From assembly GCA_050633245.1 (NCBI GenBank), contig JBOEGD010000020.1, forward strand, positions 173,492-237,491: a stretch of DNA of 64,000 bases, given 5' to 3'. Source of the DNA: Calditrichia bacterium. Its GTDB lineage: Bacteria > Calditrichota > Calditrichia > RBG-13-44-9 > J075. How positions within the stretch are numbered: position 1 is the stretch's first letter; every line of letters starts with the position of its first letter. Below the pieces are notes generated by a model. It saw only the letters and a list, made by a program, of their open reading frames with translations, had not been told where the DNA came from and searched no databases. Shown here piece after piece: positions 1 through 64,000 of the stretch. The position numbers and the translations under genes were made by a program.

Positions 1-2921
1 ATCTATCGTTAAATGGTACTTCCCAGAATCCGATTGTTTTTGAGGCGACCGCTGATACCAGTAATTCGATATGGCAAGGCATTAGTTTTGAGAAGAACAG
101 CAGCTACGATCTGTCTCATCTGACAATAAGAAATGCAACAAAAGCGTTAAATTTTGTTGACGCACTTTCAAATAAAACAATTCGTGGCTTAAGAATCACT
201 AATTGCGTATTTGCATTTACCCTTCCTGCTTCATCAAGTAATACACGACTCGTTAATCTGACGGTTGAAAATGTAGAAGATGGGGGCAATGTAAACGGGA
301 GTAATATAGAGGTTGATTCATCTGAAATTGTCTTGTCCGCTTTATTTTCAGCTGCGATACCAATAACGATTTCAAACTCAATAATCGACTCTAGTGAAGT
401 TAAGATTTCAGGCAATGCAGAAAATACTATTGATACCAATATTTTTCAAAAAAATTCTGTATTAACATTAGTAAAAAACGGCGATGGAACTATTAAAAAC
501 AACAGATTTATTGACGGAAGTAATATAGGATTTAATACTTCTTTTACTACTGTTACGCCAGTAATAAAGAATAATGTTTTTTTCGGTAAAAATAAAAGCG
601 GAAAGGCCATTGATAATTTTCAGACTGAAATCGAAGTTGTTAATAATACTTTCATCTATTATGAATATGGATTTTTTGCTAGATCAGACAATCCTGATTC
701 TAAAGTAGAAAACAATATCTTCTATGAAAATGCCAATTCATTTGTAACGACCGGAGATATGTTTTTTAACCTCTTCTATAATGACATTGACCCTACAGGG
801 CTTGATTCATCGAACATCTTTGCTGATCCACTACTTGTCGATCCGGTAAATGGTGATGTACACCTGATGTCCACATCTCCTGCCATCGATAGCGCAGATT
901 TTAAGGACGCATTTTCAAATGAACCCGCACCAAATGGTGGACGCCTCAATATGGGGGCCTATGGTAATACCGCTGAAGCAACACTTTCATTTGATTTAAT
1001 TGTTCAAAACAATCTGACTGCTGATGCAACCTGGTCTGGCTCGGTGAATATTCTGGAGTCTGTTTCCACAAGCGGTAACAAATTGACCTTGTCGCCCGGC
1101 ACTCGTGTTCTCTTTGACGACGGTAAAACATTAACTGTTACTGCAACACTTGACGCCGATGGTAAAGCGAGTCTTCCTGTTGCTGATCCTATTCTTTTTA
1201 GCGGATATCGGGAAGCAGATGCAATGGGAGGAGTTTATCTTTATCCATCTTCATCTGATACAGTGACGTTGAACTTTAGTGAGTTTAAGAAGGGTAGCAC
1301 TGGGTTGTATATTTCCGAATTGGATGGAACACAACATCAGTTTGACAATCTTCTCTTTGAAAACAATACCACAGGATTCTACAGTAGCGAGTCTGACTTC
1401 AGTTTGGTTAACTCAATTCTTACCTCAAATGAAAAGGGTATGGTTGCTGACGGAGGCGATGTAACAATTACTGGAACGGACTTTACAAACAATTCTATTC
1501 AAGGACTGCATCTTTACTACGCAGATTTTGATGTAACCAATTCGACATTTGAATATAATGCGGGACGAGGCGTTTATTTTCAATATAGCAGCAACGGAGA
1601 CTTTACTGATAATACTGTTAGCTATAACGGGAGTGATCCTGGCGAGAGTACCTTGAAAGGTGGAGTCGTTTGTTATCAAAGCTCTCCTTTTTTGGAAGAC
1701 AATGAAATCACCTATAATGATGCCAACGGGATTCTATCACTCAGTTCATCCTATCCGACAATGACAGGAGACGGGTATAACCTGGTAGCGCAAAATGCCG
1801 GTAACTCAGGTACTTCAGCAGCAGAAATATTTGTAGAAGATATTTCTTTTCCAGTTCTTGATCGTGGCAATAATGATATTGCCGATACTACCGGTGGCTA
1901 TTTGATTTACGGAGATGAAGATGAACGTGAGTTCTCTCTCTATATTCGCTATAACTATTGGGGAGAGACAGACTCATCCTCTATTGCCGGTAAGCTGAAT
2001 CGGCCTGGTGGATTAATTTTTTATCCGTTTGACACAAGTAGCAATACAGGCAGTGGCCTTTTTAGCAAAGAAGGGAGCCTCGCTGAAGCCGACTCTACAG
2101 CAGACTTCTTTGAGCGGGGACTTGCAGCAGAACGCGAAGGCAAATACGCCGATGCAGTCGCACACTATGATTCGTTGATCACTTTGTATCCAGCATCTGC
2201 CATGTCAAAACCGGTTATGGACAGGCTCTATCATGTGAAACTCGCAAAGGGTGATACGCCACTCCAGCTCCAAACGTATTACAGCGCATTTATTCCTCAT
2301 ACTGACACAGCACTGGCCACTGTTGCCCAACGTTTAGCCATTCGCAGCCTCACCGCCGGTGGGGACTATCAGGATGCAATCAATGAACACACTACATGGA
2401 GTCTAAATACACATTTTGAGAGCGATTCTATTTACTCTCAGGTAGACATCCTCTCTAACCAGCTGCGCGCTACCGGAACGCCGATTGGAAAAATGAAGGC
2501 GGGTAAAGCAAAGACAAAACACTTGAAGAAGCAACAAGCGTCCTTCGAGGAAACTAGGATTAAAACTGATGCGCTGCTCAGTAGCTTAATACGAAAAGGC
2601 GGTGATGAGGAAGCAGCAGTAATACCGGAGAAATTTAGTCTGGGACAGAATTATCCAAATCCATTTAATCCGACGACAACGATTACCTTCCAGGCACCGA
2701 CTAAGGGCAACATTCAATTAGAAATTTTCAATGTTCTCGGTCAAAAAGTGAAGACGCTATTGAATTCCGATGTTGATGCAGGTGAATACAAACTACTCTG
2801 GGATAGTCGCAATGGAAGCGGAAACCGCGTTGCCAGTGGGCTCTATTTCTACAGAGCATATTTTACTGATGAATCAGGGAAACAAATTGTAAAATCAAAG
2901 AAGATGATTCTGTTAAGATAG
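1..2921 (+). CDS. Secreted right-handed beta-helix repeat protein with TPR-like segment and C-terminal FlgD/T9SS type A-like domain (5' truncated)
   Basis: The frame is open from position 3 (LSLNGTSQNPIVF...WQGISF), so the gene starts before the window. It has N/G-rich beta-helix repeats, a DPLLVD...GDVHLMSTSPAID...NMGAYG motif and a C-terminal FSLGQNYPNPFNPTTTI...ASGLYFY...KKMILLR domain. Confidence 0.85.
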   Translation, partial: LSLNGTSQNPIVFEATADTSNSIWQGISFEKNSSYDLSHLTIRNATKALNFVDALSNKTIRGLRITNCVFAFTLPASSSNTRLVNLTVENVEDGGNVNGSNIEVDSSEIVLSALFSAAIPITISNSIIDSSEVKISGNAENTIDTNIFQKNSVLTLVKNGDGTIKNNRFIDGSNIGFNTSFTTVTPVIKNNVFFGKNKSGKAIDNFQTEIEVVNNTFIYYEYGFFARSDNPDSKVENNIFYENANSFVTTGDMFFNLFYNDIDPTGLDSSNIFADPLLVDPVNGDVHLMSTSPAIDSADFKDAFSNEPAPNGGRLNMGAYGNTAEATLSFDLIVQNNLTADATWSGSVNILESVSTSGNKLTLSPGTRVLFDDGKTLTVTATLDADGKASLPVADPILFSGYREADAMGGVYLYPSSSDTVTLNFSEFKKGSTGLYISELDGTQHQFDNLLFENNTTGFYSSESDFSLVNSILTSNEKGMVADGGDVTITGTDFTNNSIQGLHLYYADFDVTNSTFEYNAGRGVYFQYSSNGDFTDNTVSYNGSDPGESTLKGGVVCYQSSPFLEDNEITYNDANGILSLSSSYPTMTGDGYNLVAQNAGNSGTSAAEIFVEDISFPVLDRGNNDIADTTGGYLIYGDEDEREFSLYIRYNYWGETDSSSIAGKLNRPGGLIFYPFDTSSNTGSGLFSKEGSLAEADSTADFFERGLAAEREGKYADAVAHYDSLITLYPASAMSKPVMDRLYHVKLAKGDTPLQLQTYYSAFIPHTDTALATVAQRLAIRSLTAGGDYQDAINEHTTWSLNTHFESDSIYSQVDILSNQLRATGTPIGKMKAGKAKTKHLKKQQASFEETRIKTDALLSSLIRKGGDEEAAVIPEKFSLGQNYPNPFNPTTTITFQAPTKGNIQLEIFNVLGQKVKTLLNSDVDAGEYKLLWDSRNGSGNRVASGLYFYRAYFTDESGKQIVKSKKMILLR

Positions 2922-3192
2922 CAAGATATTATACACCGATGTAAGCAACAGTCGCTAACTTAGGGAATCTCTCCCCCGAAACATCCTGCGTATGAAAAAC
3001 ATACGCGGGGTGTGAAAATTCATCTGTTTAATGACACCGTGTTTTGATCAACCAGAAAGCTCGTTTCTGCGGGCTTTTTAGCAAGTGTTTTCAGGCAGGT
3101 TTTTTGACACCCTATAATTAGATACATAACACATAGCCAATTTACCGTATGTATTCACACGACTCTTCGTGATACTTACTATTCCTGCGCAG

Positions 3193-3259
3193 AAAAAAAG
3201 GCCCGCCGCTGACAGTATGCGGCCACATTCATGGCAGCGTCGGTCAGCAGTCAGGCCTT
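3193..3259 (-). terminator. Putative intrinsic terminator downstream of the iron module
   Basis: An AAGGCC...GGCCTT stem with internal GCTGAC/GTCAGC pairing lies next to a 7-A run (U-tract on the minus strand). Confidence 0.45.
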
Positions 3260-3382
3260 GGGGAGTTCGTTGTAATAAATGCCGGCCCCGCCGGCATATT
3301 GTATTCAATCTAAAATTATGTACAACACTGTGCCAGTCCCCCAATGTTGCCAGAGGGAGACTGACGGGGCGTTGTCGCTCTG

Positions 3383-4801
3383 TTAGAGCGAACTCACAAA
3401 GGCAATTAACGCATTTCGATCTGGTCTTGGCAAGTTTTTTACAAAATCTTTCGAGTCCTGTGCTTCTCCACCATGCCACATAATCGCTTCCATCATGTTT
3501 CTGGCACGACCATCGTGTAGAAAAAATGTATGTCCACTAACCAGCTCTGTTAGGCCAATTCCCCAGAGTGGTGGCGTCCGCCACTCCGACCCGGTTGCCT
3601 CAAAGTCCGGACGTCCATCGGCGAGTCCTTCGCCCATATCATGGAGTAGCAAATCGGAATATGGCTGGATCCGTTGATTCGAAACGGACTCAACACCGGA
3701 TAATATGCCGGTTTGCAGCTCAGGCACATGGCATGAAGCACACTTTGCCTGAGTAAAGAGAGCCTCGCCTCTTAATACTTCCGGGTCATCTATGTCTCGC
3801 CTTGCCGGAACTGCCAATGTTTGAGTATAAAACGTGACGGTTTCAAGAAACTCCATGTCGATCTCCGGATCATCCTGGAGTGTGTCTAGCTGGCTTTGGC
3901 CATCCGTGCTTTCCTTAAGAAAAATAGGGCTGGTTATCCCCATATCCTGATGGGCCGCTTCAGCTGTTTGGGTTAACAATGAAGCCGTATTCGCCTTTAA
4001 GCCAAATCGTCCGATCTGAACCGTCTCACTGGCATGATCCCACACGTAATTTGGTCTACCACTAATACCATCGCCATCTGCATCATTCTCGTCTGCGAGT
4101 TGTAGCAGCGTTGCTTCGGGAATGGCCTCCAGCAGGCCTCGCCCAAACACCGCCGGGGCTACTCTTGACGAAATCAATAAACCTGCTGGTAAAGGTTGGT
4201 AGGGGTTAGAAATATTATATGTCGGTTTCCGAAGGCTGTAGCTTTCGCCATCTGGAAATTGAAAGGTCTCTTCCGTCCAGCTGGCGCGAACCTCAGCCTC
4301 GGCGGCGATACCAAAAAGTGATTTGTCTTGCAGCTGAGCTCCAAAACCCGGAACGGGGTTCGGCGCACCGGGAACAGTAGAAGAAACACCGGGCACACTA
4401 ATGCGCAACAGCTGAGATGTTAATTGTTCACCTTCGCCTGCCGGAACGCCACGCCCATCCCGGAAGTGGCAGCCAATACAGGTATTGCCATTGAACACCG
4501 GGCCAAGTCCACTAAACAGTGGTGCCGGTGCTGCAACAAATTCGAATTCGAATGCAGCGTCGCCCTCAAGGTGCTTTTCGAGTTTCACCGCACTTAGGTT
4601 TGATGCAGGGTTGGCAAATGAACGACTATTGGCGATAAATACGGTGGTCTCTCCACCGGATAAATATCGTTTGTCGACGTCCTGTACATCAGATATTGGG
4701 TCTGAGTTCGTTGAACATCCACCGATGAAGAAAACGAATGCCAGGAATAAGGCGCTACTTACATATCTGCAATGATTCATATTAAAGAGCTCTTTTTTCA
4801 T
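3383..4801 (-). CDS. Di-heme oxidoreductase (DHOR family) c-type cytochrome lipoprotein
   Basis: Two CxxCH motifs (CIGCH, CASCH), GLGPVFN, DLLLHDMG, WRTPPLWG and FLHDGRAR motifs, and the lipobox FIGGC. Confidence 0.9.
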   Translation of the reverse strand: MKKELFNMNHCRYVSSALFLAFVFFIGGCSTNSDPISDVQDVDKRYLSGGETTVFIANSRSFANPASNLSAVKLEKHLEGDAAFEFEFVAAPAPLFSGLGPVFNGNTCIGCHFRDGRGVPAGEGEQLTSQLLRISVPGVSSTVPGAPNPVPGFGAQLQDKSLFGIAAEAEVRASWTEETFQFPDGESYSLRKPTYNISNPYQPLPAGLLISSRVAPAVFGRGLLEAIPEATLLQLADENDADGDGISGRPNYVWDHASETVQIGRFGLKANTASLLTQTAEAAHQDMGITSPIFLKESTDGQSQLDTLQDDPEIDMEFLETVTFYTQTLAVPARRDIDDPEVLRGEALFTQAKCASCHVPELQTGILSGVESVSNQRIQPYSDLLLHDMGEGLADGRPDFEATGSEWRTPPLWGIGLTELVSGHTFFLHDGRARNMMEAIMWHGGEAQDSKDFVKNLPRPDRNALIAFVSSL

Positions 4802-4818
4802 GTTGTTTAGGAGGATGC

Positions 4819-5883
4819 CTAGTTTGTTATTAGCGAGCGGAGATCATTTTCCATGGTGCCAACGATCTTGTTGATTGATGCTTGTGCAGCCTCAATTTCG
4901 CTAGTGGCATCCAGGTTGTCACGAAAAGGAAAAGGAATGGCCTGAATAGAAGCGATAGCTGCATTTAGCTCAGAAAGAATTCGAGCATCCAGAGTTGGGT
5001 CTTTCTGATTTACAAATTCGTTCAGACCTGTTCCGGTCACACCATTGTAGTCACCGGTGTAGGCATTTAGGCAGCTGCGCATATTGTTTTCAAAATCGGC
5101 CAGTGAATTAAAGCTAAATTGTGATTCCACGAGAGTAACGTCTTGCTGAGAAAAGGGGTCAGCTATTTTACCATTGGCAACTTCATCGCAAATAATGGAA
5201 ATACCGTCGACAATTTCCAAAACGGCATCGAACTGCGTTTGGTAGCGACTTCCTGGATTGCCGGCATTAATGAATTCACTTGCGAACCCATCCGCCCAGG
5301 CATCGTAAAGACTTTCAGCATCATCAGCAAGAACCTGAGTTGCTGCGGCTAAGTATTCAACTTCACGGGCATCTAAACTGGATACCTGTCGCACAGCTCC
5401 ATCGCGGAAAATAAGAAACTCAATAGTGTGAAACCCCTTGAGTGCATCGCCCAGGCCGTTTGCCACAAAATCTGCTGTTAACGGCTGGCTGCTGGCCAGC
5501 ACATTGTCCAGCTGTGTTCTGTCTACCGGCCAGGAATCGAGAGCCGGATCGAGGCCCTGAATATCGACCGGACCAAAAAGAAACCCTTCACTGGCTTCCC
5601 ATGGCGCGCGCGTTGCAACCCAGGCTGTACCGGCAGCATCGAGGTTGGCCTGAGTTTGATTTGCACTAAATGTTTGCACGGCTGTATTTAATGCCGCTGC
5701 TTCGTCGCGTAAGTCACGATATGTTGCAACGGCAACCTTGTTGGCATATTCGCTAAGAATCGTTGAATAGTCGAAGCTTGGATCGGGGGATGGGCCTGGC
5801 TCAGTTGAGTCTGAACAAGACACTGAAAAAAGCAAAGCGACGCAAAACAGGCTGCTGAAAATACTTGTGTTTCGAAAATTCAT
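4819..5883 (-). CDS. Imelysin (peptidase M75/IrpA-like) iron-regulated lipoprotein
   Basis: Lipobox SVSC, WEASEGFLFGP, DSWP, GFHTIEFLIF (GxHxxE) and ESQFSFNS motifs; AGGAG RBS upstream. Confidence 0.9.
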   Translation of the reverse strand: MNFRNTSIFSSLFCVALLFSVSCSDSTEPGPSPDPSFDYSTILSEYANKVAVATYRDLRDEAAALNTAVQTFSANQTQANLDAAGTAWVATRAPWEASEGFLFGPVDIQGLDPALDSWPVDRTQLDNVLASSQPLTADFVANGLGDALKGFHTIEFLIFRDGAVRQVSSLDAREVEYLAAATQVLADDAESLYDAWADGFASEFINAGNPGSRYQTQFDAVLEIVDGISIICDEVANGKIADPFSQQDVTLVESQFSFNSLADFENNMRSCLNAYTGDYNGVTGTGLNEFVNQKDPTLDARILSELNAAIASIQAIPFPFRDNLDATSEIEAAQASINKIVGTMENDLRSLITN

Positions 5884-5932
5884 ATAATGTTCTCCTTGGA
5901 AATTATGTACTGTTATTGTGTTAGGTTCGCGT

Positions 5933-7192
5933 TTAGTTTGTCGACAACACGTTCAAAAATTCACCCTGAATTCCGAATCCGATGCTGATGGTATTCTCAT
6001 CATTAAACTTGCTGTCACCAAGTGTTCTGTGCGCGTATTCAGCCTTAAAAACCACGTTCTTATTAGGAAGGAAGTTGATGCCGGCAGTAATGACATTACG
6101 CTCGAAGCGTGGATCGGCAAAAACCAGACCTTCGACGTCTTCCATAGAGTTATAGTGTTCGTATCTTAGAAAAGGTAGTAGCTCGCCCTCTGTAGAAGAG
6201 GAATTTAGAGCGAAGAGGTTAAAGGCGCCTTCGATTGAATATAAAGTAGCATTTGCTGCCACAGGTGTTCTTGCAACGCCCAGGTTGTTCGATAGAAGGC
6301 TGTTAGACCTGGTTACCCGGTCGGAGTTTGCAAGATCGCCATAAAGGAATTGACCATAAATGCGCACTTGTTGATTTTGATAGCGCGCATGTGCTTCGGC
6401 AATCGTTACATGGGCATCAATGCCTTCCATGTCGTCTTTGGGACGATTGCCGCTCGTATTGCCACGATAAAACGAACCGGCAAGATGGAAGTTTTTGAAA
6501 CCGGAATAATTTGCGTGCAGGAAATAGGCAAGATCGGTGGCATCAACCTGCTCGAAGCGGCCTTGATAGCCGTCGCGAACCCAGAACTTCGAGCTGAATC
6601 CCGTTCCATCTAGGCCATTAACCAGACCAAGTCTATAGCCTAGGTTTTTCCAGCTTCCGCTTAATGCCAGACCCGTTTCGTGCCAGCTAACCGGGATTAA
6701 CGCACGCGCGGCTTCCGGTCTGCTAACTGTCAGAAAATCGGTTGGCTTATCAAACCTGTTTAGCATTCCGATTGGAATAGTGAAGTGTCCCAGCTGCACG
6801 GAGAATGTTGGTGCAAATGTCTTTTTTAGATAAAATTGCTCAACTAATATCTCGCCGCCCTTTTCCACTTCCTGTTCAAATTCGCCAAATTCCTCGAATT
6901 CGAGCTCAAGTGCGCTGCCGGTGCCACCGTGTTCGTATTCTACCTCAAACTCAACGTACATCGATGAATCAAAATAGTATTTCATCTCGGTAACTACCCG
7001 CGGTATGTCCATAATTGCGCGGCTATCTGAAGGTGAGCCGTTTAAGCCACTTCGTTGATCCGGGCCATAGTCAAAATACGAGTATATTGTTTCTCCATAG
7101 CCTTTTATAATAAATTTTGGAGCGGGTTCTTGTGCATGGACTGAAGAAAATGAAGCTAAGATTAGTGTAAGAATGAGTAGCCGTAAAAACAT
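5933..7192 (-). CDS. Outer-membrane porin-like beta-barrel associated with imelysin
   Basis: Signal peptide, acidic EVEYEHGGTGSALELEFEEFGEFEQEVEKGGE segment, IPVSWHETG motif and alternating beta-strands; first gene of the imelysin/DHOR cluster. Confidence 0.8.
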   Translation of the reverse strand: MFLRLLILTLILASFSSVHAQEPAPKFIIKGYGETIYSYFDYGPDQRSGLNGSPSDSRAIMDIPRVVTEMKYYFDSSMYVEFEVEYEHGGTGSALELEFEEFGEFEQEVEKGGEILVEQFYLKKTFAPTFSVQLGHFTIPIGMLNRFDKPTDFLTVSRPEAARALIPVSWHETGLALSGSWKNLGYRLGLVNGLDGTGFSSKFWVRDGYQGRFEQVDATDLAYFLHANYSGFKNFHLAGSFYRGNTSGNRPKDDMEGIDAHVTIAEAHARYQNQQVRIYGQFLYGDLANSDRVTRSNSLLSNNLGVARTPVAANATLYSIEGAFNLFALNSSSTEGELLPFLRYEHYNSMEDVEGLVFADPRFERNVITAGINFLPNKNVVFKAEYAHRTLGDSKFNDENTISIGFGIQGEFLNVLSTN

Positions 7193-7228
7193 ATATAAAC
7201 CGCCTGTGTATTGAATATCTTAAAAACA

Positions 7229-7259
7229 AGTTTACGGGCGGGGAAAATGACTTTCAATT
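7229..7259 (-). promoter_or_regulatory. Sigma70-type promoter overlapped by a Fur-box-like site
   Basis: Minus strand reads TTGAAA-N17-TAAACT. GGAAAATGACTTTCA (7242-7256) resembles the 7-1-7 Fur box and overlaps the -35 element. Confidence 0.55.
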
Positions 7260-7351
7260 GCGAAGATTTATGGGAATCTTTGTTCTGGAGGAGGGGTTCT
7301 TAGGGAACAAGTGTTCTTCTTTAAGAACCATTATTAAAAATAAGCGTACAT

Positions 7352-7382
7352 AAAAAAGGCGTTTCTCGAAAGGAAACGCCTT
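7352..7382 (-). terminator. Intrinsic terminator
   Basis: AAGGCGTTTC-loop-GAAACGCCTT stem with an A-run (minus-strand U-tract) after the 69-aa ORF. Confidence 0.8.
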
Positions 7383-7409
7383 GAAAAGTCATCACTTCTG
7401 TATTTCTAC

Positions 7410-7619
7410 TTAGGACATCTGAAAGCGGACAGCCTGCATCATATTGTTGAAATTTACGCCATCATCTTTTGCGATTTGCAGAGCTTCCCGCAGGTAATAT
7501 TCATCAAGTGTCTCGTAATAATCGTGTAAATACAACATGACGAGCTCTTCAGAATCTTTTTTGGTCCAGTCTCCATATGGAGAATCAAATAGCTTGAGAG
7601 CATTTGTTAAATCGTACAT
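7410..7619 (-). CDS. Small acidic hypothetical protein (69 aa)
   Basis: GAGGAG RBS, starts 10 nt after the HAD gene stop and is followed by a terminator. Confidence 0.7.
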   Translation of the reverse strand: MYDLTNALKLFDSPYGDWTKKDSEELVMLYLHDYYETLDEYYLREALQIAKDDGVNFNNMMQAVRFQMS

Positions 7620-7629
7620 GTTTATCTCC

Positions 7630-8268
7630 TCAGTACATCTTTTTCAACACGTTGAGCGTATCGCCTAGATTATCGGAAACCACATCAGCTTCCTTTAGAA
7701 ACATTGGCGACAAGGTTGTGGTTATGGCTATGCAGCTCATATTGGCTGCTTTAGCGCTGCGAATACCGAATGGAGCATTTTCGATAACCACGCATTCTTC
7801 CGGCTTTGCGTTTAGAGCTTCTGCTGCACGCAGATAGGGTTCTGGTGCCGGCTTTGTGAAAAATACGTCATCTAATGTAACAACGGCGTCAAAATACTCT
7901 ACAATGCCAAAGTTCTCCAGAGCCTCAACAACGCGCGTACGTCGGGCACCACTTACTACACCCAGTCGTAAATCTCGTTCTCTGGCCCAGTTTAACAGAT
8001 CTAACAAATCCGGGTAGAGTTCAATATCCTTGATTTGATCGTAATGCTGACGTTTCTTCTCTACAATATTAGACGCTTCTTCAAATGGTAGATTGAACTT
8101 GCGGGTGAACTGGTTTGCCAATTCTTCCACAGCAGCACCTTCGCGAACGTAAAGTTCTTCCGGGGCCATCTCAATGCCATAGTCCTCCATAGCAAGGCGC
8201 CACCCTTCATAGTGGTCTTCCATGCTGCGGATTAAAACGCCATCAAAGTCGAATAGTACCACTTTCAT
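7630..8268 (-). CDS. HAD-superfamily phosphatase (beta-phosphoglucomutase-like)
   Basis: Motif I DFDGVL, plus VVSG, KPAPEPY and VIENAPFGI motifs. Confidence 0.9.
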   Translation of the reverse strand: MKVVLFDFDGVLIRSMEDHYEGWRLAMEDYGIEMAPEELYVREGAAVEELANQFTRKFNLPFEEASNIVEKKRQHYDQIKDIELYPDLLDLLNWARERDLRLGVVSGARRTRVVEALENFGIVEYFDAVVTLDDVFFTKPAPEPYLRAAEALNAKPEECVVIENAPFGIRSAKAANMSCIAITTTLSPMFLKEADVVSDNLGDTLNVLKKMY

Positions 8269-8449
8269 TGCTATGCTATCCTGGTATTCGCGTAAGTAAT
8301 ACCTAATTTAGAAACACTGGCGGACAACTTTGTGATTTTTTTATCAAATCAATTGTACAAAAATATAGCTGAATTCTCTATTACTTCAAAATTAAATGCC
8401 GCCTGACATTAAAATTTAACGCGTGGTTAAGAAATAAGATTCAGAACGA

Positions 8450-9358
8450 TTACTTTTTCGATTCCGGAGCTTTCAGCACATACTTAGCATATAGCTCTTC
8501 GAGAACACTGCGTGAACGCAAACGCTTTGCTTCTACTCCAGCCTTGCTTAGTCGAGCCAGAACATGTTGAACCTCCGCATCGCCACCGGTAAGCTCTATT
8601 CGTAACTCATCATCATTTTTTTGCACAATCTTATGGGAAACAGCGGCTTGCTGCTCAATGATGGATAGCGCAGCTGCAGTAATGTCTAAAGATAAAACGG
8701 TGTCCAGATCGTCTTGTAAATTGAATTGCTTAATCAATTTTCCCTTGTGAAGTAAGATAACCGAGTTGCACAGAGACTCAAGTTCCTCAAGATTATGCGA
8801 TGCATATAGAATCGTCACGTTTTCGAGTTTCAGTAATAGCTCTCTTAATTTCTTTTTACCATCAGGGTCAAGTCCGGATGTTGGTTCGTCTAAAAGCAAA
8901 ATGGGAGGGCGGTGGAGCAGGGCAATGGCCAGCTGGACGCGCTGTATCATTCCCTTGGAAAAGCTGGACAATAGGAAATCAGACGCGTCAGTAAGTTCGA
9001 CAAATTCGAGTACTTCGCTGATTCTTCTGTTTGAATCAGTTATACTATGCATTTTTGCCGTGGAAGTAAGGAGCTCTGCCGGCGTAAAGTTCTCGAGCCC
9101 CTCCTGTCGCTCCGGGACATAGCCGATAAATCTCCGCGCTGTTTCGAGGTCACTTTCACCATGAATCCGAATTGTGCCGCTGTCGCGTATTATAAAACGT
9201 AAGAGAAGCTTTAATAACGTCGATTTCCCGGAGCCATTCGCACCAATAATTCCCAGTCGTTCTCCCGGAGAAACGCGCAGGTTAAAATTGTCTAAAGCAG
9301 GCTCTGCGTTTTTGCTGTATCGCTTGGAAACTTTGTTTAATTCAATTTCATGAAGCAT
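8450..9358 (-). CDS. ABC-2 type transporter ATP-binding protein (no adjacent permease)
   Basis: Walker A GANGSGKS, signature FSKGM, Walker B LLLDEPTSGLD and H-loop ASH. Confidence 0.9.
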   Translation of the reverse strand: MLHEIELNKVSKRYSKNAEPALDNFNLRVSPGERLGIIGANGSGKSTLLKLLLRFIIRDSGTIRIHGESDLETARRFIGYVPERQEGLENFTPAELLTSTAKMHSITDSNRRISEVLEFVELTDASDFLLSSFSKGMIQRVQLAIALLHRPPILLLDEPTSGLDPDGKKKLRELLLKLENVTILYASHNLEELESLCNSVILLHKGKLIKQFNLQDDLDTVLSLDITAAALSIIEQQAAVSHKIVQKNDDELRIELTGGDAEVQHVLARLSKAGVEAKRLRSRSVLEELYAKYVLKAPESKK

Positions 9359-9416
9359 TTAAGACCCGGACTGTAAGATGATTTACTTTTACTATAGACA
9401 ATTTAGTGTAAGATAC

Positions 9417-9442
9417 GGTATAAAAAACTTGATTTTTATACC
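9417..9442. promoter_or_regulatory. Inverted repeat, candidate operator in the divergent promoter region
   Basis: GGTATAAAAA-N6-TTTTTATACC has perfect 10-bp arms and sits between the ABC ATPase and GT4 genes. Confidence 0.45.
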
Positions 9443-9596
9443 ACTTATGATGATTTTCGATACGTTGGCAACACATTCTGTCGAAAGTCTGTCTTTGCAA
9501 AGTAGATCCTTCAGACTTTCCCCGGCTGCTCAGAAACTGCACATTTAGTAACTCTCAGAATGACGGTTGCATTCCGCTTATTATAATTGACGACAT

Positions 9597-10781
9597 ATGA
9601 TATCCTTGAAAAGTGAAAAGCTGTTGATAGATGACTCGGTCAACTCAGCGATGCGGCGCGCTGGCACAGCGGCATTTGATTGTCTGGCTTTACCCGACAA
9701 ATTTTCAGGAGCGGCATATTACATATATCATTTAACACGAGCCGTACTGCAGTCGAATCGCTCGTTTAATATTGCTGTCATTTGTCGTCCAATACATGCA
9801 GAATTGTTCTCTGCCCTTCTTCTCCCGGGAGATAAGCTTATCACACCGCCCCTCAGTAATCGGTTCGAGAGGTTGTTCTTTTATGAATTTCGCTTGAAAA
9901 CACTTCTGAAGAAACATGCCATCGGTCTTTTCTATGCGATGCATTATATTACGCCACCACGCTCCCGCGATTATTCGATTATCAACACGGTTCATGATCT
10001 GGGGTTTTTGCTGCACCCAAACTATTATCCAATGATAAAACGCCTCTATTTTGGCTCAAGGCTGCCGCTTTTCCTGAAGCGGTCGGATTTGATCTCTGCA
10101 ATCTCGCTTTCGACAGCAGAAAGCTTAAAGAAGCTCTTTCCTCAGTATGCCGATCGAGTGGTGGTAAATGTGCCCGGAACAGATCATTTAATTTTCGAGG
10201 ACGCTTCCGGTGGAATTGTGAATGAGAGGCCCCCTTTTTTCCTCGCTGTAAATACGTTTGAAAAGCGTAAAAATATCCCTTTTCTGGTACGCGTCTTTAA
10301 TCGTCTGAAACAGCAGTATAATATGCCGCATCAGCTCGTTTTAGTCGGCCAGCGGGCCAATGGTGCAGCTGAAGTCTATCGTGAAGTGGAAAACTCTCCT
10401 TATAGTGAAGACATACTGCTACCGGACTGGGTTGAAGAAGATACTCTGGCAAACTATTACCGTCATTGTGATGCGTTCTTAAACGCTTCTTTTTATGAAG
10501 GATTTGGTTTTACTCCACTAGAAGCCATTCGCTATCAGCGCCCGGTATTTCTCTATAAAAACACCACTGCTAATGAATTTCTTGGTAATCAAAAAACAAT
10601 ATTTCCGCATCTTAATGCCGACTCCTGGGCAGATTCCATTTTCTCGGCCTGGAAGAAGGGTTATCCGGAACGAATCTCTCCCGATTCATTTTTGCCGCAT
10701 ACCTGGCAGAAGTCTGCCATCGGAGCGGTGCATCAGATTGAACATCTTATGAAAAAGGATGAGATCCGTGTATCAAAATGA
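9597..10781 (+). CDS. GT4 family glycosyltransferase (MtfB-like)
   Basis: TVHDL, AISLST, NTFEKRKN and SFYEGFGFTPLEA (Ex7E) motifs. Confidence 0.85.
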   Translation: MISLKSEKLLIDDSVNSAMRRAGTAAFDCLALPDKFSGAAYYIYHLTRAVLQSNRSFNIAVICRPIHAELFSALLLPGDKLITPPLSNRFERLFFYEFRLKTLLKKHAIGLFYAMHYITPPRSRDYSIINTVHDLGFLLHPNYYPMIKRLYFGSRLPLFLKRSDLISAISLSTAESLKKLFPQYADRVVVNVPGTDHLIFEDASGGIVNERPPFFLAVNTFEKRKNIPFLVRVFNRLKQQYNMPHQLVLVGQRANGAAEVYREVENSPYSEDILLPDWVEEDTLANYYRHCDAFLNASFYEGFGFTPLEAIRYQRPVFLYKNTTANEFLGNQKTIFPHLNADSWADSIFSAWKKGYPERISPDSFLPHTWQKSAIGAVHQIEHLMKKDEIRVSK

Positions 10782-11610
10782 CATATTAGCCACAATAAAA
10801 TTGGCGCATTTCTACAAAAGTGCATTTACGCCTCAACAGGTTCGCCGCTATATGCGCCGAAAGGTCTCTCAGTCCGATTTCGAAGATCAGCTTGCACAGC
10901 TGATGAGTGAAGGTACTATTTGGCAACAGGATGGTGCATTGTTTAGTGCTGATCTACTCGAGCTTTATAATCAGAAAAAAACCTGGAGTCGTGATCTTTT
11001 TATGGAGCACAAAAAGTTGCTGGGGTGGTTAACCCGAATGCCATGGGTGCGTTTTGTCGCTCTTACCGGGGCAAATTCATTCGAATCTTGCCGTGAAAAT
11101 GATGATATCGATCTGTTTCTGATTACCAGCCCGAAACGTCTGTGGATATCGTATGTTCTGTTAGTCATTTTTAGTAAGTTGTTTAGACGCAGACATGTAT
11201 TTTGCCTGAACTATCTAATCGACGAGACGCATTTGGAGATTCGAAAAAAAGATTATTATACCGCGGTTCAAATAATGCAAATGGTTCCATTAACGAACAA
11301 TTCATTAAGTAACCGCATCTTGCAAAGTAATCGCTGGATACTTTCGATTCTTCCCAATGCAGCATCTGCTCTGGAGAGGAAGCCCTTCTACCATCTCAGC
11401 TCACGCAAATTCCCCAAGGCATCAAAGTTCTCTCCGATGACATTGTTAAACCGTGCTATCTTTAGTGTTTACAGCAGACATCTGCGTCGTAAATATCCGA
11501 TGGAATTCGGTAAGGGAATTGCTCTCAGTGAGGGTGTTGCTCAATTAAACCGGGTAGATCATCACGATAGTTATGTGGATATTTATCGTGAAATAGAGGC
11601 AGCGCTATGA
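10759..11610 (+). CDS. Uncharacterised protein with a Pol-beta-like nucleotidyltransferase motif
   Basis: PWVRFVALTGANS...DDIDLFLIT resembles hG[S/A]x9-13DxD. It is followed by RLW, FCLNY and NxW..LPN motifs and overlaps both neighbouring genes. Confidence 0.65.
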   Translation: MRSVYQNDILATIKLAHFYKSAFTPQQVRRYMRRKVSQSDFEDQLAQLMSEGTIWQQDGALFSADLLELYNQKKTWSRDLFMEHKKLLGWLTRMPWVRFVALTGANSFESCRENDDIDLFLITSPKRLWISYVLLVIFSKLFRRRHVFCLNYLIDETHLEIRKKDYYTAVQIMQMVPLTNNSLSNRILQSNRWILSILPNAASALERKPFYHLSSRKFPKASKFSPMTLLNRAIFSVYSRHLRRKYPMEFGKGIALSEGVAQLNRVDHHDSYVDIYREIEAAL

Positions 11611-13034
11611 AAGTATTAATTAGCCACTCGTATTTTTTATACCTCGATGCAAAGGAGGCTGCTACGGGTAAGCCATATCCACCGTTGGCTTCCATTACCC
11701 TGGTTTCGTGGTTAAAGCAAGAGCTTGGAATTGATGCTGTCTTTCATGACGTAATGTTCGACCGTGATACCAGCGATCTTATTAAAGCCATTCGTCGCGA
11801 GAAACCCGATGTATTTATCTTATATGATGATGATTTTAATTTCCTTACTAAAATGTGCCTGCAAAACATGCGCGAGGCTATTTATGAGGTGATGCAGAAC
11901 GTAGAGAAACCGGGTCTTTTTCTCGCACATGGCTCGGATGCTTCCGATCAGGCCGATGAGTATCTGCGTTCCGGCTTTGATGTGATTGTCAATCGCAATG
12001 CCGAGAAAACAATCGTAGAGTTATTGAGTGCGCTGAAGACAGACGGTAAGCTTCCGGATTTGAATCGCGTCGACGGCATAAATTTCCTGCATGACAATGA
12101 ATTGATCAGCAGGCCGCAAATTCGCAAAAATCTACCGCTTGAAAATGCCCCACAACCTGCCTGGAATTCCATCAGTGTCGAGCCATATCGACAAATGTGG
12201 CAGGCAAGTCAGGGCTATTTTTCGCTGAATGTATCGACTTCTCATGGCTGTCCATTTCGCTGCAACTGGTGCGCAAAACCGCTTTATGGTCGCACCTACA
12301 AATCCATTACTCCTGAACGAGTAGCGGAAGAATTTCGCGTTTTACAGCACGATTTAAAAGCCGATATGCTTTGGATTACCGACGATATTTTTGCCCTGCA
12401 AAAAGGCTGGCTGGGCGAGTTGGCGACTCATCTTGAAGCCAAAAATGTACATATCTCCTATAAGTGTCAGAACCGGGCAGATTTAATTACCGAGGAATTG
12501 GCCGCCGATCTGCAGCGCACAGGGTGTAAGGAAGTATGGCTTGGCGTAGAGTCTGGCTCGCAGAAGATTCTGGATGCAATGGACAAAGATGAAACAGTGG
12601 AAACCATAAAGACCGCGAATCGCATCTTAAAAAAGCATGGTATCGAAGTCGGTTTTTTTCTGCAGTATGGTTATACCGGTGAAGATTATGCAGATATCCA
12701 AAAGACGCTACAGCTGGTTCGCGAGTGCTTGCCGGAACATATTGGAATCTCCGTTTCTTATCCGCTAAAAGACACACCGTTTTACGAACGAGTTGCCGAG
12801 CAGATGGGCGAGAAGAAAAACTGGTCTGACAGTGGCGATCTTGCAATGATGTTTACCGGCAAGTATCATCCGGACTTTTACCGGGCGCTGCACCAATACA
12901 CGCACCACTATTTTGGATTCGTTTCATTATTTAGACCTCAGCCGCTCAAAAAACGTATACGCCGGCTGGCGGCACAGTACAAACACATTCCCGGAATGTT
13001 TAAATATAAACGCATGATGAAGGTCTGGCTATGA
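11607..13034 (+). CDS. Cobalamin-binding domain radical SAM protein (paralog 1)
   Basis: N-terminal PYPPL B12-domain motif, SHGCPFRCNWC (CxxxCxxC), DDIF and GVESGSQKILDAM; ATGA overlap with the upstream gene. Confidence 0.9.
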   Translation: MKVLISHSYFLYLDAKEAATGKPYPPLASITLVSWLKQELGIDAVFHDVMFDRDTSDLIKAIRREKPDVFILYDDDFNFLTKMCLQNMREAIYEVMQNVEKPGLFLAHGSDASDQADEYLRSGFDVIVNRNAEKTIVELLSALKTDGKLPDLNRVDGINFLHDNELISRPQIRKNLPLENAPQPAWNSISVEPYRQMWQASQGYFSLNVSTSHGCPFRCNWCAKPLYGRTYKSITPERVAEEFRVLQHDLKADMLWITDDIFALQKGWLGELATHLEAKNVHISYKCQNRADLITEELAADLQRTGCKEVWLGVESGSQKILDAMDKDETVETIKTANRILKKHGIEVGFFLQYGYTGEDYADIQKTLQLVRECLPEHIGISVSYPLKDTPFYERVAEQMGEKKNWSDSGDLAMMFTGKYHPDFYRALHQYTHHYFGFVSLFRPQPLKKRIRRLAAQYKHIPGMFKYKRMMKVWL

Positions 13035-14416
13035 AGCTGTTGCTAACGCACACTTATTTTTTGGAAGAAGATGCTTACGAGAAAAAGGTGATGAAACCCT
13101 ATCCGCCCTTGGGCATTTTGTATCTTTCTGCATGGATGAAGAAACATGATTGCGATGTGGAAGTATTTGATTCGACATTTTCTTCTTTAGATAAACTTCT
13201 GGAAAAACTGCAAAATGATAAGCCGGACATTCTGGGCATTCACTGTAATCTTCTTACCAAATTTGTTGTGCTAAAGCTGATCCGTTACTGCAATGAGAAT
13301 GGTATCATTGCCCTCTTGGGCGGCCCGGATGCTTCTACCCAGGTTCAGGAGTTTCTTGAGTATGGTGCTGATATCATTATCTCCGGAGAGGGTGAAGATG
13401 CCCTTCTGACCGTAATAACCGAACTGGAGAGTGGGCGTAGTCATCGCGAGCTGCACGATATTTCAAATGTTAGTTTTCGAGACGCCGATGGAAAGATTGT
13501 TCAGAATCTACGGAAGGCCGGCAAGCGGCAGTTGGATGACTATCCCTGGCCAGACCGCGAGGCGATCGATTTAACGCGGTATCTGGATGTCTGGGAAACT
13601 CATCATGGACAGCGCTCGGTTTCATTGATTACTGCACGTGGATGCGCATTTACATGTAAGTGGTGCAGCCATTCGGTTTACGGTCATACACATCGCCGCA
13701 GGCGTCCGGAAAAAGTAGTTGAAGAAATCCGTTGGATTACCAAAACCTACAGGCCGACGCACCTTTGGTATGCCGATGATGTGTTTACTGCCAATAAGCG
13801 CTGGTTGCAAAAGTTCAATGCGCTGATGCAGGCCGAAGGATTGGCGCTGCCGTTTGAATGTATTGCCCGTGCCGACAAAATTGATGATGAAATTGTGCAG
13901 ATTTTAAAAGAACTCGGTTGTTACCGCGTCTGGTTTGGGGCGGAGTCCGGCTCGCAAAAGATTCTGGATGCAATGGCTCGTGGAGTAACCAAGCAGCAGA
14001 TTTCTGATGCGACCAGATGGTGTCGAAAGCATGGTGTTGAAAGCGGTTACTTTGTGATGTTTGGCTATCCCGGTGAAGAATTAACGGACATTTATGAAAC
14101 CATCGATTTTGTTCAGCAGCAACAGCCGGATAAGTATTTAACCACGATTGCCTATCCGCTGCGGGGCACCGCGTTGTTTGATGAAGCGCAATCAGATATT
14201 CTTTACCATAACGAGTGGGAATCGCATTTACAGCGAGAGCTGGAAATTGACAAACGCTTCAGCAGAGAACTCTATCAGTTTGCGATTAAAAAGCTGGCCA
14301 GCGACTATCGTCGCAAGCAGCTGAAAGCGCAGAAACAAGATTTTCCGAAGCAAGTGTATCATGGTTTGCGCTCGTATTATTGCGACGTCAATATTAAGCG
14401 CCTTGCGCGGGCATAG
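13031..14416 (+). CDS. Cobalamin-binding domain radical SAM protein (paralog 2)
   Basis: PYPPLGILYL, LGGPD, SGEGE, ARGCAFTCKWC, DDVF, GAESGSQKILDAM and FGYPGE motifs; ATGA overlap with paralog 1. Confidence 0.9.
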   Translation: MKLLLTHTYFLEEDAYEKKVMKPYPPLGILYLSAWMKKHDCDVEVFDSTFSSLDKLLEKLQNDKPDILGIHCNLLTKFVVLKLIRYCNENGIIALLGGPDASTQVQEFLEYGADIIISGEGEDALLTVITELESGRSHRELHDISNVSFRDADGKIVQNLRKAGKRQLDDYPWPDREAIDLTRYLDVWETHHGQRSVSLITARGCAFTCKWCSHSVYGHTHRRRRPEKVVEEIRWITKTYRPTHLWYADDVFTANKRWLQKFNALMQAEGLALPFECIARADKIDDEIVQILKELGCYRVWFGAESGSQKILDAMARGVTKQQISDATRWCRKHGVESGYFVMFGYPGEELTDIYETIDFVQQQQPDKYLTTIAYPLRGTALFDEAQSDILYHNEWESHLQRELEIDKRFSRELYQFAIKKLASDYRRKQLKAQKQDFPKQVYHGLRSYYCDVNIKRLARA

Positions 14417-14428
14417 CTGATTAAATAT

Positions 14429-14469
14429 GCTTGCTCTTCTCTCTTCGACAGGCTCAGGAGTTAGCAAGC
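14429..14469. repeat. REP-like half element within a GCTTGCT/AGCAAGC hairpin
   Basis: The CTTCGACAGGCTCAGG core resembles the arms of the element at 30017-30082. Confidence 0.4.
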
Positions 14470-14556
14470 CAATCCATTCTTTATCATCTTTAATCTTGCC
14501 GCTGTTGCTATCTTTAAATCGTTTGCATTCCCGCAGATATTTGATGAAAATTATTC

Positions 14557-17298
14557 ATGTCAAAGTCGAAAACCTCAACCTTTTTGCTTCTTGAAACCAA
14601 GCTGTATCGACCGAAGTGGCGATCAGGGATGGTACAGCGTCCGCGCCTTGCAGAAAGACTGCAACTGGGCAGCGAACGCAAGTTGACATTGATCTCTGCT
14701 CCGGCCGGTTTTGGTAAGACTACCTTGCTGGCAGAGTGGTTGGCTACTGCCAAGATGGCAAATCGCACTACTGGCTGGGTTTCACTCGATGCGGGTGATA
14801 ATGACCCAATCTCCTTTTGGACCTACTTTATTAAATCGATTCAAAATATTCAACCCTCGGTTGGTGAAAATGCACTGACACTGCTTCATTCGCCGCAGCC
14901 CGCTGAAGTGGATGAAATTCTCCCAAAGCTCATTAACGAAATAAGCGCAATTGAGAGCGATTTCTCAGTCGTACTCGATGACTATCATCTAATCGAAGCA
15001 GAGGCGATTCAAAAAGCGATGACTTTTTTACTCGATCATACGCCGGCACAAATGCACTTGGTTATCGCGAGCCGTACAGATCCGCCATTGCCTCTCGCCA
15101 AACTACGAGCTCGTGGGGAGCTGGTTGAGTTGCGTATCGCTGACATGCGTTTTGAGCATGAAGAGGCCACCAGCTTTTTTAGTCATTCAATGGGACTCAC
15201 TATTCCCGCGAAAGATGTTGTTGTGCTGGAAACGCGTACCGAAGGTTGGATTGCCGGTCTGCAGTTGGCAGCTCTGTCTTTGCAGGGACGTGATAATATG
15301 GAAGAGTTTATTGCGGACTTTTCTGGCGATGATCGCTATATCGGTGATTATTTGGTGGAGGAGGTGCTCCACCGTCAGCAGGATAGAGTACGTGATTTTC
15401 TATTACAGACATCTATTCTCGCCCGACTAAGTGGAGAACTATGTTACGCTGTAACCGGAGAAGCAGATAGCAAGCAGCTTTTGGAAGAGCTTGAACGTGG
15501 TAATCTCTTTGTGGTTCCGCTGGATGATAAGCGGCAATGGTATCGCTATCATCACTTGTTTGCTGAAGTAATTAATACTCGTCTGAAAAACCTGTATCCC
15601 GATGATGTGTCCATGCTGCATCGTCGTGCAAGTGAGTGGTATCAGCAAAATAGTCAACCTACTTCTGCCGTTTACCATGCTTTTGAATCTAAGGATTTTG
15701 AGTTCACTGCCTCTGTTATTGAATTGGCATGGACAGCAATGCGCAATGGGTATAAGGAAGGAATATTTCTTAGCTGGATGAAAAGAATTCCCGAAGAGTT
15801 TATTCAGGTTAGACCTGTTCTAAGTGTTGTCTACGCGTGGGCATTAATGGATGCAGGAGAATTGGAAGCAGGAGAATTGCGCCTTGATGCTGCAGAAAAG
15901 TGGCTGGAGCTTTTAGATAACCCAAATGGAAAATCCCCATTTCAGAAATCTGATATGGTGGTTACTAATAAGCATTATTTTAATATGTTAGCAGCGACTA
16001 TTGCGTCTGCCCGTGGATATCTATCTTTGGCATTTGGTGATGTTCCGGCTACGATTAACCATACTAAGCGCGCACTGATGCTTTTTCCTAAAAATGAGTA
16101 TTACGATCTTGGAGCACCGGCAGCGCTTTTAGGGCTTGCATACTGGTCCAGTGGGGACCTGACAGCTGCTTATCGTTCCCTTTCTGAAGGCATGGAATTC
16201 CTGAAAAAGTCGGATAATGCACTTCTGGCCATTAGTGGAACGTTTATCCTTGCTGAAATTATTTTGGCTCAGGGGCGTCTTCGTGATGCTATTACAACGT
16301 ATCAACAGTCTTTATTGCTTGCAGAAAAGCAGGGCGAAACAGCTTTTCCGGGAACTGTCGAGCTACATGTAGGTTTATCTGAGCTCTATGAAGAGCGTGG
16401 TGAAAGTGAAGTTGCGGCAGAACATCTGGCCAAAAGTAAGGAGTTGGGTACCGGTGCGATGATCCCAGGGAATGAATCTCGCTTATTCGCTGCCTTTTCG
16501 CGCTTAAAAGCTGCAGATGGGTTCCTGGATGAAGCAATGAAGCTTCTAAATGATGCCGAACAGGCTTATCGCCGGGATCCGGTTCCGGATGTGCGACCAA
16601 TTGGTGCGCTAAAGGCCAGAGTCTTGATTAAGCAGGGAAGGCTCGGCGAAGCGTTGAGCTGGGTTCGGGATGCTGATTTGTCTGTTGTCGATGAGCTGCA
16701 CTACATGCGCGAATTCGAACATATTACCTTGGCCAGAATCTTGTTGGCACTATATATCGCAGATAGCAGTCAGAGCGTTTTAGACCAGGCTGTTCAATTT
16801 TTGCAAAGGCTTCTGGAAGCAGCGGAGGCGGGAGCCAGAAATGGCAGCGTTCTGGAAATTCTCATACTTCAAGCGCTTGTCTATTTAGCAAGTGAAGATA
16901 AAAAAGCGGCTCTTTCTCCACTGGCGCGTGCTCTTGAAATCGCAGAGCCGGAGGGGTATGTCAGATCCTTTACAGGTGAAGGAGAGCCAATGCGTGAGCT
17001 GCTCAGACACGCCGTTGCGGCCGGATTCTCCGGAGACTATGCGCGTCGTCTTCTTACTTCCTTTGAAAAGGCGGAGCAAGCCCGTGCCGGCTCAACAGGT
17101 GCTGCTGTTTTGCTTACCGCTCGCGAGCTGGAAATTGTACGCTTAATTGCAGCAGGACTAAAAAACCAGCAGATTGCAGATCATCTGGTTATTAGCCTAC
17201 ACACGGTAAAACGGCATATTGCCAATGCTTATGGTAAACTTGAGGTCAGTCATCGTACCGAGGCCATTGCCAAAGCAACTGATCTTGGCCTTCTTTAG
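14557..17298 (+). CDS. MalT-like (LAL) ATP-dependent LuxR-family transcriptional regulator
   Basis: SAPAGFGKTT Walker A, LDDYH, TEGW, WYRYHHLF, a TPR region and a C-terminal LTARELEI...LHTVKRHIANAYGKL HTH. Confidence 0.92.
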   Translation: MSKSKTSTFLLLETKLYRPKWRSGMVQRPRLAERLQLGSERKLTLISAPAGFGKTTLLAEWLATAKMANRTTGWVSLDAGDNDPISFWTYFIKSIQNIQPSVGENALTLLHSPQPAEVDEILPKLINEISAIESDFSVVLDDYHLIEAEAIQKAMTFLLDHTPAQMHLVIASRTDPPLPLAKLRARGELVELRIADMRFEHEEATSFFSHSMGLTIPAKDVVVLETRTEGWIAGLQLAALSLQGRDNMEEFIADFSGDDRYIGDYLVEEVLHRQQDRVRDFLLQTSILARLSGELCYAVTGEADSKQLLEELERGNLFVVPLDDKRQWYRYHHLFAEVINTRLKNLYPDDVSMLHRRASEWYQQNSQPTSAVYHAFESKDFEFTASVIELAWTAMRNGYKEGIFLSWMKRIPEEFIQVRPVLSVVYAWALMDAGELEAGELRLDAAEKWLELLDNPNGKSPFQKSDMVVTNKHYFNMLAATIASARGYLSLAFGDVPATINHTKRALMLFPKNEYYDLGAPAALLGLAYWSSGDLTAAYRSLSEGMEFLKKSDNALLAISGTFILAEIILAQGRLRDAITTYQQSLLLAEKQGETAFPGTVELHVGLSELYEERGESEVAAEHLAKSKELGTGAMIPGNESRLFAAFSRLKAADGFLDEAMKLLNDAEQAYRRDPVPDVRPIGALKARVLIKQGRLGEALSWVRDADLSVVDELHYMREFEHITLARILLALYIADSSQSVLDQAVQFLQRLLEAAEAGARNGSVLEILILQALVYLASEDKKAALSPLARALEIAEPEGYVRSFTGEGEPMRELLRHAVAAGFSGDYARRLLTSFEKAEQARAGSTGAAVLLTARELEIVRLIAAGLKNQQIADHLVISLHTVKRHIANAYGKLEVSHRTEAIAKATDLGLL

Positions 17299-17473
17299 CA
17301 GCTAAGGCTTACTACCCTGCCTGCTGCCTACTGTTTTATCTACACCCCCCAAATTACACCTTTCAGCGTATTGTGCTAAGCTCATATTACCTGTAGTTTT
17401 TCCTGTATGTAAAGAAAAAGCCGCTCCAATAATAGATCGGCTTCGTTAGAAAAGCAACAATCAGGAGCAACAG

Positions 17474-19849
17474 GTGAAAAGGTTTATCTTGTGTGTACTA
17501 TGTACGATGTATTTCTCAATGCTGTCTGCACAGCAAACAGGAAGCATTATTGGGCGGGTAGTGGATAAAAATACCCAACAGCCATTAATCGGGGCAAATG
17601 TCTCTGTAATAGGAGATGATAGAGGAGCATCGACCGATAAAGATGGTGTTTTTAGGATTGGCGATCTTGAAGAGGATTTTTATAAACTGAGAATCGACTA
17701 CATTGGCTACGTGCCGCTGGTTCAGCCAAACATTCGCGTTGTTCGCAATAAAAGCTCGCAGATTGATAAAGTAGAAATGGTGGCCTCGGTGATCGAAGGT
17801 GATGAGATTTCAGTTAGTGCCGGCATCTTTCGTGAAGATCAGGAGAGTATTGTTTCCGGAACTCACTACAATCGCGAGGAAATTCGTCGTAGTCCGGGTT
17901 CGGCAAATGATGTGCTTCGCGCGATAGCAACAATTCCCGGTGTCAGCAACTCCGGAGGTGAATACGCCGCATATTCGGTTCGCGGCAGTAGCCCGCGCGA
18001 CAATCTGATTTTAGTAGACAATATTCCATTCGAAAAGGTAGTTCATTTCGATGGGAGTCCGAATGAATACGAGGATGCGCAGGGGGGCGGCTTCAGTATC
18101 TTCACACCATATTTAATTGAAGAAGCCGAATTTCAGGGGGGCGGCTTTTCTGCACGCTATGGTGGCAAGCATAGTTCTCTGTTGAGGTTGGGAGTAAAAG
18201 AAGGCAACAAGGAAAACCGTACGATTAGAGGAACATACGACCTGCTTGGTTGGGAATTGAACTATGACGGGCCGGCTCATCTAATAAAAAATACCCGCCT
18301 CAACCTTTCTGCACGTCATCAGGATTTTAAGCGAGTCATCGAACTGGCAGGTTTCGAGGAGTTTGGCTATCCACGCCTTACCGATCTAATCGGAAAAATG
18401 ACCACGGATATTAACCCCAATAATACTATCTCATTGTTGGGAGTCTTTGGGCCCGAGAAATTCGATCGCGACGTTACTCATATGTTGGCATCAGATGATA
18501 TGGACGATACGTTCTTGGCCGATACAGATGAAACGCGGTCTCTGTTGGGGCTGAACTGGCGAATGTTAACAGGTCGCTCCAGCTTTCTACACAGTACGCT
18601 TTATTATCGTCATAACGATCAGGTAAGGCAGTACGGCAAAGCCTATTTGGATTTGGCGAATGGGGAAGTGCCCACAGTCGAAACCATTCGCCAACGACCG
18701 GATATATACTCTTTGAATCAGCAGGAAACCGAGCTGGGCAGTAAAATCGATTTCACCTGGCAAACGCAATCAAACTCTACCTTTCGAGCCGGAGTTGAAC
18801 TGAATAGAATTGGTTTGGACGTTAGACAAACACAAAATGGCCTCGATACGCTCTACACTTATGACCAGAACGATTTTAGAGCCGATCCGACGCAAAACTA
18901 TATTGTTACCCGTCCGGAAGACATAAATGCCCGTTTCGATGATACAAAATCTGTTTTCAGCATGTATTCGGAATATGGGATGAATTTACTCTCCGGTCGT
19001 TTGTTGGTAACGCCGGGTATTCGCTATCAGTACAGCGAGTTTAGCAAAGATCACTATGTGTTGCCACGCTTTAGCTCGAGTATCAGAATAAATCAAAAAT
19101 CGCGGTTAAATTTAGCGATTGGGCTTTATAGTCAGACGCCGCGGTTTATCGATCTGGTTTCCGACGTGAATAACAATGGACTCAAGGATGAACTGTCTGC
19201 CCATTACATTCTTGGATTAACGCGCTACTTACGGGATGACTTGAAGTTTACTGCAGAAGTCTATTATAAATCATTCGATGAGCTTGTTGTTCAAAGCGAT
19301 CGCACAGTCGAAACCCGTACGAATGCCGGAGAAGGATGGGCGAGTGGCGTTGATTTTAGTTTGGTAAAACGTCTTGTAGATAAGGTCTATGGACAACTGA
19401 ACTATTCCTACGCACTTAGCGAGCGGGATGACAATAACGGTCTTGGAAGTTATGACCACGACTTTAATCGCCCACATATCTTCAATCTGCTCTTTGGCTA
19501 TGAACATAGCCGCAGTTGGGCCTTCTCAATGAAATGGAATTATACGTCAGGACAGCTTAGAAACGGTTTTATTATTCATGAGGATGTTCATGGCGACCGC
19601 AACCTTTTGCGTTACTCACAGGAAATTACGTCTCGAAACTCAGACCGAAAAGATGCCATCCATTCCTTGAATATACGCGCGGACTATCGCTATCAGATCC
19701 GACGGCTGGGCATTATCGCCTTTCTGGATATTTTCAACATTTATAATAACACCAATGCAAATCAGGAACGCTTTGTCGATAGAAGCGGTGAGATTGTTGA
19801 CGTTGGCTTGGGAATCGTTCCAACCTTTGGGTTTAAATTTGAACTTTAA
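17474..19849 (+). CDS. TonB-dependent receptor with N-terminal carboxypeptidase-regulatory-like domain
   Basis: Signal peptide, GRVVD...PLIGANV, plug motif VRGSSPRDN, GGFSARYG and C-terminal FGFKFEL; AGGAG RBS before a GTG start. Confidence 0.88.
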   Translation: MKRFILCVLCTMYFSMLSAQQTGSIIGRVVDKNTQQPLIGANVSVIGDDRGASTDKDGVFRIGDLEEDFYKLRIDYIGYVPLVQPNIRVVRNKSSQIDKVEMVASVIEGDEISVSAGIFREDQESIVSGTHYNREEIRRSPGSANDVLRAIATIPGVSNSGGEYAAYSVRGSSPRDNLILVDNIPFEKVVHFDGSPNEYEDAQGGGFSIFTPYLIEEAEFQGGGFSARYGGKHSSLLRLGVKEGNKENRTIRGTYDLLGWELNYDGPAHLIKNTRLNLSARHQDFKRVIELAGFEEFGYPRLTDLIGKMTTDINPNNTISLLGVFGPEKFDRDVTHMLASDDMDDTFLADTDETRSLLGLNWRMLTGRSSFLHSTLYYRHNDQVRQYGKAYLDLANGEVPTVETIRQRPDIYSLNQQETELGSKIDFTWQTQSNSTFRAGVELNRIGLDVRQTQNGLDTLYTYDQNDFRADPTQNYIVTRPEDINARFDDTKSVFSMYSEYGMNLLSGRLLVTPGIRYQYSEFSKDHYVLPRFSSSIRINQKSRLNLAIGLYSQTPRFIDLVSDVNNNGLKDELSAHYILGLTRYLRDDLKFTAEVYYKSFDELVVQSDRTVETRTNAGEGWASGVDFSLVKRLVDKVYGQLNYSYALSERDDNNGLGSYDHDFNRPHIFNLLFGYEHSRSWAFSMKWNYTSGQLRNGFIIHEDVHGDRNLLRYSQEITSRNSDRKDAIHSLNIRADYRYQIRRLGIIAFLDIFNIYNNTNANQERFVDRSGEIVDVGLGIVPTFGFKFEL

Positions 19850-19883
19850 TGATATTTTTTTAATGAGTCTGATAAGGAATCGA

Positions 19884-20879
19884 ATGAGAACAATAGAGTT
19901 TACCGGGTATGGCACACCAGAGGTGCTTCAACTTAGGATTGTAACAAAGCCTGTAGTAAAAGAAGATGAGTTGTTGGTTCGAATCTATGCCACTGCTGTA
20001 ACAACCGCCGATTGCATCAGCAGAAAAGGTGATCCGTTCATTGCCAGAATAGGCTCCGGCCTCAGAAAACCAAATAGCGTTGGCTTTGGAAACCTTCTTG
20101 CTGGAAAGGTGGAAAGAATTGGCGGGAATGTAAAACGATTTAGAGTCGGTGACGAGGTGTTTGGGCTGTCTGGGAACATGCCCGGTGCTTATGCCGACTA
20201 TATCTCGTTGCCAGAGGAAGCTCCGGTGATAAAGAAGCCGGTGAATATGAGCTATGCTGAGGCAGTTAGTCTTTGTAGTGGTGAACTTACGGCACTTCAC
20301 TTTTTGCGAGACAAGGCAAAGATTAAAAGTGGCGATAGAATTCTCATCAATGGCGCTTCGGGATCCATTGGCGTTGCAGCCGTTCAGCTCGCCAAATACT
20401 TTGGGGCAGAAGTTACCGGTGTTTGCAGTACCACAAATGTTGAATTAGTAAAGAATCTGGGCGCCGATAAGGTGGTAGACTATACCAGGGAAGACTTCAC
20501 CCAACATAGTCAAAAGTATAATGTTGTATTCGACGCGGTGGGTAAAAGTTCTTTTTCCCGCTGTAAGGATTCTTTACTGTCGGGCGGAACATACCTGACA
20601 ACTGTTCCCTCGCTTGCAATAATGTTTCAAATGATGTGGACATCCAAAATTGGCAGCAGGAGAGCTACAATGGGCTTCGCCGGCCTGAGGGCGCCAGATA
20701 AAAAAGCCAACGATCTGATTTTCCTTAAAGAGTTAATTGAGTCAGATGTGCTTAAACCGGTAATCGACAGACACTATCTATTAGAGCAGGCGGCCGAAGC
20801 ACATCGTTATGTTGAAAAAGGCCACAAGATAGGAAACGTCGTTCTAACATTAACTGATTCAAATACTCCCTTGAAATAA
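19884..20879 (+). CDS. NAD(P)-dependent MDR-family oxidoreductase (zinc-independent, quinone-reductase-like)
   Basis: YGTPEVL, GAYADY, INGASGSIG, LGADKVVDY and AHRYVEKGHKIGNVV motifs. I placed the start at the ATG after AAGGA; the 19755 start overlaps the TBDR. Confidence 0.9.
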   Translation: MRTIEFTGYGTPEVLQLRIVTKPVVKEDELLVRIYATAVTTADCISRKGDPFIARIGSGLRKPNSVGFGNLLAGKVERIGGNVKRFRVGDEVFGLSGNMPGAYADYISLPEEAPVIKKPVNMSYAEAVSLCSGELTALHFLRDKAKIKSGDRILINGASGSIGVAAVQLAKYFGAEVTGVCSTTNVELVKNLGADKVVDYTREDFTQHSQKYNVVFDAVGKSSFSRCKDSLLSGGTYLTTVPSLAIMFQMMWTSKIGSRRATMGFAGLRAPDKKANDLIFLKELIESDVLKPVIDRHYLLEQAAEAHRYVEKGHKIGNVVLTLTDSNTPLK

Positions 20880-20903
20880 TAGCGGCTCCGCAGTAGCCGC
20901 TAT
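20879..20903 (+). terminator. Hairpin directly after the MDR gene
   Basis: ATAGCGGCT-N7-AGCCGCTAT, but without a clear U-tract. Confidence 0.4.
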
Positions 20904-21031
20904 GGACAAACCAAAGGCCTACCTTATTTTTACCTCCCGTAAGGACTTCTCTCCGTTGACGAATTGTTTTTTATCTGTGATAAAAGTTTTTCATTTATAA
21001 ATATTTTTTACTTGTATTTTGAATGTGATAA

Positions 21032-21057
21032 TTGTACCATTAGGTCAAGTGGTACAA
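21032..21057. promoter_or_regulatory. YtrA-type GntR operator
   Basis: TTGTACCA-N10-TGGTACAA perfect inverted repeat 15 nt upstream of the GntR ATG. Confidence 0.7.
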
Positions 21058-21072
21058 CAAAAAGAAGTGGCT

Positions 21073-21453
21073 ATGGAAATTACAATTGATACCAGCACAG
21101 CGGTGCCGCTATTCACTCAGCTGATAAATCAAATAAAGCAGGCGGTGCAGACAGGGCATCTAAAACCCGGCTCCGCCTTGCCGTCAATTCGGCAATTGGC
21201 TAATGACCTCGGTGTAAACCATAATACGGTTGCTAAAGCGTATCGATTGCTTGAAAGAGATTCAGTTATCGAAACGAAGGGGTACCGAGGAACATTTGTT
21301 CATCCAAATGCCGAAGCAAATAGCAGCGTGGATTTAAATGAGTGGGTAACGTTGAAGTTAACAGAAACAATAAAATTATTGCGTAGCTCCGGGGCGACCG
21401 ATTCGGAGATCCGAATTGCCTTCGGAAAAGTTATGAGTAGCCGCAATATATAG
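21073..21453 (+). CDS. GntR-family regulator, YtrA subfamily
   Basis: PLFTQL...LPSIRQLANDLGVNHNTVAKAYRLLE...GTFV with a short C-terminal helix, about 126 aa. Confidence 0.9.
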   Translation: MEITIDTSTAVPLFTQLINQIKQAVQTGHLKPGSALPSIRQLANDLGVNHNTVAKAYRLLERDSVIETKGYRGTFVHPNAEANSSVDLNEWVTLKLTETIKLLRSSGATDSEIRIAFGKVMSSRNI

Positions 21454-21466
21454 GGAGGATCGAACT

Positions 21467-22306
21467 ATGCGACTAGATATTCTTTTTGGACTGATTTTCT
21501 TAAGCCAGATTTTGCTGATTTCATATTATTTGCCGGGTAAGCTTTTGAAGCGGATACGAGCAGTATTCACCAATTACCCTCCGGAAGTATATCCTCGTCT
21601 TTATCCCAAGCCAATAAGCTATTATGAAATGGGGATGCTTCGGTTCAAGTATATGAACGGTCTGATATTGTTGATTGGAATGGCTCTGCTTGTCGTTTTT
21701 TTAGGCGATTCAACAAATGATGATTGGGGTGGAGTGGTCTTTGGTTACTTTATGATTCAGTTTATCCCAATGGCCCTTGTTGAAATCTACTCCTTTAAAT
21801 ATTTGAAGCTCTTGCGGGAAAATGATTCCCGTAGTACCCGAACGGCGAATTTACAACCGCGTCGTTTATCTGATGTGTTATCACCGGGCTTGGTTGGTTT
21901 GGCAGTTATCGTTTATGTGGCTTTTATTGTTCTGGTCGTCTATGTAAATCAATTTGGCTATCCATGGTTTGGTGGCTACGCGAATATTGCAGGGATAACG
22001 TTTGCTAACCTTCTCTTCACGGGAATTGTTCTCTGGAATTTTTATGGGGAACGGAAAAATCCATATCAGGCCTCGGAAGACAGAATGAATCAAATAAAGC
22101 TGTTGGTAAAACAAGTGGCTTTAATAAGTATTGCCGCTACTCTCTTTGTAGCATTAAACATTTTTCTTAAAGTATTCGACCTGCATCATCTCAATCAAAT
22201 AGCGCTGAGTCTTTATTTTCAACTTATTGCTTTGTTTAGCTTTCAGGGCTTTTTCATGGATACGATTAACGCTGATGTGTATAAGGAAAAGCCTCTGGTG
22301 ACTTAG
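21467..22306 (+). CDS. Multi-pass membrane protein of unknown function
   Basis: About 7 hydrophobic segments, GGGAGG RBS and a position directly behind the GntR gene. Confidence 0.8.
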   Translation: MRLDILFGLIFLSQILLISYYLPGKLLKRIRAVFTNYPPEVYPRLYPKPISYYEMGMLRFKYMNGLILLIGMALLVVFLGDSTNDDWGGVVFGYFMIQFIPMALVEIYSFKYLKLLRENDSRSTRTANLQPRRLSDVLSPGLVGLAVIVYVAFIVLVVYVNQFGYPWFGGYANIAGITFANLLFTGIVLWNFYGERKNPYQASEDRMNQIKLLVKQVALISIAATLFVALNIFLKVFDLHHLNQIALSLYFQLIALFSFQGFFMDTINADVYKEKPLVT

Positions 22307-22343
22307 GGTCATTATATATTGTTGCAAACGTGAAGGATAAATC

Positions 22344-23120
22344 TTACTGCTCGTTTGCAATGGCCATGTTTATCCAATCAAAATAGCTCGATACGCGGGT
22401 ATAGTATTCTCGAACACCGTAAACACCTTCTTTACCACCAGTTGCCCGCGTACTCTGAGCCGAGCTGATACCGGCGATAAACGCTTGGTCGCCTATTAGG
22501 ATGAATGCAGGGCCGCTACTATCCCCGGGGCCCGAGATTCCCTCATACCGGCTAACCTGTGATGAGTCGGTTTCCGGATTATTAAAAGACCATTTGAGCC
22601 AATTCTCTGAAACTTCATCCACAGTGTTCGTTGCGGCGCGTATTTTCCCGTCATTTTTTACCGGTCCCGATTTACCGGTTCCAATATCTCCATTGCCGAC
22701 TAAAAACACTTCCTTTGCCAATTCATCGCGCTCCTCATATATCGAAACCGGGAGGCAGTTTTTAACGGCTTCGGCAAGTTTGATAAGTGCGATATCCCGA
22801 CTTTCGTTCTCCTGCCACTCAGGGTGAATGACAATTTGCGCAATTTTAAATTTACTTCCACGATTAATTAGCGAGTCTCCAATGTTCAGATTCGTTGCTA
22901 CATGCGCTGCGGAGAGGATCCATTCGGGAGCTATTAAGGTGCCGGCGAGATCGGTTTTATTAATCATGAATAGAGCATTAGACTCGGGAAGATTTTTTGC
23001 GAGTTGAAGTAGTTTAGCATCTGAAGCGTCGTGTCTGGCAATGATCGGTTTTGCAAAAAGTTGTGTTAAGCCAGGGAGATAAAGAGTCAACAAGAGTATT
23101 ATCACAATAAAGTGCTTCAT
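22344..23120 (-). CDS. Secreted trypsin-like (S1) serine protease
   Basis: Signal peptide, triad motifs LSAAH, DIALIKL and GDSSGP, and YTRVS. Confidence 0.85.
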   Translation of the reverse strand: MKHFIVIILLLTLYLPGLTQLFAKPIIARHDASDAKLLQLAKNLPESNALFMINKTDLAGTLIAPEWILSAAHVATNLNIGDSLINRGSKFKIAQIVIHPEWQENESRDIALIKLAEAVKNCLPVSIYEERDELAKEVFLVGNGDIGTGKSGPVKNDGKIRAATNTVDEVSENWLKWSFNNPETDSSQVSRYEGISGPGDSSGPAFILIGDQAFIAGISSAQSTRATGGKEGVYGVREYYTRVSSYFDWINMAIANEQ

Positions 23121-23155
23121 ATATAGCTTCTCTATAGTCAAATGTAAAAGCAACC

Positions 23156-23175
23156 GAGATGTAATATTACATCTC
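23156..23175. promoter_or_regulatory. Perfect 20-bp palindrome between the propeller-esterase and protease genes
   Basis: GAGATGTAATATTACATCTC is its own reverse complement. Confidence 0.5.
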
Positions 23176-23206
23176 AGTTACACGGCACTGTAAAGTATTT
23201 CGGAGT

Positions 23207-25606
23207 TTACTTCGCAAAAAACGTCGTTAAAATCTTATCCGTTCGCGTTCGCCAGCTTGTCCACCCGAAACCACTGCTGTATTCTTGAGTGATTGGCTTA
23301 TACCCTTTCTCGGTCAGCAACTTCGCAAATTCCTGATTGCTCTGCTGCCAGTTGTAGCCGCCACTCACACTACGATAATCGTAGCTTCCCCAATCCATGT
23401 AGATCTTCACAGGCTGCTTGGGCATGGTCGTTACCATTTCACGCAGTTCCTGCCCTTCCGCGCTCATGAGATGCGAAGACTGTCCGGCTATCATACCGAA
23501 GGTACCCGGATGTTTGAACGACGTGTAAAATGAAACGTAGCCGCCCTCATCGCCACCCATAATCAAGCGATCTGCTGCTTTGCCAGTGGTGCGCCAGGTT
23601 TTGTCTACAAACGGTACCAATTCCTCGGCAAGCATACGGGAATGATTTGCTTTGTTTTGACGAGCATATTCTGCAAAACGTGTTCGTGTAGGGATTATAA
23701 AAACTGCGACTACCGGTTTTATCTGGCCTGAAGCAATCAGGTTGTCCAGCGCGGTAGGAATCTTCCCAAAGTCGATTGACATTTGGCCATAGGTGATGTA
23801 AAGCGTGGGATATTTCTGCGAACTGCTCTCATAGCCAACCGGCAGATATACTTTGATTTGCCGCGTATCGCCCATGATTGCGCTGGCATATTCTGCCTCT
23901 ACTATCTTGCCTTGTTTTTTTGCCGTCCCCAAGAAGGTTGGCTTTTTCCAGGCGGGCATGGAAAACTGCGACTCTGTTCCATTGAAATTGCCGACGGTGT
24001 CCGGGTTGAGCGGGTCGGTGATGCGGTTTTCATAGTCGCGAATAAATTGATATCCCAGATGCGCATCCGGCTTCAATTTTGTCGAATAGTAGTAAAAGTC
24101 TGTTCCGGGAACGTGAATCATCGGTTCGTCGTCGTTCTGATCAAACATGTCGCCGGTTATGACCACATCTCTCACCTTGCCATTGTAGACGAAGTGAACA
24201 AGATCGTTTCCTTCAATGATTGGAAAAGACGTTTGTTTTTTTATAAAGGCATTAATGGTCGCTTCTTTGTCAGGCGCGTTTGTTAAAGTTCTGACAAATC
24301 CGGCAAACTTAGAGTTCGGTGCAACCGGGGCGCGTTTTTCTTCTTTTATATTAATGCTGGTGCTTGCCGCAGAAATATCGATTCCCGCTATTTCCCCAAG
24401 GCTACGTGCATAGATTTTACCGTTGGCGAAGCTTGGTGGCGACCAGGCAAGATCTTCAAAGACCTTCAGGTTTGCTTTTTCATTATAGCCTTTCGGAGAA
24501 GCATCAGCAATGTGCAGCGTTCCCTGCTTGGTGAGAATCACCAGATGGTCATCAACCAAAATAACAAAGCCATCGCCCGGTGGTCGGCTTTTCCAGACGG
24601 TCTCGCCGGTGGTTTCGTTTACACAGTTTAAAAAGCGGCCGCTATAGCTGTAAAAATGCCCGTCATGATATATTGGAACGTTGAAGCTGCGCTTAATGTC
24701 GCTGCTTTTCCAAAGTTCCTTTACGGCGAATGATCCTTCGTAAGACTTTACCTCCAGCAAACTGGCTTCTCTGTTACTGGCTTGCACCAGCAAATTGTCA
24801 CCGCTTGCTCGAACCGGATTGATGCTCCCACCATTTCCCTGATGATGAAATTCCCAAAGCTTCTCACCGGTTTTGGGATTCAATCCGTACAGGTATTGTC
24901 TGCCAGCTGCAATTAATTGGGTTTGTCCGCCAAACTCTGCGAAAATTGGAGAATGATAGTCGACTTGATCATTGCCACCACTCCATAATAGCTCGCCGGT
25001 CTCTTTATTATATCCGGAGATGGTATTGCCTTCGGTCCCACCAACTTCAACGATAAGTACGTTATCGTAAACGAGAGGTGCTGTAGTAAACCCATGGTTA
25101 GGCTCTCTGGCCTTATCTTTTTCTACAAGATTACGTGACCACAATTCTTTGCCAGACCCGGCATCCAGTGCAAACAGCTTGCCCTTGCGCTCTAGTCCGA
25201 AAACCTGATTACCGTCGATTAGCGGTGTGCTGGACGGTCCATTGTGTGATCCGTTTTGACCGACATACATGGGGCCCATTTTGTACTGCCATTTAGGCTT
25301 TCCTGTTGTTGCATCGAAGGACGCAAGAATGTCTGATGTACCGTCAGTGTACATCGTAATGGCTTGTTCCGGCGTAATTGACACGCTCGAATAACCCTGG
25401 CCAATTGATTGCCTCCACGCAGTTGTCAATCCGAATGAAGATTTGTTTGAAAATACTCCGCTAACACTGCTAGTGCCATTCTGGCCTGCGCCGCGCCATT
25501 GCGGCCAGCCTTCCTGCTTTGATGATCCATCTTCTTTTGCGGTTGCCGGCAAGATTAAGCCAACCAGCATTAAAAGTACGACGCTTTTTAGAGCGATGCG
25601 TTTCAT
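23207..25606 (-). CDS. PQQ-like (BamB-type) beta-propeller fused to an E-set domain and a Fes-like esterase domain
   Basis: Signal peptide, WPQWRG and repeated AxDxxTGKxxW blades, then VHFVYNG...TDPLNP, VYLPVGY, LDNLIASG and EELVPFVD esterase-family motifs. Confidence 0.85.
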   Translation of the reverse strand: MKRIALKSVVLLMLVGLILPATAKEDGSSKQEGWPQWRGAGQNGTSSVSGVFSNKSSFGLTTAWRQSIGQGYSSVSITPEQAITMYTDGTSDILASFDATTGKPKWQYKMGPMYVGQNGSHNGPSSTPLIDGNQVFGLERKGKLFALDAGSGKELWSRNLVEKDKAREPNHGFTTAPLVYDNVLIVEVGGTEGNTISGYNKETGELLWSGGNDQVDYHSPIFAEFGGQTQLIAAGRQYLYGLNPKTGEKLWEFHHQGNGGSINPVRASGDNLLVQASNREASLLEVKSYEGSFAVKELWKSSDIKRSFNVPIYHDGHFYSYSGRFLNCVNETTGETVWKSRPPGDGFVILVDDHLVILTKQGTLHIADASPKGYNEKANLKVFEDLAWSPPSFANGKIYARSLGEIAGIDISAASTSINIKEEKRAPVAPNSKFAGFVRTLTNAPDKEATINAFIKKQTSFPIIEGNDLVHFVYNGKVRDVVITGDMFDQNDDEPMIHVPGTDFYYYSTKLKPDAHLGYQFIRDYENRITDPLNPDTVGNFNGTESQFSMPAWKKPTFLGTAKKQGKIVEAEYASAIMGDTRQIKVYLPVGYESSSQKYPTLYITYGQMSIDFGKIPTALDNLIASGQIKPVVAVFIIPTRTRFAEYARQNKANHSRMLAEELVPFVDKTWRTTGKAADRLIMGGDEGGYVSFYTSFKHPGTFGMIAGQSSHLMSAEGQELREMVTTMPKQPVKIYMDWGSYDYRSVSGGYNWQQSNQEFAKLLTEKGYKPITQEYSSGFGWTSWRTRTDKILTTFFAK

Positions 25607-25738
25607 CGGAACCTCTTGAGTTATTTATGGATAGATGCAGGCCGGTTACATTTGATAAGCCAGCCTCCCCACACGTTGGCGATAAGCGCAAAAAAGCGCT
25701 AGCTTGCTATTACGTAGGAAACCCGAAAATGTTTTGCC

Positions 25739-25765
25739 TAAAGTACTTTTAGATTCAGTCGATTA
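25739..25765 (+). promoter_or_regulatory. Sigma28 (FliA)-like promoter
   Basis: TAAA-N15-GTCGATTA (consensus TAAA-N15-GCCGATAA) about 70 nt upstream of the hybrid kinase. Confidence 0.45.
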
Positions 25766-25835
25766 TATCTTTGGAGCAGATCTTTAGCGACCATACCATA
25801 CAAATTCAATCACATCTATCAAACATGAGGACACC

Positions 25836-28800
25836 ATGTTTGTATTCCCCGTGCACGTTGCGTTAAAATCGCCCCGGTTTTTAAAGCGATTGCTTTTATC
25901 CGGAAGTCTCTGGCTTTCGCTCGTTTTGCCAGGTATGCTGTTTTCAGTCCATGCTCGCGAAATCGGCCTTCTTCCCATGGAAATATTTACGCCGGTGCAA
26001 TACGATGCGGCAAATCAAAATTGGGCCATTCTTCAGGCACCCAACGGAATGCTATATGTCGGGAATAGTAAGGGGTTGTTAGAGTATGACGGTACCACCT
26101 GGCACCTTTTTGAGCTTCCCACAATGGGGGCGGTGCGTTCATTGGCCATCGACGAGAATGGTACTCTTTTTATTGGTAGCCAGGAAGAGTTCGGTTACAT
26201 GGATATTAATTCCAATGGAGATATGTCCTATACCTCTCTCTACGAGCATGTAGAAGCGCAGGATTATGGTTTTAATGATGTCTGGAAAACAATTGTAACT
26301 GAAGATGGTGTTTTCTTCCGCACGACGAATAGGTTGTTTCGCTGGGCAAATAATGAGCTTCATGTTTGGCGTTTCCAAAACCGCTTGCAAAATCTGTTGA
26401 AGGTAGACAATAAGCTTTATATTCAGCTGCACGAAACCGGACTTTGTATGTTGATTGACGGCAGTTGGCAACCTGTCTCCGGCCTTGCAGATTTAGGCTC
26501 CTTTCGTATTACAGATATTCATTCTATCTCGGAAAGTCAGTGGCTTGTCTTCCTGCGTAATGAAGGAGTCGTGGAAGTCACGTGTTCGGAAAGTGGGATG
26601 CTCTCAACAAAACCACTTAAAAGCCCGATCTTTACAGAATTCAAAGAAAAACAAATATACTCTTCTACGCGACTTCCAAACGGCAATTTTGCTGTCGGTA
26701 CGGTTTTAGGTGGAATCTACATTATCTCTCCTGAAGGGCATTTGATAAATCGCAGCCATGCGAATAGCGGATTGCCGAGTGATCTTGTTTTAGACATTTT
26801 TCCAGATAATGAAGGCTCTCTTTGGCTGGCTCTTAATAAAGGAATTGCGCGAATTAGCAGCAACTCACCACTAAATATATTTGACGAATATCAGGGGTTA
26901 CAGGAAAATGTGCAGGCAATGGCTCGTTATAAAGATGTTCTTCATTTGTCTACTCAGGATGGACTGTGGAAGCTTGAGCCGACAGAAGGGCTAACAAAAG
27001 TGGTAAAGATCTCTGGCCTTCAAGCGATGAGTTGGGATCTGCTAACATATGAAGACGGAATACTATTGGGCGCCGGTTCAAATATCTATTCTTATGATGG
27101 CGAAGATATTACCAGGCTGGACTTCCCGATTTATTCTACGCCATATGTACTGGAGCGTTCTAAGGTAGATTCCTCCTTGTTTTACGCTGGCCGTGCAAAT
27201 GGCATAACCCGCTTTCGTTATCGCGATGGAGATTGGGAATTTCTGGATCAGATTGAGGGCGTGTCTCATCTTATTCGCTCGCTTGAGGAAGTCTTACCGG
27301 AGCATGAAGGAGGCGCAACAGTTCTTTGGGCTGGAACCCGAACCAATGGAGCTATCAGAGTCGAAATAAATGCAGCAACACAACTTATTGAGCAAGTAAC
27401 GCATTTTCGCGCAGAGAATGGACTTCCACCGGGGCAGATCGATGTTTTCAAAGCGGGTGGAACGCTGGCATTCGGAACGTCAAATGGTATCTATCGTTTT
27501 CGCGAACAGGAAGGTCGGCAAACCAAATTCTTTAAAGACCCGTTAATCACCGGAGCTCTTGGGTTTAGTGAGGCCGACTTTAAAAGCCACGCAGAAACAT
27601 CAAATGGGGATCTTTGGATTGCGTTTGAGGATAGTGTTGGGGTCCTTCGCAATCGTGATGGGATAATGCAGTGGAGCAGTCACGAGCTTAAGGCTTTGGA
27701 AGACATTAATGTAAACCATCTGCATCTCGATGGAGATTCTGTACTTTGGGTTAGCAGTGGTATCGGTCTGTATCGTTATGACCTGGCGAGTGCTGATCGA
27801 AAGGCGTCATCGTTCAATACCTATATTCGAAAAGTACATTTTTTAGAAACGGACTCAACGCTCTACAGTGGAGGACGTGTATCACCTGAAGGAGAATTTA
27901 AGGTAGAGTATTCACAACGAGAGTTGAGCTTTAGCTTTGCGGCGGGCTTTTTCGAACATAGCTTTCGCACGGAATTCAGCTATTTTTTAGAAGGTTTTGA
28001 TAAAACATGGTCTGGCTGGACAAATAAAACGGTTAAAGAATACACCAATATTCCGGAAGGCAGTTACACATTTCGTGTTCGCTCAAGAAATCTGTATGAA
28101 CAACCGGGTGAGGCGGTACTCTTTCAGTTTCAAATTCTGCCGCCGTGGTACCGTAGCTGGTGGGCCTATCTAATTTATTTGACGATTGCAGCGGCTTTTT
28201 GTATTGTGTTGATTCGCTGGAAAACCGCTGGTCTGCTGCGGGAAAATAGTGCCCTTGAGTCGGAAATAAGCGATCGGGCTGCAACGATTCTCGATCAAAA
28301 CCGTCGTCTGGAAGCATATAATAAAGAGCTTCATAAAAAGAATTCTGAAATTGAATGTCGTAATGTAGAGCTCCGGCAGGCGAAAGAAGCTGCTGAAGAG
28401 GCCACTCTTATTAAGAGCGAATTCCTCGCAAATATGAGTCATGAAATTCGAACCCCAATGAATGGTGTCGTCGGCATGACGGAATTACTCTCTGATACGC
28501 CGCTTAACACCGAGCAGCAAGAATTTGTCAGTATTATTCGCACCAGCTCAGAGTCGCTGCTAACAATTATTAACGATATTCTTGATTTCTCACGGGTTGA
28601 GTCTGGAAAGCTGGAGCTGGAGTATTTAGTCTTCGATTTGCAAAAGCTCGTACAGTCTACAATGGATATTTTACAACCGCAGGTTGCGGTAAAACCAGTG
28701 GAGCTGATTCTTGCCAGTGAGGTCGAGATGGATGGATTGATTGTTGGCGCCCCGTGCCGGTTGCGGCAAATCTTGATAAATCTGGTGACAAATGCCATCA

Positions 28801-29984
28801 AATTTACTTCAACCGGCAGGGTCGATGTCGTTATGAAGAAAATTAAAGAAACCCATGATGAGGTGACCTGCGAGTTTCGCATTACAGATACCGGGATTGG
28901 CATTCCGCAAGAGCATCTTTCCAGAATATTTAATTCATTTTCGCAGGTTGATGCATCAACAACGCGTCAATATGGTGGAACCGGACTTGGGCTTGCTATT
29001 ACCGAGAAATTGGTTATGCTAATGGGTGGGGACATCGGCGTGGAAAGCACTCCTGGGGAAGGCTCTACGTTTTGGTTCACCACCACGTTTGGAAAGGCTG
29101 CCACAGAAGAATCTGCGGGCATCGTTGCGGATACGCTCTCAGTCAATATTCTTATGGTTGATGACAGTCCGCATAGTGAAGGCAAACTATGCCATGCATT
29201 GTCCGAGCATGGACACGTGTGTGATCGGGTCGGCGGTACTCAGGAGGCCTTACAGTATGTTCGCGAGGCTCAGGCAAAGGATGAGCCGTATCAGCTAATT
29301 CTATTGGATTATCAAAAGCCTTTTGTGGATGGAGTGCTATTCGCCGGAGATTTGCACAATGATGCTGAACTAGCTGCTACGCCGATTTTTTTACTGACAC
29401 CAATGCGGGATTCTGGTGATAAATCGTTGATGCGCGAAATCGGCATCCTCGACTGTATTGCGAAGCCGGTGGAACCCGCCTACCTTTTTGCAAAGATAAA
29501 CGCCCTGTTTAGCAAAACGACCGAGTGCTCCGTTGAGGAATTCAAAGCACAAATGCTGCCTGGGAAAACTCACACAAAACATATCTTACTGGTAGAAGAC
29601 AATCCGGTAAATCGCAAGGTTGCGCTTCGCATGTTAGAAAAGCGGGACTATAAAGTATCGATTGCCCATAATGGGCAAGAGGCGCTGGATTTCCTTTGCC
29701 TGAACGAGGTAGACCTGGTTATTATGGATTTGCAAATGCCGGTGTTGGGCGGATTACAGGCAACACGACTTATCCGAGACGGTGCAGATGTGCTTGATCC
29801 TAATGTGCCAATCATTGCAATGACCGCCAATGCGATGCAACGAGATAAAGATGCCTGTGCAGAGGCCGGGATGAATGGTTACATTTCCAAACCTGTGAAA
29901 AGCGATCAGTTAACCGACGTTCTTCAAGAGGTCTTCAATACCCCACTGCTTGAAAAGTATAGCAAGTATCTTTCCTTAAGATAG
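25836..29984 (+). CDS. Hybrid sensor histidine kinase (beta-propeller/Y_Y_Y sensor, HisKA, HATPase, two REC domains)
   Basis: Reg_prop repeats, [17 protein letters not shown] after [35 protein letters not shown] and REC motifs LLDYQKP and MDLQMP. Confidence 0.93.
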
Positions 29985-30016
29985 GCGTTAGGCAAAATCA
30001 TTCGACACTTGGAATG

Positions 30017-30082
30017 GTCACCTTGAGCGGAGTCGAAGGGCCCCAAAAGCACGTATAGACTTAGACTACGCTCAGTCTGACA
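30017..30082. repeat. REP/MITE-like imperfect inverted repeat
   Basis: GTCACCTTGAGCGGAGTCGAAG ... CTTAGACTACGCTCAGTCTGAC; the arms match at about 17 of 22 positions and resemble intergenic TGAGC-GTCGAAG repeats of FCB genomes. Confidence 0.6.
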
Positions 30083-30280
30083 TAATTGGAAAGCCTTTTT
30101 TGTCGAATAATTTTGTCTTCTCACTTATTTCTTCGAGAGTCTACAATTATTCCCTTCCTTGACAGTTGTTGCAGATTGCTTTAGAATGTATTTTGATACC
30201 GCCTGCATCCTTTCTTAATATACAGTATATATTCGCTCCCCTAATTCATGTTTCTTTCACGCAAAAATCCAGGATCATCA

Positions 30281-31453
30281 ATGACATACCTTCAAACTAT
30301 ATGCACGTATCTTCTCGCAACTCTGTTGTTTGGAAATATATTATTAGCGGATGAAGCTGCACAAACCGAACTGAAAAGCGGCGAATTTGTGCTGAACATA
30401 TTGATTGATGTAGATGCCACAAACGTAAAAAATCAATCTCGTACCGGAACCTGCTGGACTTTCGCGACGAACTCATTCCTCGAATCCGAGCTCATTCGGT
30501 TGGGCAAAGATCCTGTAGATTTGTCGGAAATGTTCGTTGTGCGTAAAACTTATCCGGTAAAGGCACGCAGATATGTGCGGCTGCATGGGAATGGAACATT
30601 GGGAGCCGGAAGTTTGAGTGGAGACGTATTACGCGTTATTCGCGAACATGGAATGGTTCCGGAAGCGGTCTATAACGGTAAGTTTGAAAATGAAGAATTA
30701 CATAATCACAATGAGCTGGACGCAGTGCTTAAGGCCATGTTAAATACGATTATTAAAAATCCGGGTAAGAAATTGAGTCCGGTATGGCCAAAAGCGATTG
30801 AAGGTGTTTTGGATGCCTATTTGGGAGAAGCGCCTGAGTCATTCAAATTTGCAGGTAAAAATTATACGCCTCGATCCTTTGCAGATCATTTGGGCATAGA
30901 TCCGGATAACTATATAGAATTTACTTCGTTTAGTCACCATCCTTTTTATCAGCCGATGGCTATTGAATTGCCAGATAATTGGGCGTTGAATATGAGTTAT
31001 AATCTACCGCTCGACGAATTTGTTGGTTTGATGGATGCTGCACTTGAAAAAGGATACAGCCTTGGTTGGGACGGTGATGTTAGTGAAAAGAGCTTTGTGC
31101 AGAAAAAGGGTCTGGCAACTCTGCCTCAAAAAGTTTGGGATATGCGAACTAAATCGGAAAGAGACAGCATCTTAATGAAGCCGGAGCCGGAAATTGATGT
31201 AACGCAGGCAGTGCGACAGAAAATGTTTGATAACTATCAAACGACTGATGATCACCTCATGCACATTACCGGCATCTCGAAAGATCAGAACGGAACGCGC
31301 TATTATATTACGAAGAACTCGTGGGGCACAAAGGATCATACTCTGAGTGGTTATATTCACATGTCCGAGTCTTATACCAAAGCGAAGACGGTTTCGTTTA
31401 TCGTGCATAAGGACGCGATCCCCAAAGGATTGCGAAAGAAATTGAAGCTGTAA
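30281..31453 (+). CDS. C1-family cysteine aminopeptidase (PepC/bleomycin hydrolase-like)
   Basis: NQSRTGTCW (catalytic Cys), DDHLMHITG (His) and KNSWG (Asn), with a signal peptide. Confidence 0.9.
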   Translation: MTYLQTICTYLLATLLFGNILLADEAAQTELKSGEFVLNILIDVDATNVKNQSRTGTCWTFATNSFLESELIRLGKDPVDLSEMFVVRKTYPVKARRYVRLHGNGTLGAGSLSGDVLRVIREHGMVPEAVYNGKFENEELHNHNELDAVLKAMLNTIIKNPGKKLSPVWPKAIEGVLDAYLGEAPESFKFAGKNYTPRSFADHLGIDPDNYIEFTSFSHHPFYQPMAIELPDNWALNMSYNLPLDEFVGLMDAALEKGYSLGWDGDVSEKSFVQKKGLATLPQKVWDMRTKSERDSILMKPEPEIDVTQAVRQKMFDNYQTTDDHLMHITGISKDQNGTRYYITKNSWGTKDHTLSGYIHMSESYTKAKTVSFIVHKDAIPKGLRKKLKL

Positions 31454-31611
31454 AACTAGGTGTTTCAAAAAGACTTTTAGTGTAGGAAATAAAAATATAG
31501 AATAAATGAGAAAATTCAGGCAACTATTATCTCTTAGGAAATGTATTTACGATGAGTTGATGAAAAAACTATCAGACAAGAGATCCCGTGTATATGCCTG
31601 GATTTAGTTTG

Positions 31612-31644
31612 AAGCCGCGATTCGAAAGAACCGCGGCTTTTTTT
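31612..31644 (+). terminator. Intrinsic terminator
   Basis: AAGCCGCG-ATTC-GAAA-GAAC-CGCGGCTT followed by a T-run. Confidence 0.8.
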
Positions 31645-31654
31645 ATGCCGTCTT

Positions 31655-33106
31655 TTAGAGAACGCGGTCGACCAGATAGTTCATAATCTGATCTTTGGAA
31701 ATGCGCTCCTGTGCCATCGTATCGCGTTCACGCACCGTCACGGTACCATCTTCCATCGTATCATAATCGATAGTGAAGCAATACGGTGTTCCAACCTCAT
31801 CCTGTCGGCGATAGCGTCTACCAACAGCACCAGATTCATCATAGAAGACGCGGAATTGCTTCCGCAGGCTTGCAGTAATATCTTTAGCGACTTCAGCCAG
31901 ACCATCTTTTTTAACCAGCGGAAAGATAGCGGCCTTTACCGGTGCCAAAACCGGGCTAAAGCGCATCACAACGCGTTCTTCCTCTTCTTCATAGGCATCG
32001 GCTAGTGCAACCAGCATATTGCGATCCAAACCTGTCGATGTTTCTACCACATAGGGCAGATATTTTTCGTTTGTCACGACATCATGATACTTCATGTTTT
32101 TCTTCGAGAATTCCTGATGACGTGCCAAATCGAAGTCGGTGCGGTTGTGAATGCCTTCGAGTTCGCTCCAGCCGAATGGGAATTCATACTCAATGTCGAA
32201 AGCTGCTTTGGCATAATGTGCTAATTCGTTTGGACCATGTTCGTGAAAGCGTAATCGCGATTTGTTAATACCAACGCGGTCGTACCATTCCAGACGTTCT
32301 GCTTTCCATTTTTCGAAAAACTCCTCATCTGTTCCAGGCTTCACAAAATACTGCATTTCCATCTGCTCGAACTCTCGCATGCGAAAAATAAAGTTGCCCG
32401 GGGTAATTTCATTACGAAAAGCCTTACCGATCTGGGCAATTCCAAAAGGCAGTTTTTGCCGCGCAGCCTCACGAACGTTGTGGAAGTTTACGTAGATGCC
32501 CTGAGCGGTTTCCGGGCGCATGAATACCACGTTTGCATCGCTTTCAACCGGTCCCATAAAGGTCTTAAACATCAAGTTAAATAGGCGAGGCTCGGTAAGC
32601 GTTCCGGGAGTTTTTGTATCGGGAGCTACAATATTATTATAGTTTGACGTGTCGACCTCGGTTAGCAAAACGCGCTCGTAATCGCTTGGGTCGGCCTTGG
32701 CTTTCTTAAGCTTATTTTTAATTGTTTCAGGTTGCCCCTCAGGGAAAGCAAACATCAGCCCTTCACCGGATTTCGGGACGTAAACTTCAATCTGGTCTTC
32801 ACGGTAACGTGCCTTTGTCTCTCGGCAGTCTACCATTGGGTCGGTAAACCCGTCGACATGTCCGGAGGCTTCCCACACGCGTGGATGCATCAGAATACTT
32901 GCATCGATGCCTTCAATGTCGTCACGCTCGTAAACCATGGCGCGCCACCAAAGTTCTTTAATATTCTTCCTCAGCTCTACACCAAGCGGTCCGTAATCGT
33001 AGCAGCTGTTAATTCCACCATAAATTTCGCTGCTCTGATAAATAAAGCCCTTGCGTTTGCACAAGGAGACCAGCTTTTGCATTAGGTCTTTTGGTCTTTC
33101 ACTCAC
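31655..33106 (-). CDS. glyQS: Glycine--tRNA ligase (alpha2 type)
   Basis: YDYGPLG, RPETAQG, GKAFRNEITP, REFEQME, ELEGIHNRTDFDL and GRRYRRQDEVGTP motifs. Confidence 0.97.
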   Translation of the reverse strand: MSERPKDLMQKLVSLCKRKGFIYQSSEIYGGINSCYDYGPLGVELRKNIKELWWRAMVYERDDIEGIDASILMHPRVWEASGHVDGFTDPMVDCRETKARYREDQIEVYVPKSGEGLMFAFPEGQPETIKNKLKKAKADPSDYERVLLTEVDTSNYNNIVAPDTKTPGTLTEPRLFNLMFKTFMGPVESDANVVFMRPETAQGIYVNFHNVREAARQKLPFGIAQIGKAFRNEITPGNFIFRMREFEQMEMQYFVKPGTDEEFFEKWKAERLEWYDRVGINKSRLRFHEHGPNELAHYAKAAFDIEYEFPFGWSELEGIHNRTDFDLARHQEFSKKNMKYHDVVTNEKYLPYVVETSTGLDRNMLVALADAYEEEEERVVMRFSPVLAPVKAAIFPLVKKDGLAEVAKDITASLRKQFRVFYDESGAVGRRYRRQDEVGTPYCFTIDYDTMEDGTVTVRERDTMAQERISKDQIMNYLVDRVL

Positions 33107-33232
33107 AATTTATCTCCCCAAGTAGTTAAGGCGGTATCCGCCGAGGTCATCTATTTTTTTCAGCTTCTTTTCGGATGGCAGTGCACTTTGAAAAAAATTA
33201 ATAAGAATAAAGTTACAAAAATTTTGAGCGAA

Positions 33233-33985
33233 TCACATATACCATTTCAAAGATTTTAGCTCGAGATTTATATCCGTGTGTACTGAAAGTTGTCTTAATA
33301 ATGCGTCGGAAAGCCAGTCTGCTTGAAAAGCAGGAAGCCTGTCGGAGTTGGGAACCGCGTTGTTTAGAAAGGTCTGCAAAGATTGCCATTCTTCCAAACT
33401 GAGCGCCTGCTTACCGGTATTAGAAAATCCTACGCAGTTGCCGCAGCGCAGGCCGCTATTGGCGCTATCTATGGCAACCGGGCCACTCTTTACCGGTTCG
33501 CTGCAGCGCAAGCAGGTTTCAATGTTCCAGGAAAATCCAAGGACGTGAGACGTGCGATAGAGTAAATGCCATAAAAAGGGTAGGTTCTGTCCGCCAGGGT
33601 TGCGCTCCATTTGCTCCAGAAGCACAATTAAATAGTCGAAGAAGTTTTCTACCGGTTCGTGCACAGAAAACAGTGAGGAGAGAAGCTCTAGAATTGAAAA
33701 GGCCACAGCGGTTTTTTCGAGATCTTCACGGATTGGCAAAAATGAATGTGTTAAAGAGGCGGAGGTTAAGATTTGGAGTGAGCGAGTACTTTTCTGAGAA
33801 AGAATAACCTCAATATGATTCATTGTTTCCAATACGCCGCGAAAAGGGCTTTTGGGGCGCAATGCCCCTTTTGCGATGATGCGGATAGAACCGAGTTCCC
33901 GGGAATACAGATGCACAATCTTGCTGGATTCGCGCCAGCGGATTGCACTTAAAACAATGGCTTCGGTTTTTAGAAGCTCGGCCAT
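33233..33985 (-). CDS. recO: DNA repair protein RecO
   Basis: TEAIVL...ESSKIV...AKGALRPKS N-terminal OB fold and a CxxC...CxxC zinc site. Confidence 0.92.
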   Translation of the reverse strand: MAELLKTEAIVLSAIRWRESSKIVHLYSRELGSIRIIAKGALRPKSPFRGVLETMNHIEVILSQKSTRSLQILTSASLTHSFLPIREDLEKTAVAFSILELLSSLFSVHEPVENFFDYLIVLLEQMERNPGGQNLPFLWHLLYRTSHVLGFSWNIETCLRCSEPVKSGPVAIDSANSGLRCGNCVGFSNTGKQALSLEEWQSLQTFLNNAVPNSDRLPAFQADWLSDALLRQLSVHTDINLELKSLKWYM

Positions 33986-33992
33986 AGGATTC

Positions 33993-35366
33993 CTATGTTA
34001 TCATGCCGCTGGTGATTGCAAGTGTTAGCAGACCAAAATAAATGAGCAGGCCGATTACATCGTTAAACGTTGTCACGAAGGGGCCGCTGGCAATTGCAGG
34101 ATCTATATTAAAACGTTTGAAGACGAAAGGAATTATAGCACCGAACATTGAGGCGTTTAGCATAACAATCAGCAGGGTGCCGGCAAGAACGGAGGCAAGA
34201 TTTATGTCTTTTTGCCAGAGCATGACCACGCAAAAAATCAGAGCGGCGATCACGGACCCGCTTATCAGTGCAGATCGGGTTTCGCGGCTGACGCGTCGCC
34301 AGATATCGCGTGGGTTAATTTCGCCGGTAGCGAGTCCACGAACGACAATAATACCCGACTGTTGTCCTATACTTCCGCCCATAGCCATAACGACCGGGAT
34401 AAAAAAAGCGGATGCCAATACCTGCTGAATCGTCATTGAATACATCTGCATAACAAGTGCAGAAATGATTTCACCGACAAAGGAAATAAGTAGCCAGGGA
34501 AGTCTTGCCTGAACAATGCGTAAAGAGCTATCTTCAAGAATTTCTTCCTCTCCAATACCGGCAATACGGGCCAGATCTTCATCAGCTTCTTCATTGATAA
34601 CGTCTAAAATGTCATCGATGGTAATGCGGCCGATAAGGCGCTTTTCCGAGTCGATGACCGGTGAAGAAATCAGATCATACTTTTCGAATAGCTGTGCTAC
34701 CTCTTCCTGGTCTGTATCGGCGGTAACGGCAAAAATTTCTTCATCTACAATGGAGTGAATCGGTGTCGCTTCCTCCGCGAGAATCAGCTCTTTTAACGAC
34801 ACTGTGCCAAGTAAAAGCCCGAAGCGATCGACAACATAGCATAAATAAATGTCATCTACTCGTTCGCTTGCTTTGCGAAGCTGCTCGATTGCCTGTTGAA
34901 CTGTCCAGTTTACTTCAATGGACACATACTCTTTAGCCATGATACCGCCAGCGGTATCTTCTGGATATTTGAGGAGTTCTCTAATATCTTCAATGGCTTC
35001 TTCGTCAACCTTATCCAGAACCTCATTGGCGATGTGGGAATCGAGTTCAGACACGATGTCTACCGCGTCATCAGAATCCATCTCACTCACCAGTTCTGCG
35101 ATCTCGCTGGAATCGAGCTCTTCAAGAATATCTTCTTTTGCTACATCTTCCAGGTCGGCAAGTACATCACTTGCGGAGTCCTGAGAAATCAGCGAGAAAA
35201 CCTTGTAGCGACTGTCCGCATCAAGGCTTTCAACCAAGTCTGAAATATCCGCCACGTGCATATCCGCAAGGATATTTCGTAGGAAGTCCAGTTGGTCAGA
35301 TTCCAGCAGATAATGAATATCTTCCAGAATATCTTCAACATTATTTTCAGGTTTCATTGCTGTCAT
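33993..35366 (-). CDS. mgtE: Magnesium transporter MgtE
   Basis: Acidic N-domain, YPEDTAGGIM, CBS pair, ARLPWL and DPAIASGPFVTTFND motifs. Confidence 0.95.
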   Translation of the reverse strand: MTAMKPENNVEDILEDIHYLLESDQLDFLRNILADMHVADISDLVESLDADSRYKVFSLISQDSASDVLADLEDVAKEDILEELDSSEIAELVSEMDSDDAVDIVSELDSHIANEVLDKVDEEAIEDIRELLKYPEDTAGGIMAKEYVSIEVNWTVQQAIEQLRKASERVDDIYLCYVVDRFGLLLGTVSLKELILAEEATPIHSIVDEEIFAVTADTDQEEVAQLFEKYDLISSPVIDSEKRLIGRITIDDILDVINEEADEDLARIAGIGEEEILEDSSLRIVQARLPWLLISFVGEIISALVMQMYSMTIQQVLASAFFIPVVMAMGGSIGQQSGIIVVRGLATGEINPRDIWRRVSRETRSALISGSVIAALIFCVVMLWQKDINLASVLAGTLLIVMLNASMFGAIIPFVFKRFNIDPAIASGPFVTTFNDVIGLLIYFGLLTLAITSGMIT

Positions 35367-36168
35367 GCTGTCCTTCTTGTTGTAGCATGTATGCACAGTC
35401 GGCCAGCTTCTTCCAGTCTTCCAGGGAAAGACGCTCTGGCCTGAGGGTTAAATCCGCGTCTAATTTAGAGAGAAGTTCAGCTGGGAACAACATCGATAAT
35501 GATTTACGCAACATCTTGCGGCGATGCTGAAAGGCCGTGCGAATGATTCGCTGAAATAGCGCGAAGTCAGGAAAATCTTGAAGCGCATCACGCTTAAAGG
35601 TAAAGCGACATACTGCAGAGTCTACCTTGGGTTTAGGATAAAATAGTCCTGCTCCCACCGAAAAGAGGTATTCTGCTTCGGTGTAGATCTTGCTGTTGAT
35701 GGCAAGTAAACCAAATAGTTTGCCGCCAGGATCAGCAGCAATTCGCAGAGCCACTTCCCTCTGCATCATAATCACCGCTTCATAAAGATAATTATGATTT
35801 TCGAAGAGTTGAAATAGAATGGGCGACGTAATGTTGTACGGGATGTTGCCAATGATTGAGACCTTTTTATCTGCATGATTCGCCAAAAATGTTGGCAAAT
35901 CCAAATCGAGTACATCGCCTTCCAATAAACTGAAATTGGCGTTGCTGCTAAATTCGCGCCGTAATACGCTGGCTAAATTGCGGTCGATCTCTATTCCGAC
36001 GTACTGATGACCACTCTCCAGCAGATAGCGCGTTAGTGCCCCCTTACCCGGGCCGATCTCAACAATTAGACTGTCAGCTGAGAGTCTCAGGCTTGCAACG
36101 ATGCGCTGCATGGTATAGGTGTCGGTTAGAAAGTTCTGGCCAAATCGTTTTCTGGGTCGTTGGTTCAT
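35347..36168 (-). CDS. rsmA: 16S rRNA m6,2A dimethyltransferase
   Basis: KRFGQNFL, EIGPGKGALT, GNIPYNITSP, PKPKVDS and RRKMLR motifs. Confidence 0.96.
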   Translation of the reverse strand: MNQRPRKRFGQNFLTDTYTMQRIVASLRLSADSLIVEIGPGKGALTRYLLESGHQYVGIEIDRNLASVLRREFSSNANFSLLEGDVLDLDLPTFLANHADKKVSIIGNIPYNITSPILFQLFENHNYLYEAVIMMQREVALRIAADPGGKLFGLLAINSKIYTEAEYLFSVGAGLFYPKPKVDSAVCRFTFKRDALQDFPDFALFQRIIRTAFQHRRKMLRKSLSMLFPAELLSKLDADLTLRPERLSLEDWKKLADCAYMLQQEGQHDSNET

Positions 36169-36292
36169 TTATCAAAAAAGAGTTTGTATAACTGTTTCAA
36201 TTTGAATATTCTTAAGTCCTTAATTTAACTGATATACTGTCGATTCAAAGCGATTTCACTTTGCAGCTTTTCTAAAGGTTAGAGGAAGTTTC

Positions 36293-37882
36293 ATGGCTGA
36301 TAAAAAAAATGATAAAAAAACGAAACCACAAATGGATGGGCCAACACAGACCGGAGAAAGTGCTTTTATTGCACGTTCATTAGCATTTGTTGAACGTGTA
36401 GGAAACGCGCTTCCCCATCCGGCCACGCTGTTTGCTCTCTTTGCGGTCGCTGTAATTGTAATTTCCTGGGTCTGCTCTCTGTTCGATCTGTCGGTCGTTC
36501 ACCCGGGAAACAAAAAAATCTTTGAAGTTGTCAATTTGATGTCCGTTGAAGGATTACAGAGAATTCTAACCTCGATGGTTGTTAACTTTACCGACTTTGC
36601 TCCGTTAGGAACGGTTTTGGTTGCGATGTTGGGTATTGGCATCGCTGAAGGTAGTGGATTGATTGGTACCTCGCTGCGCTGGTTGGTCTTGAAGTCTCCG
36701 GAGCGCCTATTGACATTTGTAATTGTCTTTGCCGGTGTACTGTCTAACACTGCCAGTGAAGTTGGTTATGTGCTATTAGTACCACTGGGAGCAATTATTT
36801 TCCTTGCTGCCGGCCGTCATCCCATTGCCGGTATGGCTGCAGCCTTTGCCGGTGTCTCCGGTGGATACAGCGCAAACCTGTTTCTTGGAACGATCGATCC
36901 GCTGCTGGCTGGTTTGTCTGAAGAGGCCGCACGACTTGTAGATCCGAGTTATTCCGTGAATGCCGCAGTGAATTTTTATTTTATGTTCGTTTCTACTTTT
37001 TTCATTACGCTTGCCGGAACGTTTGTCACCGAGAGAATTGTAGTGCCACGCCTCGGTTCCTATACCGGTGACGAAAAACCTGAGGAAATTCGTACGCTTA
37101 CTGCAGATGAAAAACGCGGCCTCATGTATGCGTTAGTTGCAGCCGTGGGAGTAGTTGCCTTCTTGTTCTGGAGTATCTATCCTGAAGGCGCGATACTTCG
37201 TGACCCTGTAACCGGAGACAGATTAAATTCACCGTTTATGAGGAGCATTGTAGCGTTTATTTTCCTGGGAGCCGGAATACTTGGTATCGCCTATGGGGTA
37301 GGTGCCGGCACGTTTAAAAACGATTCCGACGTCATGAAGGGCATGGGAAAAGCTATGGAGACACTGGGGATTTACATGGTGCTCTGCTTTTTTGCCGCCC
37401 AGTTTGTAGCTTATTTTAACTGGACCAATCTCGGTGTTATCTTTGCCGTGAAGGGAGCAGAAGTTTTAGAAACTCTGCAGCAGGCGGGATTGGGGAAGAT
37501 TCCGATGATGATCTTGTTTGTATTCCTTGCCGCTGCCAGCAACATGTTTATGGGTAGCGCCTCGGCCAAATGGGCTATTCTGGCACCGGTGTTTATTCCT
37601 ATGTTGATGTTTGTTGGCGTCTCACCAGAGCTAACACAGGCTGCGTATCGCATTGGAGATAGTGTAACAAACTTGATTTCACCGATGATGTCTTATTTTG
37701 CCTTGATTGTAGCCTTTGTGCAAAGGTATGATAAAAACGCCGGTATTGGTACGGTGGTCGCGACAATGCTTCCGTATTCCATCGCGTTTTTAATAATCTG
37801 GATTATTTTGCTCGGTATCTGGATTACGCTTGGAATTCCATTGGGACCGGGCGGCGGGCTTGAGTATATTCCGTCAAATTAA
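36293..37882 (+). CDS. abgT: AbgT-family transporter
   Basis: [30 protein letters not shown] and [10 protein letters not shown] motifs. Confidence 0.92.
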
Positions 37883-37899
37883 CAGACATAGATATTAAC

Positions 37900-37938
37900 T
37901 CTGCTCAGAGATCCGGCTGCTAATATCCTCTGAGCAGA
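37900..37938. terminator. Hairpin after abgT
   Basis: TCTGCTCAGAG...CTCTGAGCAGA with 11-bp arms; no clear U-tract. Confidence 0.45.
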
Positions 37939-38017
37939 TCTGCTCGCCTCAGCGAAAAAGCAATCTCTATTTGATATACGCTTCTTCGCGCATAGACATA
38001 TTCCGGGGGTATCAACC

Positions 38018-41000
38018 GTGCAACCATTTGGTTTGCTCAGACGGTTTGGCATTCTATTCTTCTTGCTGGCAGCGAGCCAAACCCTTTTTTCTCAAAGTTA
38101 TCTTATCCACAATTACACTTACAGAAATGGCCTCCCAAGCAGCGAGGTTTATGACGTCGCTCAGGATACCAATGGTACCATGTGGTTTGGAACGCGCAAT
38201 GGATTAATTAGTTACGATGGCCACTCCTGGAGCAAAGAGTATTATGACACCATGGGAGTCTATCGCAGTTGCTATATGCTTGAGGTCGATCCCACTGGTA
38301 AGCTCTGGGTAACTGGATATGCCGGCCCGCTGGGCGGTCGACTTTTTTATCGTGACGGCAACAAATGGCATGAAGTGGTTACCCCAACAAAATTCATTCC
38401 CCTCACTGGTTCAAATGGCGAACTGCACGACATTCACTTTACTTCAATAGATGGTTTTGTTTCACCATGGCTGGCTATTAATGGCCGTGGTTTAACTTAT
38501 TTGAATCAGCAAAATGAGTGGCAAGCACTTACTACCATCGATGGTTTAGCAGACAATACAATTTATTCGTTACAAAGTGACAATCACATTCTGTTTGTTG
38601 CAACTCCCGGTGGACTCCAAAAATTTACGTATAACCGAGCAACGTCAGCGTTTGATATGGAGCTGATTATTGATGAGGCGGTGTGGAAACTCGCAGCGGA
38701 GTATCATGAGCGTGGTCGTGAGTCCAGCGGTTTAAAACGTTTATGGATCGTCGGAAGCAATGGGATAAGCGTACTGGAAGACGGTGAATTGCGTAAAATC
38801 AGGGGGCCTGTTCAGGATGTGCAGTATCAGACGCTGGAACTGCAGCCGGATTATTTGGGCGGCTGTTTTGTCGGGTCCCAGACTAACCTGGACTATGTTA
38901 CTCTCGACGGTACGGTTCAGGCTGTTGGAAAACGAAACGGCTTTCTTGCTGACAATATCACCAATATGATGCTCGACCGTGAGGGATTAATCTGGTTTTG
39001 CTCATATCGTGGCGTCAGCAAACTGGTCTCGCGTAGATTCGAAACCTATAATCGCGATGAAGGTCTTCTCGCGAGCGAAATTACAGCTGTACAGCAATTT
39101 GATAATGGAGACATGTTGTTCGGCCATAACTGGGGTTTTACTCTTGGACACGGAGAAAATGCCAAGCAGATCAATTTGCAGAATGTTCTTCATGCCAATA
39201 TCGGCCCGGTACGAATAATGCAAATGGCGAAAGATTCTGATAATCAAGTTTGGGCAAGCGCAGCATTTGGCGGAGTACTTCGCGTTAGCTCATCTGGTGA
39301 GTATCAGTATTATCCAAGCCCACCGAGCGAAGAAACCGGAAATAGTCATGTTGCAATTGGTATTGCATTTGACAGGCAAGACAGATTGTTAGTTGGGATG
39401 AGTAATGGAATATTCGAGCTCAAAGAAGGAGCCTATATACCTGTTTATGAAAAGGAATTGAAGCACATCGGGTTCCGCTCTTTATATAAAGACCGAAGCG
39501 AAAACCTTCTTTTTTGCACAATAAACAATGGTCTGTTTCGCCAGATGGGTGATTCTCTCATTAATTATCGTTATGCCGGAGAAGGTTTAGGAAATGAGGT
39601 CGTTTGTGCATTTGAATTAAATAATGGGGAACTGTGGGTCGGTACCTGGGCAGGATTATCTAAAGCCGAAAACGGCGAACTTACCCGTCCTGAAGGGTTT
39701 CCAGATATGACTTCGCCGGTTTATTTTATCGTGGAAGACGATGCCGACTGTATTTGGCTTGGAAGTGACAATGGTGTTTGGAGATGGGATGGTGCAAATC
39801 TGAAAAACTTTGGTCTGGGGCAGGGACTTGTCGGACTTGAAACGAACCGTGGAGCAGGCTTCATCGATAGAGAAGGAAGCCTCTGGTTTGGAACCAATAA
39901 TGGCGTTTCGCGCTTTCAGCCGGGATATGATTTTCAAACCAAAGCCAAGCCTGTTTTGAGCATTAAACACTTGAATTCAGACAACGATATTTATTCTCTC
40001 GATAGACCTGTTGAATTGAATTATTTACACCCGCGATTAAGTATTGCGGTTCTTGCAAATACCTTTGTCGATGAGAGAAACGTCAAGTTTCGTTACCGAC
40101 TCGATGGTTTTGATACCGATTGGCAAATGCTGGAAGGGCGCCCTGAAAACCAGGAGTTCCGCTATAATTACCTCCCGTCAGGTGACTATCGATTCAGCGT
40201 TCAGATCGAAAATGCCAATGGCCTGCGAAGCGACATCGTCTCTTCATCGCGAATCACTATCAATCGTCCGTTTTGGGAAGAGTGGTGGTTTTTGTCATCC
40301 CTTTTACTTCTCACAATAATGTTAATAATCGGTGCCCTGAACTACAGATCGCAACGACTCTATGCCGGTCAGCTAGAAAAAGAAATTCACGACCGAACCA
40401 CTCAGTTGCGCTCCTCCGAACAGCGGTATAAGCAACTCTTTGATGAATCGAAAGATGTTGTATTTATCTCTACTCCGAACGGACGCTTTCTGGATATGAA
40501 TGCAGCTGGTTTAGTGTTGTTTGGAGTACCTTCTCTAAGTGCAATTCAGGAGTTGGACATCGCCAGTCACTTTTATTTGAATTCTGAAGACCGCAAGCAG
40601 TATATAAGACGAATAAAACAGCATGGGTACCTTCAGGACTATGAAATTAAAATGACGAATTATCAAGGAAAACATTTAACGATTCTGGAAACGGTTACAG
40701 CGGTAAAAGATATGAGTGGAAGCGTTCAATATCGTGGTATAATGCGTGATGTAACGCGACAACGGACGATGGAAAAGCAGCTTGTTTTGGCGGAGAAAAT
40801 GGAGGCTCTGGGTTTAATGGCTAGTGGCATTGCTCATGAGTTTAACAATCAGCTTAGCGGGATTTTAGGATATGCAGATCTACTTAAGCTCGGCTTTCCA
40901 AAGAATTCTGAGGAATTTAACTATGCAAAAACGTTGGAAGAAAGCGCACGCAATGCCGCTGAGCTGACAGAGCAACTGCTTGGATTTGCCCAAAAAGGCA

Positions 41001-41938
41001 ATTATCGTATCGAACCGCTTGATCTGAATAAAACTATTGTGGAAACACAAAAACTGTTCGGGAGAATCTTCGACCGAGCAATTGAGCTGAAGCTGGATTT
41101 GGATCAGGCTATTTCTACAATCGAAGGCGACAAAGCGCAAATTCAGAGAGTCATTATTAACCTGGCGATTAATGCACGTGATGCAATGCCGAATGGCGGC
41201 ATTCTAACACTGGCAACGTCAATAAAAAGATTGACTGAGGAGCAAGCCGTTGAGCTTGGAACGACTTGCGGAGATTACTGCTGTCTAATCGTTTCGGATA
41301 CCGGAGTTGGTATTGATAAGCGGGACCAAAAGCAAATTTTTGAACCCTTCTTCACGACAAAAGGAGCCGGAAAAGGAACCGGTTTAGGTCTGGCTATGGT
41401 TTATGCCACGGTAAAAAGCCATAGCGGCGCCATCTCGGTAGAGAGCACGCTTGGTCGAGGAACCTGCTTTACAATCTATTTTCCGCTGAGTGGTAAAAAG
41501 TTGATTGATCATCAATCGTACTCAAATACGCCGGAACCGGGATCGGAAACAATCATGATCGTTGACGATGAGAAACATATTCGTTCACTTTTAAAACATT
41601 CTCTTGAGCGTTACGGATATAAGACGCTTTTGGCTTCGGATGGTATAGAAGCAATAAGTGTCTTTAAACAACATAGGACGGATATCAGGCTGGTTATTCT
41701 GGATATGATAATGCCGAAGATGGGGGGTAGTGAGACAATACACAAGCTAAACGAGCTAAATTGCACCGCTCCAATTCTGATTGCAACCGGCTATCCAGGT
41801 AGCCAAAAGGACGTTGAGGATATAGTAAATTACAGTACAATTAAGAAACCGTTTAAAGTTTCGTTGCTCCTACGTAAAGTGCGGGCAATTCTCGACGGAG
41901 ATGAACTCGCCAAGAGCACAGATCAACTTCACTCTTAA
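38018..41938 (+). CDS. Hybrid sensor kinase (beta-propeller sensor, PAS, CckA-type HisKA/HATPase, REC)
   Basis: Reg_prop repeats, TM at PFWEEWW, PAS domain, [25 protein letters not shown] and LDMIMP. Confidence 0.92.
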
Positions 41939-43705
41939 CTATATTCGAGCCTGATAGGTATAAAGGCGATGGTATCGTCCTTCGCGTGCTATCAATTCAT
42001 CATGCGTGCCGCGCTCGACGATTTTTCCTTCTTCAATAACTAAAATCTGAGTTGCCTGACGAATGGTGCTCAGGCGGTGAGCAATTACGAAGGTTGTTCT
42101 TCCCTTCATTAGCTCGGCCAAACTTTTCTGGATATACGACTCACTTTCGGTGTCCAGATTAGATGTTGCTTCGTCCAGAATCAGAATCTTCGGGTTTGCT
42201 AAAATGGCTCGCGCAATAGCTACACGCTGACGTTGTCCGCCTGAAAGCTTCACACCTCTTTCGCCGATTAGGGTTTCAAGGCCCTGTTCGAAACGTCCGG
42301 TAAACTCATTTACATAAGCCGACTCCACGGCGTTTTGCAGCTCTTGTTCGTTTGCGTCGGGGCGGGCAAATAAGATGTTCTCGCGAATCGTTCCCTCGAA
42401 CAAGAAATCGTCTTGAAGAACCACGCCAAGATGTTTACGATAGCTCCCCAATGTGGCTTCAGCCATGTCGATGTTATCTACTAAAACACGTCCGCGCTCA
42501 GGTTGTAAGAATGAGGCAGCCAATCCGGCAATTGTTGTCTTACCAGACCCGGAACTCCCCACAAGGGCGGTTACCGACCCGGCCGGAGCCTCGAAGTTTA
42601 TGTCGTGCAATACTTCAGTATCTTCTTCGTAAGAGAAGTGAACACTGTCGAATACGATGTCACCCTTAAAGTCTCCCAGATCGAGAACCCTGCTATCATC
42701 ATCGGCTTCACGAGGTTCGCTTAGAATCTCGTCCATTCGATCCAGCCCGGCAAATGCCTCGGTCATCTGACTTCCGATATTGCTCATCTGAACGATTGGC
42801 GCAATAAGGAAACCGAGATAAAGCGTAAATGCAAAGAAGTCTCCAATGCTCATCGAGCCTTCCAAAATTAGAGAGCCTCCAGCCCACATTACTACAACGC
42901 TGGCCAAGCCTAAAAGCAGCGTGGCAGAACTGGTTACCAGGCTGGTAGAGGTGAGAGATTGTTTTACATTCTGAAACAGCTTATCTACACCATTTTCAAA
43001 AACGGTAACTTCCTGTTCTTCTGCATTAAAGCCTTTTATGACACGAATACCATTGAGTGATTCGGTTAGTCTGCCGGTAACTTCTGCATTGATGGCACCG
43101 CGCATACGAAATATTGGGCGGATGTATCCAAAGGCCTTAAGTGAAACGAAACCGAAAATAATCATCGGGACAATAACGTAGATTGTCATACTGACATTGA
43201 TATTCAACAGTAATCCCATCGCGACAAAGGCAGTGAGTACACCACCAAAGAGTTGTACCAAGCCGGTTCCGACCAAGTTTCTTACTCCCTCGACGTCTGT
43301 CATTATACGCGATACGAGCTCGCCTGATTTCGTATTGTCAAAAAAACGCAGTGGCAAATGAATAATACGCTGTTGCACTTTGGCGCGTAATTTGGCAATA
43401 AGATTCTGTGCCTCAACGCTGAGTAACTTTGTAAGAAAAAACGAGGTGACGGCCTGAACTACAATTGCAAGTGCAACAACCAATAGCAGCGGCGTGAGCA
43501 GTTCGGTATTCTTTGGGGTAATAATATCGTCAATCAATATCTTGCTTGCACCGGGCAGAACCAGGCCTGACAGGCGATTGATAACAATAAGAATAAGGCC
43601 GACGAACAACAGCTTTCTTCTCGGCCAAATAATCGTTTTGAAGGCATAGCGAACCGTTGAAAGCCGCCCCTTCTTCTCATCGTGGCCAATTTCATTGTCA
43701 GACAT
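41939..43705 (-). CDS. ABC exporter, fused permease/ATPase (MsbA/Sav1866-like)
   Basis: Six-TM domain with GSSGSGKT, LSGGQRQR, LDEATSNLD and AHRLST motifs. Confidence 0.93.
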   Translation of the reverse strand: MSDNEIGHDEKKGRLSTVRYAFKTIIWPRRKLLFVGLILIVINRLSGLVLPGASKILIDDIITPKNTELLTPLLLVVALAIVVQAVTSFFLTKLLSVEAQNLIAKLRAKVQQRIIHLPLRFFDNTKSGELVSRIMTDVEGVRNLVGTGLVQLFGGVLTAFVAMGLLLNINVSMTIYVIVPMIIFGFVSLKAFGYIRPIFRMRGAINAEVTGRLTESLNGIRVIKGFNAEEQEVTVFENGVDKLFQNVKQSLTSTSLVTSSATLLLGLASVVVMWAGGSLILEGSMSIGDFFAFTLYLGFLIAPIVQMSNIGSQMTEAFAGLDRMDEILSEPREADDDSRVLDLGDFKGDIVFDSVHFSYEEDTEVLHDINFEAPAGSVTALVGSSGSGKTTIAGLAASFLQPERGRVLVDNIDMAEATLGSYRKHLGVVLQDDFLFEGTIRENILFARPDANEQELQNAVESAYVNEFTGRFEQGLETLIGERGVKLSGGQRQRVAIARAILANPKILILDEATSNLDTESESYIQKSLAELMKGRTTFVIAHRLSTIRQATQILVIEEGKIVERGTHDELIAREGRYHRLYTYQARI

Positions 43706-43809
43706 GATTTTCCTTTGGAATAATTTTACTACGAACCCGCTTATATGATGTTTAGCTAAGGAAAAGGGGACAGAATTTGCGAAGAAAATGTAAAGCGCTA
43801 ATTTTCAAA

Positions 43810-46032
43810 TCAGCGCCTTACGTCAAAAGAGCGTGTTCTGCTGTTACCGGCATTATCGGTCACGACAATTTTAACAACGTGTTTTCCACGTGGAATATGC
43901 CGCTTATGAATATAGACAAGCCGTTCTTCAGGGTCATACTCGAATAGTGACCATCGCCCATCGATGCGAACTTGAATTTGTGTTTCGCGATAAATACCAG
44001 ACATCTCGTCGCGAACTGAAAAGGTCAGACGGGTTACGGAGCCACCACTTTCGTTAAACCGGGACAGATTTATCGGGCGCAGGGATGGTGCTATCGTGTC
44101 TTTTAAAGCGACAAATTTTTCGAGACTGAGAATCTTTGCGCTGAATGTGCGGACTCCATCAAATTCCGATGGAAGGAATTTCCAACTTTTTCTGCGGCGA
44201 TCTTTGTAATACAAACCTACGCCTTTTTGTCGGGCAATATCATCTGGCAGAGTCATGCGAATTCTGGCACCATTGTTCAACGGCGCATCAAATGGCTCAA
44301 CGGTATACACATCGGACAGATAGGGATAATTCCGAGATAAGCGTGTCGTTGGTGAAGAGCGGAAAATCGCTGCGTGCAAGCTATCATAGCTGGCATTCTG
44401 GTTAAACTCAACTCGTACCACATCATCTGATGAACGGACTACGCGCTGTTGCTGTGGAGCAATTGCCTGCCAGTGTTTCGCTTCGCTCGAGATGAATTCA
44501 AAATCAGGATAGCGCTTGGTATAAGATGCAAGTGAGGTTGTATTCATTTGAGTTAAATATTCCAGGGGACGATAGCGGTAGCTGGTAATTTTACCGCTCA
44601 ACGGATCGGGCAATGGCACATTACTTCGAATAAGAACCTGATTACCAAAAAACTTCAGGCGAGCCCGCGGAACGATATTCTCCTGCGCTTGGCTGTGTTT
44701 AAGGCTGTCTGTAAAAATTACTACCGGAAGTGCGGGATCGGTTGCTGCTCCGAAAGCTGTTATGCGATAATAGGATTGTGCAGTGGTGTGACGATGTGGA
44801 ATAATAACATGATAAAAATTCTCGCCCTTTGCCTTCTGCTTAAATTCCAGCTCGGCATTATTTACGGCTCGAATGATTTTGCCATTACGATTCAGGCGCT
44901 CAACCTTGAACTCCTCAAATCGTTCTTTGGATTTAAATGCAACCAGATAGCCCTCGTCGATACGAACCGTATTATAAACTTCCGGCATAACCGGGGAATG
45001 GTAAATAATGGTCATCCGGACTTCATGCAAATTGTTGTTGAAATCATAAACGCGAAAGACAACATCATTTTTACCATTGCGCAGGGTCTTTGCAGAGAGG
45101 AGTCCACCACCGGTTGCAGTGTTCTTATAAAACGGCAGCTTGTTGGCCGGGTGTTTATAAAAGTTATGATAAACGCGATAGCCCTTTCGGTGAAGTGAAA
45201 AGTTTTTGTCCACCTCAATTAACCGGGTCTCATTATAGTTGAATCTATTATAGGCTATTTTATAGACCGTCGAATCGTTTATAAGCATTTCAGCACGATA
45301 TAGATCAAAACCATTGCTTGCGCCATTTGCAAGATCGAAGCTGCGCAGGGCGATGTAGGCCTTCCCGGTAAGATAAACAGGCTTTTCAATTTCTGTTTTA
45401 CTGCTTTGCTTTATCGGTAAAATAAGCGTATCCGGCTGAAAGTTTACAAGCGTCCCGGAGCTTTGTGGGATAACCGCCATAAACTTACTTTTGGGCGTAA
45501 TTGTATCTTCAACCTGGTCGCTATAAAAACGCAGCGGGTTTATTGGATGATGGCTGGAGTTGCGGATCTCGAAATGAAGATGCGGAACGCCGATTCCGGT
45601 TTCCCCGGTGTAGCCCAGAAAGTCTCCCTTTTTTACAGGAAAGCGCTTGGCCTTCGGATAGGTATCGAGAATGTTGCTACGATTGGCTATGCGAACAGAG
45701 TCTGAATATGCATTTAACGCGGTATTGAACCCGTCAAGATGAGCATATACCACGTAGTTGCCGTCATTCAAATGAAGATAGAGTGCTTTTCCGTAACCGG
45801 TTGCCGCTACTCGAATGCGATATACATAACCATCTTCGATAGCAAAAATCTTATAGCCCGTTTTTTGCCACGTCTTTATATCAATAGCTGCATGATAATG
45901 CCGGGGACGAAATTCACAAAAGTTACTGGTTATCAGCTTGCTGGCATCGGTGGGCCAGAGATAACTCTGGGCTGTTATACTAAATGAGGATGCGAGTAAT
46001 ACGAGAAAAATAACGTGCTGTATTTGCTTCAT
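43810..46032 (-). CDS. Large secreted M23-family metallopeptidase
   Basis: HAAID (HxxxD), YAHL and PHLHFE motifs, a signal peptide and an Ig-like C-terminus. Confidence 0.88.
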   Translation of the reverse strand: MKQIQHVIFLVLLASSFSITAQSYLWPTDASKLITSNFCEFRPRHYHAAIDIKTWQKTGYKIFAIEDGYVYRIRVAATGYGKALYLHLNDGNYVVYAHLDGFNTALNAYSDSVRIANRSNILDTYPKAKRFPVKKGDFLGYTGETGIGVPHLHFEIRNSSHHPINPLRFYSDQVEDTITPKSKFMAVIPQSSGTLVNFQPDTLILPIKQSSKTEIEKPVYLTGKAYIALRSFDLANGASNGFDLYRAEMLINDSTVYKIAYNRFNYNETRLIEVDKNFSLHRKGYRVYHNFYKHPANKLPFYKNTATGGGLLSAKTLRNGKNDVVFRVYDFNNNLHEVRMTIIYHSPVMPEVYNTVRIDEGYLVAFKSKERFEEFKVERLNRNGKIIRAVNNAELEFKQKAKGENFYHVIIPHRHTTAQSYYRITAFGAATDPALPVVIFTDSLKHSQAQENIVPRARLKFFGNQVLIRSNVPLPDPLSGKITSYRYRPLEYLTQMNTTSLASYTKRYPDFEFISSEAKHWQAIAPQQQRVVRSSDDVVRVEFNQNASYDSLHAAIFRSSPTTRLSRNYPYLSDVYTVEPFDAPLNNGARIRMTLPDDIARQKGVGLYYKDRRRKSWKFLPSEFDGVRTFSAKILSLEKFVALKDTIAPSLRPINLSRFNESGGSVTRLTFSVRDEMSGIYRETQIQVRIDGRWSLFEYDPEERLVYIHKRHIPRGKHVVKIVVTDNAGNSRTRSFDVRR

Positions 46033-46474
46033 GTGCCGCTTTCTAATCTTGACCACACAGAGTGGTTGTAATAATTTCGGAGAATATCCGGTAAATGTCG
46101 AATATATCCATTATCGAGAGATTTTCCAACAAGCTTTATGGCAGAATTTGGCATAAAATCGCCTTAGAGCTTTGCAATCTATTGTGTCGAGGATGAAAGA
46201 TTGTGAACGGTTGCACAGCATGGTCGACGATTAACTGAAAGTTCAGTCATGTTCTGAAAATAAAATAGTTCTCAGAGCTTCTGTTAAAGAGTGGAGCCAT
46301 TTTTAGAACTGTGAAACTAATCTCTACTTTTCAATGTAAAATGAGACGTTCACGCATTCTATGAGCGTTGCGGGATTAAACACTTGATCCAACATACCGT
46401 TCATAGTTATTATCTTATGCTTTTATTTTAGTCTATGTATTTAATCCCATTCTATACGATAGGAACTATCTATA

Positions 46475-48712
46475 ATGATACGCAAACGTCTGTTAGGCCT
46501 ATTGCTGCTCTTAGGCCTTTTGCTGCCGCTTTCTGCGCAGGAGAACGCTGCATTAATTGGCTATATATCCGATTCCGGATCGGGAGAAACACTAATTCAG
46601 GCTAATATTTATACGCTTGAAACACTTGAAGGCGCAACAACCAATACCAGTGGTTATTATACCATTCCAGATTTAAAACCAGGTTCATATACTATTGTTG
46701 CCAGCTACATCGGCTATAGAGATTTCAGCAAGAAAATTACGCTATCTGCCGGTGAGCGCCTTCGTCTTGATGTTGAAATGCAACCGAGCTATGTTGAAGG
46801 CGAGGAAGTTATTGTTGAGGCTGAATTGTCCATCGATGAGGAAAAACCTGTTGGCTTGGTAACAGTGCCCCAGGCGCTCATTAAAGAGCTGCCGAAAGTT
46901 CTGGAGGCTGACTTATTTCGCTCTATCCAGTTACTACCCGGTATTAAGGCTGCCTCGGATTTTTCCAGCGGGCTTTATATTCGCGGTGGAAGTCCGGATC
47001 AAACGTTGATTTTGCTGGACCGAACCACGGTTTATAATCCGTCGCACTTTTTTGGTTTCTTTTCGACCTTCAACCCGGACGCAATAAAAGATGTGCAGAT
47101 TTATAAAGGCGGATACCCTGCTGAATATGGCGGGCGACTCGGTGCTGTCGTTGATATCTATAATCGTGCCGGAAACCGCAAAGAGTTTCAAGGCCGCGCT
47201 TCGGTTGGTCTGTTGGCCTCCCGACTGAATTTGGAAGGACCACTGCCCAAAGGGTCCTGGATGGTTGCGGGAAGACGTTCAACGCTGGAGCCGGTTTTGG
47301 CTGTGGTGCGTAAAAATGTCGATAATGTGCCGGATCAGTTTTACTTTTACGACTTTAATGGGAAGCTCAATTTTGATCCGACTCCAAATGATCGCTTAAA
47401 CATCGCTTTCTATACCGGAAAAGACCTTGTTGCCTTCCCGATTACGGATAACTCGGAAATAAATCTGGATTACGGAAATGCAACAGTCAGCAGTAGCTGG
47501 ACACATGTATTTTCAAAGAAAATATTCTCGAATTTCACGGGTACTTATTCGCGCTATTTCAGCACGCCCGATATCAGCATCGAAAATACCACCTTTGAGC
47601 GCGAGAATATTGTTGAAGACCTCTCCCTGAAGGGGGATCTCGAATATGTTGTGAATAAAAAACACTCTTTGCAGGGTGGCTTTTGGGCAGGTAATCTGGA
47701 CTATGAAATAGAAGAACGTTTCGACGGCATGGATACATTTCAGGAGTTCAATACTGGTAACTATGCGTCTCTCTATCTACAGGATGTGTGGCGCCCCAAT
47801 CCGCTGTGGAAGATAACCGCCGGCGTACGTGCAAACTATTTTAGCGCCGGAGATTATACCCGTTATGAGCCACGTTTGGCAATGGAATATATTTATTCCC
47901 GCGATATGGTCTTCCAGCTGGCCTATGGCCGCTACTATCAGTTTTTGACGCTGGTAACAAATGAAGCGTTTACGGCGTTCGATACCTGGCTAACCGTGGA
48001 TGAGGGAGTGCCGCCATCGTTTGGCGATCAGTTTGTCTTCGGATTTAAGAATCGCCTGAACGATACCTACAATCTGGATGTCGAGTTGTATTATAGAACG
48101 ATGAAAGATCTGTTTCGCATCGACCCGTTTGTAAATGACCTTGCCGGTGTAGACTATAAAGATTGGTTTATTTTTGGAGAAGGATTTGCAACCGGCGCAG
48201 AGTTTTTCTTGCAGAAGAGTAAGGGACGCTTCAATGGCTTTATCGGCTATACGCTTGGTTTAAGTCGGTTAAAGTACCCGGAACTAAATGGCGGTGATTA
48301 CTTCTCTCCTAAATACGATCGTACCCACGACTTAAACATTGTTGCCAACTATGATCTAACAAAGCAGTGGAAAGTAACCGGTGTTTTTTCCTATGCAACG
48401 GGGCAGGCCTATACGCAGGCACTTGGCAACTACGAAATTAATCCACCAACATCATCTGACTCTCGTTTCCCATTGATTGTGGATAATTTTAACGGTGCGC
48501 GCTTACCGGCGTATAACCGCCTGGATATCGGTTTTACCCGGATAGGTAAGCTTTGGGGTCAGAAATATCAGCTGCAATTGCAGGCAATTAATGTGTATTC
48601 ACGACGCAATGTGTGGTTCTATCAGTATGATTTCGACGATAATCCCATAACTCGCGAAGACGTTGTAATGTTGCCGATTATTCCGAGCGTTTCGTTTACG
48701 CTGGACTTCTAA
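46475..48712 (+). CDS. TonB-dependent receptor
   Basis: Signal peptide, QLLPGI, YIRGGSPDQ, YNPSHFFGFFS, YPAEYGGRL and C-terminal F. Confidence 0.9.
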   Translation: MIRKRLLGLLLLLGLLLPLSAQENAALIGYISDSGSGETLIQANIYTLETLEGATTNTSGYYTIPDLKPGSYTIVASYIGYRDFSKKITLSAGERLRLDVEMQPSYVEGEEVIVEAELSIDEEKPVGLVTVPQALIKELPKVLEADLFRSIQLLPGIKAASDFSSGLYIRGGSPDQTLILLDRTTVYNPSHFFGFFSTFNPDAIKDVQIYKGGYPAEYGGRLGAVVDIYNRAGNRKEFQGRASVGLLASRLNLEGPLPKGSWMVAGRRSTLEPVLAVVRKNVDNVPDQFYFYDFNGKLNFDPTPNDRLNIAFYTGKDLVAFPITDNSEINLDYGNATVSSSWTHVFSKKIFSNFTGTYSRYFSTPDISIENTTFERENIVEDLSLKGDLEYVVNKKHSLQGGFWAGNLDYEIEERFDGMDTFQEFNTGNYASLYLQDVWRPNPLWKITAGVRANYFSAGDYTRYEPRLAMEYIYSRDMVFQLAYGRYYQFLTLVTNEAFTAFDTWLTVDEGVPPSFGDQFVFGFKNRLNDTYNLDVELYYRTMKDLFRIDPFVNDLAGVDYKDWFIFGEGFATGAEFFLQKSKGRFNGFIGYTLGLSRLKYPELNGGDYFSPKYDRTHDLNIVANYDLTKQWKVTGVFSYATGQAYTQALGNYEINPPTSSDSRFPLIVDNFNGARLPAYNRLDIGFTRIGKLWGQKYQLQLQAINVYSRRNVWFYQYDFDDNPITREDVVMLPIIPSVSFTLDF

Positions 48713-48748
48713 TCTATGAAATTAATGAAACTCCTTCAGGAGAATGAT

Positions 48749-49633
48749 ATGATAAAAAAGATGTTTTTAGTGTTGGCTCTTGTTCTCGCAAGCGGCTGTA
48801 GTCTGGTTGAAAGCGACACATTCGAGTCGGAGTATGTTGTTGAAAGTTATTTGTTTGCCGGTGACCCGCTACCTGACATTCGTTTGTCGCAAACTGTTCC
48901 CTTTGGAACAGCCTATGTTTTCGAGCAGCAAGCCGTCGCAAATGCGACCGTCGAATTATCTCTGCTCGCCAGCGACAATTCTATCGAACAAACCTTTGCT
49001 TATGCCATGGGCGATCGTGGCATCTATCAAAGTAGCGGTGCAGCAGTTGTGCAACCACAGCGAAGCTATCGGCTGCGCATAACCTTTCCGGATGATGAAA
49101 CGGTTGTGACGTCTACAACGACAATTCCTGATACCTTTAGCATTATCACAGCCTCTACGGACACGGTGATTTTTGCCTCAACCGAGCGGCTGGAGATTGA
49201 CGTTACCGAAAGTGTTTTCCCGGGGCGTCAGAATATCTTTATCTTTTCTACGGAAGCTTTTGATGTCAGCCTCGACAACCTCACTCCGCTTCTCGATGAG
49301 TTTTTTGATGAGGAAGAAGACGATCTGGAAGAATTTCGCATTAATGAGTCCCCTCCGATTAATGAGGGAAATTACGACCGCAATCCTGACGGATCACTAA
49401 CCATTAACCTGCCCTGGATTGCCATTAACTTTTATGGAGCTAACCGTATCCGCGCGACCGCGATTGATGACAATATTCTGGACTTTGTGCAGAGCGTCTC
49501 GACGCAAACTCAGGGGTCGACGCTATCTCCGGGGGAGGTACCTAACATTATTGACAATATTGAAAACGGCACCGGTGTATTCGGTAGCTACGCGCTGGTT
49601 GAAACAGACCTCTTTGTGAAGCGACCCTTTTAA
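48749..49633 (+). CDS. DUF4249-like lipoprotein partner of the TBDR
   Basis: Lipobox LASGC, YVVESYL and C-terminal NIENGTGVFG; directly follows the TBDR. Confidence 0.75.
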   Translation: MIKKMFLVLALVLASGCSLVESDTFESEYVVESYLFAGDPLPDIRLSQTVPFGTAYVFEQQAVANATVELSLLASDNSIEQTFAYAMGDRGIYQSSGAAVVQPQRSYRLRITFPDDETVVTSTTTIPDTFSIITASTDTVIFASTERLEIDVTESVFPGRQNIFIFSTEAFDVSLDNLTPLLDEFFDEEEDDLEEFRINESPPINEGNYDRNPDGSLTINLPWIAINFYGANRIRATAIDDNILDFVQSVSTQTQGSTLSPGEVPNIIDNIENGTGVFGSYALVETDLFVKRPF

Positions 49634-49731
49634 ACATTATTGATATTTTTATTGAGCATTCAGTGCGCTGCAAGCTATTCTTGCGGCGCACTTTTTTTGT
49701 GAAAAAATAAAGTTTAATGCAATTGAAAAAA

Positions 49732-49760
49732 AATGTTGCGACATTATGTGTCTATACATA
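49732..49760. promoter_or_regulatory. Candidate MarR operator(s)
   Basis: Adjacent imperfect palindromes AATGTTGCGACATT and TATGT-N6-ACATA about 30 nt upstream of marR. Confidence 0.4.
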
Positions 49761-49790
49761 TATTGTCGGGGAATATAAATAAAAGAAGAC

Positions 49791-50240
49791 ATGGAACTGG
49801 AAAAAGAAATCAAACAGAAGCGTTTTCGCAGCGAATACCACAAGCTGGTGCTGAATATTGTTTATACAGGAAACTGGATTAGCACAAATAACATGCAGTG
49901 GCTGCGAAAGTTTGGACTGTCTTCTCAACAGTATAATATTTTACGAATCTTACGGGGCCAACATCCTAATCCTGCAACCGGGAACTTATTAAAGGATAGA
50001 ATGTTGGACAAAATGTCTAATACATCTCGTTTGGTAGAGAAGCTGCGTCTGAAAAATCTTGTTGAACGCAAAACCTGCCCCAAAGATCGACGAGCGGTAG
50101 ACATCATTATTACAGATGAAGGAATGAAGCTGTTGCAAAAAATCGATGAGCATGAACATGAGTGGGTTAATCAATTTGCAACGCTGTCTGAGGCCGAAAC
50201 AAAGACCCTGAATACTTTATTGGATAAGCTAAGGGGCTAG
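49791..50240 (+). CDS. MarR-family transcriptional regulator
   Basis: QQYNILRILRG, SNTSRLVEKL and DRRAVDIIIT motifs. Confidence 0.92.
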   Translation: MELEKEIKQKRFRSEYHKLVLNIVYTGNWISTNNMQWLRKFGLSSQQYNILRILRGQHPNPATGNLLKDRMLDKMSNTSRLVEKLRLKNLVERKTCPKDRRAVDIIITDEGMKLLQKIDEHEHEWVNQFATLSEAETKTLNTLLDKLRG

Positions 50241-50298
50241 ACACATACATATGAAAATCAACACACCTAACTAATATTTTTTTCAAGGAGATTTATTT

Positions 50299-50889
50299 AT
50301 GAAACGTTTTATCGCAATTTTTATGATGGCTGCTTTTTTAGCACCAGCTTTGTTGGCTCAAACTTACAATGTAGATGCTGCCAAAAGCACACTTGGTTGG
50401 ACAGGTGAAAAAGTAACCGGAGCTCATAATGGTACTGTTGCTATCAGCAGTGGCATGATGAAAATGGATGACGAGAAGGCATTGTCCGGCGAGTTTGCCA
50501 TTGATATGACGAGCATTAACTGCCTGGATATCGATAATGAAGAGTATAATGGCAAGTTAGTTGGACACCTGAAATCGGATGATTTCTTTTCTGTCGCAAG
50601 CCATCCTACTGCAACATTTGAAATTACCCGTGCTATTGAGTTTGAAGGCGACGGCGCAAACCACCGCGTGTTCGGTAAGTTGACCATTAAGGGAATCACT
50701 AACGAGATCTCTTTTCCTGCTCAGATCGATTTTACCGATGCCGGTTTTACTGCAAAAGCTAACTTCACCATCGATCGTTCCAAGTGGAATGTAAAGTATG
50801 GTTCCGGTAGTTTCTTCGACGCTCTGGGTGACAAGCTTATCTATGACGACATCAAGTTTGACCTGAACCTGACGGGCTCCAAGGGCTAA
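50299..50889 (+). CDS. YceI-family lipid/polyisoprenoid-binding protein
   Basis: Signal peptide, WTGEKVTGAHNG, GHLKSDDFF, LTIKGIT and IDRSKWNVKYGS motifs. Confidence 0.92.
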   Translation: MKRFIAIFMMAAFLAPALLAQTYNVDAAKSTLGWTGEKVTGAHNGTVAISSGMMKMDDEKALSGEFAIDMTSINCLDIDNEEYNGKLVGHLKSDDFFSVASHPTATFEITRAIEFEGDGANHRVFGKLTIKGITNEISFPAQIDFTDAGFTAKANFTIDRSKWNVKYGSGSFFDALGDKLIYDDIKFDLNLTGSKG

Positions 50890-50915
50890 TCAATCCGTTC
50901 AGTCGCAACTAATTT

Positions 50916-50954
50916 GCGCGCCTCTGCAGTATTGCAGGGGCGCGTTTTTTTTTT
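50916..50954 (+). terminator. Intrinsic terminator
   Basis: GCGCGCCTCTGCA-GTAT-TGCAGGGGCGCGT followed by a long T-run. Confidence 0.85.
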
Positions 50955-50962
50955 GCGCTCAC

Positions 50963-52051
50963 TTAAAAAAGCACCTCCACGATCTTCTCAGCGACAAAGG
51001 AATGTGCTGCTGCAGACCAATGATGGTCATTAGGAAAACGAAAGATCGGCCGACCGCTTGCTTGCGCAGCCATTTTTGGTAACGGATCGAAATAGTTCAT
51101 CTGAAGCGAATCGCAGTAGGCCTTTACCACCGCATTGTAATTTTGCTCGAGCAAACTGAAAGAGCCATCTGTTTCCTGGTGATTAACTAATAATACCAAC
51201 AAGTCTGTCTCGAACTGTTTCGATAGCGCGTCGATTTCTGCAAGTTCTTCAAGAAGTGGTCGAACTATGGGTTTTAGTATGTGCGGTTCGGGAGGCACAG
51301 CGCGTTGTCTTTTTCGAACGATGCTTCTACGCATGTTGTGATAAACTTTTATTAAGTGAGCACCAAAGTAAAAGTGTTCATCCAGCCAAATATCGAGTTT
51401 GCGAAGCCAGGGAGTTTTGAATGGGCTCACCAGCATGCCGTCATTCACCAGGCGGATATCAGCGATGCTATTTTTACCTACCGCCATACCATTAAAATAA
51501 GTATATGGGGATTCCACCCGCCAGTAGCGCGAGGCGTATACGCCGACAATTAGAGCTTCCGGCTGAACAATGGGGAGCAACTCTTCAATATGTTGCCGAA
51601 TTTGTCTTAGTCCATACCCGGATACTCCTGCATTAAGCACGCGCTTCTTATTAGTCAGTCTTGCCTGCAATTGTGCAGGCCATGCTTCAGCCTGTTCTAC
51701 TCCGAACCCCGCAGTAAAGGAATTTCCCACTGCAAGTATAGATACTGGAACCAGAGAATCGAGCATGGCGTCCCGCAGCCCGATGCTGTTGGTTTTTATT
51801 GAGACGCTATAATCTTGCGCAATCATTTTACCCTCAAAATTCGGTGCGTAGGCATATTCACGTTCCGGATGCGGAATAAGAAGGCCCTCCGGTTGCTCAG
51901 GAGGAAAAAGGATATAACCAGGTCTGGAAAGCAGGGAACGAGTCAATACCTCTGCCAAGGCAAGAATGACAGCTAAAATAATGATGCTAAAAATAACTTT
52001 ATTCCGTAGCGAAGGAGCTTGTGTTTTCGGTCCTTTTTTTTGCGTACTCAT
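50963..52051 (-). CDS. Membrane-anchored SGNH/GDSL-type hydrolase
   Basis: N-terminal TM, TNSIGLRD, VGNSFTAG (block I), NAGVSGYG and DHHWSAAAH; I placed the start at MSTQKK. Confidence 0.8.
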   Translation of the reverse strand: MSTQKKGPKTQAPSLRNKVIFSIIILAVILALAEVLTRSLLSRPGYILFPPEQPEGLLIPHPEREYAYAPNFEGKMIAQDYSVSIKTNSIGLRDAMLDSLVPVSILAVGNSFTAGFGVEQAEAWPAQLQARLTNKKRVLNAGVSGYGLRQIRQHIEELLPIVQPEALIVGVYASRYWRVESPYTYFNGMAVGKNSIADIRLVNDGMLVSPFKTPWLRKLDIWLDEHFYFGAHLIKVYHNMRRSIVRKRQRAVPPEPHILKPIVRPLLEELAEIDALSKQFETDLLVLLVNHQETDGSFSLLEQNYNAVVKAYCDSLQMNYFDPLPKMAAQASGRPIFRFPNDHHWSAAAHSFVAEKIVEVLF

Positions 52052-52258
52052 ACTACGGGGTGTTCCATGCTGTTTAACCGTCGGTTTATCCACAAACATA
52101 CGGTTTGGCATAAAGCGAACCAAGAAAAATCGGCGTACCGCATTGCGCAATTGCCTGTACCGCACGGTACAAGCGGCATAAGTGAACTAACAACGACTAA
52201 AAGGAGTTTTTTTTCTAAGCGCCTGATTCCACTGAGTTTGAGCTGCCCTCCCTGCTTT

Positions 52259-52273
52259 TGGCACCGTGCTTGC
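52259..52273 (+). promoter_or_regulatory. Sigma54 (-24/-12) promoter
   Basis: TGGCAC-CGTGC-TTGC has the exact consensus spacing and lies about 60 nt upstream of the ORF at 52336. Confidence 0.7.
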
Positions 52274-52335
52274 CTAAGTAGTGGGCATCATGGTTATCAC
52301 AAAAAACATTTCAATCTCAACTCAGGAGTTACATT

Positions 52336-53238
52336 ATGTTCAACGCAATTCATCAATCCTCACTTAGTAAATTTAAGCCCGTAGTATTTTTTCTCGCCGT
52401 TCTTCTTGTTCTCGTGGGATGTAATAAAGAGTCGGCTATGGAGCCTGCTTCCACGACAGATATTTCAGCTAACCAGGATGCCGCAGAATCTATTGCCAGC
52501 GGTATAGCAGAAGAGACCGGCGGCGTCGTCGATCAGACAGCTGATCTTGCCGAGTTTGCTCAGGCAGACGGTTTTCAGAAAGGCCTCGATAAATTTTCTT
52601 CCAAGAACAGCGTTTCAAGTATTGATACATCGTATGATGCAACATCGGGTGTTTGGACAATAACACTGAATCGCGAGCGTGGCAACCCCAACTCAGGTGC
52701 TTTCTATGCCAGTATTTATCGTCTGTATAATTTACAATTCCTGGATGGTAGTGGTACCCCGCAAAAGTGGTATGATACCAATGGCAGTATTGCCGAGACC
52801 ATCAACTTCGATATTGTAGAAGGTAGTGGACGCCATACGACCTTCCGTTTGTCGCAGCGTCTGAACTTGTTGAACGCAAGTATTGTCGCAACAAACACGC
52901 ACACCGACGAAATTACTTATAACGGTACTTATACTCGTGCGGCAGAAGATACCATTACGACTGCACGTGCTACTCGTACGCTCGACTATACCAAGTCTAT
53001 TGTCCTGACCGATGTCGTTGGCCCACGTAGAATTCGCAATAATTGGTCTCGTGCTGTTAGTGGACAAATCTCCGGAACATACGATGCCACAATCACATTT
53101 ACTCGTGGTGACGCATATTCAGAGCGCACGGTTAGTCGTACAATTGATATCACCCTCGGCGGTGGCAGCGCGGCGATTGATGTAAACGGTGAAACTTATA
53201 TGGCCGACGTTCAGACCGGCGAGCTTCAAGAGAACTAA
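52336..53238 (+). CDS. Hypothetical Thr/Ser-rich beta-structured lipoprotein
   Basis: AGGAG RBS, lipobox LVGC, and its own promoter and terminator. Confidence 0.8.
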   Translation: MFNAIHQSSLSKFKPVVFFLAVLLVLVGCNKESAMEPASTTDISANQDAAESIASGIAEETGGVVDQTADLAEFAQADGFQKGLDKFSSKNSVSSIDTSYDATSGVWTITLNRERGNPNSGAFYASIYRLYNLQFLDGSGTPQKWYDTNGSIAETINFDIVEGSGRHTTFRLSQRLNLLNASIVATNTHTDEITYNGTYTRAAEDTITTARATRTLDYTKSIVLTDVVGPRRIRNNWSRAVSGQISGTYDATITFTRGDAYSERTVSRTIDITLGGGSAAIDVNGETYMADVQTGELQEN

Positions 53239-53294
53239 ACAGAATCCCCCAACCCTCGGCACAACTCTGTTGTGCCGTCACTCTCTACACACGC

Positions 53295-53325
53295 AGCCGG
53301 GTAACGCAAGTTACCCGGCTTTTTT
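53295..53325 (+). terminator. Intrinsic terminator, preceded by a second hairpin at 53257-53277
   Basis: AGCCGGGTAAC-GCAA-GTTACCCGGCT followed by a T-run. Confidence 0.85.
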
Positions 53326-53563
53326 GACGTGTTTCTTTAGTTTAACATTTTTGAGATGTGTAAAACAATGCAAAACGCTGTCTATTATTACATGTCCTCA
53401 AATTCTTTCTGCATGAAGTCTTAGCAAGTATATCGTAAAGCATCTTTGATATCATTCATTTTTATAGTTATCTTAATTTTGTATCCGAGAGAATCCCGGC
53501 ACTATGCTGCTCTATTTTAATGAGTATGTGGGAGCTGTTTGGGCTCAGGGACAATGAACGCTA

Positions 53564-54547
53564 GTGGAAAGCAATATGTCGGTAGAAGGAACACAGTCAA
53601 AGCCGTCGTGGATAAGCAAGACGCTGTCCTGGTTGCGCAAAACGCAGAACCGTGAGTCTGCAAGCCTGACCATTCTGTTTGCAGATATCTGCCAGAGCAC
53701 GCGGCTGTTCGAAAAGTATGGTGATGATCAGGCTCAGCAGATCGTGGCCCAGACCCTTGATATTCTTATCGACCTCGTACGTCGTGCGGACGGTGCGGTT
53801 ATCAAGACGATCGGCGATGAGGTTATGTGTACGTTTCAGGAAGTAAATACTGCTGCCCGTGTTGCTCATACCATGCAACATCTCATAAAATCAAATGTGT
53901 CATTGAAGCGTTATGCTATTTCAATTCGTATCGGAATGCACTATGGCGATGTTGTGTTAGAGAAGAATGATGTGTTTGGCGATGCCGTAAACGTTGCTTC
54001 GCGAATGGCTGGTATGGCCAAAGCCGATCAAATCATTACGTCTGGCAATACGATTGAGCGATTGGATAATGAGCTAAAGGCCAGCACGCGCTTTCTAAGG
54101 CGCGAGCGACCTCGTGGTAAGGAAGAACGCATTGATGTGTGCGAAATTATCTGGCAAGAAGATCGCTCCGATTTAACCGTTACTCTGAATTCTCGTAGGA
54201 ATGATACCACTACCACATCGCTGATTTCTCTGGTATTGCGCTATCGAGATATCGAGATGGGGGTTGACAAAGGACGCCCTACGGTGCGGATTGGCAGGGA
54301 AGAGCAAAACGATTTAATCGTGAATAGCAAGTTGGTCTCGCGTATGCATGCTACAATCGAGTTTCAGAACGGCAAGTTTGTTCTGATCGATAAAAGCCAC
54401 AATGGAACCTATATCTGTACCAGCACGGGCGAATCTCTGTTTGCTCACCGTGAAACGATTCCGCTCTATGGAAAAGGAATTATCAGTCTTGGGCATGATG
54501 TGGATGCAAACGATGAAGATTGGATTTATTATACCTGCGATGTGTAG
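53564..54547 (+). CDS. Class III adenylate/guanylate cyclase with C-terminal FHA domain
   Basis: Cyclase motifs ILFADI, KTIGDEVM and DVFGDAVNVASRM; FHA motifs IGR, VSRMHA and SHNGTY. Confidence 0.9.
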   Translation: MESNMSVEGTQSKPSWISKTLSWLRKTQNRESASLTILFADICQSTRLFEKYGDDQAQQIVAQTLDILIDLVRRADGAVIKTIGDEVMCTFQEVNTAARVAHTMQHLIKSNVSLKRYAISIRIGMHYGDVVLEKNDVFGDAVNVASRMAGMAKADQIITSGNTIERLDNELKASTRFLRRERPRGKEERIDVCEIIWQEDRSDLTVTLNSRRNDTTTTSLISLVLRYRDIEMGVDKGRPTVRIGREEQNDLIVNSKLVSRMHATIEFQNGKFVLIDKSHNGTYICTSTGESLFAHRETIPLYGKGIISLGHDVDANDEDWIYYTCDV

Positions 54548-54623
54548 AGCCTGCCTAACTGCCTGAGCGTTTCTGAAGGCTGTACCTCGGAATAGTGTTG
54601 TAAAACCGTTTACCTGATCCTCG

Positions 54624-56516
54624 TTAGCTTTGCTTCTGAACTTCAATTGAAAAGTCTGCCCGATAACGTGCTATAACTTCCGAATTAACAATGCAGGCAT
54701 TCTCTTCCCGAGAGAATTTATCTTCGTACACGAAATCGATCTGGTTTATCACCTCTGAGTTGATGACCAGCATACCGCCGAAACATAACGTTCCCCAGAC
54801 TCCCGGCGGAGACACTCGACCTTCTTTATCCAATACATAAACAGGCAAACATCCCGATGAAAACCCTCCGGAAAATCGCTTGTTAATCGTCATTGGAAGA
54901 TAGGGATGCCTTGTGACGCGATCTGGTGAAAAACGCGAGATGACCTGATGCTCTATTTTCGCGTTCGGATATAGCTTCTGAAGGTCGGCGGGGTCCGCAT
55001 CATCTGGATCAGAGATGCTGACTAAACGAACCTGACTACTTTCGTTCAGATGGAATTTCTCTTTGTTTAACTCCATAATAGTTGGATTTGGCTGATCTGT
55101 TGGTCGCGTATTTTCCTGGCGTAAAATAAGCACCGATTTTGAAACTAAGGCAGCCAGCGTTGGAATCAAAAGCTGGAGCAAGTTGTTATCGGTATAGCGA
55201 CTACAGACATCATTTTCCTTAAGGTCGATAAACTGTATCCGGCTTGCTATACCCTGCAGCAAACGATCACTCTCGACATAAAGAAAAGCCGGTTGGTTCT
55301 CAGAGCTTGTTGGAATAAGGCAGCCGCCGGATATTTGGGGCGGTTGCGTGCCCGCTGTTTCAATGGTCACGTTGCTATCGCTGCTGCATATAACCTCGAT
55401 AGTTGATTTTTGTCCGAGCACTTCCAATGTTGAGCGCACCGTCTGGTCACCCAATAACAACATTGGCTTTGCAGCTTGAATCTGATTGAGAAGCGTTTTG
55501 GGAAGATCATATGCCGGCAGGGGCAGGATAATATGTCCTGCTCTCAAAACCGCGATTGCATTCACCAGCCATTCTGTATCGCTAAATCCAACGACGCCTA
55601 TGCGTGATTCGCCTGGAAGCTCTTTCGAGTTCAGCAGATGCAAAACTATATTGGTTTTTCGCTTGAACTCTGCAGAACCCATTGCCCCGCTTCCGGAATA
55701 AAGCAATGCGGCATCCTGAAATTCAAACGCCGCTTGAATTTGTTCTGCCAGGGAGCCGTCCTGCGATGTATTGCAGTGCGAATTATTCTCGATTACCAGT
55801 TGATGTTGCTCTTCGGCAGTTAACATTGGAATACTGCCAAGCTCCTGTTCCACATCATCTGAAAAATTGGCAAGCAAGCTTAAGAAATGCACGTTCATTT
55901 GGCGAATAATTGCATGTGAAAAGCGATTGTTATCATAGAGAAACTCTGCACTTATTCCATCGAAGTCGATAACGACCCGCAAGCATATATCTGTTTTCTC
56001 AATTTGTTCTTCAATAATCTGAGGCGATAGCTCCTGCCGTTCTACACGCGTCTTATCTTGCATGAGAAACATGGTATTGAACAACGCTGAGTCCTTGATC
56101 CCCAGCTCTTTTTCCAAGGTGTCCATTGGTAGGTTTTGATGAGAAATTGCTTCGAGAAGAGTCGTTTCTTCCAACGAGAGGAGTTCGGTAGTCGTCATCT
56201 CGGAAGATAGCTGGCTGCGCAGCATCAATAGTGTATTTGTAAAGGTCGCTACTGTTAAGTCGGTAGAGCCGCTATAGCGCATCAGAAAGAGTTTAAATGT
56301 TGCAAGAATTGCAACGAATAATGTGGTATTGCATTCATTAGAGAGCTGCTGTAGTGAATTGCCTACAGCTCGGGGAATCATAAATGGCTTTCGTCCCACT
56401 TTATAGTCTCTTGAGGGATCGGAAGCTTGTTGATCGACGGGTAATGGCAAAAAACCGTTTGTACCAGCAAGTTTCTTTTTCCAATATGATAAATGAACAT
56501 CATGTTCAGTATGCAC
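54624..56516 (-). CDS. NRPS-derived protein: partial condensation domain plus degenerate adenylation domain
   Basis: AAGGAG RBS and GTG start at 56516. LSYWKKKLAG, TTLFVAILATF..RYSG, HQNLP and LFNTMF are C-domain motifs; VYVLD...GTLCFGG is A6-like. Confidence 0.7.
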   Translation of the reverse strand: MHTEHDVHLSYWKKKLAGTNGFLPLPVDQQASDPSRDYKVGRKPFMIPRAVGNSLQQLSNECNTTLFVAILATFKLFLMRYSGSTDLTVATFTNTLLMLRSQLSSEMTTTELLSLEETTLLEAISHQNLPMDTLEKELGIKDSALFNTMFLMQDKTRVERQELSPQIIEEQIEKTDICLRVVIDFDGISAEFLYDNNRFSHAIIRQMNVHFLSLLANFSDDVEQELGSIPMLTAEEQHQLVIENNSHCNTSQDGSLAEQIQAAFEFQDAALLYSGSGAMGSAEFKRKTNIVLHLLNSKELPGESRIGVVGFSDTEWLVNAIAVLRAGHIILPLPAYDLPKTLLNQIQAAKPMLLLGDQTVRSTLEVLGQKSTIEVICSSDSNVTIETAGTQPPQISGGCLIPTSSENQPAFLYVESDRLLQGIASRIQFIDLKENDVCSRYTDNNLLQLLIPTLAALVSKSVLILRQENTRPTDQPNPTIMELNKEKFHLNESSQVRLVSISDPDDADPADLQKLYPNAKIEHQVISRFSPDRVTRHPYLPMTINKRFSGGFSSGCLPVYVLDKEGRVSPPGVWGTLCFGGMLVINSEVINQIDFVYEDKFSREENACIVNSEVIARYRADFSIEVQKQS

Positions 56517-56829
56517 AATTCTTCTCCTTGAATATGTTGCTCGCTTCCTTGCGTGCGTTGTCCTGCATAAAATACGCCGAAGTTTCTGATGGCTTTGGTG
56601 ATGGGAGGACGCAGGTGTGTACAAAGATCGATAGATACGTTTTGGGTGTATCAACCGTAAATAAACCTATCGGTATTTTACTTTTTTCGGTGTGATATAT
56701 TAAGTAATTGAGTATTATTATTTTTAAACTTACCCAAATTGCTTTAGGTCACTCAGTCATCCTGCCACAACATGCTTTTATGGCGAACGAAAGGCTGAAA
56801 TACTACGAAATAATGCGAACGGATGTGTA

Positions 56830-57618
56830 ATGAAACAGTTCTTTTCTTTTCTGCTAACGCTGGCTGTCGGACTGGCATTTTATTATCTCGTCTACCTCCA
56901 GCCGGGCACTGATGATTCGTTGGAAACGCAATTTATGATGGATATTCCCACCATCTTTCGCAGTCCTGGTGGAGACCTGGAGGTTGCTGCTTTTAAGACG
57001 ACCGAGGGATTAAGCCGGACCACGATAGCGAAACTGCCGTTTTCTGATTGGGAGATTCCCGGCACGCGAACAATTACCGAAATTCAGATTCCTGTTACCT
57101 ATCGCTATCATGTACGGATGCGAGAAAACTGGAATATAGAATTAAGAAATGGTGTGTGCCTGGTATCCGCTCCCAAGATGCGTCCTACGTTGCCCCCGGC
57201 TGTTCATACCGATCAGATGCGTATTTACTCAGACGAGGGTCTATTTGCATGGGATGGGCAAGCTGAGCTACAGCGCATGTTTCACGAATTGACACCAACG
57301 TTTGAAGAAAACGCTTCTTCCGATCGCAACCTGGAATTGATTCGCGATGAAGCGCGTGAGACGGTTGCGGAATTTGTGCAGGCCTGGCTGATCGATCGGG
57401 GAGAGTGGAACCGCCAGAACGTTGAAGTTATTACCGTCGTTTTTGCCGGTGAACCGGAATACGATGCGGCGTCGCGCAGACCGACACTCACCTTGCGTAA
57501 TCGCAGCACAAATGAAAACCAGCCATTAAAGAATACGCCTAAAAAGAAAGCTCCCAAAAAGAAGAAAAAAGAAGAGGAGTATATTGACGGTGTTCCGGTG
57601 GGGCCTTTTAAGAAGTAG
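56830..57618 (+). CDS. Membrane-anchored hypothetical protein (DUF4230-like) with Lys-rich tail
   Basis: N-terminal TM, PVTYRYHV and ARETVAEFVQAWL segments; the family call is tentative. Confidence 0.65.
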   Translation: MKQFFSFLLTLAVGLAFYYLVYLQPGTDDSLETQFMMDIPTIFRSPGGDLEVAAFKTTEGLSRTTIAKLPFSDWEIPGTRTITEIQIPVTYRYHVRMRENWNIELRNGVCLVSAPKMRPTLPPAVHTDQMRIYSDEGLFAWDGQAELQRMFHELTPTFEENASSDRNLELIRDEARETVAEFVQAWLIDRGEWNRQNVEVITVVFAGEPEYDAASRRPTLTLRNRSTNENQPLKNTPKKKAPKKKKKEEEYIDGVPVGPFKK

Positions 57619-57819
57619 GCAGGTGTCAGGAGATTGCTTACTATTTGGAGAAAACTATACCAGGAGCCATTTCCAAAAAAAAGAAAATTTACATTCTTTT
57701 GAAAAAATATTCAGAATTCACATAGCCGTGGAGAATGACTAAAAAAGGGCTCCTGGAAATATCCAGACTGGAATTGGGAAGTGCCCCCTCAATTAACCTA
57801 ATTAGTAAAGGACATTACT

Positions 57820-58557
57820 ATGAGAAAAACTTTTTATTCACGGCTATGTTTTTTGTCGATGCTATTGTTCATCTTCGTCGGGTGCTCGGAGGAGGCGAGT
57901 ATAACCGGAACTCAAGATGAAAAGGCAAGTCAGATAGGAACACCACCAATTGCATTGAGCGCGACAACAACTCTTAGTTCCGGAACGAGCTCAGATCTGG
58001 ATTACTACAGTGCTCCCTCTGGGTATAGTATTACTCCAGGAAAGACTGCTAATGATATTGTCGGAATGGCAATTGCACCCTCAACGTCGCGAGTGTATAC
58101 CTGGTATGATGATCGCGAGGTCACTTCTGGAAATACTGCCGATCTGGATAAATTCAATTCGCCCTACGGCTATAGCCTGCCCCCGGGATATGACCCTGAC
58201 GATATCGTTGCGATGGCAATTGCAAAATCAAACTCGCGCGTTTACGTTTGGTATAGTAACGGAAAGGTCAGCTCAGGAACGACCAGCGATCTGGACTATT
58301 ATGCATCCCCCTACACGTATACTCTACCATCAGGTTATACAACCAGCCAGATTGTAGGCGCTGCCATAGCACCAAACGATCGGGTTTATGTTTGGTATAG
58401 CAATTACAATGTTAGCTCTGGGACGACAAGTGATTTGGACTATTATAATTCGCCATATGGCTACAGTGTAGCAGCTGGTGGATATACTACCTCAAATGTT
58501 GTGGGAATGGGAATTGCCCCCTCGAACAGTCGCTGTTATGCCTGGTATAATCAATAA
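57820..58557 (+). CDS. Lipoprotein with four tandem 48-49 aa repeats
   Basis: AAGGA RBS, lipobox FVGC, and repeats starting at 57973, 58120, 58267 and 58411. Confidence 0.8.
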   Translation: MRKTFYSRLCFLSMLLFIFVGCSEEASITGTQDEKASQIGTPPIALSATTTLSSGTSSDLDYYSAPSGYSITPGKTANDIVGMAIAPSTSRVYTWYDDREVTSGNTADLDKFNSPYGYSLPPGYDPDDIVAMAIAKSNSRVYVWYSNGKVSSGTTSDLDYYASPYTYTLPSGYTTSQIVGAAIAPNDRVYVWYSNYNVSSGTTSDLDYYNSPYGYSVAAGGYTTSNVVGMGIAPSNSRCYAWYNQ

Positions 58558-58570
58558 AGAACGGGTGATT

Positions 58571-58633
58571 TGGCGGCAATTGTAGAGTGCTTTTAAATTA
58601 TGCTATAGGTAAAAACACTATACTTTGCCGCCA
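58571..58633. repeat. Long imperfect hairpin between convergent genes
   Basis: TGGCGGCAA..GTAGAGTG.TTTT pairs with AAAAACACTATAC.TTGCCGCCA. Confidence 0.55.
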
Positions 58634-58751
58634 GGTGCCATATAAGACTGGGGTATTAGTTGGGCGAGTGGGCTATAAATTTCACTCAAATTCTTACTTC
58701 AACTTTAATGAGTTGTTTTTCGTCCGCCTTCTGACAACCAAGCGAACTGCC

Positions 58752-59120
58752 TTATACGTATGGCCAAAATACCACCCCCCCAACAATCGCAGCAGTAATT
58801 GCCGCAATCAGAACACCTGCGGCGGCTACATCTTTGGCATGGCCAATTAGCGGATGTTGCTCAAGCGAAACAGCATTGCCTAAAAACTCTATTGCCGTAT
58901 TCAGTGCCTCGGCCATCCATACCAGCCCTATTGCCAAAATCAGAATTAACCATTCTGTCTGATTCACCTGCAAATACCAGCCGAGGACAAGTACCAGAAT
59001 TGATGCAGCAGCGTGAACTCGGCAGTTGTGCTGTGTGGTTATTAGCGTGTAAACTCCCTTAAAGGCAAAGCGGAAACTTCTTATCCGCGCCATTAAAGAA
59101 AAGGGCTCATTTTGCTGCAT
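58752..59120 (-). CDS. dgkA: Prokaryotic diacylglycerol/undecaprenol kinase family protein
   Basis: SFRFAFKG, EALNTAIE and AKDVAAAGVL motifs with three TM segments. Confidence 0.88.
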   Translation of the reverse strand: MQQNEPFSLMARIRSFRFAFKGVYTLITTQHNCRVHAAASILVLVLGWYLQVNQTEWLILILAIGLVWMAEALNTAIEFLGNAVSLEQHPLIGHAKDVAAAGVLIAAITAAIVGGVVFWPYV

Positions 59121-60189
59121 CTGGAATTTGCTCTTGTTTTAATCCGGTATATTCTACAAAAGATTTATCTCCCTTAACCCGACGATATAATTTGGAAAAA
59201 CTCTCCCCAATATTGTTAAAAGAAGGCTCAGGGCGATGAAAGTCAACAATTTCGTTGCTTCCATCCTCTGCTCTGTCGAGAAAAAACTGAAATACATACT
59301 GGCCTTCAGTGGAGGTCCAGGCATCCGATCTGCCGAAGCGCAGATCGGATAGAATCAGCTCATCATTCTCTTTCCGTACTGTATAGAAACCATGTGAAAA
59401 CCACAGCAGGCGTTTCACCGGAAGGTCATTGAGGTTTTTCGCGATCAGGTCAGTGTTTTTTGGGACACGATGAAACGTAATATCTTTATCGCTATCCAGA
59501 AAGGAATAATTACCGATCCAAACACTGTCTTCATTTGCTGCTGCTCCCATCCACATAATGGTATTAAGAGGAGACGCCGTAGTCATAATCTGACTATAGG
59601 GAATGTTTTGCTGCTGCAATGCCGTTTCGAAATTCGACTGTGCTTTAATCCGCAACGTACTCGCGAGTAGCAAATACGATGTACTGATTGCCAACAATGT
59701 CGCCACAATCTTAAAGCGCTGTGGATTATTGCGTTGCAAACGCAGGATTAGTATCAAGCCTGCCAGCAGCGGCAGGGTATAAAGCGGATCGATAATAAAT
59801 ATTGCGCCCGTGCCGAACAGCTCGTCTGAAAAGGGGTTTAGAAACTGCGTTCCGTAGATCGTAAACATATCCAGAAGCGGGTGCGTCAGCAGCGCCCAAT
59901 ACATCAGCCACCCCCACTCCCGCCAGGATGCTTCCGGTTTTTTGCGGTAGAGCTTAGCGATTAGCCATCCGAAAAGGGGGGCAAAAAGAAGCGAAAAAAA
60001 TACGGAATGGGTAAAGCCACGATGGATTACCAGCATGTTCACATCGGAAGCAAAGGGGGTCGCTAAAACATCCAGATCCGGAATAGTTCCACCGATTGCT
60101 CCCCAGAGTAACGCTTTATTGCCGACTTTTCGTCCTAATACAACTTCACCTACCGCTGCTCCGAGTGCTATTTGAGTAATTGTATCCAT
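59107..60189 (-). CDS. YdjM-like inner-membrane metal-dependent hydrolase
   Basis: MDTITQ, IPDLD, HRGFTHS, HPLLD..T.YGT, IFIIDP and DLRFG motifs. Confidence 0.88.
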   Translation of the reverse strand: MDTITQIALGAAVGEVVLGRKVGNKALLWGAIGGTIPDLDVLATPFASDVNMLVIHRGFTHSVFFSLLFAPLFGWLIAKLYRKKPEASWREWGWLMYWALLTHPLLDMFTIYGTQFLNPFSDELFGTGAIFIIDPLYTLPLLAGLILILRLQRNNPQRFKIVATLLAISTSYLLLASTLRIKAQSNFETALQQQNIPYSQIMTTASPLNTIMWMGAAANEDSVWIGNYSFLDSDKDITFHRVPKNTDLIAKNLNDLPVKRLLWFSHGFYTVRKENDELILSDLRFGRSDAWTSTEGQYVFQFFLDRAEDGSNEIVDFHRPEPSFNNIGESFSKLYRRVKGDKSFVEYTGLKQEQIPDAAK

Positions 60190-60329
60190 ATATAGTTGTT
60201 TCCAGAGTGATCAATAATGTGGTCAATGCTATAATGTAACCAGTCGGCTCGTCATATTTTATTGCAGCAAGTTAGAAAGCATTTGATGAATTGAAAAGCG
60301 AAGAGTTACACATTTTACAAGGCGTGACC

Positions 60330-60440
60330 ACAATAAATGAGCCGGTGACCCAGGATCGGTCACCGGCTCCACCCTAACTATCCTCTATGAGGAAGTTTGT
60401 TGATCGGCATGTCTGCACGATCGTCTAGATAATGCCCCTA
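60330..60440 (-). ncRNA. Candidate structured small RNA or leader ending in a terminator-like hairpin
   Basis: Three hairpins (60402-60422, 60381-60393 and a 12-bp stem at 60339-60369) lie downstream of a sigma28-like promoter. Confidence 0.35.
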
Positions 60441-60446
60441 CAGTAA

Positions 60447-60473
60447 CTATCGGCAAAATCCTTCAGAGCTTTT
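60447..60473 (-). promoter_or_regulatory. Sigma28-like promoter
   Basis: Minus strand reads AAAA-N15-GCCGATAG. Confidence 0.4.
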
Positions 60474-60509
60474 GTTATTTTGTCCGGTTTTTTAGACGAA
60501 ATCCGACAT

Positions 60510-60566
60510 TTTTACCATTGCTGCAACAATCTCGTAATACAACTGTAACGTACTGCTAGCTAGCTT
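60510..60566 (+). promoter_or_regulatory. Pho-box-like direct repeats and -10 element
   Basis: CTGCAAC (60521), TCGTAAT (60532) and CTGTAAC (60543) recur at an 11-nt period, with TAGCTT at 60561. Confidence 0.6.
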
Positions 60567-60635
60567 CCTCTGTTTTGAAATAAGACTGTTAATGATTTCA
60601 AGAAGTTTTACTCATACATGATTATTGGAGGATTT

Positions 60636-63422
60636 ATGTTAAGAAGTGTTACGATAAAAACCGTGCTTGGAATGCTGTTGTTTTTCAGCATTGCGCAAGC
60701 ACAAACCGGTGCATTGAACGGCCGTGTGTTGGATGCAGAAGATCAACTGCCTCTGGCCGGTGCCAACGTTTCGATTCCGACTTTAACGATTGGAGCGACA
60801 ACAGGTGGAAATGGAGAATTCCAAATTCTGAATATCCCGGAAGGAACCTATGATGTTGTTGTCGATTATCTTGGTTATCAGACATCATCACGTCCCCTCG
60901 AAATTTCTGCTGATCTGACGACTAACGCGCGCTTCGAGCTGTCTTCGGGAATTGTTGACGGTGAAGAGGTTGTGGTACTGGGTGAACGTTTGAAAGGACA
61001 GGCAAAAGCGTTGAATGTTCAGCGCAGCAATACAAATATTTCTAACATCGTTTCTTCTGATCAGGTTGGAAAATTTGCTGACTCGAATATTGGTGATGCG
61101 TTAAAGCGTGTTCCGGCAATTACCGTAAACTACGATCAGGGTGAAGCCCGTTTTGCAAACATTCGTGGAACTGAGCCTCGATTAAATTCCATTATGATTA
61201 ACGGTGAGCGCCTGCCTTCTGCCGAAGGTGAAATTCGCGCCGTGCAGCTAGACCTGATTCCAGCCGAAGTTATTCAGAGCATTGAAGTGTTTAAGGCTGT
61301 TACTCCTGATATGGAAGCAGACGCGATTGGCGGTGCGGTGAATTTGATTACACGTCAGGCACCGATTCAGCGTCGTATTTCCGGAACATTGGGAAGTGGA
61401 TACAATGTGTTGCGCGAAGAGCCTTTAGCTTCCGCTGCAGGAATTCTGGCAAATCGCTATGGCGATCGCAATCAGTTCGGCGTCGTGCTGAGTGGTTCTT
61501 ATAATGACAATCGCTTTGGTTCTGATAATACGGAAGGCGAGTGGGACGAAGATGACGGTGAAATTTTTGTAGATGAGTGGGATGTACGCCGCTACGACCT
61601 TCGCCGTCTCCGCCGCAGTGCCTCACTCTCGATGGACTATCAGTTGAACCCTCGCAATACCTTTTATGCCAAGGGGATTTTCAATATTCGCAAAGACTGG
61701 GAAAATCGCTTTCGCTACCGCGTAGGTCTGGATTCCATTCGTCCCGACGGAGCTTATATAATGGAAATTCGTCGACAGACGAAAGGCGGTATTGACACCG
61801 ATGAGATCGACAATAAGCGTCTGGAAGATCAGCGCACTTACAATATGTCTTTTTCCGGCGATCACATTATCGGAAAAGATATCAAGCTGAACTGGCTTGG
61901 TGCATACTCAAAGGCTTCGGAAGAACGCCCAAATGAACGCTATATCAGCTGGCGAAATAGAGATGTACCGTTTATTTGGGATTTCTCCGATCTGGAAGCG
62001 CCATTGTTTAGCGCGGCAAATGCCTCGGATGTTGAACCGGGAGAGTTTAGCCTTCGTGAGATTACGGAAGAGAATCAGTATACCGATGAGCAGGATTTTA
62101 CCGTACGCATGGATGTTGAAGTACCTGGTATATCCACTGGTGCGAACAAAAATTCCATGAAGTTTGGACTTCGCCATAAGAGTAAAGACAAGCGTCGTGA
62201 AAATAACTTTTTCGAATTCGAGCCGGTTGGTGATCGTTTCGATGACTTCTCTCAAGTTGTTTTTTCCGATCAGACAGATGAAGGATTCGAGCCGGGAGCT
62301 TATGAAATTGGTGATTTTACCACTCCTGAGCTGCTTGGATCTTTAGATTTAGATGATCCGAATCAATTCGAGAAGACAGATTTACCAGAAGAGTATGCAG
62401 CTGCAAACTATTCAGCTGAAGAAGATATTACCGCAGCATATGCCATGATTAATCAAAATATCGGTAGCAAGTTATTGCTTATCGGCGGTGTGCGTGTTGA
62501 AGCAACCGACATTAAGTATCGCGGTTTCGAGTATGATGAAAACACCGAAGCTGTGACTGCCACCGATGGTAACGATCAGTACATCAATGTTTTGCCAGGA
62601 TTTCATGCCCGCTATGAACTAACAGATCGCACGATACTACGAGGCGCCTGGACGAATACATTGGCTCGCCCCAACTATTATCAGCTGGTTCCATATCGTG
62701 CAGTCGCTGAAGACTTTGAAGAACTTGAGGCTGGAAACCCGGAGCTGGATCCTACTACTTCAATGAACTTCGACTTCATGGCTGAGCACTATTTTGCATC
62801 GGTTGGTCTGATTTCAGCCGGGGTGTTTTACAAAGACATTGATGACTTTATTTTTACAAATGTTACTGAAGACTATGTCGATCCGGTTACCGGAAACACA
62901 TTTGATGAGTTCTTTCAGCCGTTGAATGGGGCCAGTGCCTCGCTGCTTGGTTTTGAGTTTGCCTTCCAGCGTCAGCTGGGTTTTCTCCCTGGCATATTAG
63001 GTAATCTTGGTTTGTATTCAAACTATACTTACACCACTTCCGAGGCCGACAACCCGGAGTTCCGTGCCGAAGCAGATAGCGATGAGAAAATTGATCTGCC
63101 GGGAACGGCTCCTCATACCTTGAACCTTGCTTTGAATTACAATGGAAAGCGCCTGCTGCTTGGCGCATCGTTTAATTATACCAGTGATTATCTCGATCCG
63201 GATGCGTTGGATCTTACTCCTGGCCTGGAGCGCTTCTATGATGAGGTAACTTATCTGGATGTAAACGGTTCGTTCAAGTTTAGCGAGCAGCTGCGTTTGT
63301 TTGTTGAAGCCAATAACCTGCTGAACCAGCCGCTGCGTTATTATGCCGGCGATCCGTCAAGAACGTATCAGGCGGAATACTATCAGACCAAGTTTAATGT
63401 GGGTCTGAAGTTTGATATGTAA
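60636..63422 (+). CDS. TonB-dependent receptor (probably phosphorus-scavenging type)
   Basis: GGAGG RBS, GQAKALN, DSNIGDALKRVP, DQGEARF, KAVTPDMEADAIGG and terminal GLKFDM. Confidence 0.9.
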   Translation: MLRSVTIKTVLGMLLFFSIAQAQTGALNGRVLDAEDQLPLAGANVSIPTLTIGATTGGNGEFQILNIPEGTYDVVVDYLGYQTSSRPLEISADLTTNARFELSSGIVDGEEVVVLGERLKGQAKALNVQRSNTNISNIVSSDQVGKFADSNIGDALKRVPAITVNYDQGEARFANIRGTEPRLNSIMINGERLPSAEGEIRAVQLDLIPAEVIQSIEVFKAVTPDMEADAIGGAVNLITRQAPIQRRISGTLGSGYNVLREEPLASAAGILANRYGDRNQFGVVLSGSYNDNRFGSDNTEGEWDEDDGEIFVDEWDVRRYDLRRLRRSASLSMDYQLNPRNTFYAKGIFNIRKDWENRFRYRVGLDSIRPDGAYIMEIRRQTKGGIDTDEIDNKRLEDQRTYNMSFSGDHIIGKDIKLNWLGAYSKASEERPNERYISWRNRDVPFIWDFSDLEAPLFSAANASDVEPGEFSLREITEENQYTDEQDFTVRMDVEVPGISTGANKNSMKFGLRHKSKDKRRENNFFEFEPVGDRFDDFSQVVFSDQTDEGFEPGAYEIGDFTTPELLGSLDLDDPNQFEKTDLPEEYAAANYSAEEDITAAYAMINQNIGSKLLLIGGVRVEATDIKYRGFEYDENTEAVTATDGNDQYINVLPGFHARYELTDRTILRGAWTNTLARPNYYQLVPYRAVAEDFEELEAGNPELDPTTSMNFDFMAEHYFASVGLISAGVFYKDIDDFIFTNVTEDYVDPVTGNTFDEFFQPLNGASASLLGFEFAFQRQLGFLPGILGNLGLYSNYTYTTSEADNPEFRAEADSDEKIDLPGTAPHTLNLALNYNGKRLLLGASFNYTSDYLDPDALDLTPGLERFYDEVTYLDVNGSFKFSEQLRLFVEANNLLNQPLRYYAGDPSRTYQAEYYQTKFNVGLKFDM

Positions 63423-63434
63423 ATCGTGCTTTAT

Positions 63435-63475
63435 AAAAAAAGGGCCGCCCCGATTATCGGAGCGGCCCTTTTTTT
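63435..63475. terminator. Bidirectional intrinsic terminator
   Basis: A-run, AGGGCCGC...GCGGCCCT stem, then T-run. Confidence 0.85.
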
Positions 63476-63588
63476 ATGCTAAAAAGCGAATGTTTCCTCT
63501 ATATTTTTTTGATACGAATTTCTTTTGTGCTTCCACTTCATGCTGTGTAATTTATGCTGTCTGAAGCCAATGAAAACAAAGGGGAAAT

Positions 63589-64000
63589 ATGTTGCTTCTG
63601 CTAATTGGTATGTTCTGCATGGCATTTGCATTTGCTCAGGTTACTGAACCGGCTACTAAAAAGGTAGTTATTGCACATCGCGGTGCTTCCGGATATCTAC
63701 CTGAACACACTGCACCAGCCAAAACGATGGCCTATGCGATGGGAGCAGACTACCTGGAGCAGGATTTGGTGATGACAAAGGATGGACAGCTTTTAGTTCT
63801 CCACGATATTCACCTGGATACGGTGTCTGATGTTGCTAAAAAATTTCCTGATCGTATTCGCAATGATGGTCGTTTTTATGCAATTGATCTCACGCTTGCC
63901 GAAATTCATACATTGAACGTGTCGGAGCGCTTTAATCATAAAACCGGTGTTCCGATTTATCCTGCAAGATTTCCACATGCCGAGATTCCACTTCGCCTGC
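63589..64000 (+). CDS. glpQ: Glycerophosphodiester phosphodiesterase (3' truncated)
   Basis: Manual translation gives MLLLLIGMFCMAFAFAQ...VIAHRGASGYLPEHT...ADYLEQDLVMTKDGQLLVLHDIHLD; the frame runs off the window. Confidence 0.93.
   Translation, partial: MLLLLIGMFCMAFAFAQVTEPATKKVVIAHRGASGYLPEHTAPAKTMAYAMGADYLEQDLVMTKDGQLLVLHDIHLDTVSDVAKKFPDRIRNDGRFYAIDLTLAEIHTLNVSERFNHKTGVPIYPARFPHAEIPLRL

Follow-up and report, generated by a model that had tools for sequence, protein, structure and literature searches.

The window, i.e. the whole stretch of 64,000 nucleotides of Calditrichia DNA that was analysed, contains an operon of four coupled plus-strand genes (Table 1). The reading frames overlap along 9597-14416, with 23 nt shared by GT4 and ORF2 and 4 nt (ATGA) each by ORF2 and rSAM_A and by rSAM_A and rSAM_B. 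Coordinates and junctions agree with the initial annotation. ORF2 could alternatively start at a GTG (10768), which would reduce the first overlap to 14 nt. Aligned homologues begin at the matching position, and the true start may be this codon instead of 10759. A sigma-70-like site is located at 9560-9587 (10 of 12 matches), in a scan that yields no more sites than shuffled sequences. The Rfam search of the region upstream of the cassette gave zero matches, hence a cobalamin riboswitch is absent there.

Table 1. Genes and upstream region of the cassette.
Feature	Position	Strand	Basis
Divergent intergenic region, presumed promoter region	9359..9596	.	238-nt gap between minus-strand ABC ATPase gene and GT4
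GT4-family (GT-B, retaining-type) glycosyltransferase, 394 aa, first cassette gene	9597..10781	+	Pfam domains
ORF2, predicted Pol-beta-type nucleotidyltransferase of an unnamed family, 283 aa	10759..11610	+	Motif, fold, family members
rSAM_A, radical SAM protein of class-B architecture with a divergent Rossmann (B12-like) N-domain, 475 aa	11607..13034	+	Pfam, clade tree
rSAM_B, radical SAM protein with a B12-binding domain, paralogue of rSAM_A, 461 aa	13031..14416	+	Pfam, clade tree

The first gene product matches Glycos_transf_1 in the C-terminal part (2.1e-19, 70.1 bits vs a gathering score of 26.4) and Glyco_transf_4 in the N-terminal part (36.2 bits vs a cut-off of 28.5). The E-x7-E motif expected of GT4 glycosyltransferases is present at E301/E309. 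The closest solved relative is the mannosyltransferase WbaZ-1 (1e-06). None of the NCBIfam equivalogs was reached; the top score was 39.5 bits vs 259.85.

ORF2 matches no Pfam family even at E ≤ 10 and has no match in NCBIfam. It consists of a winged-helix-like N-terminal domain (residues ~1-62), a Pol-beta-type nucleotidyltransferase (NTase) core (~95-156) and a helical C-terminal part; the first of these has no role in the model proposed below. The motif search (G[GS]-x9-13-D-x-[DE]) located G104-x11-D116-I-D118, a G..DxD signature that is invariant in sets of 22 and 110 sequences. At the second motif position the window protein has A, while the consensus of the wider family is SGx/SGS. A third acidic residue, expected on a later strand, is supplied by D155-E156, which does not vary among the 22 close members. 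The family comprises 5228 representative clusters at E ≤ 1e-3. Among 110 scanned members (E ≤ 0.01), 35 match Polbeta (PF18765) and 34 match NTP_transf_2 (PF01909); 28 are GT4 fusions, and further fusion partners are NAD epimerase/dehydratase, class I methyltransferases and GT2. In a Foldseek search of the PDB, the AF2 model (pLDDT 90.3) retrieved MNT, AadA and ANT(4') NTases on top, all at E > 1e-3 (best 5.5e-3, probability 0.97; TM 0.2-0.3 over the matches), and a profile search of the PDB gave a weak match to an MNT antitoxin (1.3e-3). With its G..DxD..DE signature intact, ORF2 is predicted to be a Pol-beta-type nucleotidyltransferase. The NTase fold proposed in the initial annotation thus has the signature, the family members and weak structural matches on its side, which is indirect support.

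Both radical SAM proteins match the Radical_SAM family (2.4e-19 for rSAM_A, 1.1e-20 for rSAM_B). The CxxxCxxC motif was reported for both and is indeed found in each, at C215/C219/C222 in rSAM_A and C205/C209/C212 in rSAM_B, invariant in the ortholog alignment of each clade. The description as two B12-radical SAM enzymes is safe for rSAM_B alone. The B12-binding domain (PF02310) is clear in this protein, with 49.3 bits over the cut-off of 32.1, and rSAM_B may bind cobalamin. In rSAM_A the same domain remains below the cut-off (19.7 bits). At E ≤ 0.01, a B12-binding domain match was obtained for 24/31 orthologs in clade A and 20/20 in clade B. By sequence, the best solved relative of rSAM_A is AprD4 (PDB 6FD2, 6.5e-17). 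AprD4 belongs to the same sequence network and yet does not bind cobalamin, according to a review (PMC12931638). The best fold matches of the rSAM_A model (pLDDT 91.4) are MgmA (top, 5.8e-22), AprD4 (TM 0.71/0.74), OxsB and TsrM. The best solved relative of rSAM_B is 9CCB (8.4e-21), described as the MCR glutamine C-methyltransferase.

In the tree, clade A (35 rows, support 99) and clade B (26 rows, support 98) are sisters (support 97); their profiles align over 465 columns with 28% identity. Each clade is present in Calditrichota, Bacteroidota and Ignavibacteriota, which identifies rSAM_A and rSAM_B as old paralogues. A third clade, C, replaces B as partner of rSAM_A in five loci. The heterodimer considered in the initial annotation is unsupported, and sequential tailoring agrees better with this replacement than an obligate A-B pair does.

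Several family labels were rejected for the two proteins (scores for rSAM_A and rSAM_B, respectively). BchE (TIGR02026) scored 111.4 and 147.2 bits vs a cut-off of 481.35, and the window has no bacteriochlorophyll genes. HpnJ (TIGR03471) scored 84.8 and 130.8 bits vs 577.6, HpnR (TIGR04367) 63.3 and 66 vs 650, the P-methyltransferase PhpK (TIGR04479) 101.3 and 149.8 vs 600, the diol-dehydratase AprD4 (NF033070) 70.8 and 63.1 vs 500, and TIGR04014, the model compared for MgmA/QCMT, 78 and 116 vs 360. HpnP is absent among the best 25 NCBIfam matches listed for each protein. Relatives are called BchE in the JGI annotation. The initial annotation had warned against this type of automatic label, rightly so, as BchE, HpnJ and HpnR reach 63-147 bits against cut-offs of 481-650.

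Relatives of ORF2 were located at 73 genome loci with 12 phylum labels. In 28 of them, GT4 and ORF2 form a single protein, and in 20 GT4 lies immediately upstream; one of these arrangements occurs at 47/66 loci whose upstream side can be judged. GT4 residues 26-327 of the window align to residues 4-295 of a 674-aa fused protein from an Ignavibacteriaceae locus (L036; 28% identity, E 2e-25), and ORF2 residues 12-268 align to 376-626 of the L036 protein (E 5e-28). GT4 and ORF2 of the window correspond, in this order, to its N- and C-terminal halves. rSAM_A is the constant partner of ORF2. Where a full-length clade-A rSAM occurs (34 loci), it begins ≤ 100 nt from the ORF2 stop in 30. The gene coupling is more than chance, since the same order is found in other genomes and 17 of these 34 loci share the exact 4-nt overlap of ORF2 and the A-type rSAM. 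Relatives of rSAM_A number at least 7990 at E ≤ 1e-60. An rSAM is wholly absent in 14 of 47 loci offering ≥ 7 kb downstream, which makes the rSAMs optional partners of a GT4-ORF2 core. A class I methyltransferase is normally the fifth cassette member. It occurs in 15/15 comparable Calditrichota loci and is absent from the window, whose copy could therefore be a reduced or decaying version. With 73 loci under 12 phylum labels, the four genes constitute a conserved functional unit; the non-conserved neighbourhood that the initial annotation had named as refuting is not what was seen.

Neighbours of the cassette in other loci comprise Wzx (13 loci), Wzy_C (14) and an extra GT4 (14), besides GT9, GT87, GT2, NAD epimerase and an ABC exporter. 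Among 67 neighbour proteins scanned from a sample of loci, no NTP_transferase-type sugar-1-phosphate nucleotidylyltransferase was found. The recurrent Wzx, Wzy, GT9, GT87 and sugar epimerase genes point to surface glycans and not to lipids or pigments. From the alternatives of the initial annotation, the surface glycan is thus favoured by this context, and a polysaccharide is a more likely target than a lipid. The 64-kb window itself contains no Wzx, Wzy, further glycosyltransferase or polysaccharide export genes. Bacteriochlorophyll, hopanoid, PKS and NRPS module genes do not adjoin the operon, as had been noticed before. A lone ORF with a Condensation domain is located at 54627-56654, 40 kb from the operon. 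No published description of the cassette was found, in line with the earlier remark that a characterised pathway with this gene set is not known.

The operon is tentatively regarded, at a little under even probability, as a minimal version of a sugar-tailoring cassette that is both widespread and undescribed and that feeds a cell-surface polysaccharide or an LPS-type glycan. GT4 and ORF2 would act as one bifunctional unit. ORF2, as a putative Mg-dependent Pol-beta-type NTase, most likely puts a nucleotide handle on a sugar or sugar phosphate. rSAM_A would then work on the nucleotide-linked intermediate via 5'-deoxyadenosyl radical chemistry, rSAM_B most likely methylates an unactivated carbon, and the finished sugar would be passed by GT4 to the growing glycan. 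We infer these roles of activation (NTase), tailoring (rSAMs) and transfer (GT4), as the initial annotation did, and they fit the data. The sugar and methyl chemistry is suggested by the nearest relatives, a proven B12 C-methylase for rSAM_B and the sugar-acting AprD4 for rSAM_A. On the other side, the nearest solved relatives of ORF2, which are weak matches, AMP-ylate protein tyrosine or aminoglycoside hydroxyls and not sugar phosphates.

These relatives speak for a rather improbable alternative, a decoration on the acceptor side. Here, GT4 would add a sugar, and ORF2 would equip this sugar, by then part of the polymer or of a lipid-linked repeat, with a nucleotidyl or phospho-linked substituent in the manner of LicD or FKRP. 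The rSAMs and methyltransferases would modify the decorated residue. MNT, AadA and ANT(4') nucleotidylate hydroxyls of finished molecules, the fusion of GT4 and ORF2 in 28/73 loci equally suits two consecutive steps on one acceptor, and the glycan context speaks for both readings alike. LicD and FKRP have the NTase fold; ORF2, however, is without any Pfam match at E ≤ 10 and hence without one to LicD. Neither a cytidylyltransferase nor another maker of CDP-linked donors recurs in the scanned loci, the known relatives of both rSAMs target small molecules or a protein instead of polymers, and the fusions of ORF2-family members to NAD epimerase/dehydratase suit sugar-nucleotide chemistry better. 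A membrane lipid is an unlikely target. In this reading, GT4 would make a glycolipid whose lipid part or head group would be methylated or cyclised by the rSAMs, comparable to hopanoid or tetraether tailoring. The rSAMs are weakly similar to HpnJ (85-131 bits), HpnR (63-66 bits) and a 'lipid biosynthesis B12-binding/radical SAM' model (87-124 bits), but the scores are far under the 360-650 bits that the curated cut-offs demand. Glycolipid synthesis is known from some GT4 enzymes, the GT4 of the cassette matches the model of alpha-monoglucosyldiacylglycerol synthase at 4.9e-07, and the window is devoid of polysaccharide export genes. Squalene-hopene cyclase or lipid-pathway genes, however, occur neither in the window nor in the scanned loci, where the recurring neighbours are Wzx, Wzy_C and additional glycosyltransferases.

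The enzyme types also echo aminoglycoside tailoring, with a GT4, an AprD4-like rSAM, a B12-type rSAM and an ANT-like fold, and the papers listed for this combination are mainly on aminoglycosides. The synthesis of an aminoglycoside-like or nucleoside-like natural product, with ORF2 as a resistance or activation nucleotidyltransferase, is nevertheless quite unlikely. A set of cyclitol synthase, aminotransferase or dehydrogenase genes is missing in the window and the scanned loci, the AprD4 family model gave 63-71 bits vs 500, the cassette is located in Wzx/Wzy loci, and a distribution across 12 phylum labels is not what a specialised antibiotic cluster shows. That NTase, GT4 and radical SAM enzymes together make up an anti-phage or other conflict system is very improbable. 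GT4 exceeds the cut-off of the Pfam 'GT4-conflict' model (33.4 vs 26 bits), although the general GT4 models match much better. MNT-type NTases are known in toxin-antitoxin pairs, but a toxin partner, HEPN or other, is missing here. In PADLOC-DB 2.0, GT4 and ORF2 had zero matches and the rSAMs matched only the candidate model PDC-M51A (rSAM_B at 4.9e-17). The stable place in polysaccharide loci and syntenic Calditrichota chromosomes is also unlike a defence island.

The sugar-tailoring reading has a close parallel in the rml-type sets of O-antigen and EPS loci, in which a sugar is nucleotide-activated, tailored and given to a glycosyltransferase. The proposed cassette follows the same activate-tailor-transfer logic inside a Wzx/Wzy locus, whereas a Pol-beta-fold NTase would take the place of the RmlA/GalU-type activator, and its tailoring would depend on radical SAM instead of NAD or PLP. 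Aminoglycoside tailoring, with AprD4 and the B12-rSAM C-methylase GenK, also employs class-B-architecture rSAMs on sugars alongside GT4-family transferases. The cassette differs in having no aminocyclitol genes and in its polysaccharide instead of antibiotic context. MgmA/QCMT (9CCB) shares the B12 domain and the radical SAM barrel, being closest to rSAM_B by sequence and to rSAM_A by fold; its substrate, however, is a protein in methanogens, and MCR genes are absent here. The MNT antitoxins, AadA, ANT(4') and KNTase, the nearest structures to ORF2, have the G..DxD nucleotidyl-transfer core in common with it, while ORF2 differs from them by additional domains at both ends, by the lack of a HEPN partner and by a fused or adjacent GT4. 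In the hopanoid head-group pathway (HpnI/HpnK/HpnJ), a sugar added by a glycosyltransferase is remodelled by a B12-type rSAM. The cassette resembles it in this enzyme pair and differs in lacking hopanoid genes.

A further-reaching interpretation is possible but doubtful. ORF2 would represent a new class of sugar-activating Pol-beta-fold nucleotidyltransferases, often fused to GT4, and the rSAMs of clades A, B and C would C-methylate or deoxygenate a nucleotide-linked sugar. The primary synthesis of cell-envelope polysaccharides would thereby obtain its first case of cobalamin/radical-SAM sugar chemistry, yielding branched or deoxy sugars for which no pathway has been assigned so far, in the FCB group, in Myxococcota and in further phyla. 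Should details of the sugar-tailoring model prove wrong, the conserved fusion of GT4 and ORF2 would still be a bifunctional enzyme worth characterising. If the model holds, thousands of genes labelled 'hypothetical', 'BchE' or 'YgiQ' would belong to one glycan-tailoring route, and a large unnamed nucleotidyltransferase family would obtain a defined role and a fusion partner guiding assays. Radical SAM enzymes would then modify sugars in the surface polysaccharides of phyla that are abundant in the environment, and cobalamin supply would be linked to the structure of the cell envelope.

The genes for a GT4 protein, for ORF2 (with a Pol-beta-type nucleotidyltransferase, NTase, core) and for two paralogous radical SAM enzymes, rSAM_A and rSAM_B, form one transcription-coupled unit. 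The four plus-strand ORFs agree exactly with the coordinates proposed in the initial annotation. The GT4 and ORF2 frames overlap by 23 nt (ATG at 10759, TGA ending at 10781), and the ORF2/rSAM_A and rSAM_A/rSAM_B junctions are ATGA overlaps. An alternative ORF2 start, the GTG at 10768, aligns with the first residue of the homologues and has an AAGGA 10 nt on its 5' side. The number of sites in a promoter and terminator scan of 9300-14700 did not exceed that in shuffled sequences. Rfam searches of the complete window (gathering scores) and of 9300-9700 (E<=1) were both negative; therefore, a cobalamin riboswitch is absent.

Coordinates of the cassette genes and of other features in the window
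Feature	Position	Strand	Description
GT4 (gene 1)	9597-10781	+	ORF listing, 394 aa
ORF2 (gene 2)	10759-11610	+	ORF listing, 283 aa
rSAM_A (gene 3)	11607-13034	+	ORF listing, 475 aa
rSAM_B (gene 4)	13031-14416	+	ORF listing, 461 aa
MalT-like STAND/LuxR regulator	14417-17298		TPR_MalT 1.1e-58, GerE
HAD hydrolase and ABC ATPase without adjacent permease gene	7630-9358	-	beta-phosphoglucomutase / BT2121-type pyrophosphatase family, below cut-offs
5'-open ORF	3-2921		at least 972 aa, right-handed beta-helix/NosD repeats
Three genes in a row	3383-7192	-	DHOR di-haem oxidoreductase (1.6e-111), imelysin Peptidase_M75 (9.2e-63), 419-aa ORF without Pfam match
Hybrid sensor kinase, very large	25836-29984		1382 aa, assigned from translation only
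Hybrid sensor kinase, very large	38018-41935		1306 aa; Reg_prop/Y_Y_Y propeller repeats, HisKA/HATPase, receiver domains
Stand-alone NRPS-type Condensation protein	54627-56654	-	676 aa (4.6e-23); no adenylation or carrier domain adjacent

Its signature and the Pfam matches of its family make ORF2 a probable Pol-beta NTase, in a large branch of that superfamily that has no name; its fold matches are weak. Neither Pfam, up to E<=10, nor NCBIfam has a match for the protein itself, and all 44 relatives from a word-indexed search are unnamed or 'hypothetical'. A G-x-D-x-D signature with a third acidic position is typical of Pol-beta-type nucleotidyltransferases. Many residues are invariant in an alignment of 22 ORF2 sequences, including G104, D116, D118, D155 and E156, which fit this signature with a spacing verified in the sequence. 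The AlphaFold2 model is confident (pLDDT 90.3, pTM 0.85). Three helices and a hairpin make up its N-terminal unit (residues ~4-62), the core (residues ~97-155) is built of both strands and helices, and the C-terminal part is helical. Foldseek returned no PDB match at E<=1e-3. The top rows, all at E>1e-3, were MNT antitoxins (5.5e-3, probability 0.97), AadA, ANT(4') and kanamycin nucleotidyltransferase, and weak winged-helix regulator rows were found for the N-terminus. NTP_transf_2 occurs on 16-41% of members among the ESM Atlas neighbours.

A search of 1.84 billion representatives with an ORF2 profile yielded 5228 matches at E<=1e-3, 3596 at E<=1e-10 and 118 at E<=1e-30. A Pfam scan of 110 of the best 150 members assigned Polbeta to 35 and NTP_transf_2 to 34 of them. 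Fused GT4 domains were present in 28/110, a class I methyltransferase in two, and an NAD epimerase/dehydratase and a GT2 in one each; the recurrent fusion partners are sugar enzymes. P95, G104, D116, D118, C149 and N151 are invariant in all 110 members. Against PDB sequences, the profile of 22 close relatives found nothing at E<=10, and the 110-sequence profile found only an MNT antitoxin (1.3e-3). Ten family members carry source names that read 'hypothetical' or follow a fused domain; the member from Aureispira anguillae is named 'NAD-dependent epimerase/dehydratase family protein' after its fused domain.

The first gene encodes a GT4 protein (Pfam Glycos_transf_1, 2.1e-19; Glyco_transf_4, 36.2 bits) with an E-x7-E motif at residues 301-309. 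A survey of one genome per species yielded 73 loci with an ORF2 relative. Of these, 28 encode a GT4-ORF2 fusion, 20 have a separate GT4 gene directly upstream of ORF2, and 25 lack GT4; fused or upstream GT4 accounts for 47 of the 66 loci whose upstream side could be judged. In a 674-aa Ignavibacteriaceae fusion, residues 4-295 match GT4 26-327 of the window (E 2e-25) and residues 376-626 match ORF2 12-268 (E 5e-28), so that both segments are collinear with the gene order in a single protein. The GT4-NTase pair is the bifunctional core of the cassette.

The surveyed loci are labelled as Calditrichota (19), Bacteroidota (13), 'Pseudomonadota' (11, with record titles of uncultured proteobacterium), Myxococcota (9), Ignavibacteriota (8) and Chloroflexota (4). 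Acidobacteriota, Balneolota, Eiseniibacteriota, Gemmatimonadota, Thermodesulfobacteriota and Verrucomicrobiota contribute one locus each, and three loci have no phylum label. The weakest ORF2 relatives, in L071-L073, are distant (E ~1e-8).

The radical SAM proteins of these loci were grouped in a tree of 73 sequences, calculated by quick search with SH-aLRT support only and excluding rows shorter than 380 aa. Clade A (35 rows, support 99) includes rSAM_A, clade B (26 rows, support 98) includes rSAM_B, and clade C comprises 11 rows (support 99). Clades A and B are sisters (support 97) and share 28% identity over 465 alignment columns. Calditrichota, Bacteroidota and Ignavibacteriota are represented in both, and the A/B duplication is therefore old. 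Among 34 loci with a full-length clade A gene, 30 have it on the same strand within 100 nt of the ORF2 stop, and 17 share the 4-nt overlap of the window. Where 7 kb or more of downstream sequence was available (47 loci), clade A was found in 25, B in 17 and C in 9; any radical SAM gene was present in 33 and none in 14. Clade A is paired with B, with C (five loci: L025, L034, L050, L056, L059) or with both. The A-type enzyme is the constant partner, while B or C are variable partners. Clade C proteins (~500 aa) occur in L009, L012, L025, L034, L041, L045, L046, L050, L056, L059 and L060, beside clade A in some Bacteroidota, Ignavibacteriota and other loci, and sometimes replace clade B. Two scanned members had HpnJ as best model (121.5 bits, below cut-off) and a Pfam B12-binding match (1.3e-13).

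Both window enzymes carry the CxxxCxxC motif of radical SAM proteins, at 215-222 in rSAM_A and 205-212 in rSAM_B. The Pfam B12-binding cut-off of 32.1 bits is exceeded only by rSAM_B (49.3 bits; rSAM_A, 19.7 bits). The GGPDAS segment of clade B reads xSSDAxD in clade A, with GGP replaced, and clade A has an invariant segment of its own (D74, D75, F77, N78, K82-L85, M88, R89). A GG motif may have a role in corrinoid binding. The closest solved structures by sequence are 9CCB (8.4e-21), then AprD4, OxsB and TokK for rSAM_B, and AprD4 (6.5e-17), then 9CCB and CysS for rSAM_A. The rSAM_A model (pLDDT 91.4) matches MgmA (5.8e-22), AprD4 (TM 0.71/0.74), OxsB, TsrM, CysS and TokK, and its predicted fold combines a Rossmann domain with a barrel, as in class B enzymes. 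9CCB is the B12-dependent C-methyltransferase that acts on a glutamine of MCR. According to a review (PMC12931638), AprD4 belongs to the B12-rSAM network, yet does not bind cobalamin; the architecture is therefore no proof of cobalamin use. A complex prediction for rSAM_A and rSAM_B (scores 0.00 and 0.00, mark 0.32, without controls) speaks neither for nor against binding.

No curated NCBIfam model was reached by either enzyme. Close relatives of rSAM_A are publicly labelled 'anaerobic magnesium-protoporphyrin IX monomethyl ester cyclase' or 'YgiQ'. A homologue with 47% identity to rSAM_A occurs in Niastella caeni (Chitinophagaceae), a candidate cultured carrier of the cassette. The distrust of such labels in the initial annotation was justified. 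The scores for BchE (rSAM_A/rSAM_B 111/147 bits, cut-off 481), HpnJ (85/131, cut-off 578) and HpnR (63/66, cut-off 650) lie far below the curated thresholds. Those for PhpK (101/150 bits, cut-off 600), the AprD4 family (71/63, cut-off 500) and MgmA-type enzymes (78/116, cut-off 360) also fall short.

Methyltransferases are further cassette partners. MT270, a class I methyltransferase of ~270 aa, occurs in 32 of the 47 loci that extend 7 kb or more downstream and in 15/15 Calditrichota loci with at least 4.5 kb. The window has no such gene: with nine methyltransferases of related loci as tblastn queries, the lowest E was 0.14. The gene of the MalT-like regulator (MalT model 452.7 bits, cut-off 537) begins 140 nt past rSAM_B, where 15/15 comparable Calditrichota loci have a class I methyltransferase; therefore, the 3' end of the window cassette appears to be truncated or rearranged. 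The best NCBIfam model for MT270 genes, e.g. L001:11983-12741 and L036:11119-11925, is CpaM, 'corrinoid protein-associated methyltransferase' (46-62 bits, cut-off 180), which hints weakly at a connection with corrinoid chemistry. The Calditrichota-like loci L014, L020 and L023 have GT4, ORF2 and two MT270-type genes, with no radical SAM gene in ~7.9 kb downstream, and are a radical-free version of the cassette.

Neighbours of the cassette in the window are unrelated: di-haem peroxidase, imelysin, HAD hydrolase, ABC ATPase, MalT-like regulator and TonB-dependent receptors. PADLOC detected no defence system. The C-terminus of the 5'-open ORF resembles by eye a type IX secretion sorting tail (candidate).

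Related loci place the cassette in a glycan-assembly context. The gene order in Ignavibacteriaceae is GT4-ORF2 fusion, clade A, FkbM methyltransferase, MT270, clade B, GT87 and GT9. In Polyangia and related loci, genes for a Wzx-type flippase and a Wzy_C protein flank the fusion, and those for an extra GT4, two unknown proteins, MT270 and a radical SAM enzyme come after them. An Eisenbacteria locus combines two Wzx genes, Wzy_C, the fusion, GT9 and clades B and A. Across the 73 loci, neighbour gene clusters comprise Wzx (13), Wzy_C (14), extra GT4 (14), NAD epimerase (6) and ABC exporter (5). Among 67 neighbour proteins scanned from representative loci, no NTP_transferase-type sugar-1-phosphate nucleotidylyltransferase and no hopanoid or pigment enzyme was found at the thresholds used. 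A compatible-solute pathway similar to sucrose-phosphate synthase would draw on GT4 and the upstream HAD hydrolase. This pathway was rejected: the HAD/ABC pair, which precedes the cassette divergently in the window, is conserved at that place in 8-10 Calditrichota loci, whereas other phyla lack it there and show polysaccharide genes. The HAD hydrolase would suit sugar-1-phosphate supply or PPi removal, a role given little weight because the synteny is confined to Calditrichota.

The superfamilies of all four proteins are already known, as are glycan-tailoring cassettes as a kind. No published description of this gene set was found in a literature library that lacks ~1.7 million articles of PubMed Central and the majority of subscription papers; within the literature so covered, the gene combination, the unnamed NTase family, its GT4 fusion and the dedicated radical SAM clades in polysaccharide loci appear undescribed. 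Tailoring on the donor side is modestly preferred over decoration on the acceptor side, because other ORF2 fusions are with sugar-nucleotide-type enzymes, the solved relatives of the radical SAM enzymes act on small molecules, and no donor-making cytidylyltransferase recurs in the loci scanned. In donor-side tailoring, ORF2 would put a nucleotide on a sugar or sugar phosphate. This nucleotide-linked intermediate would be tailored by both radical SAM enzymes, rSAM_B most likely by methylation, while rSAM_A may be non-methylating. GT4 would move the tailored product onto a surface glycan.
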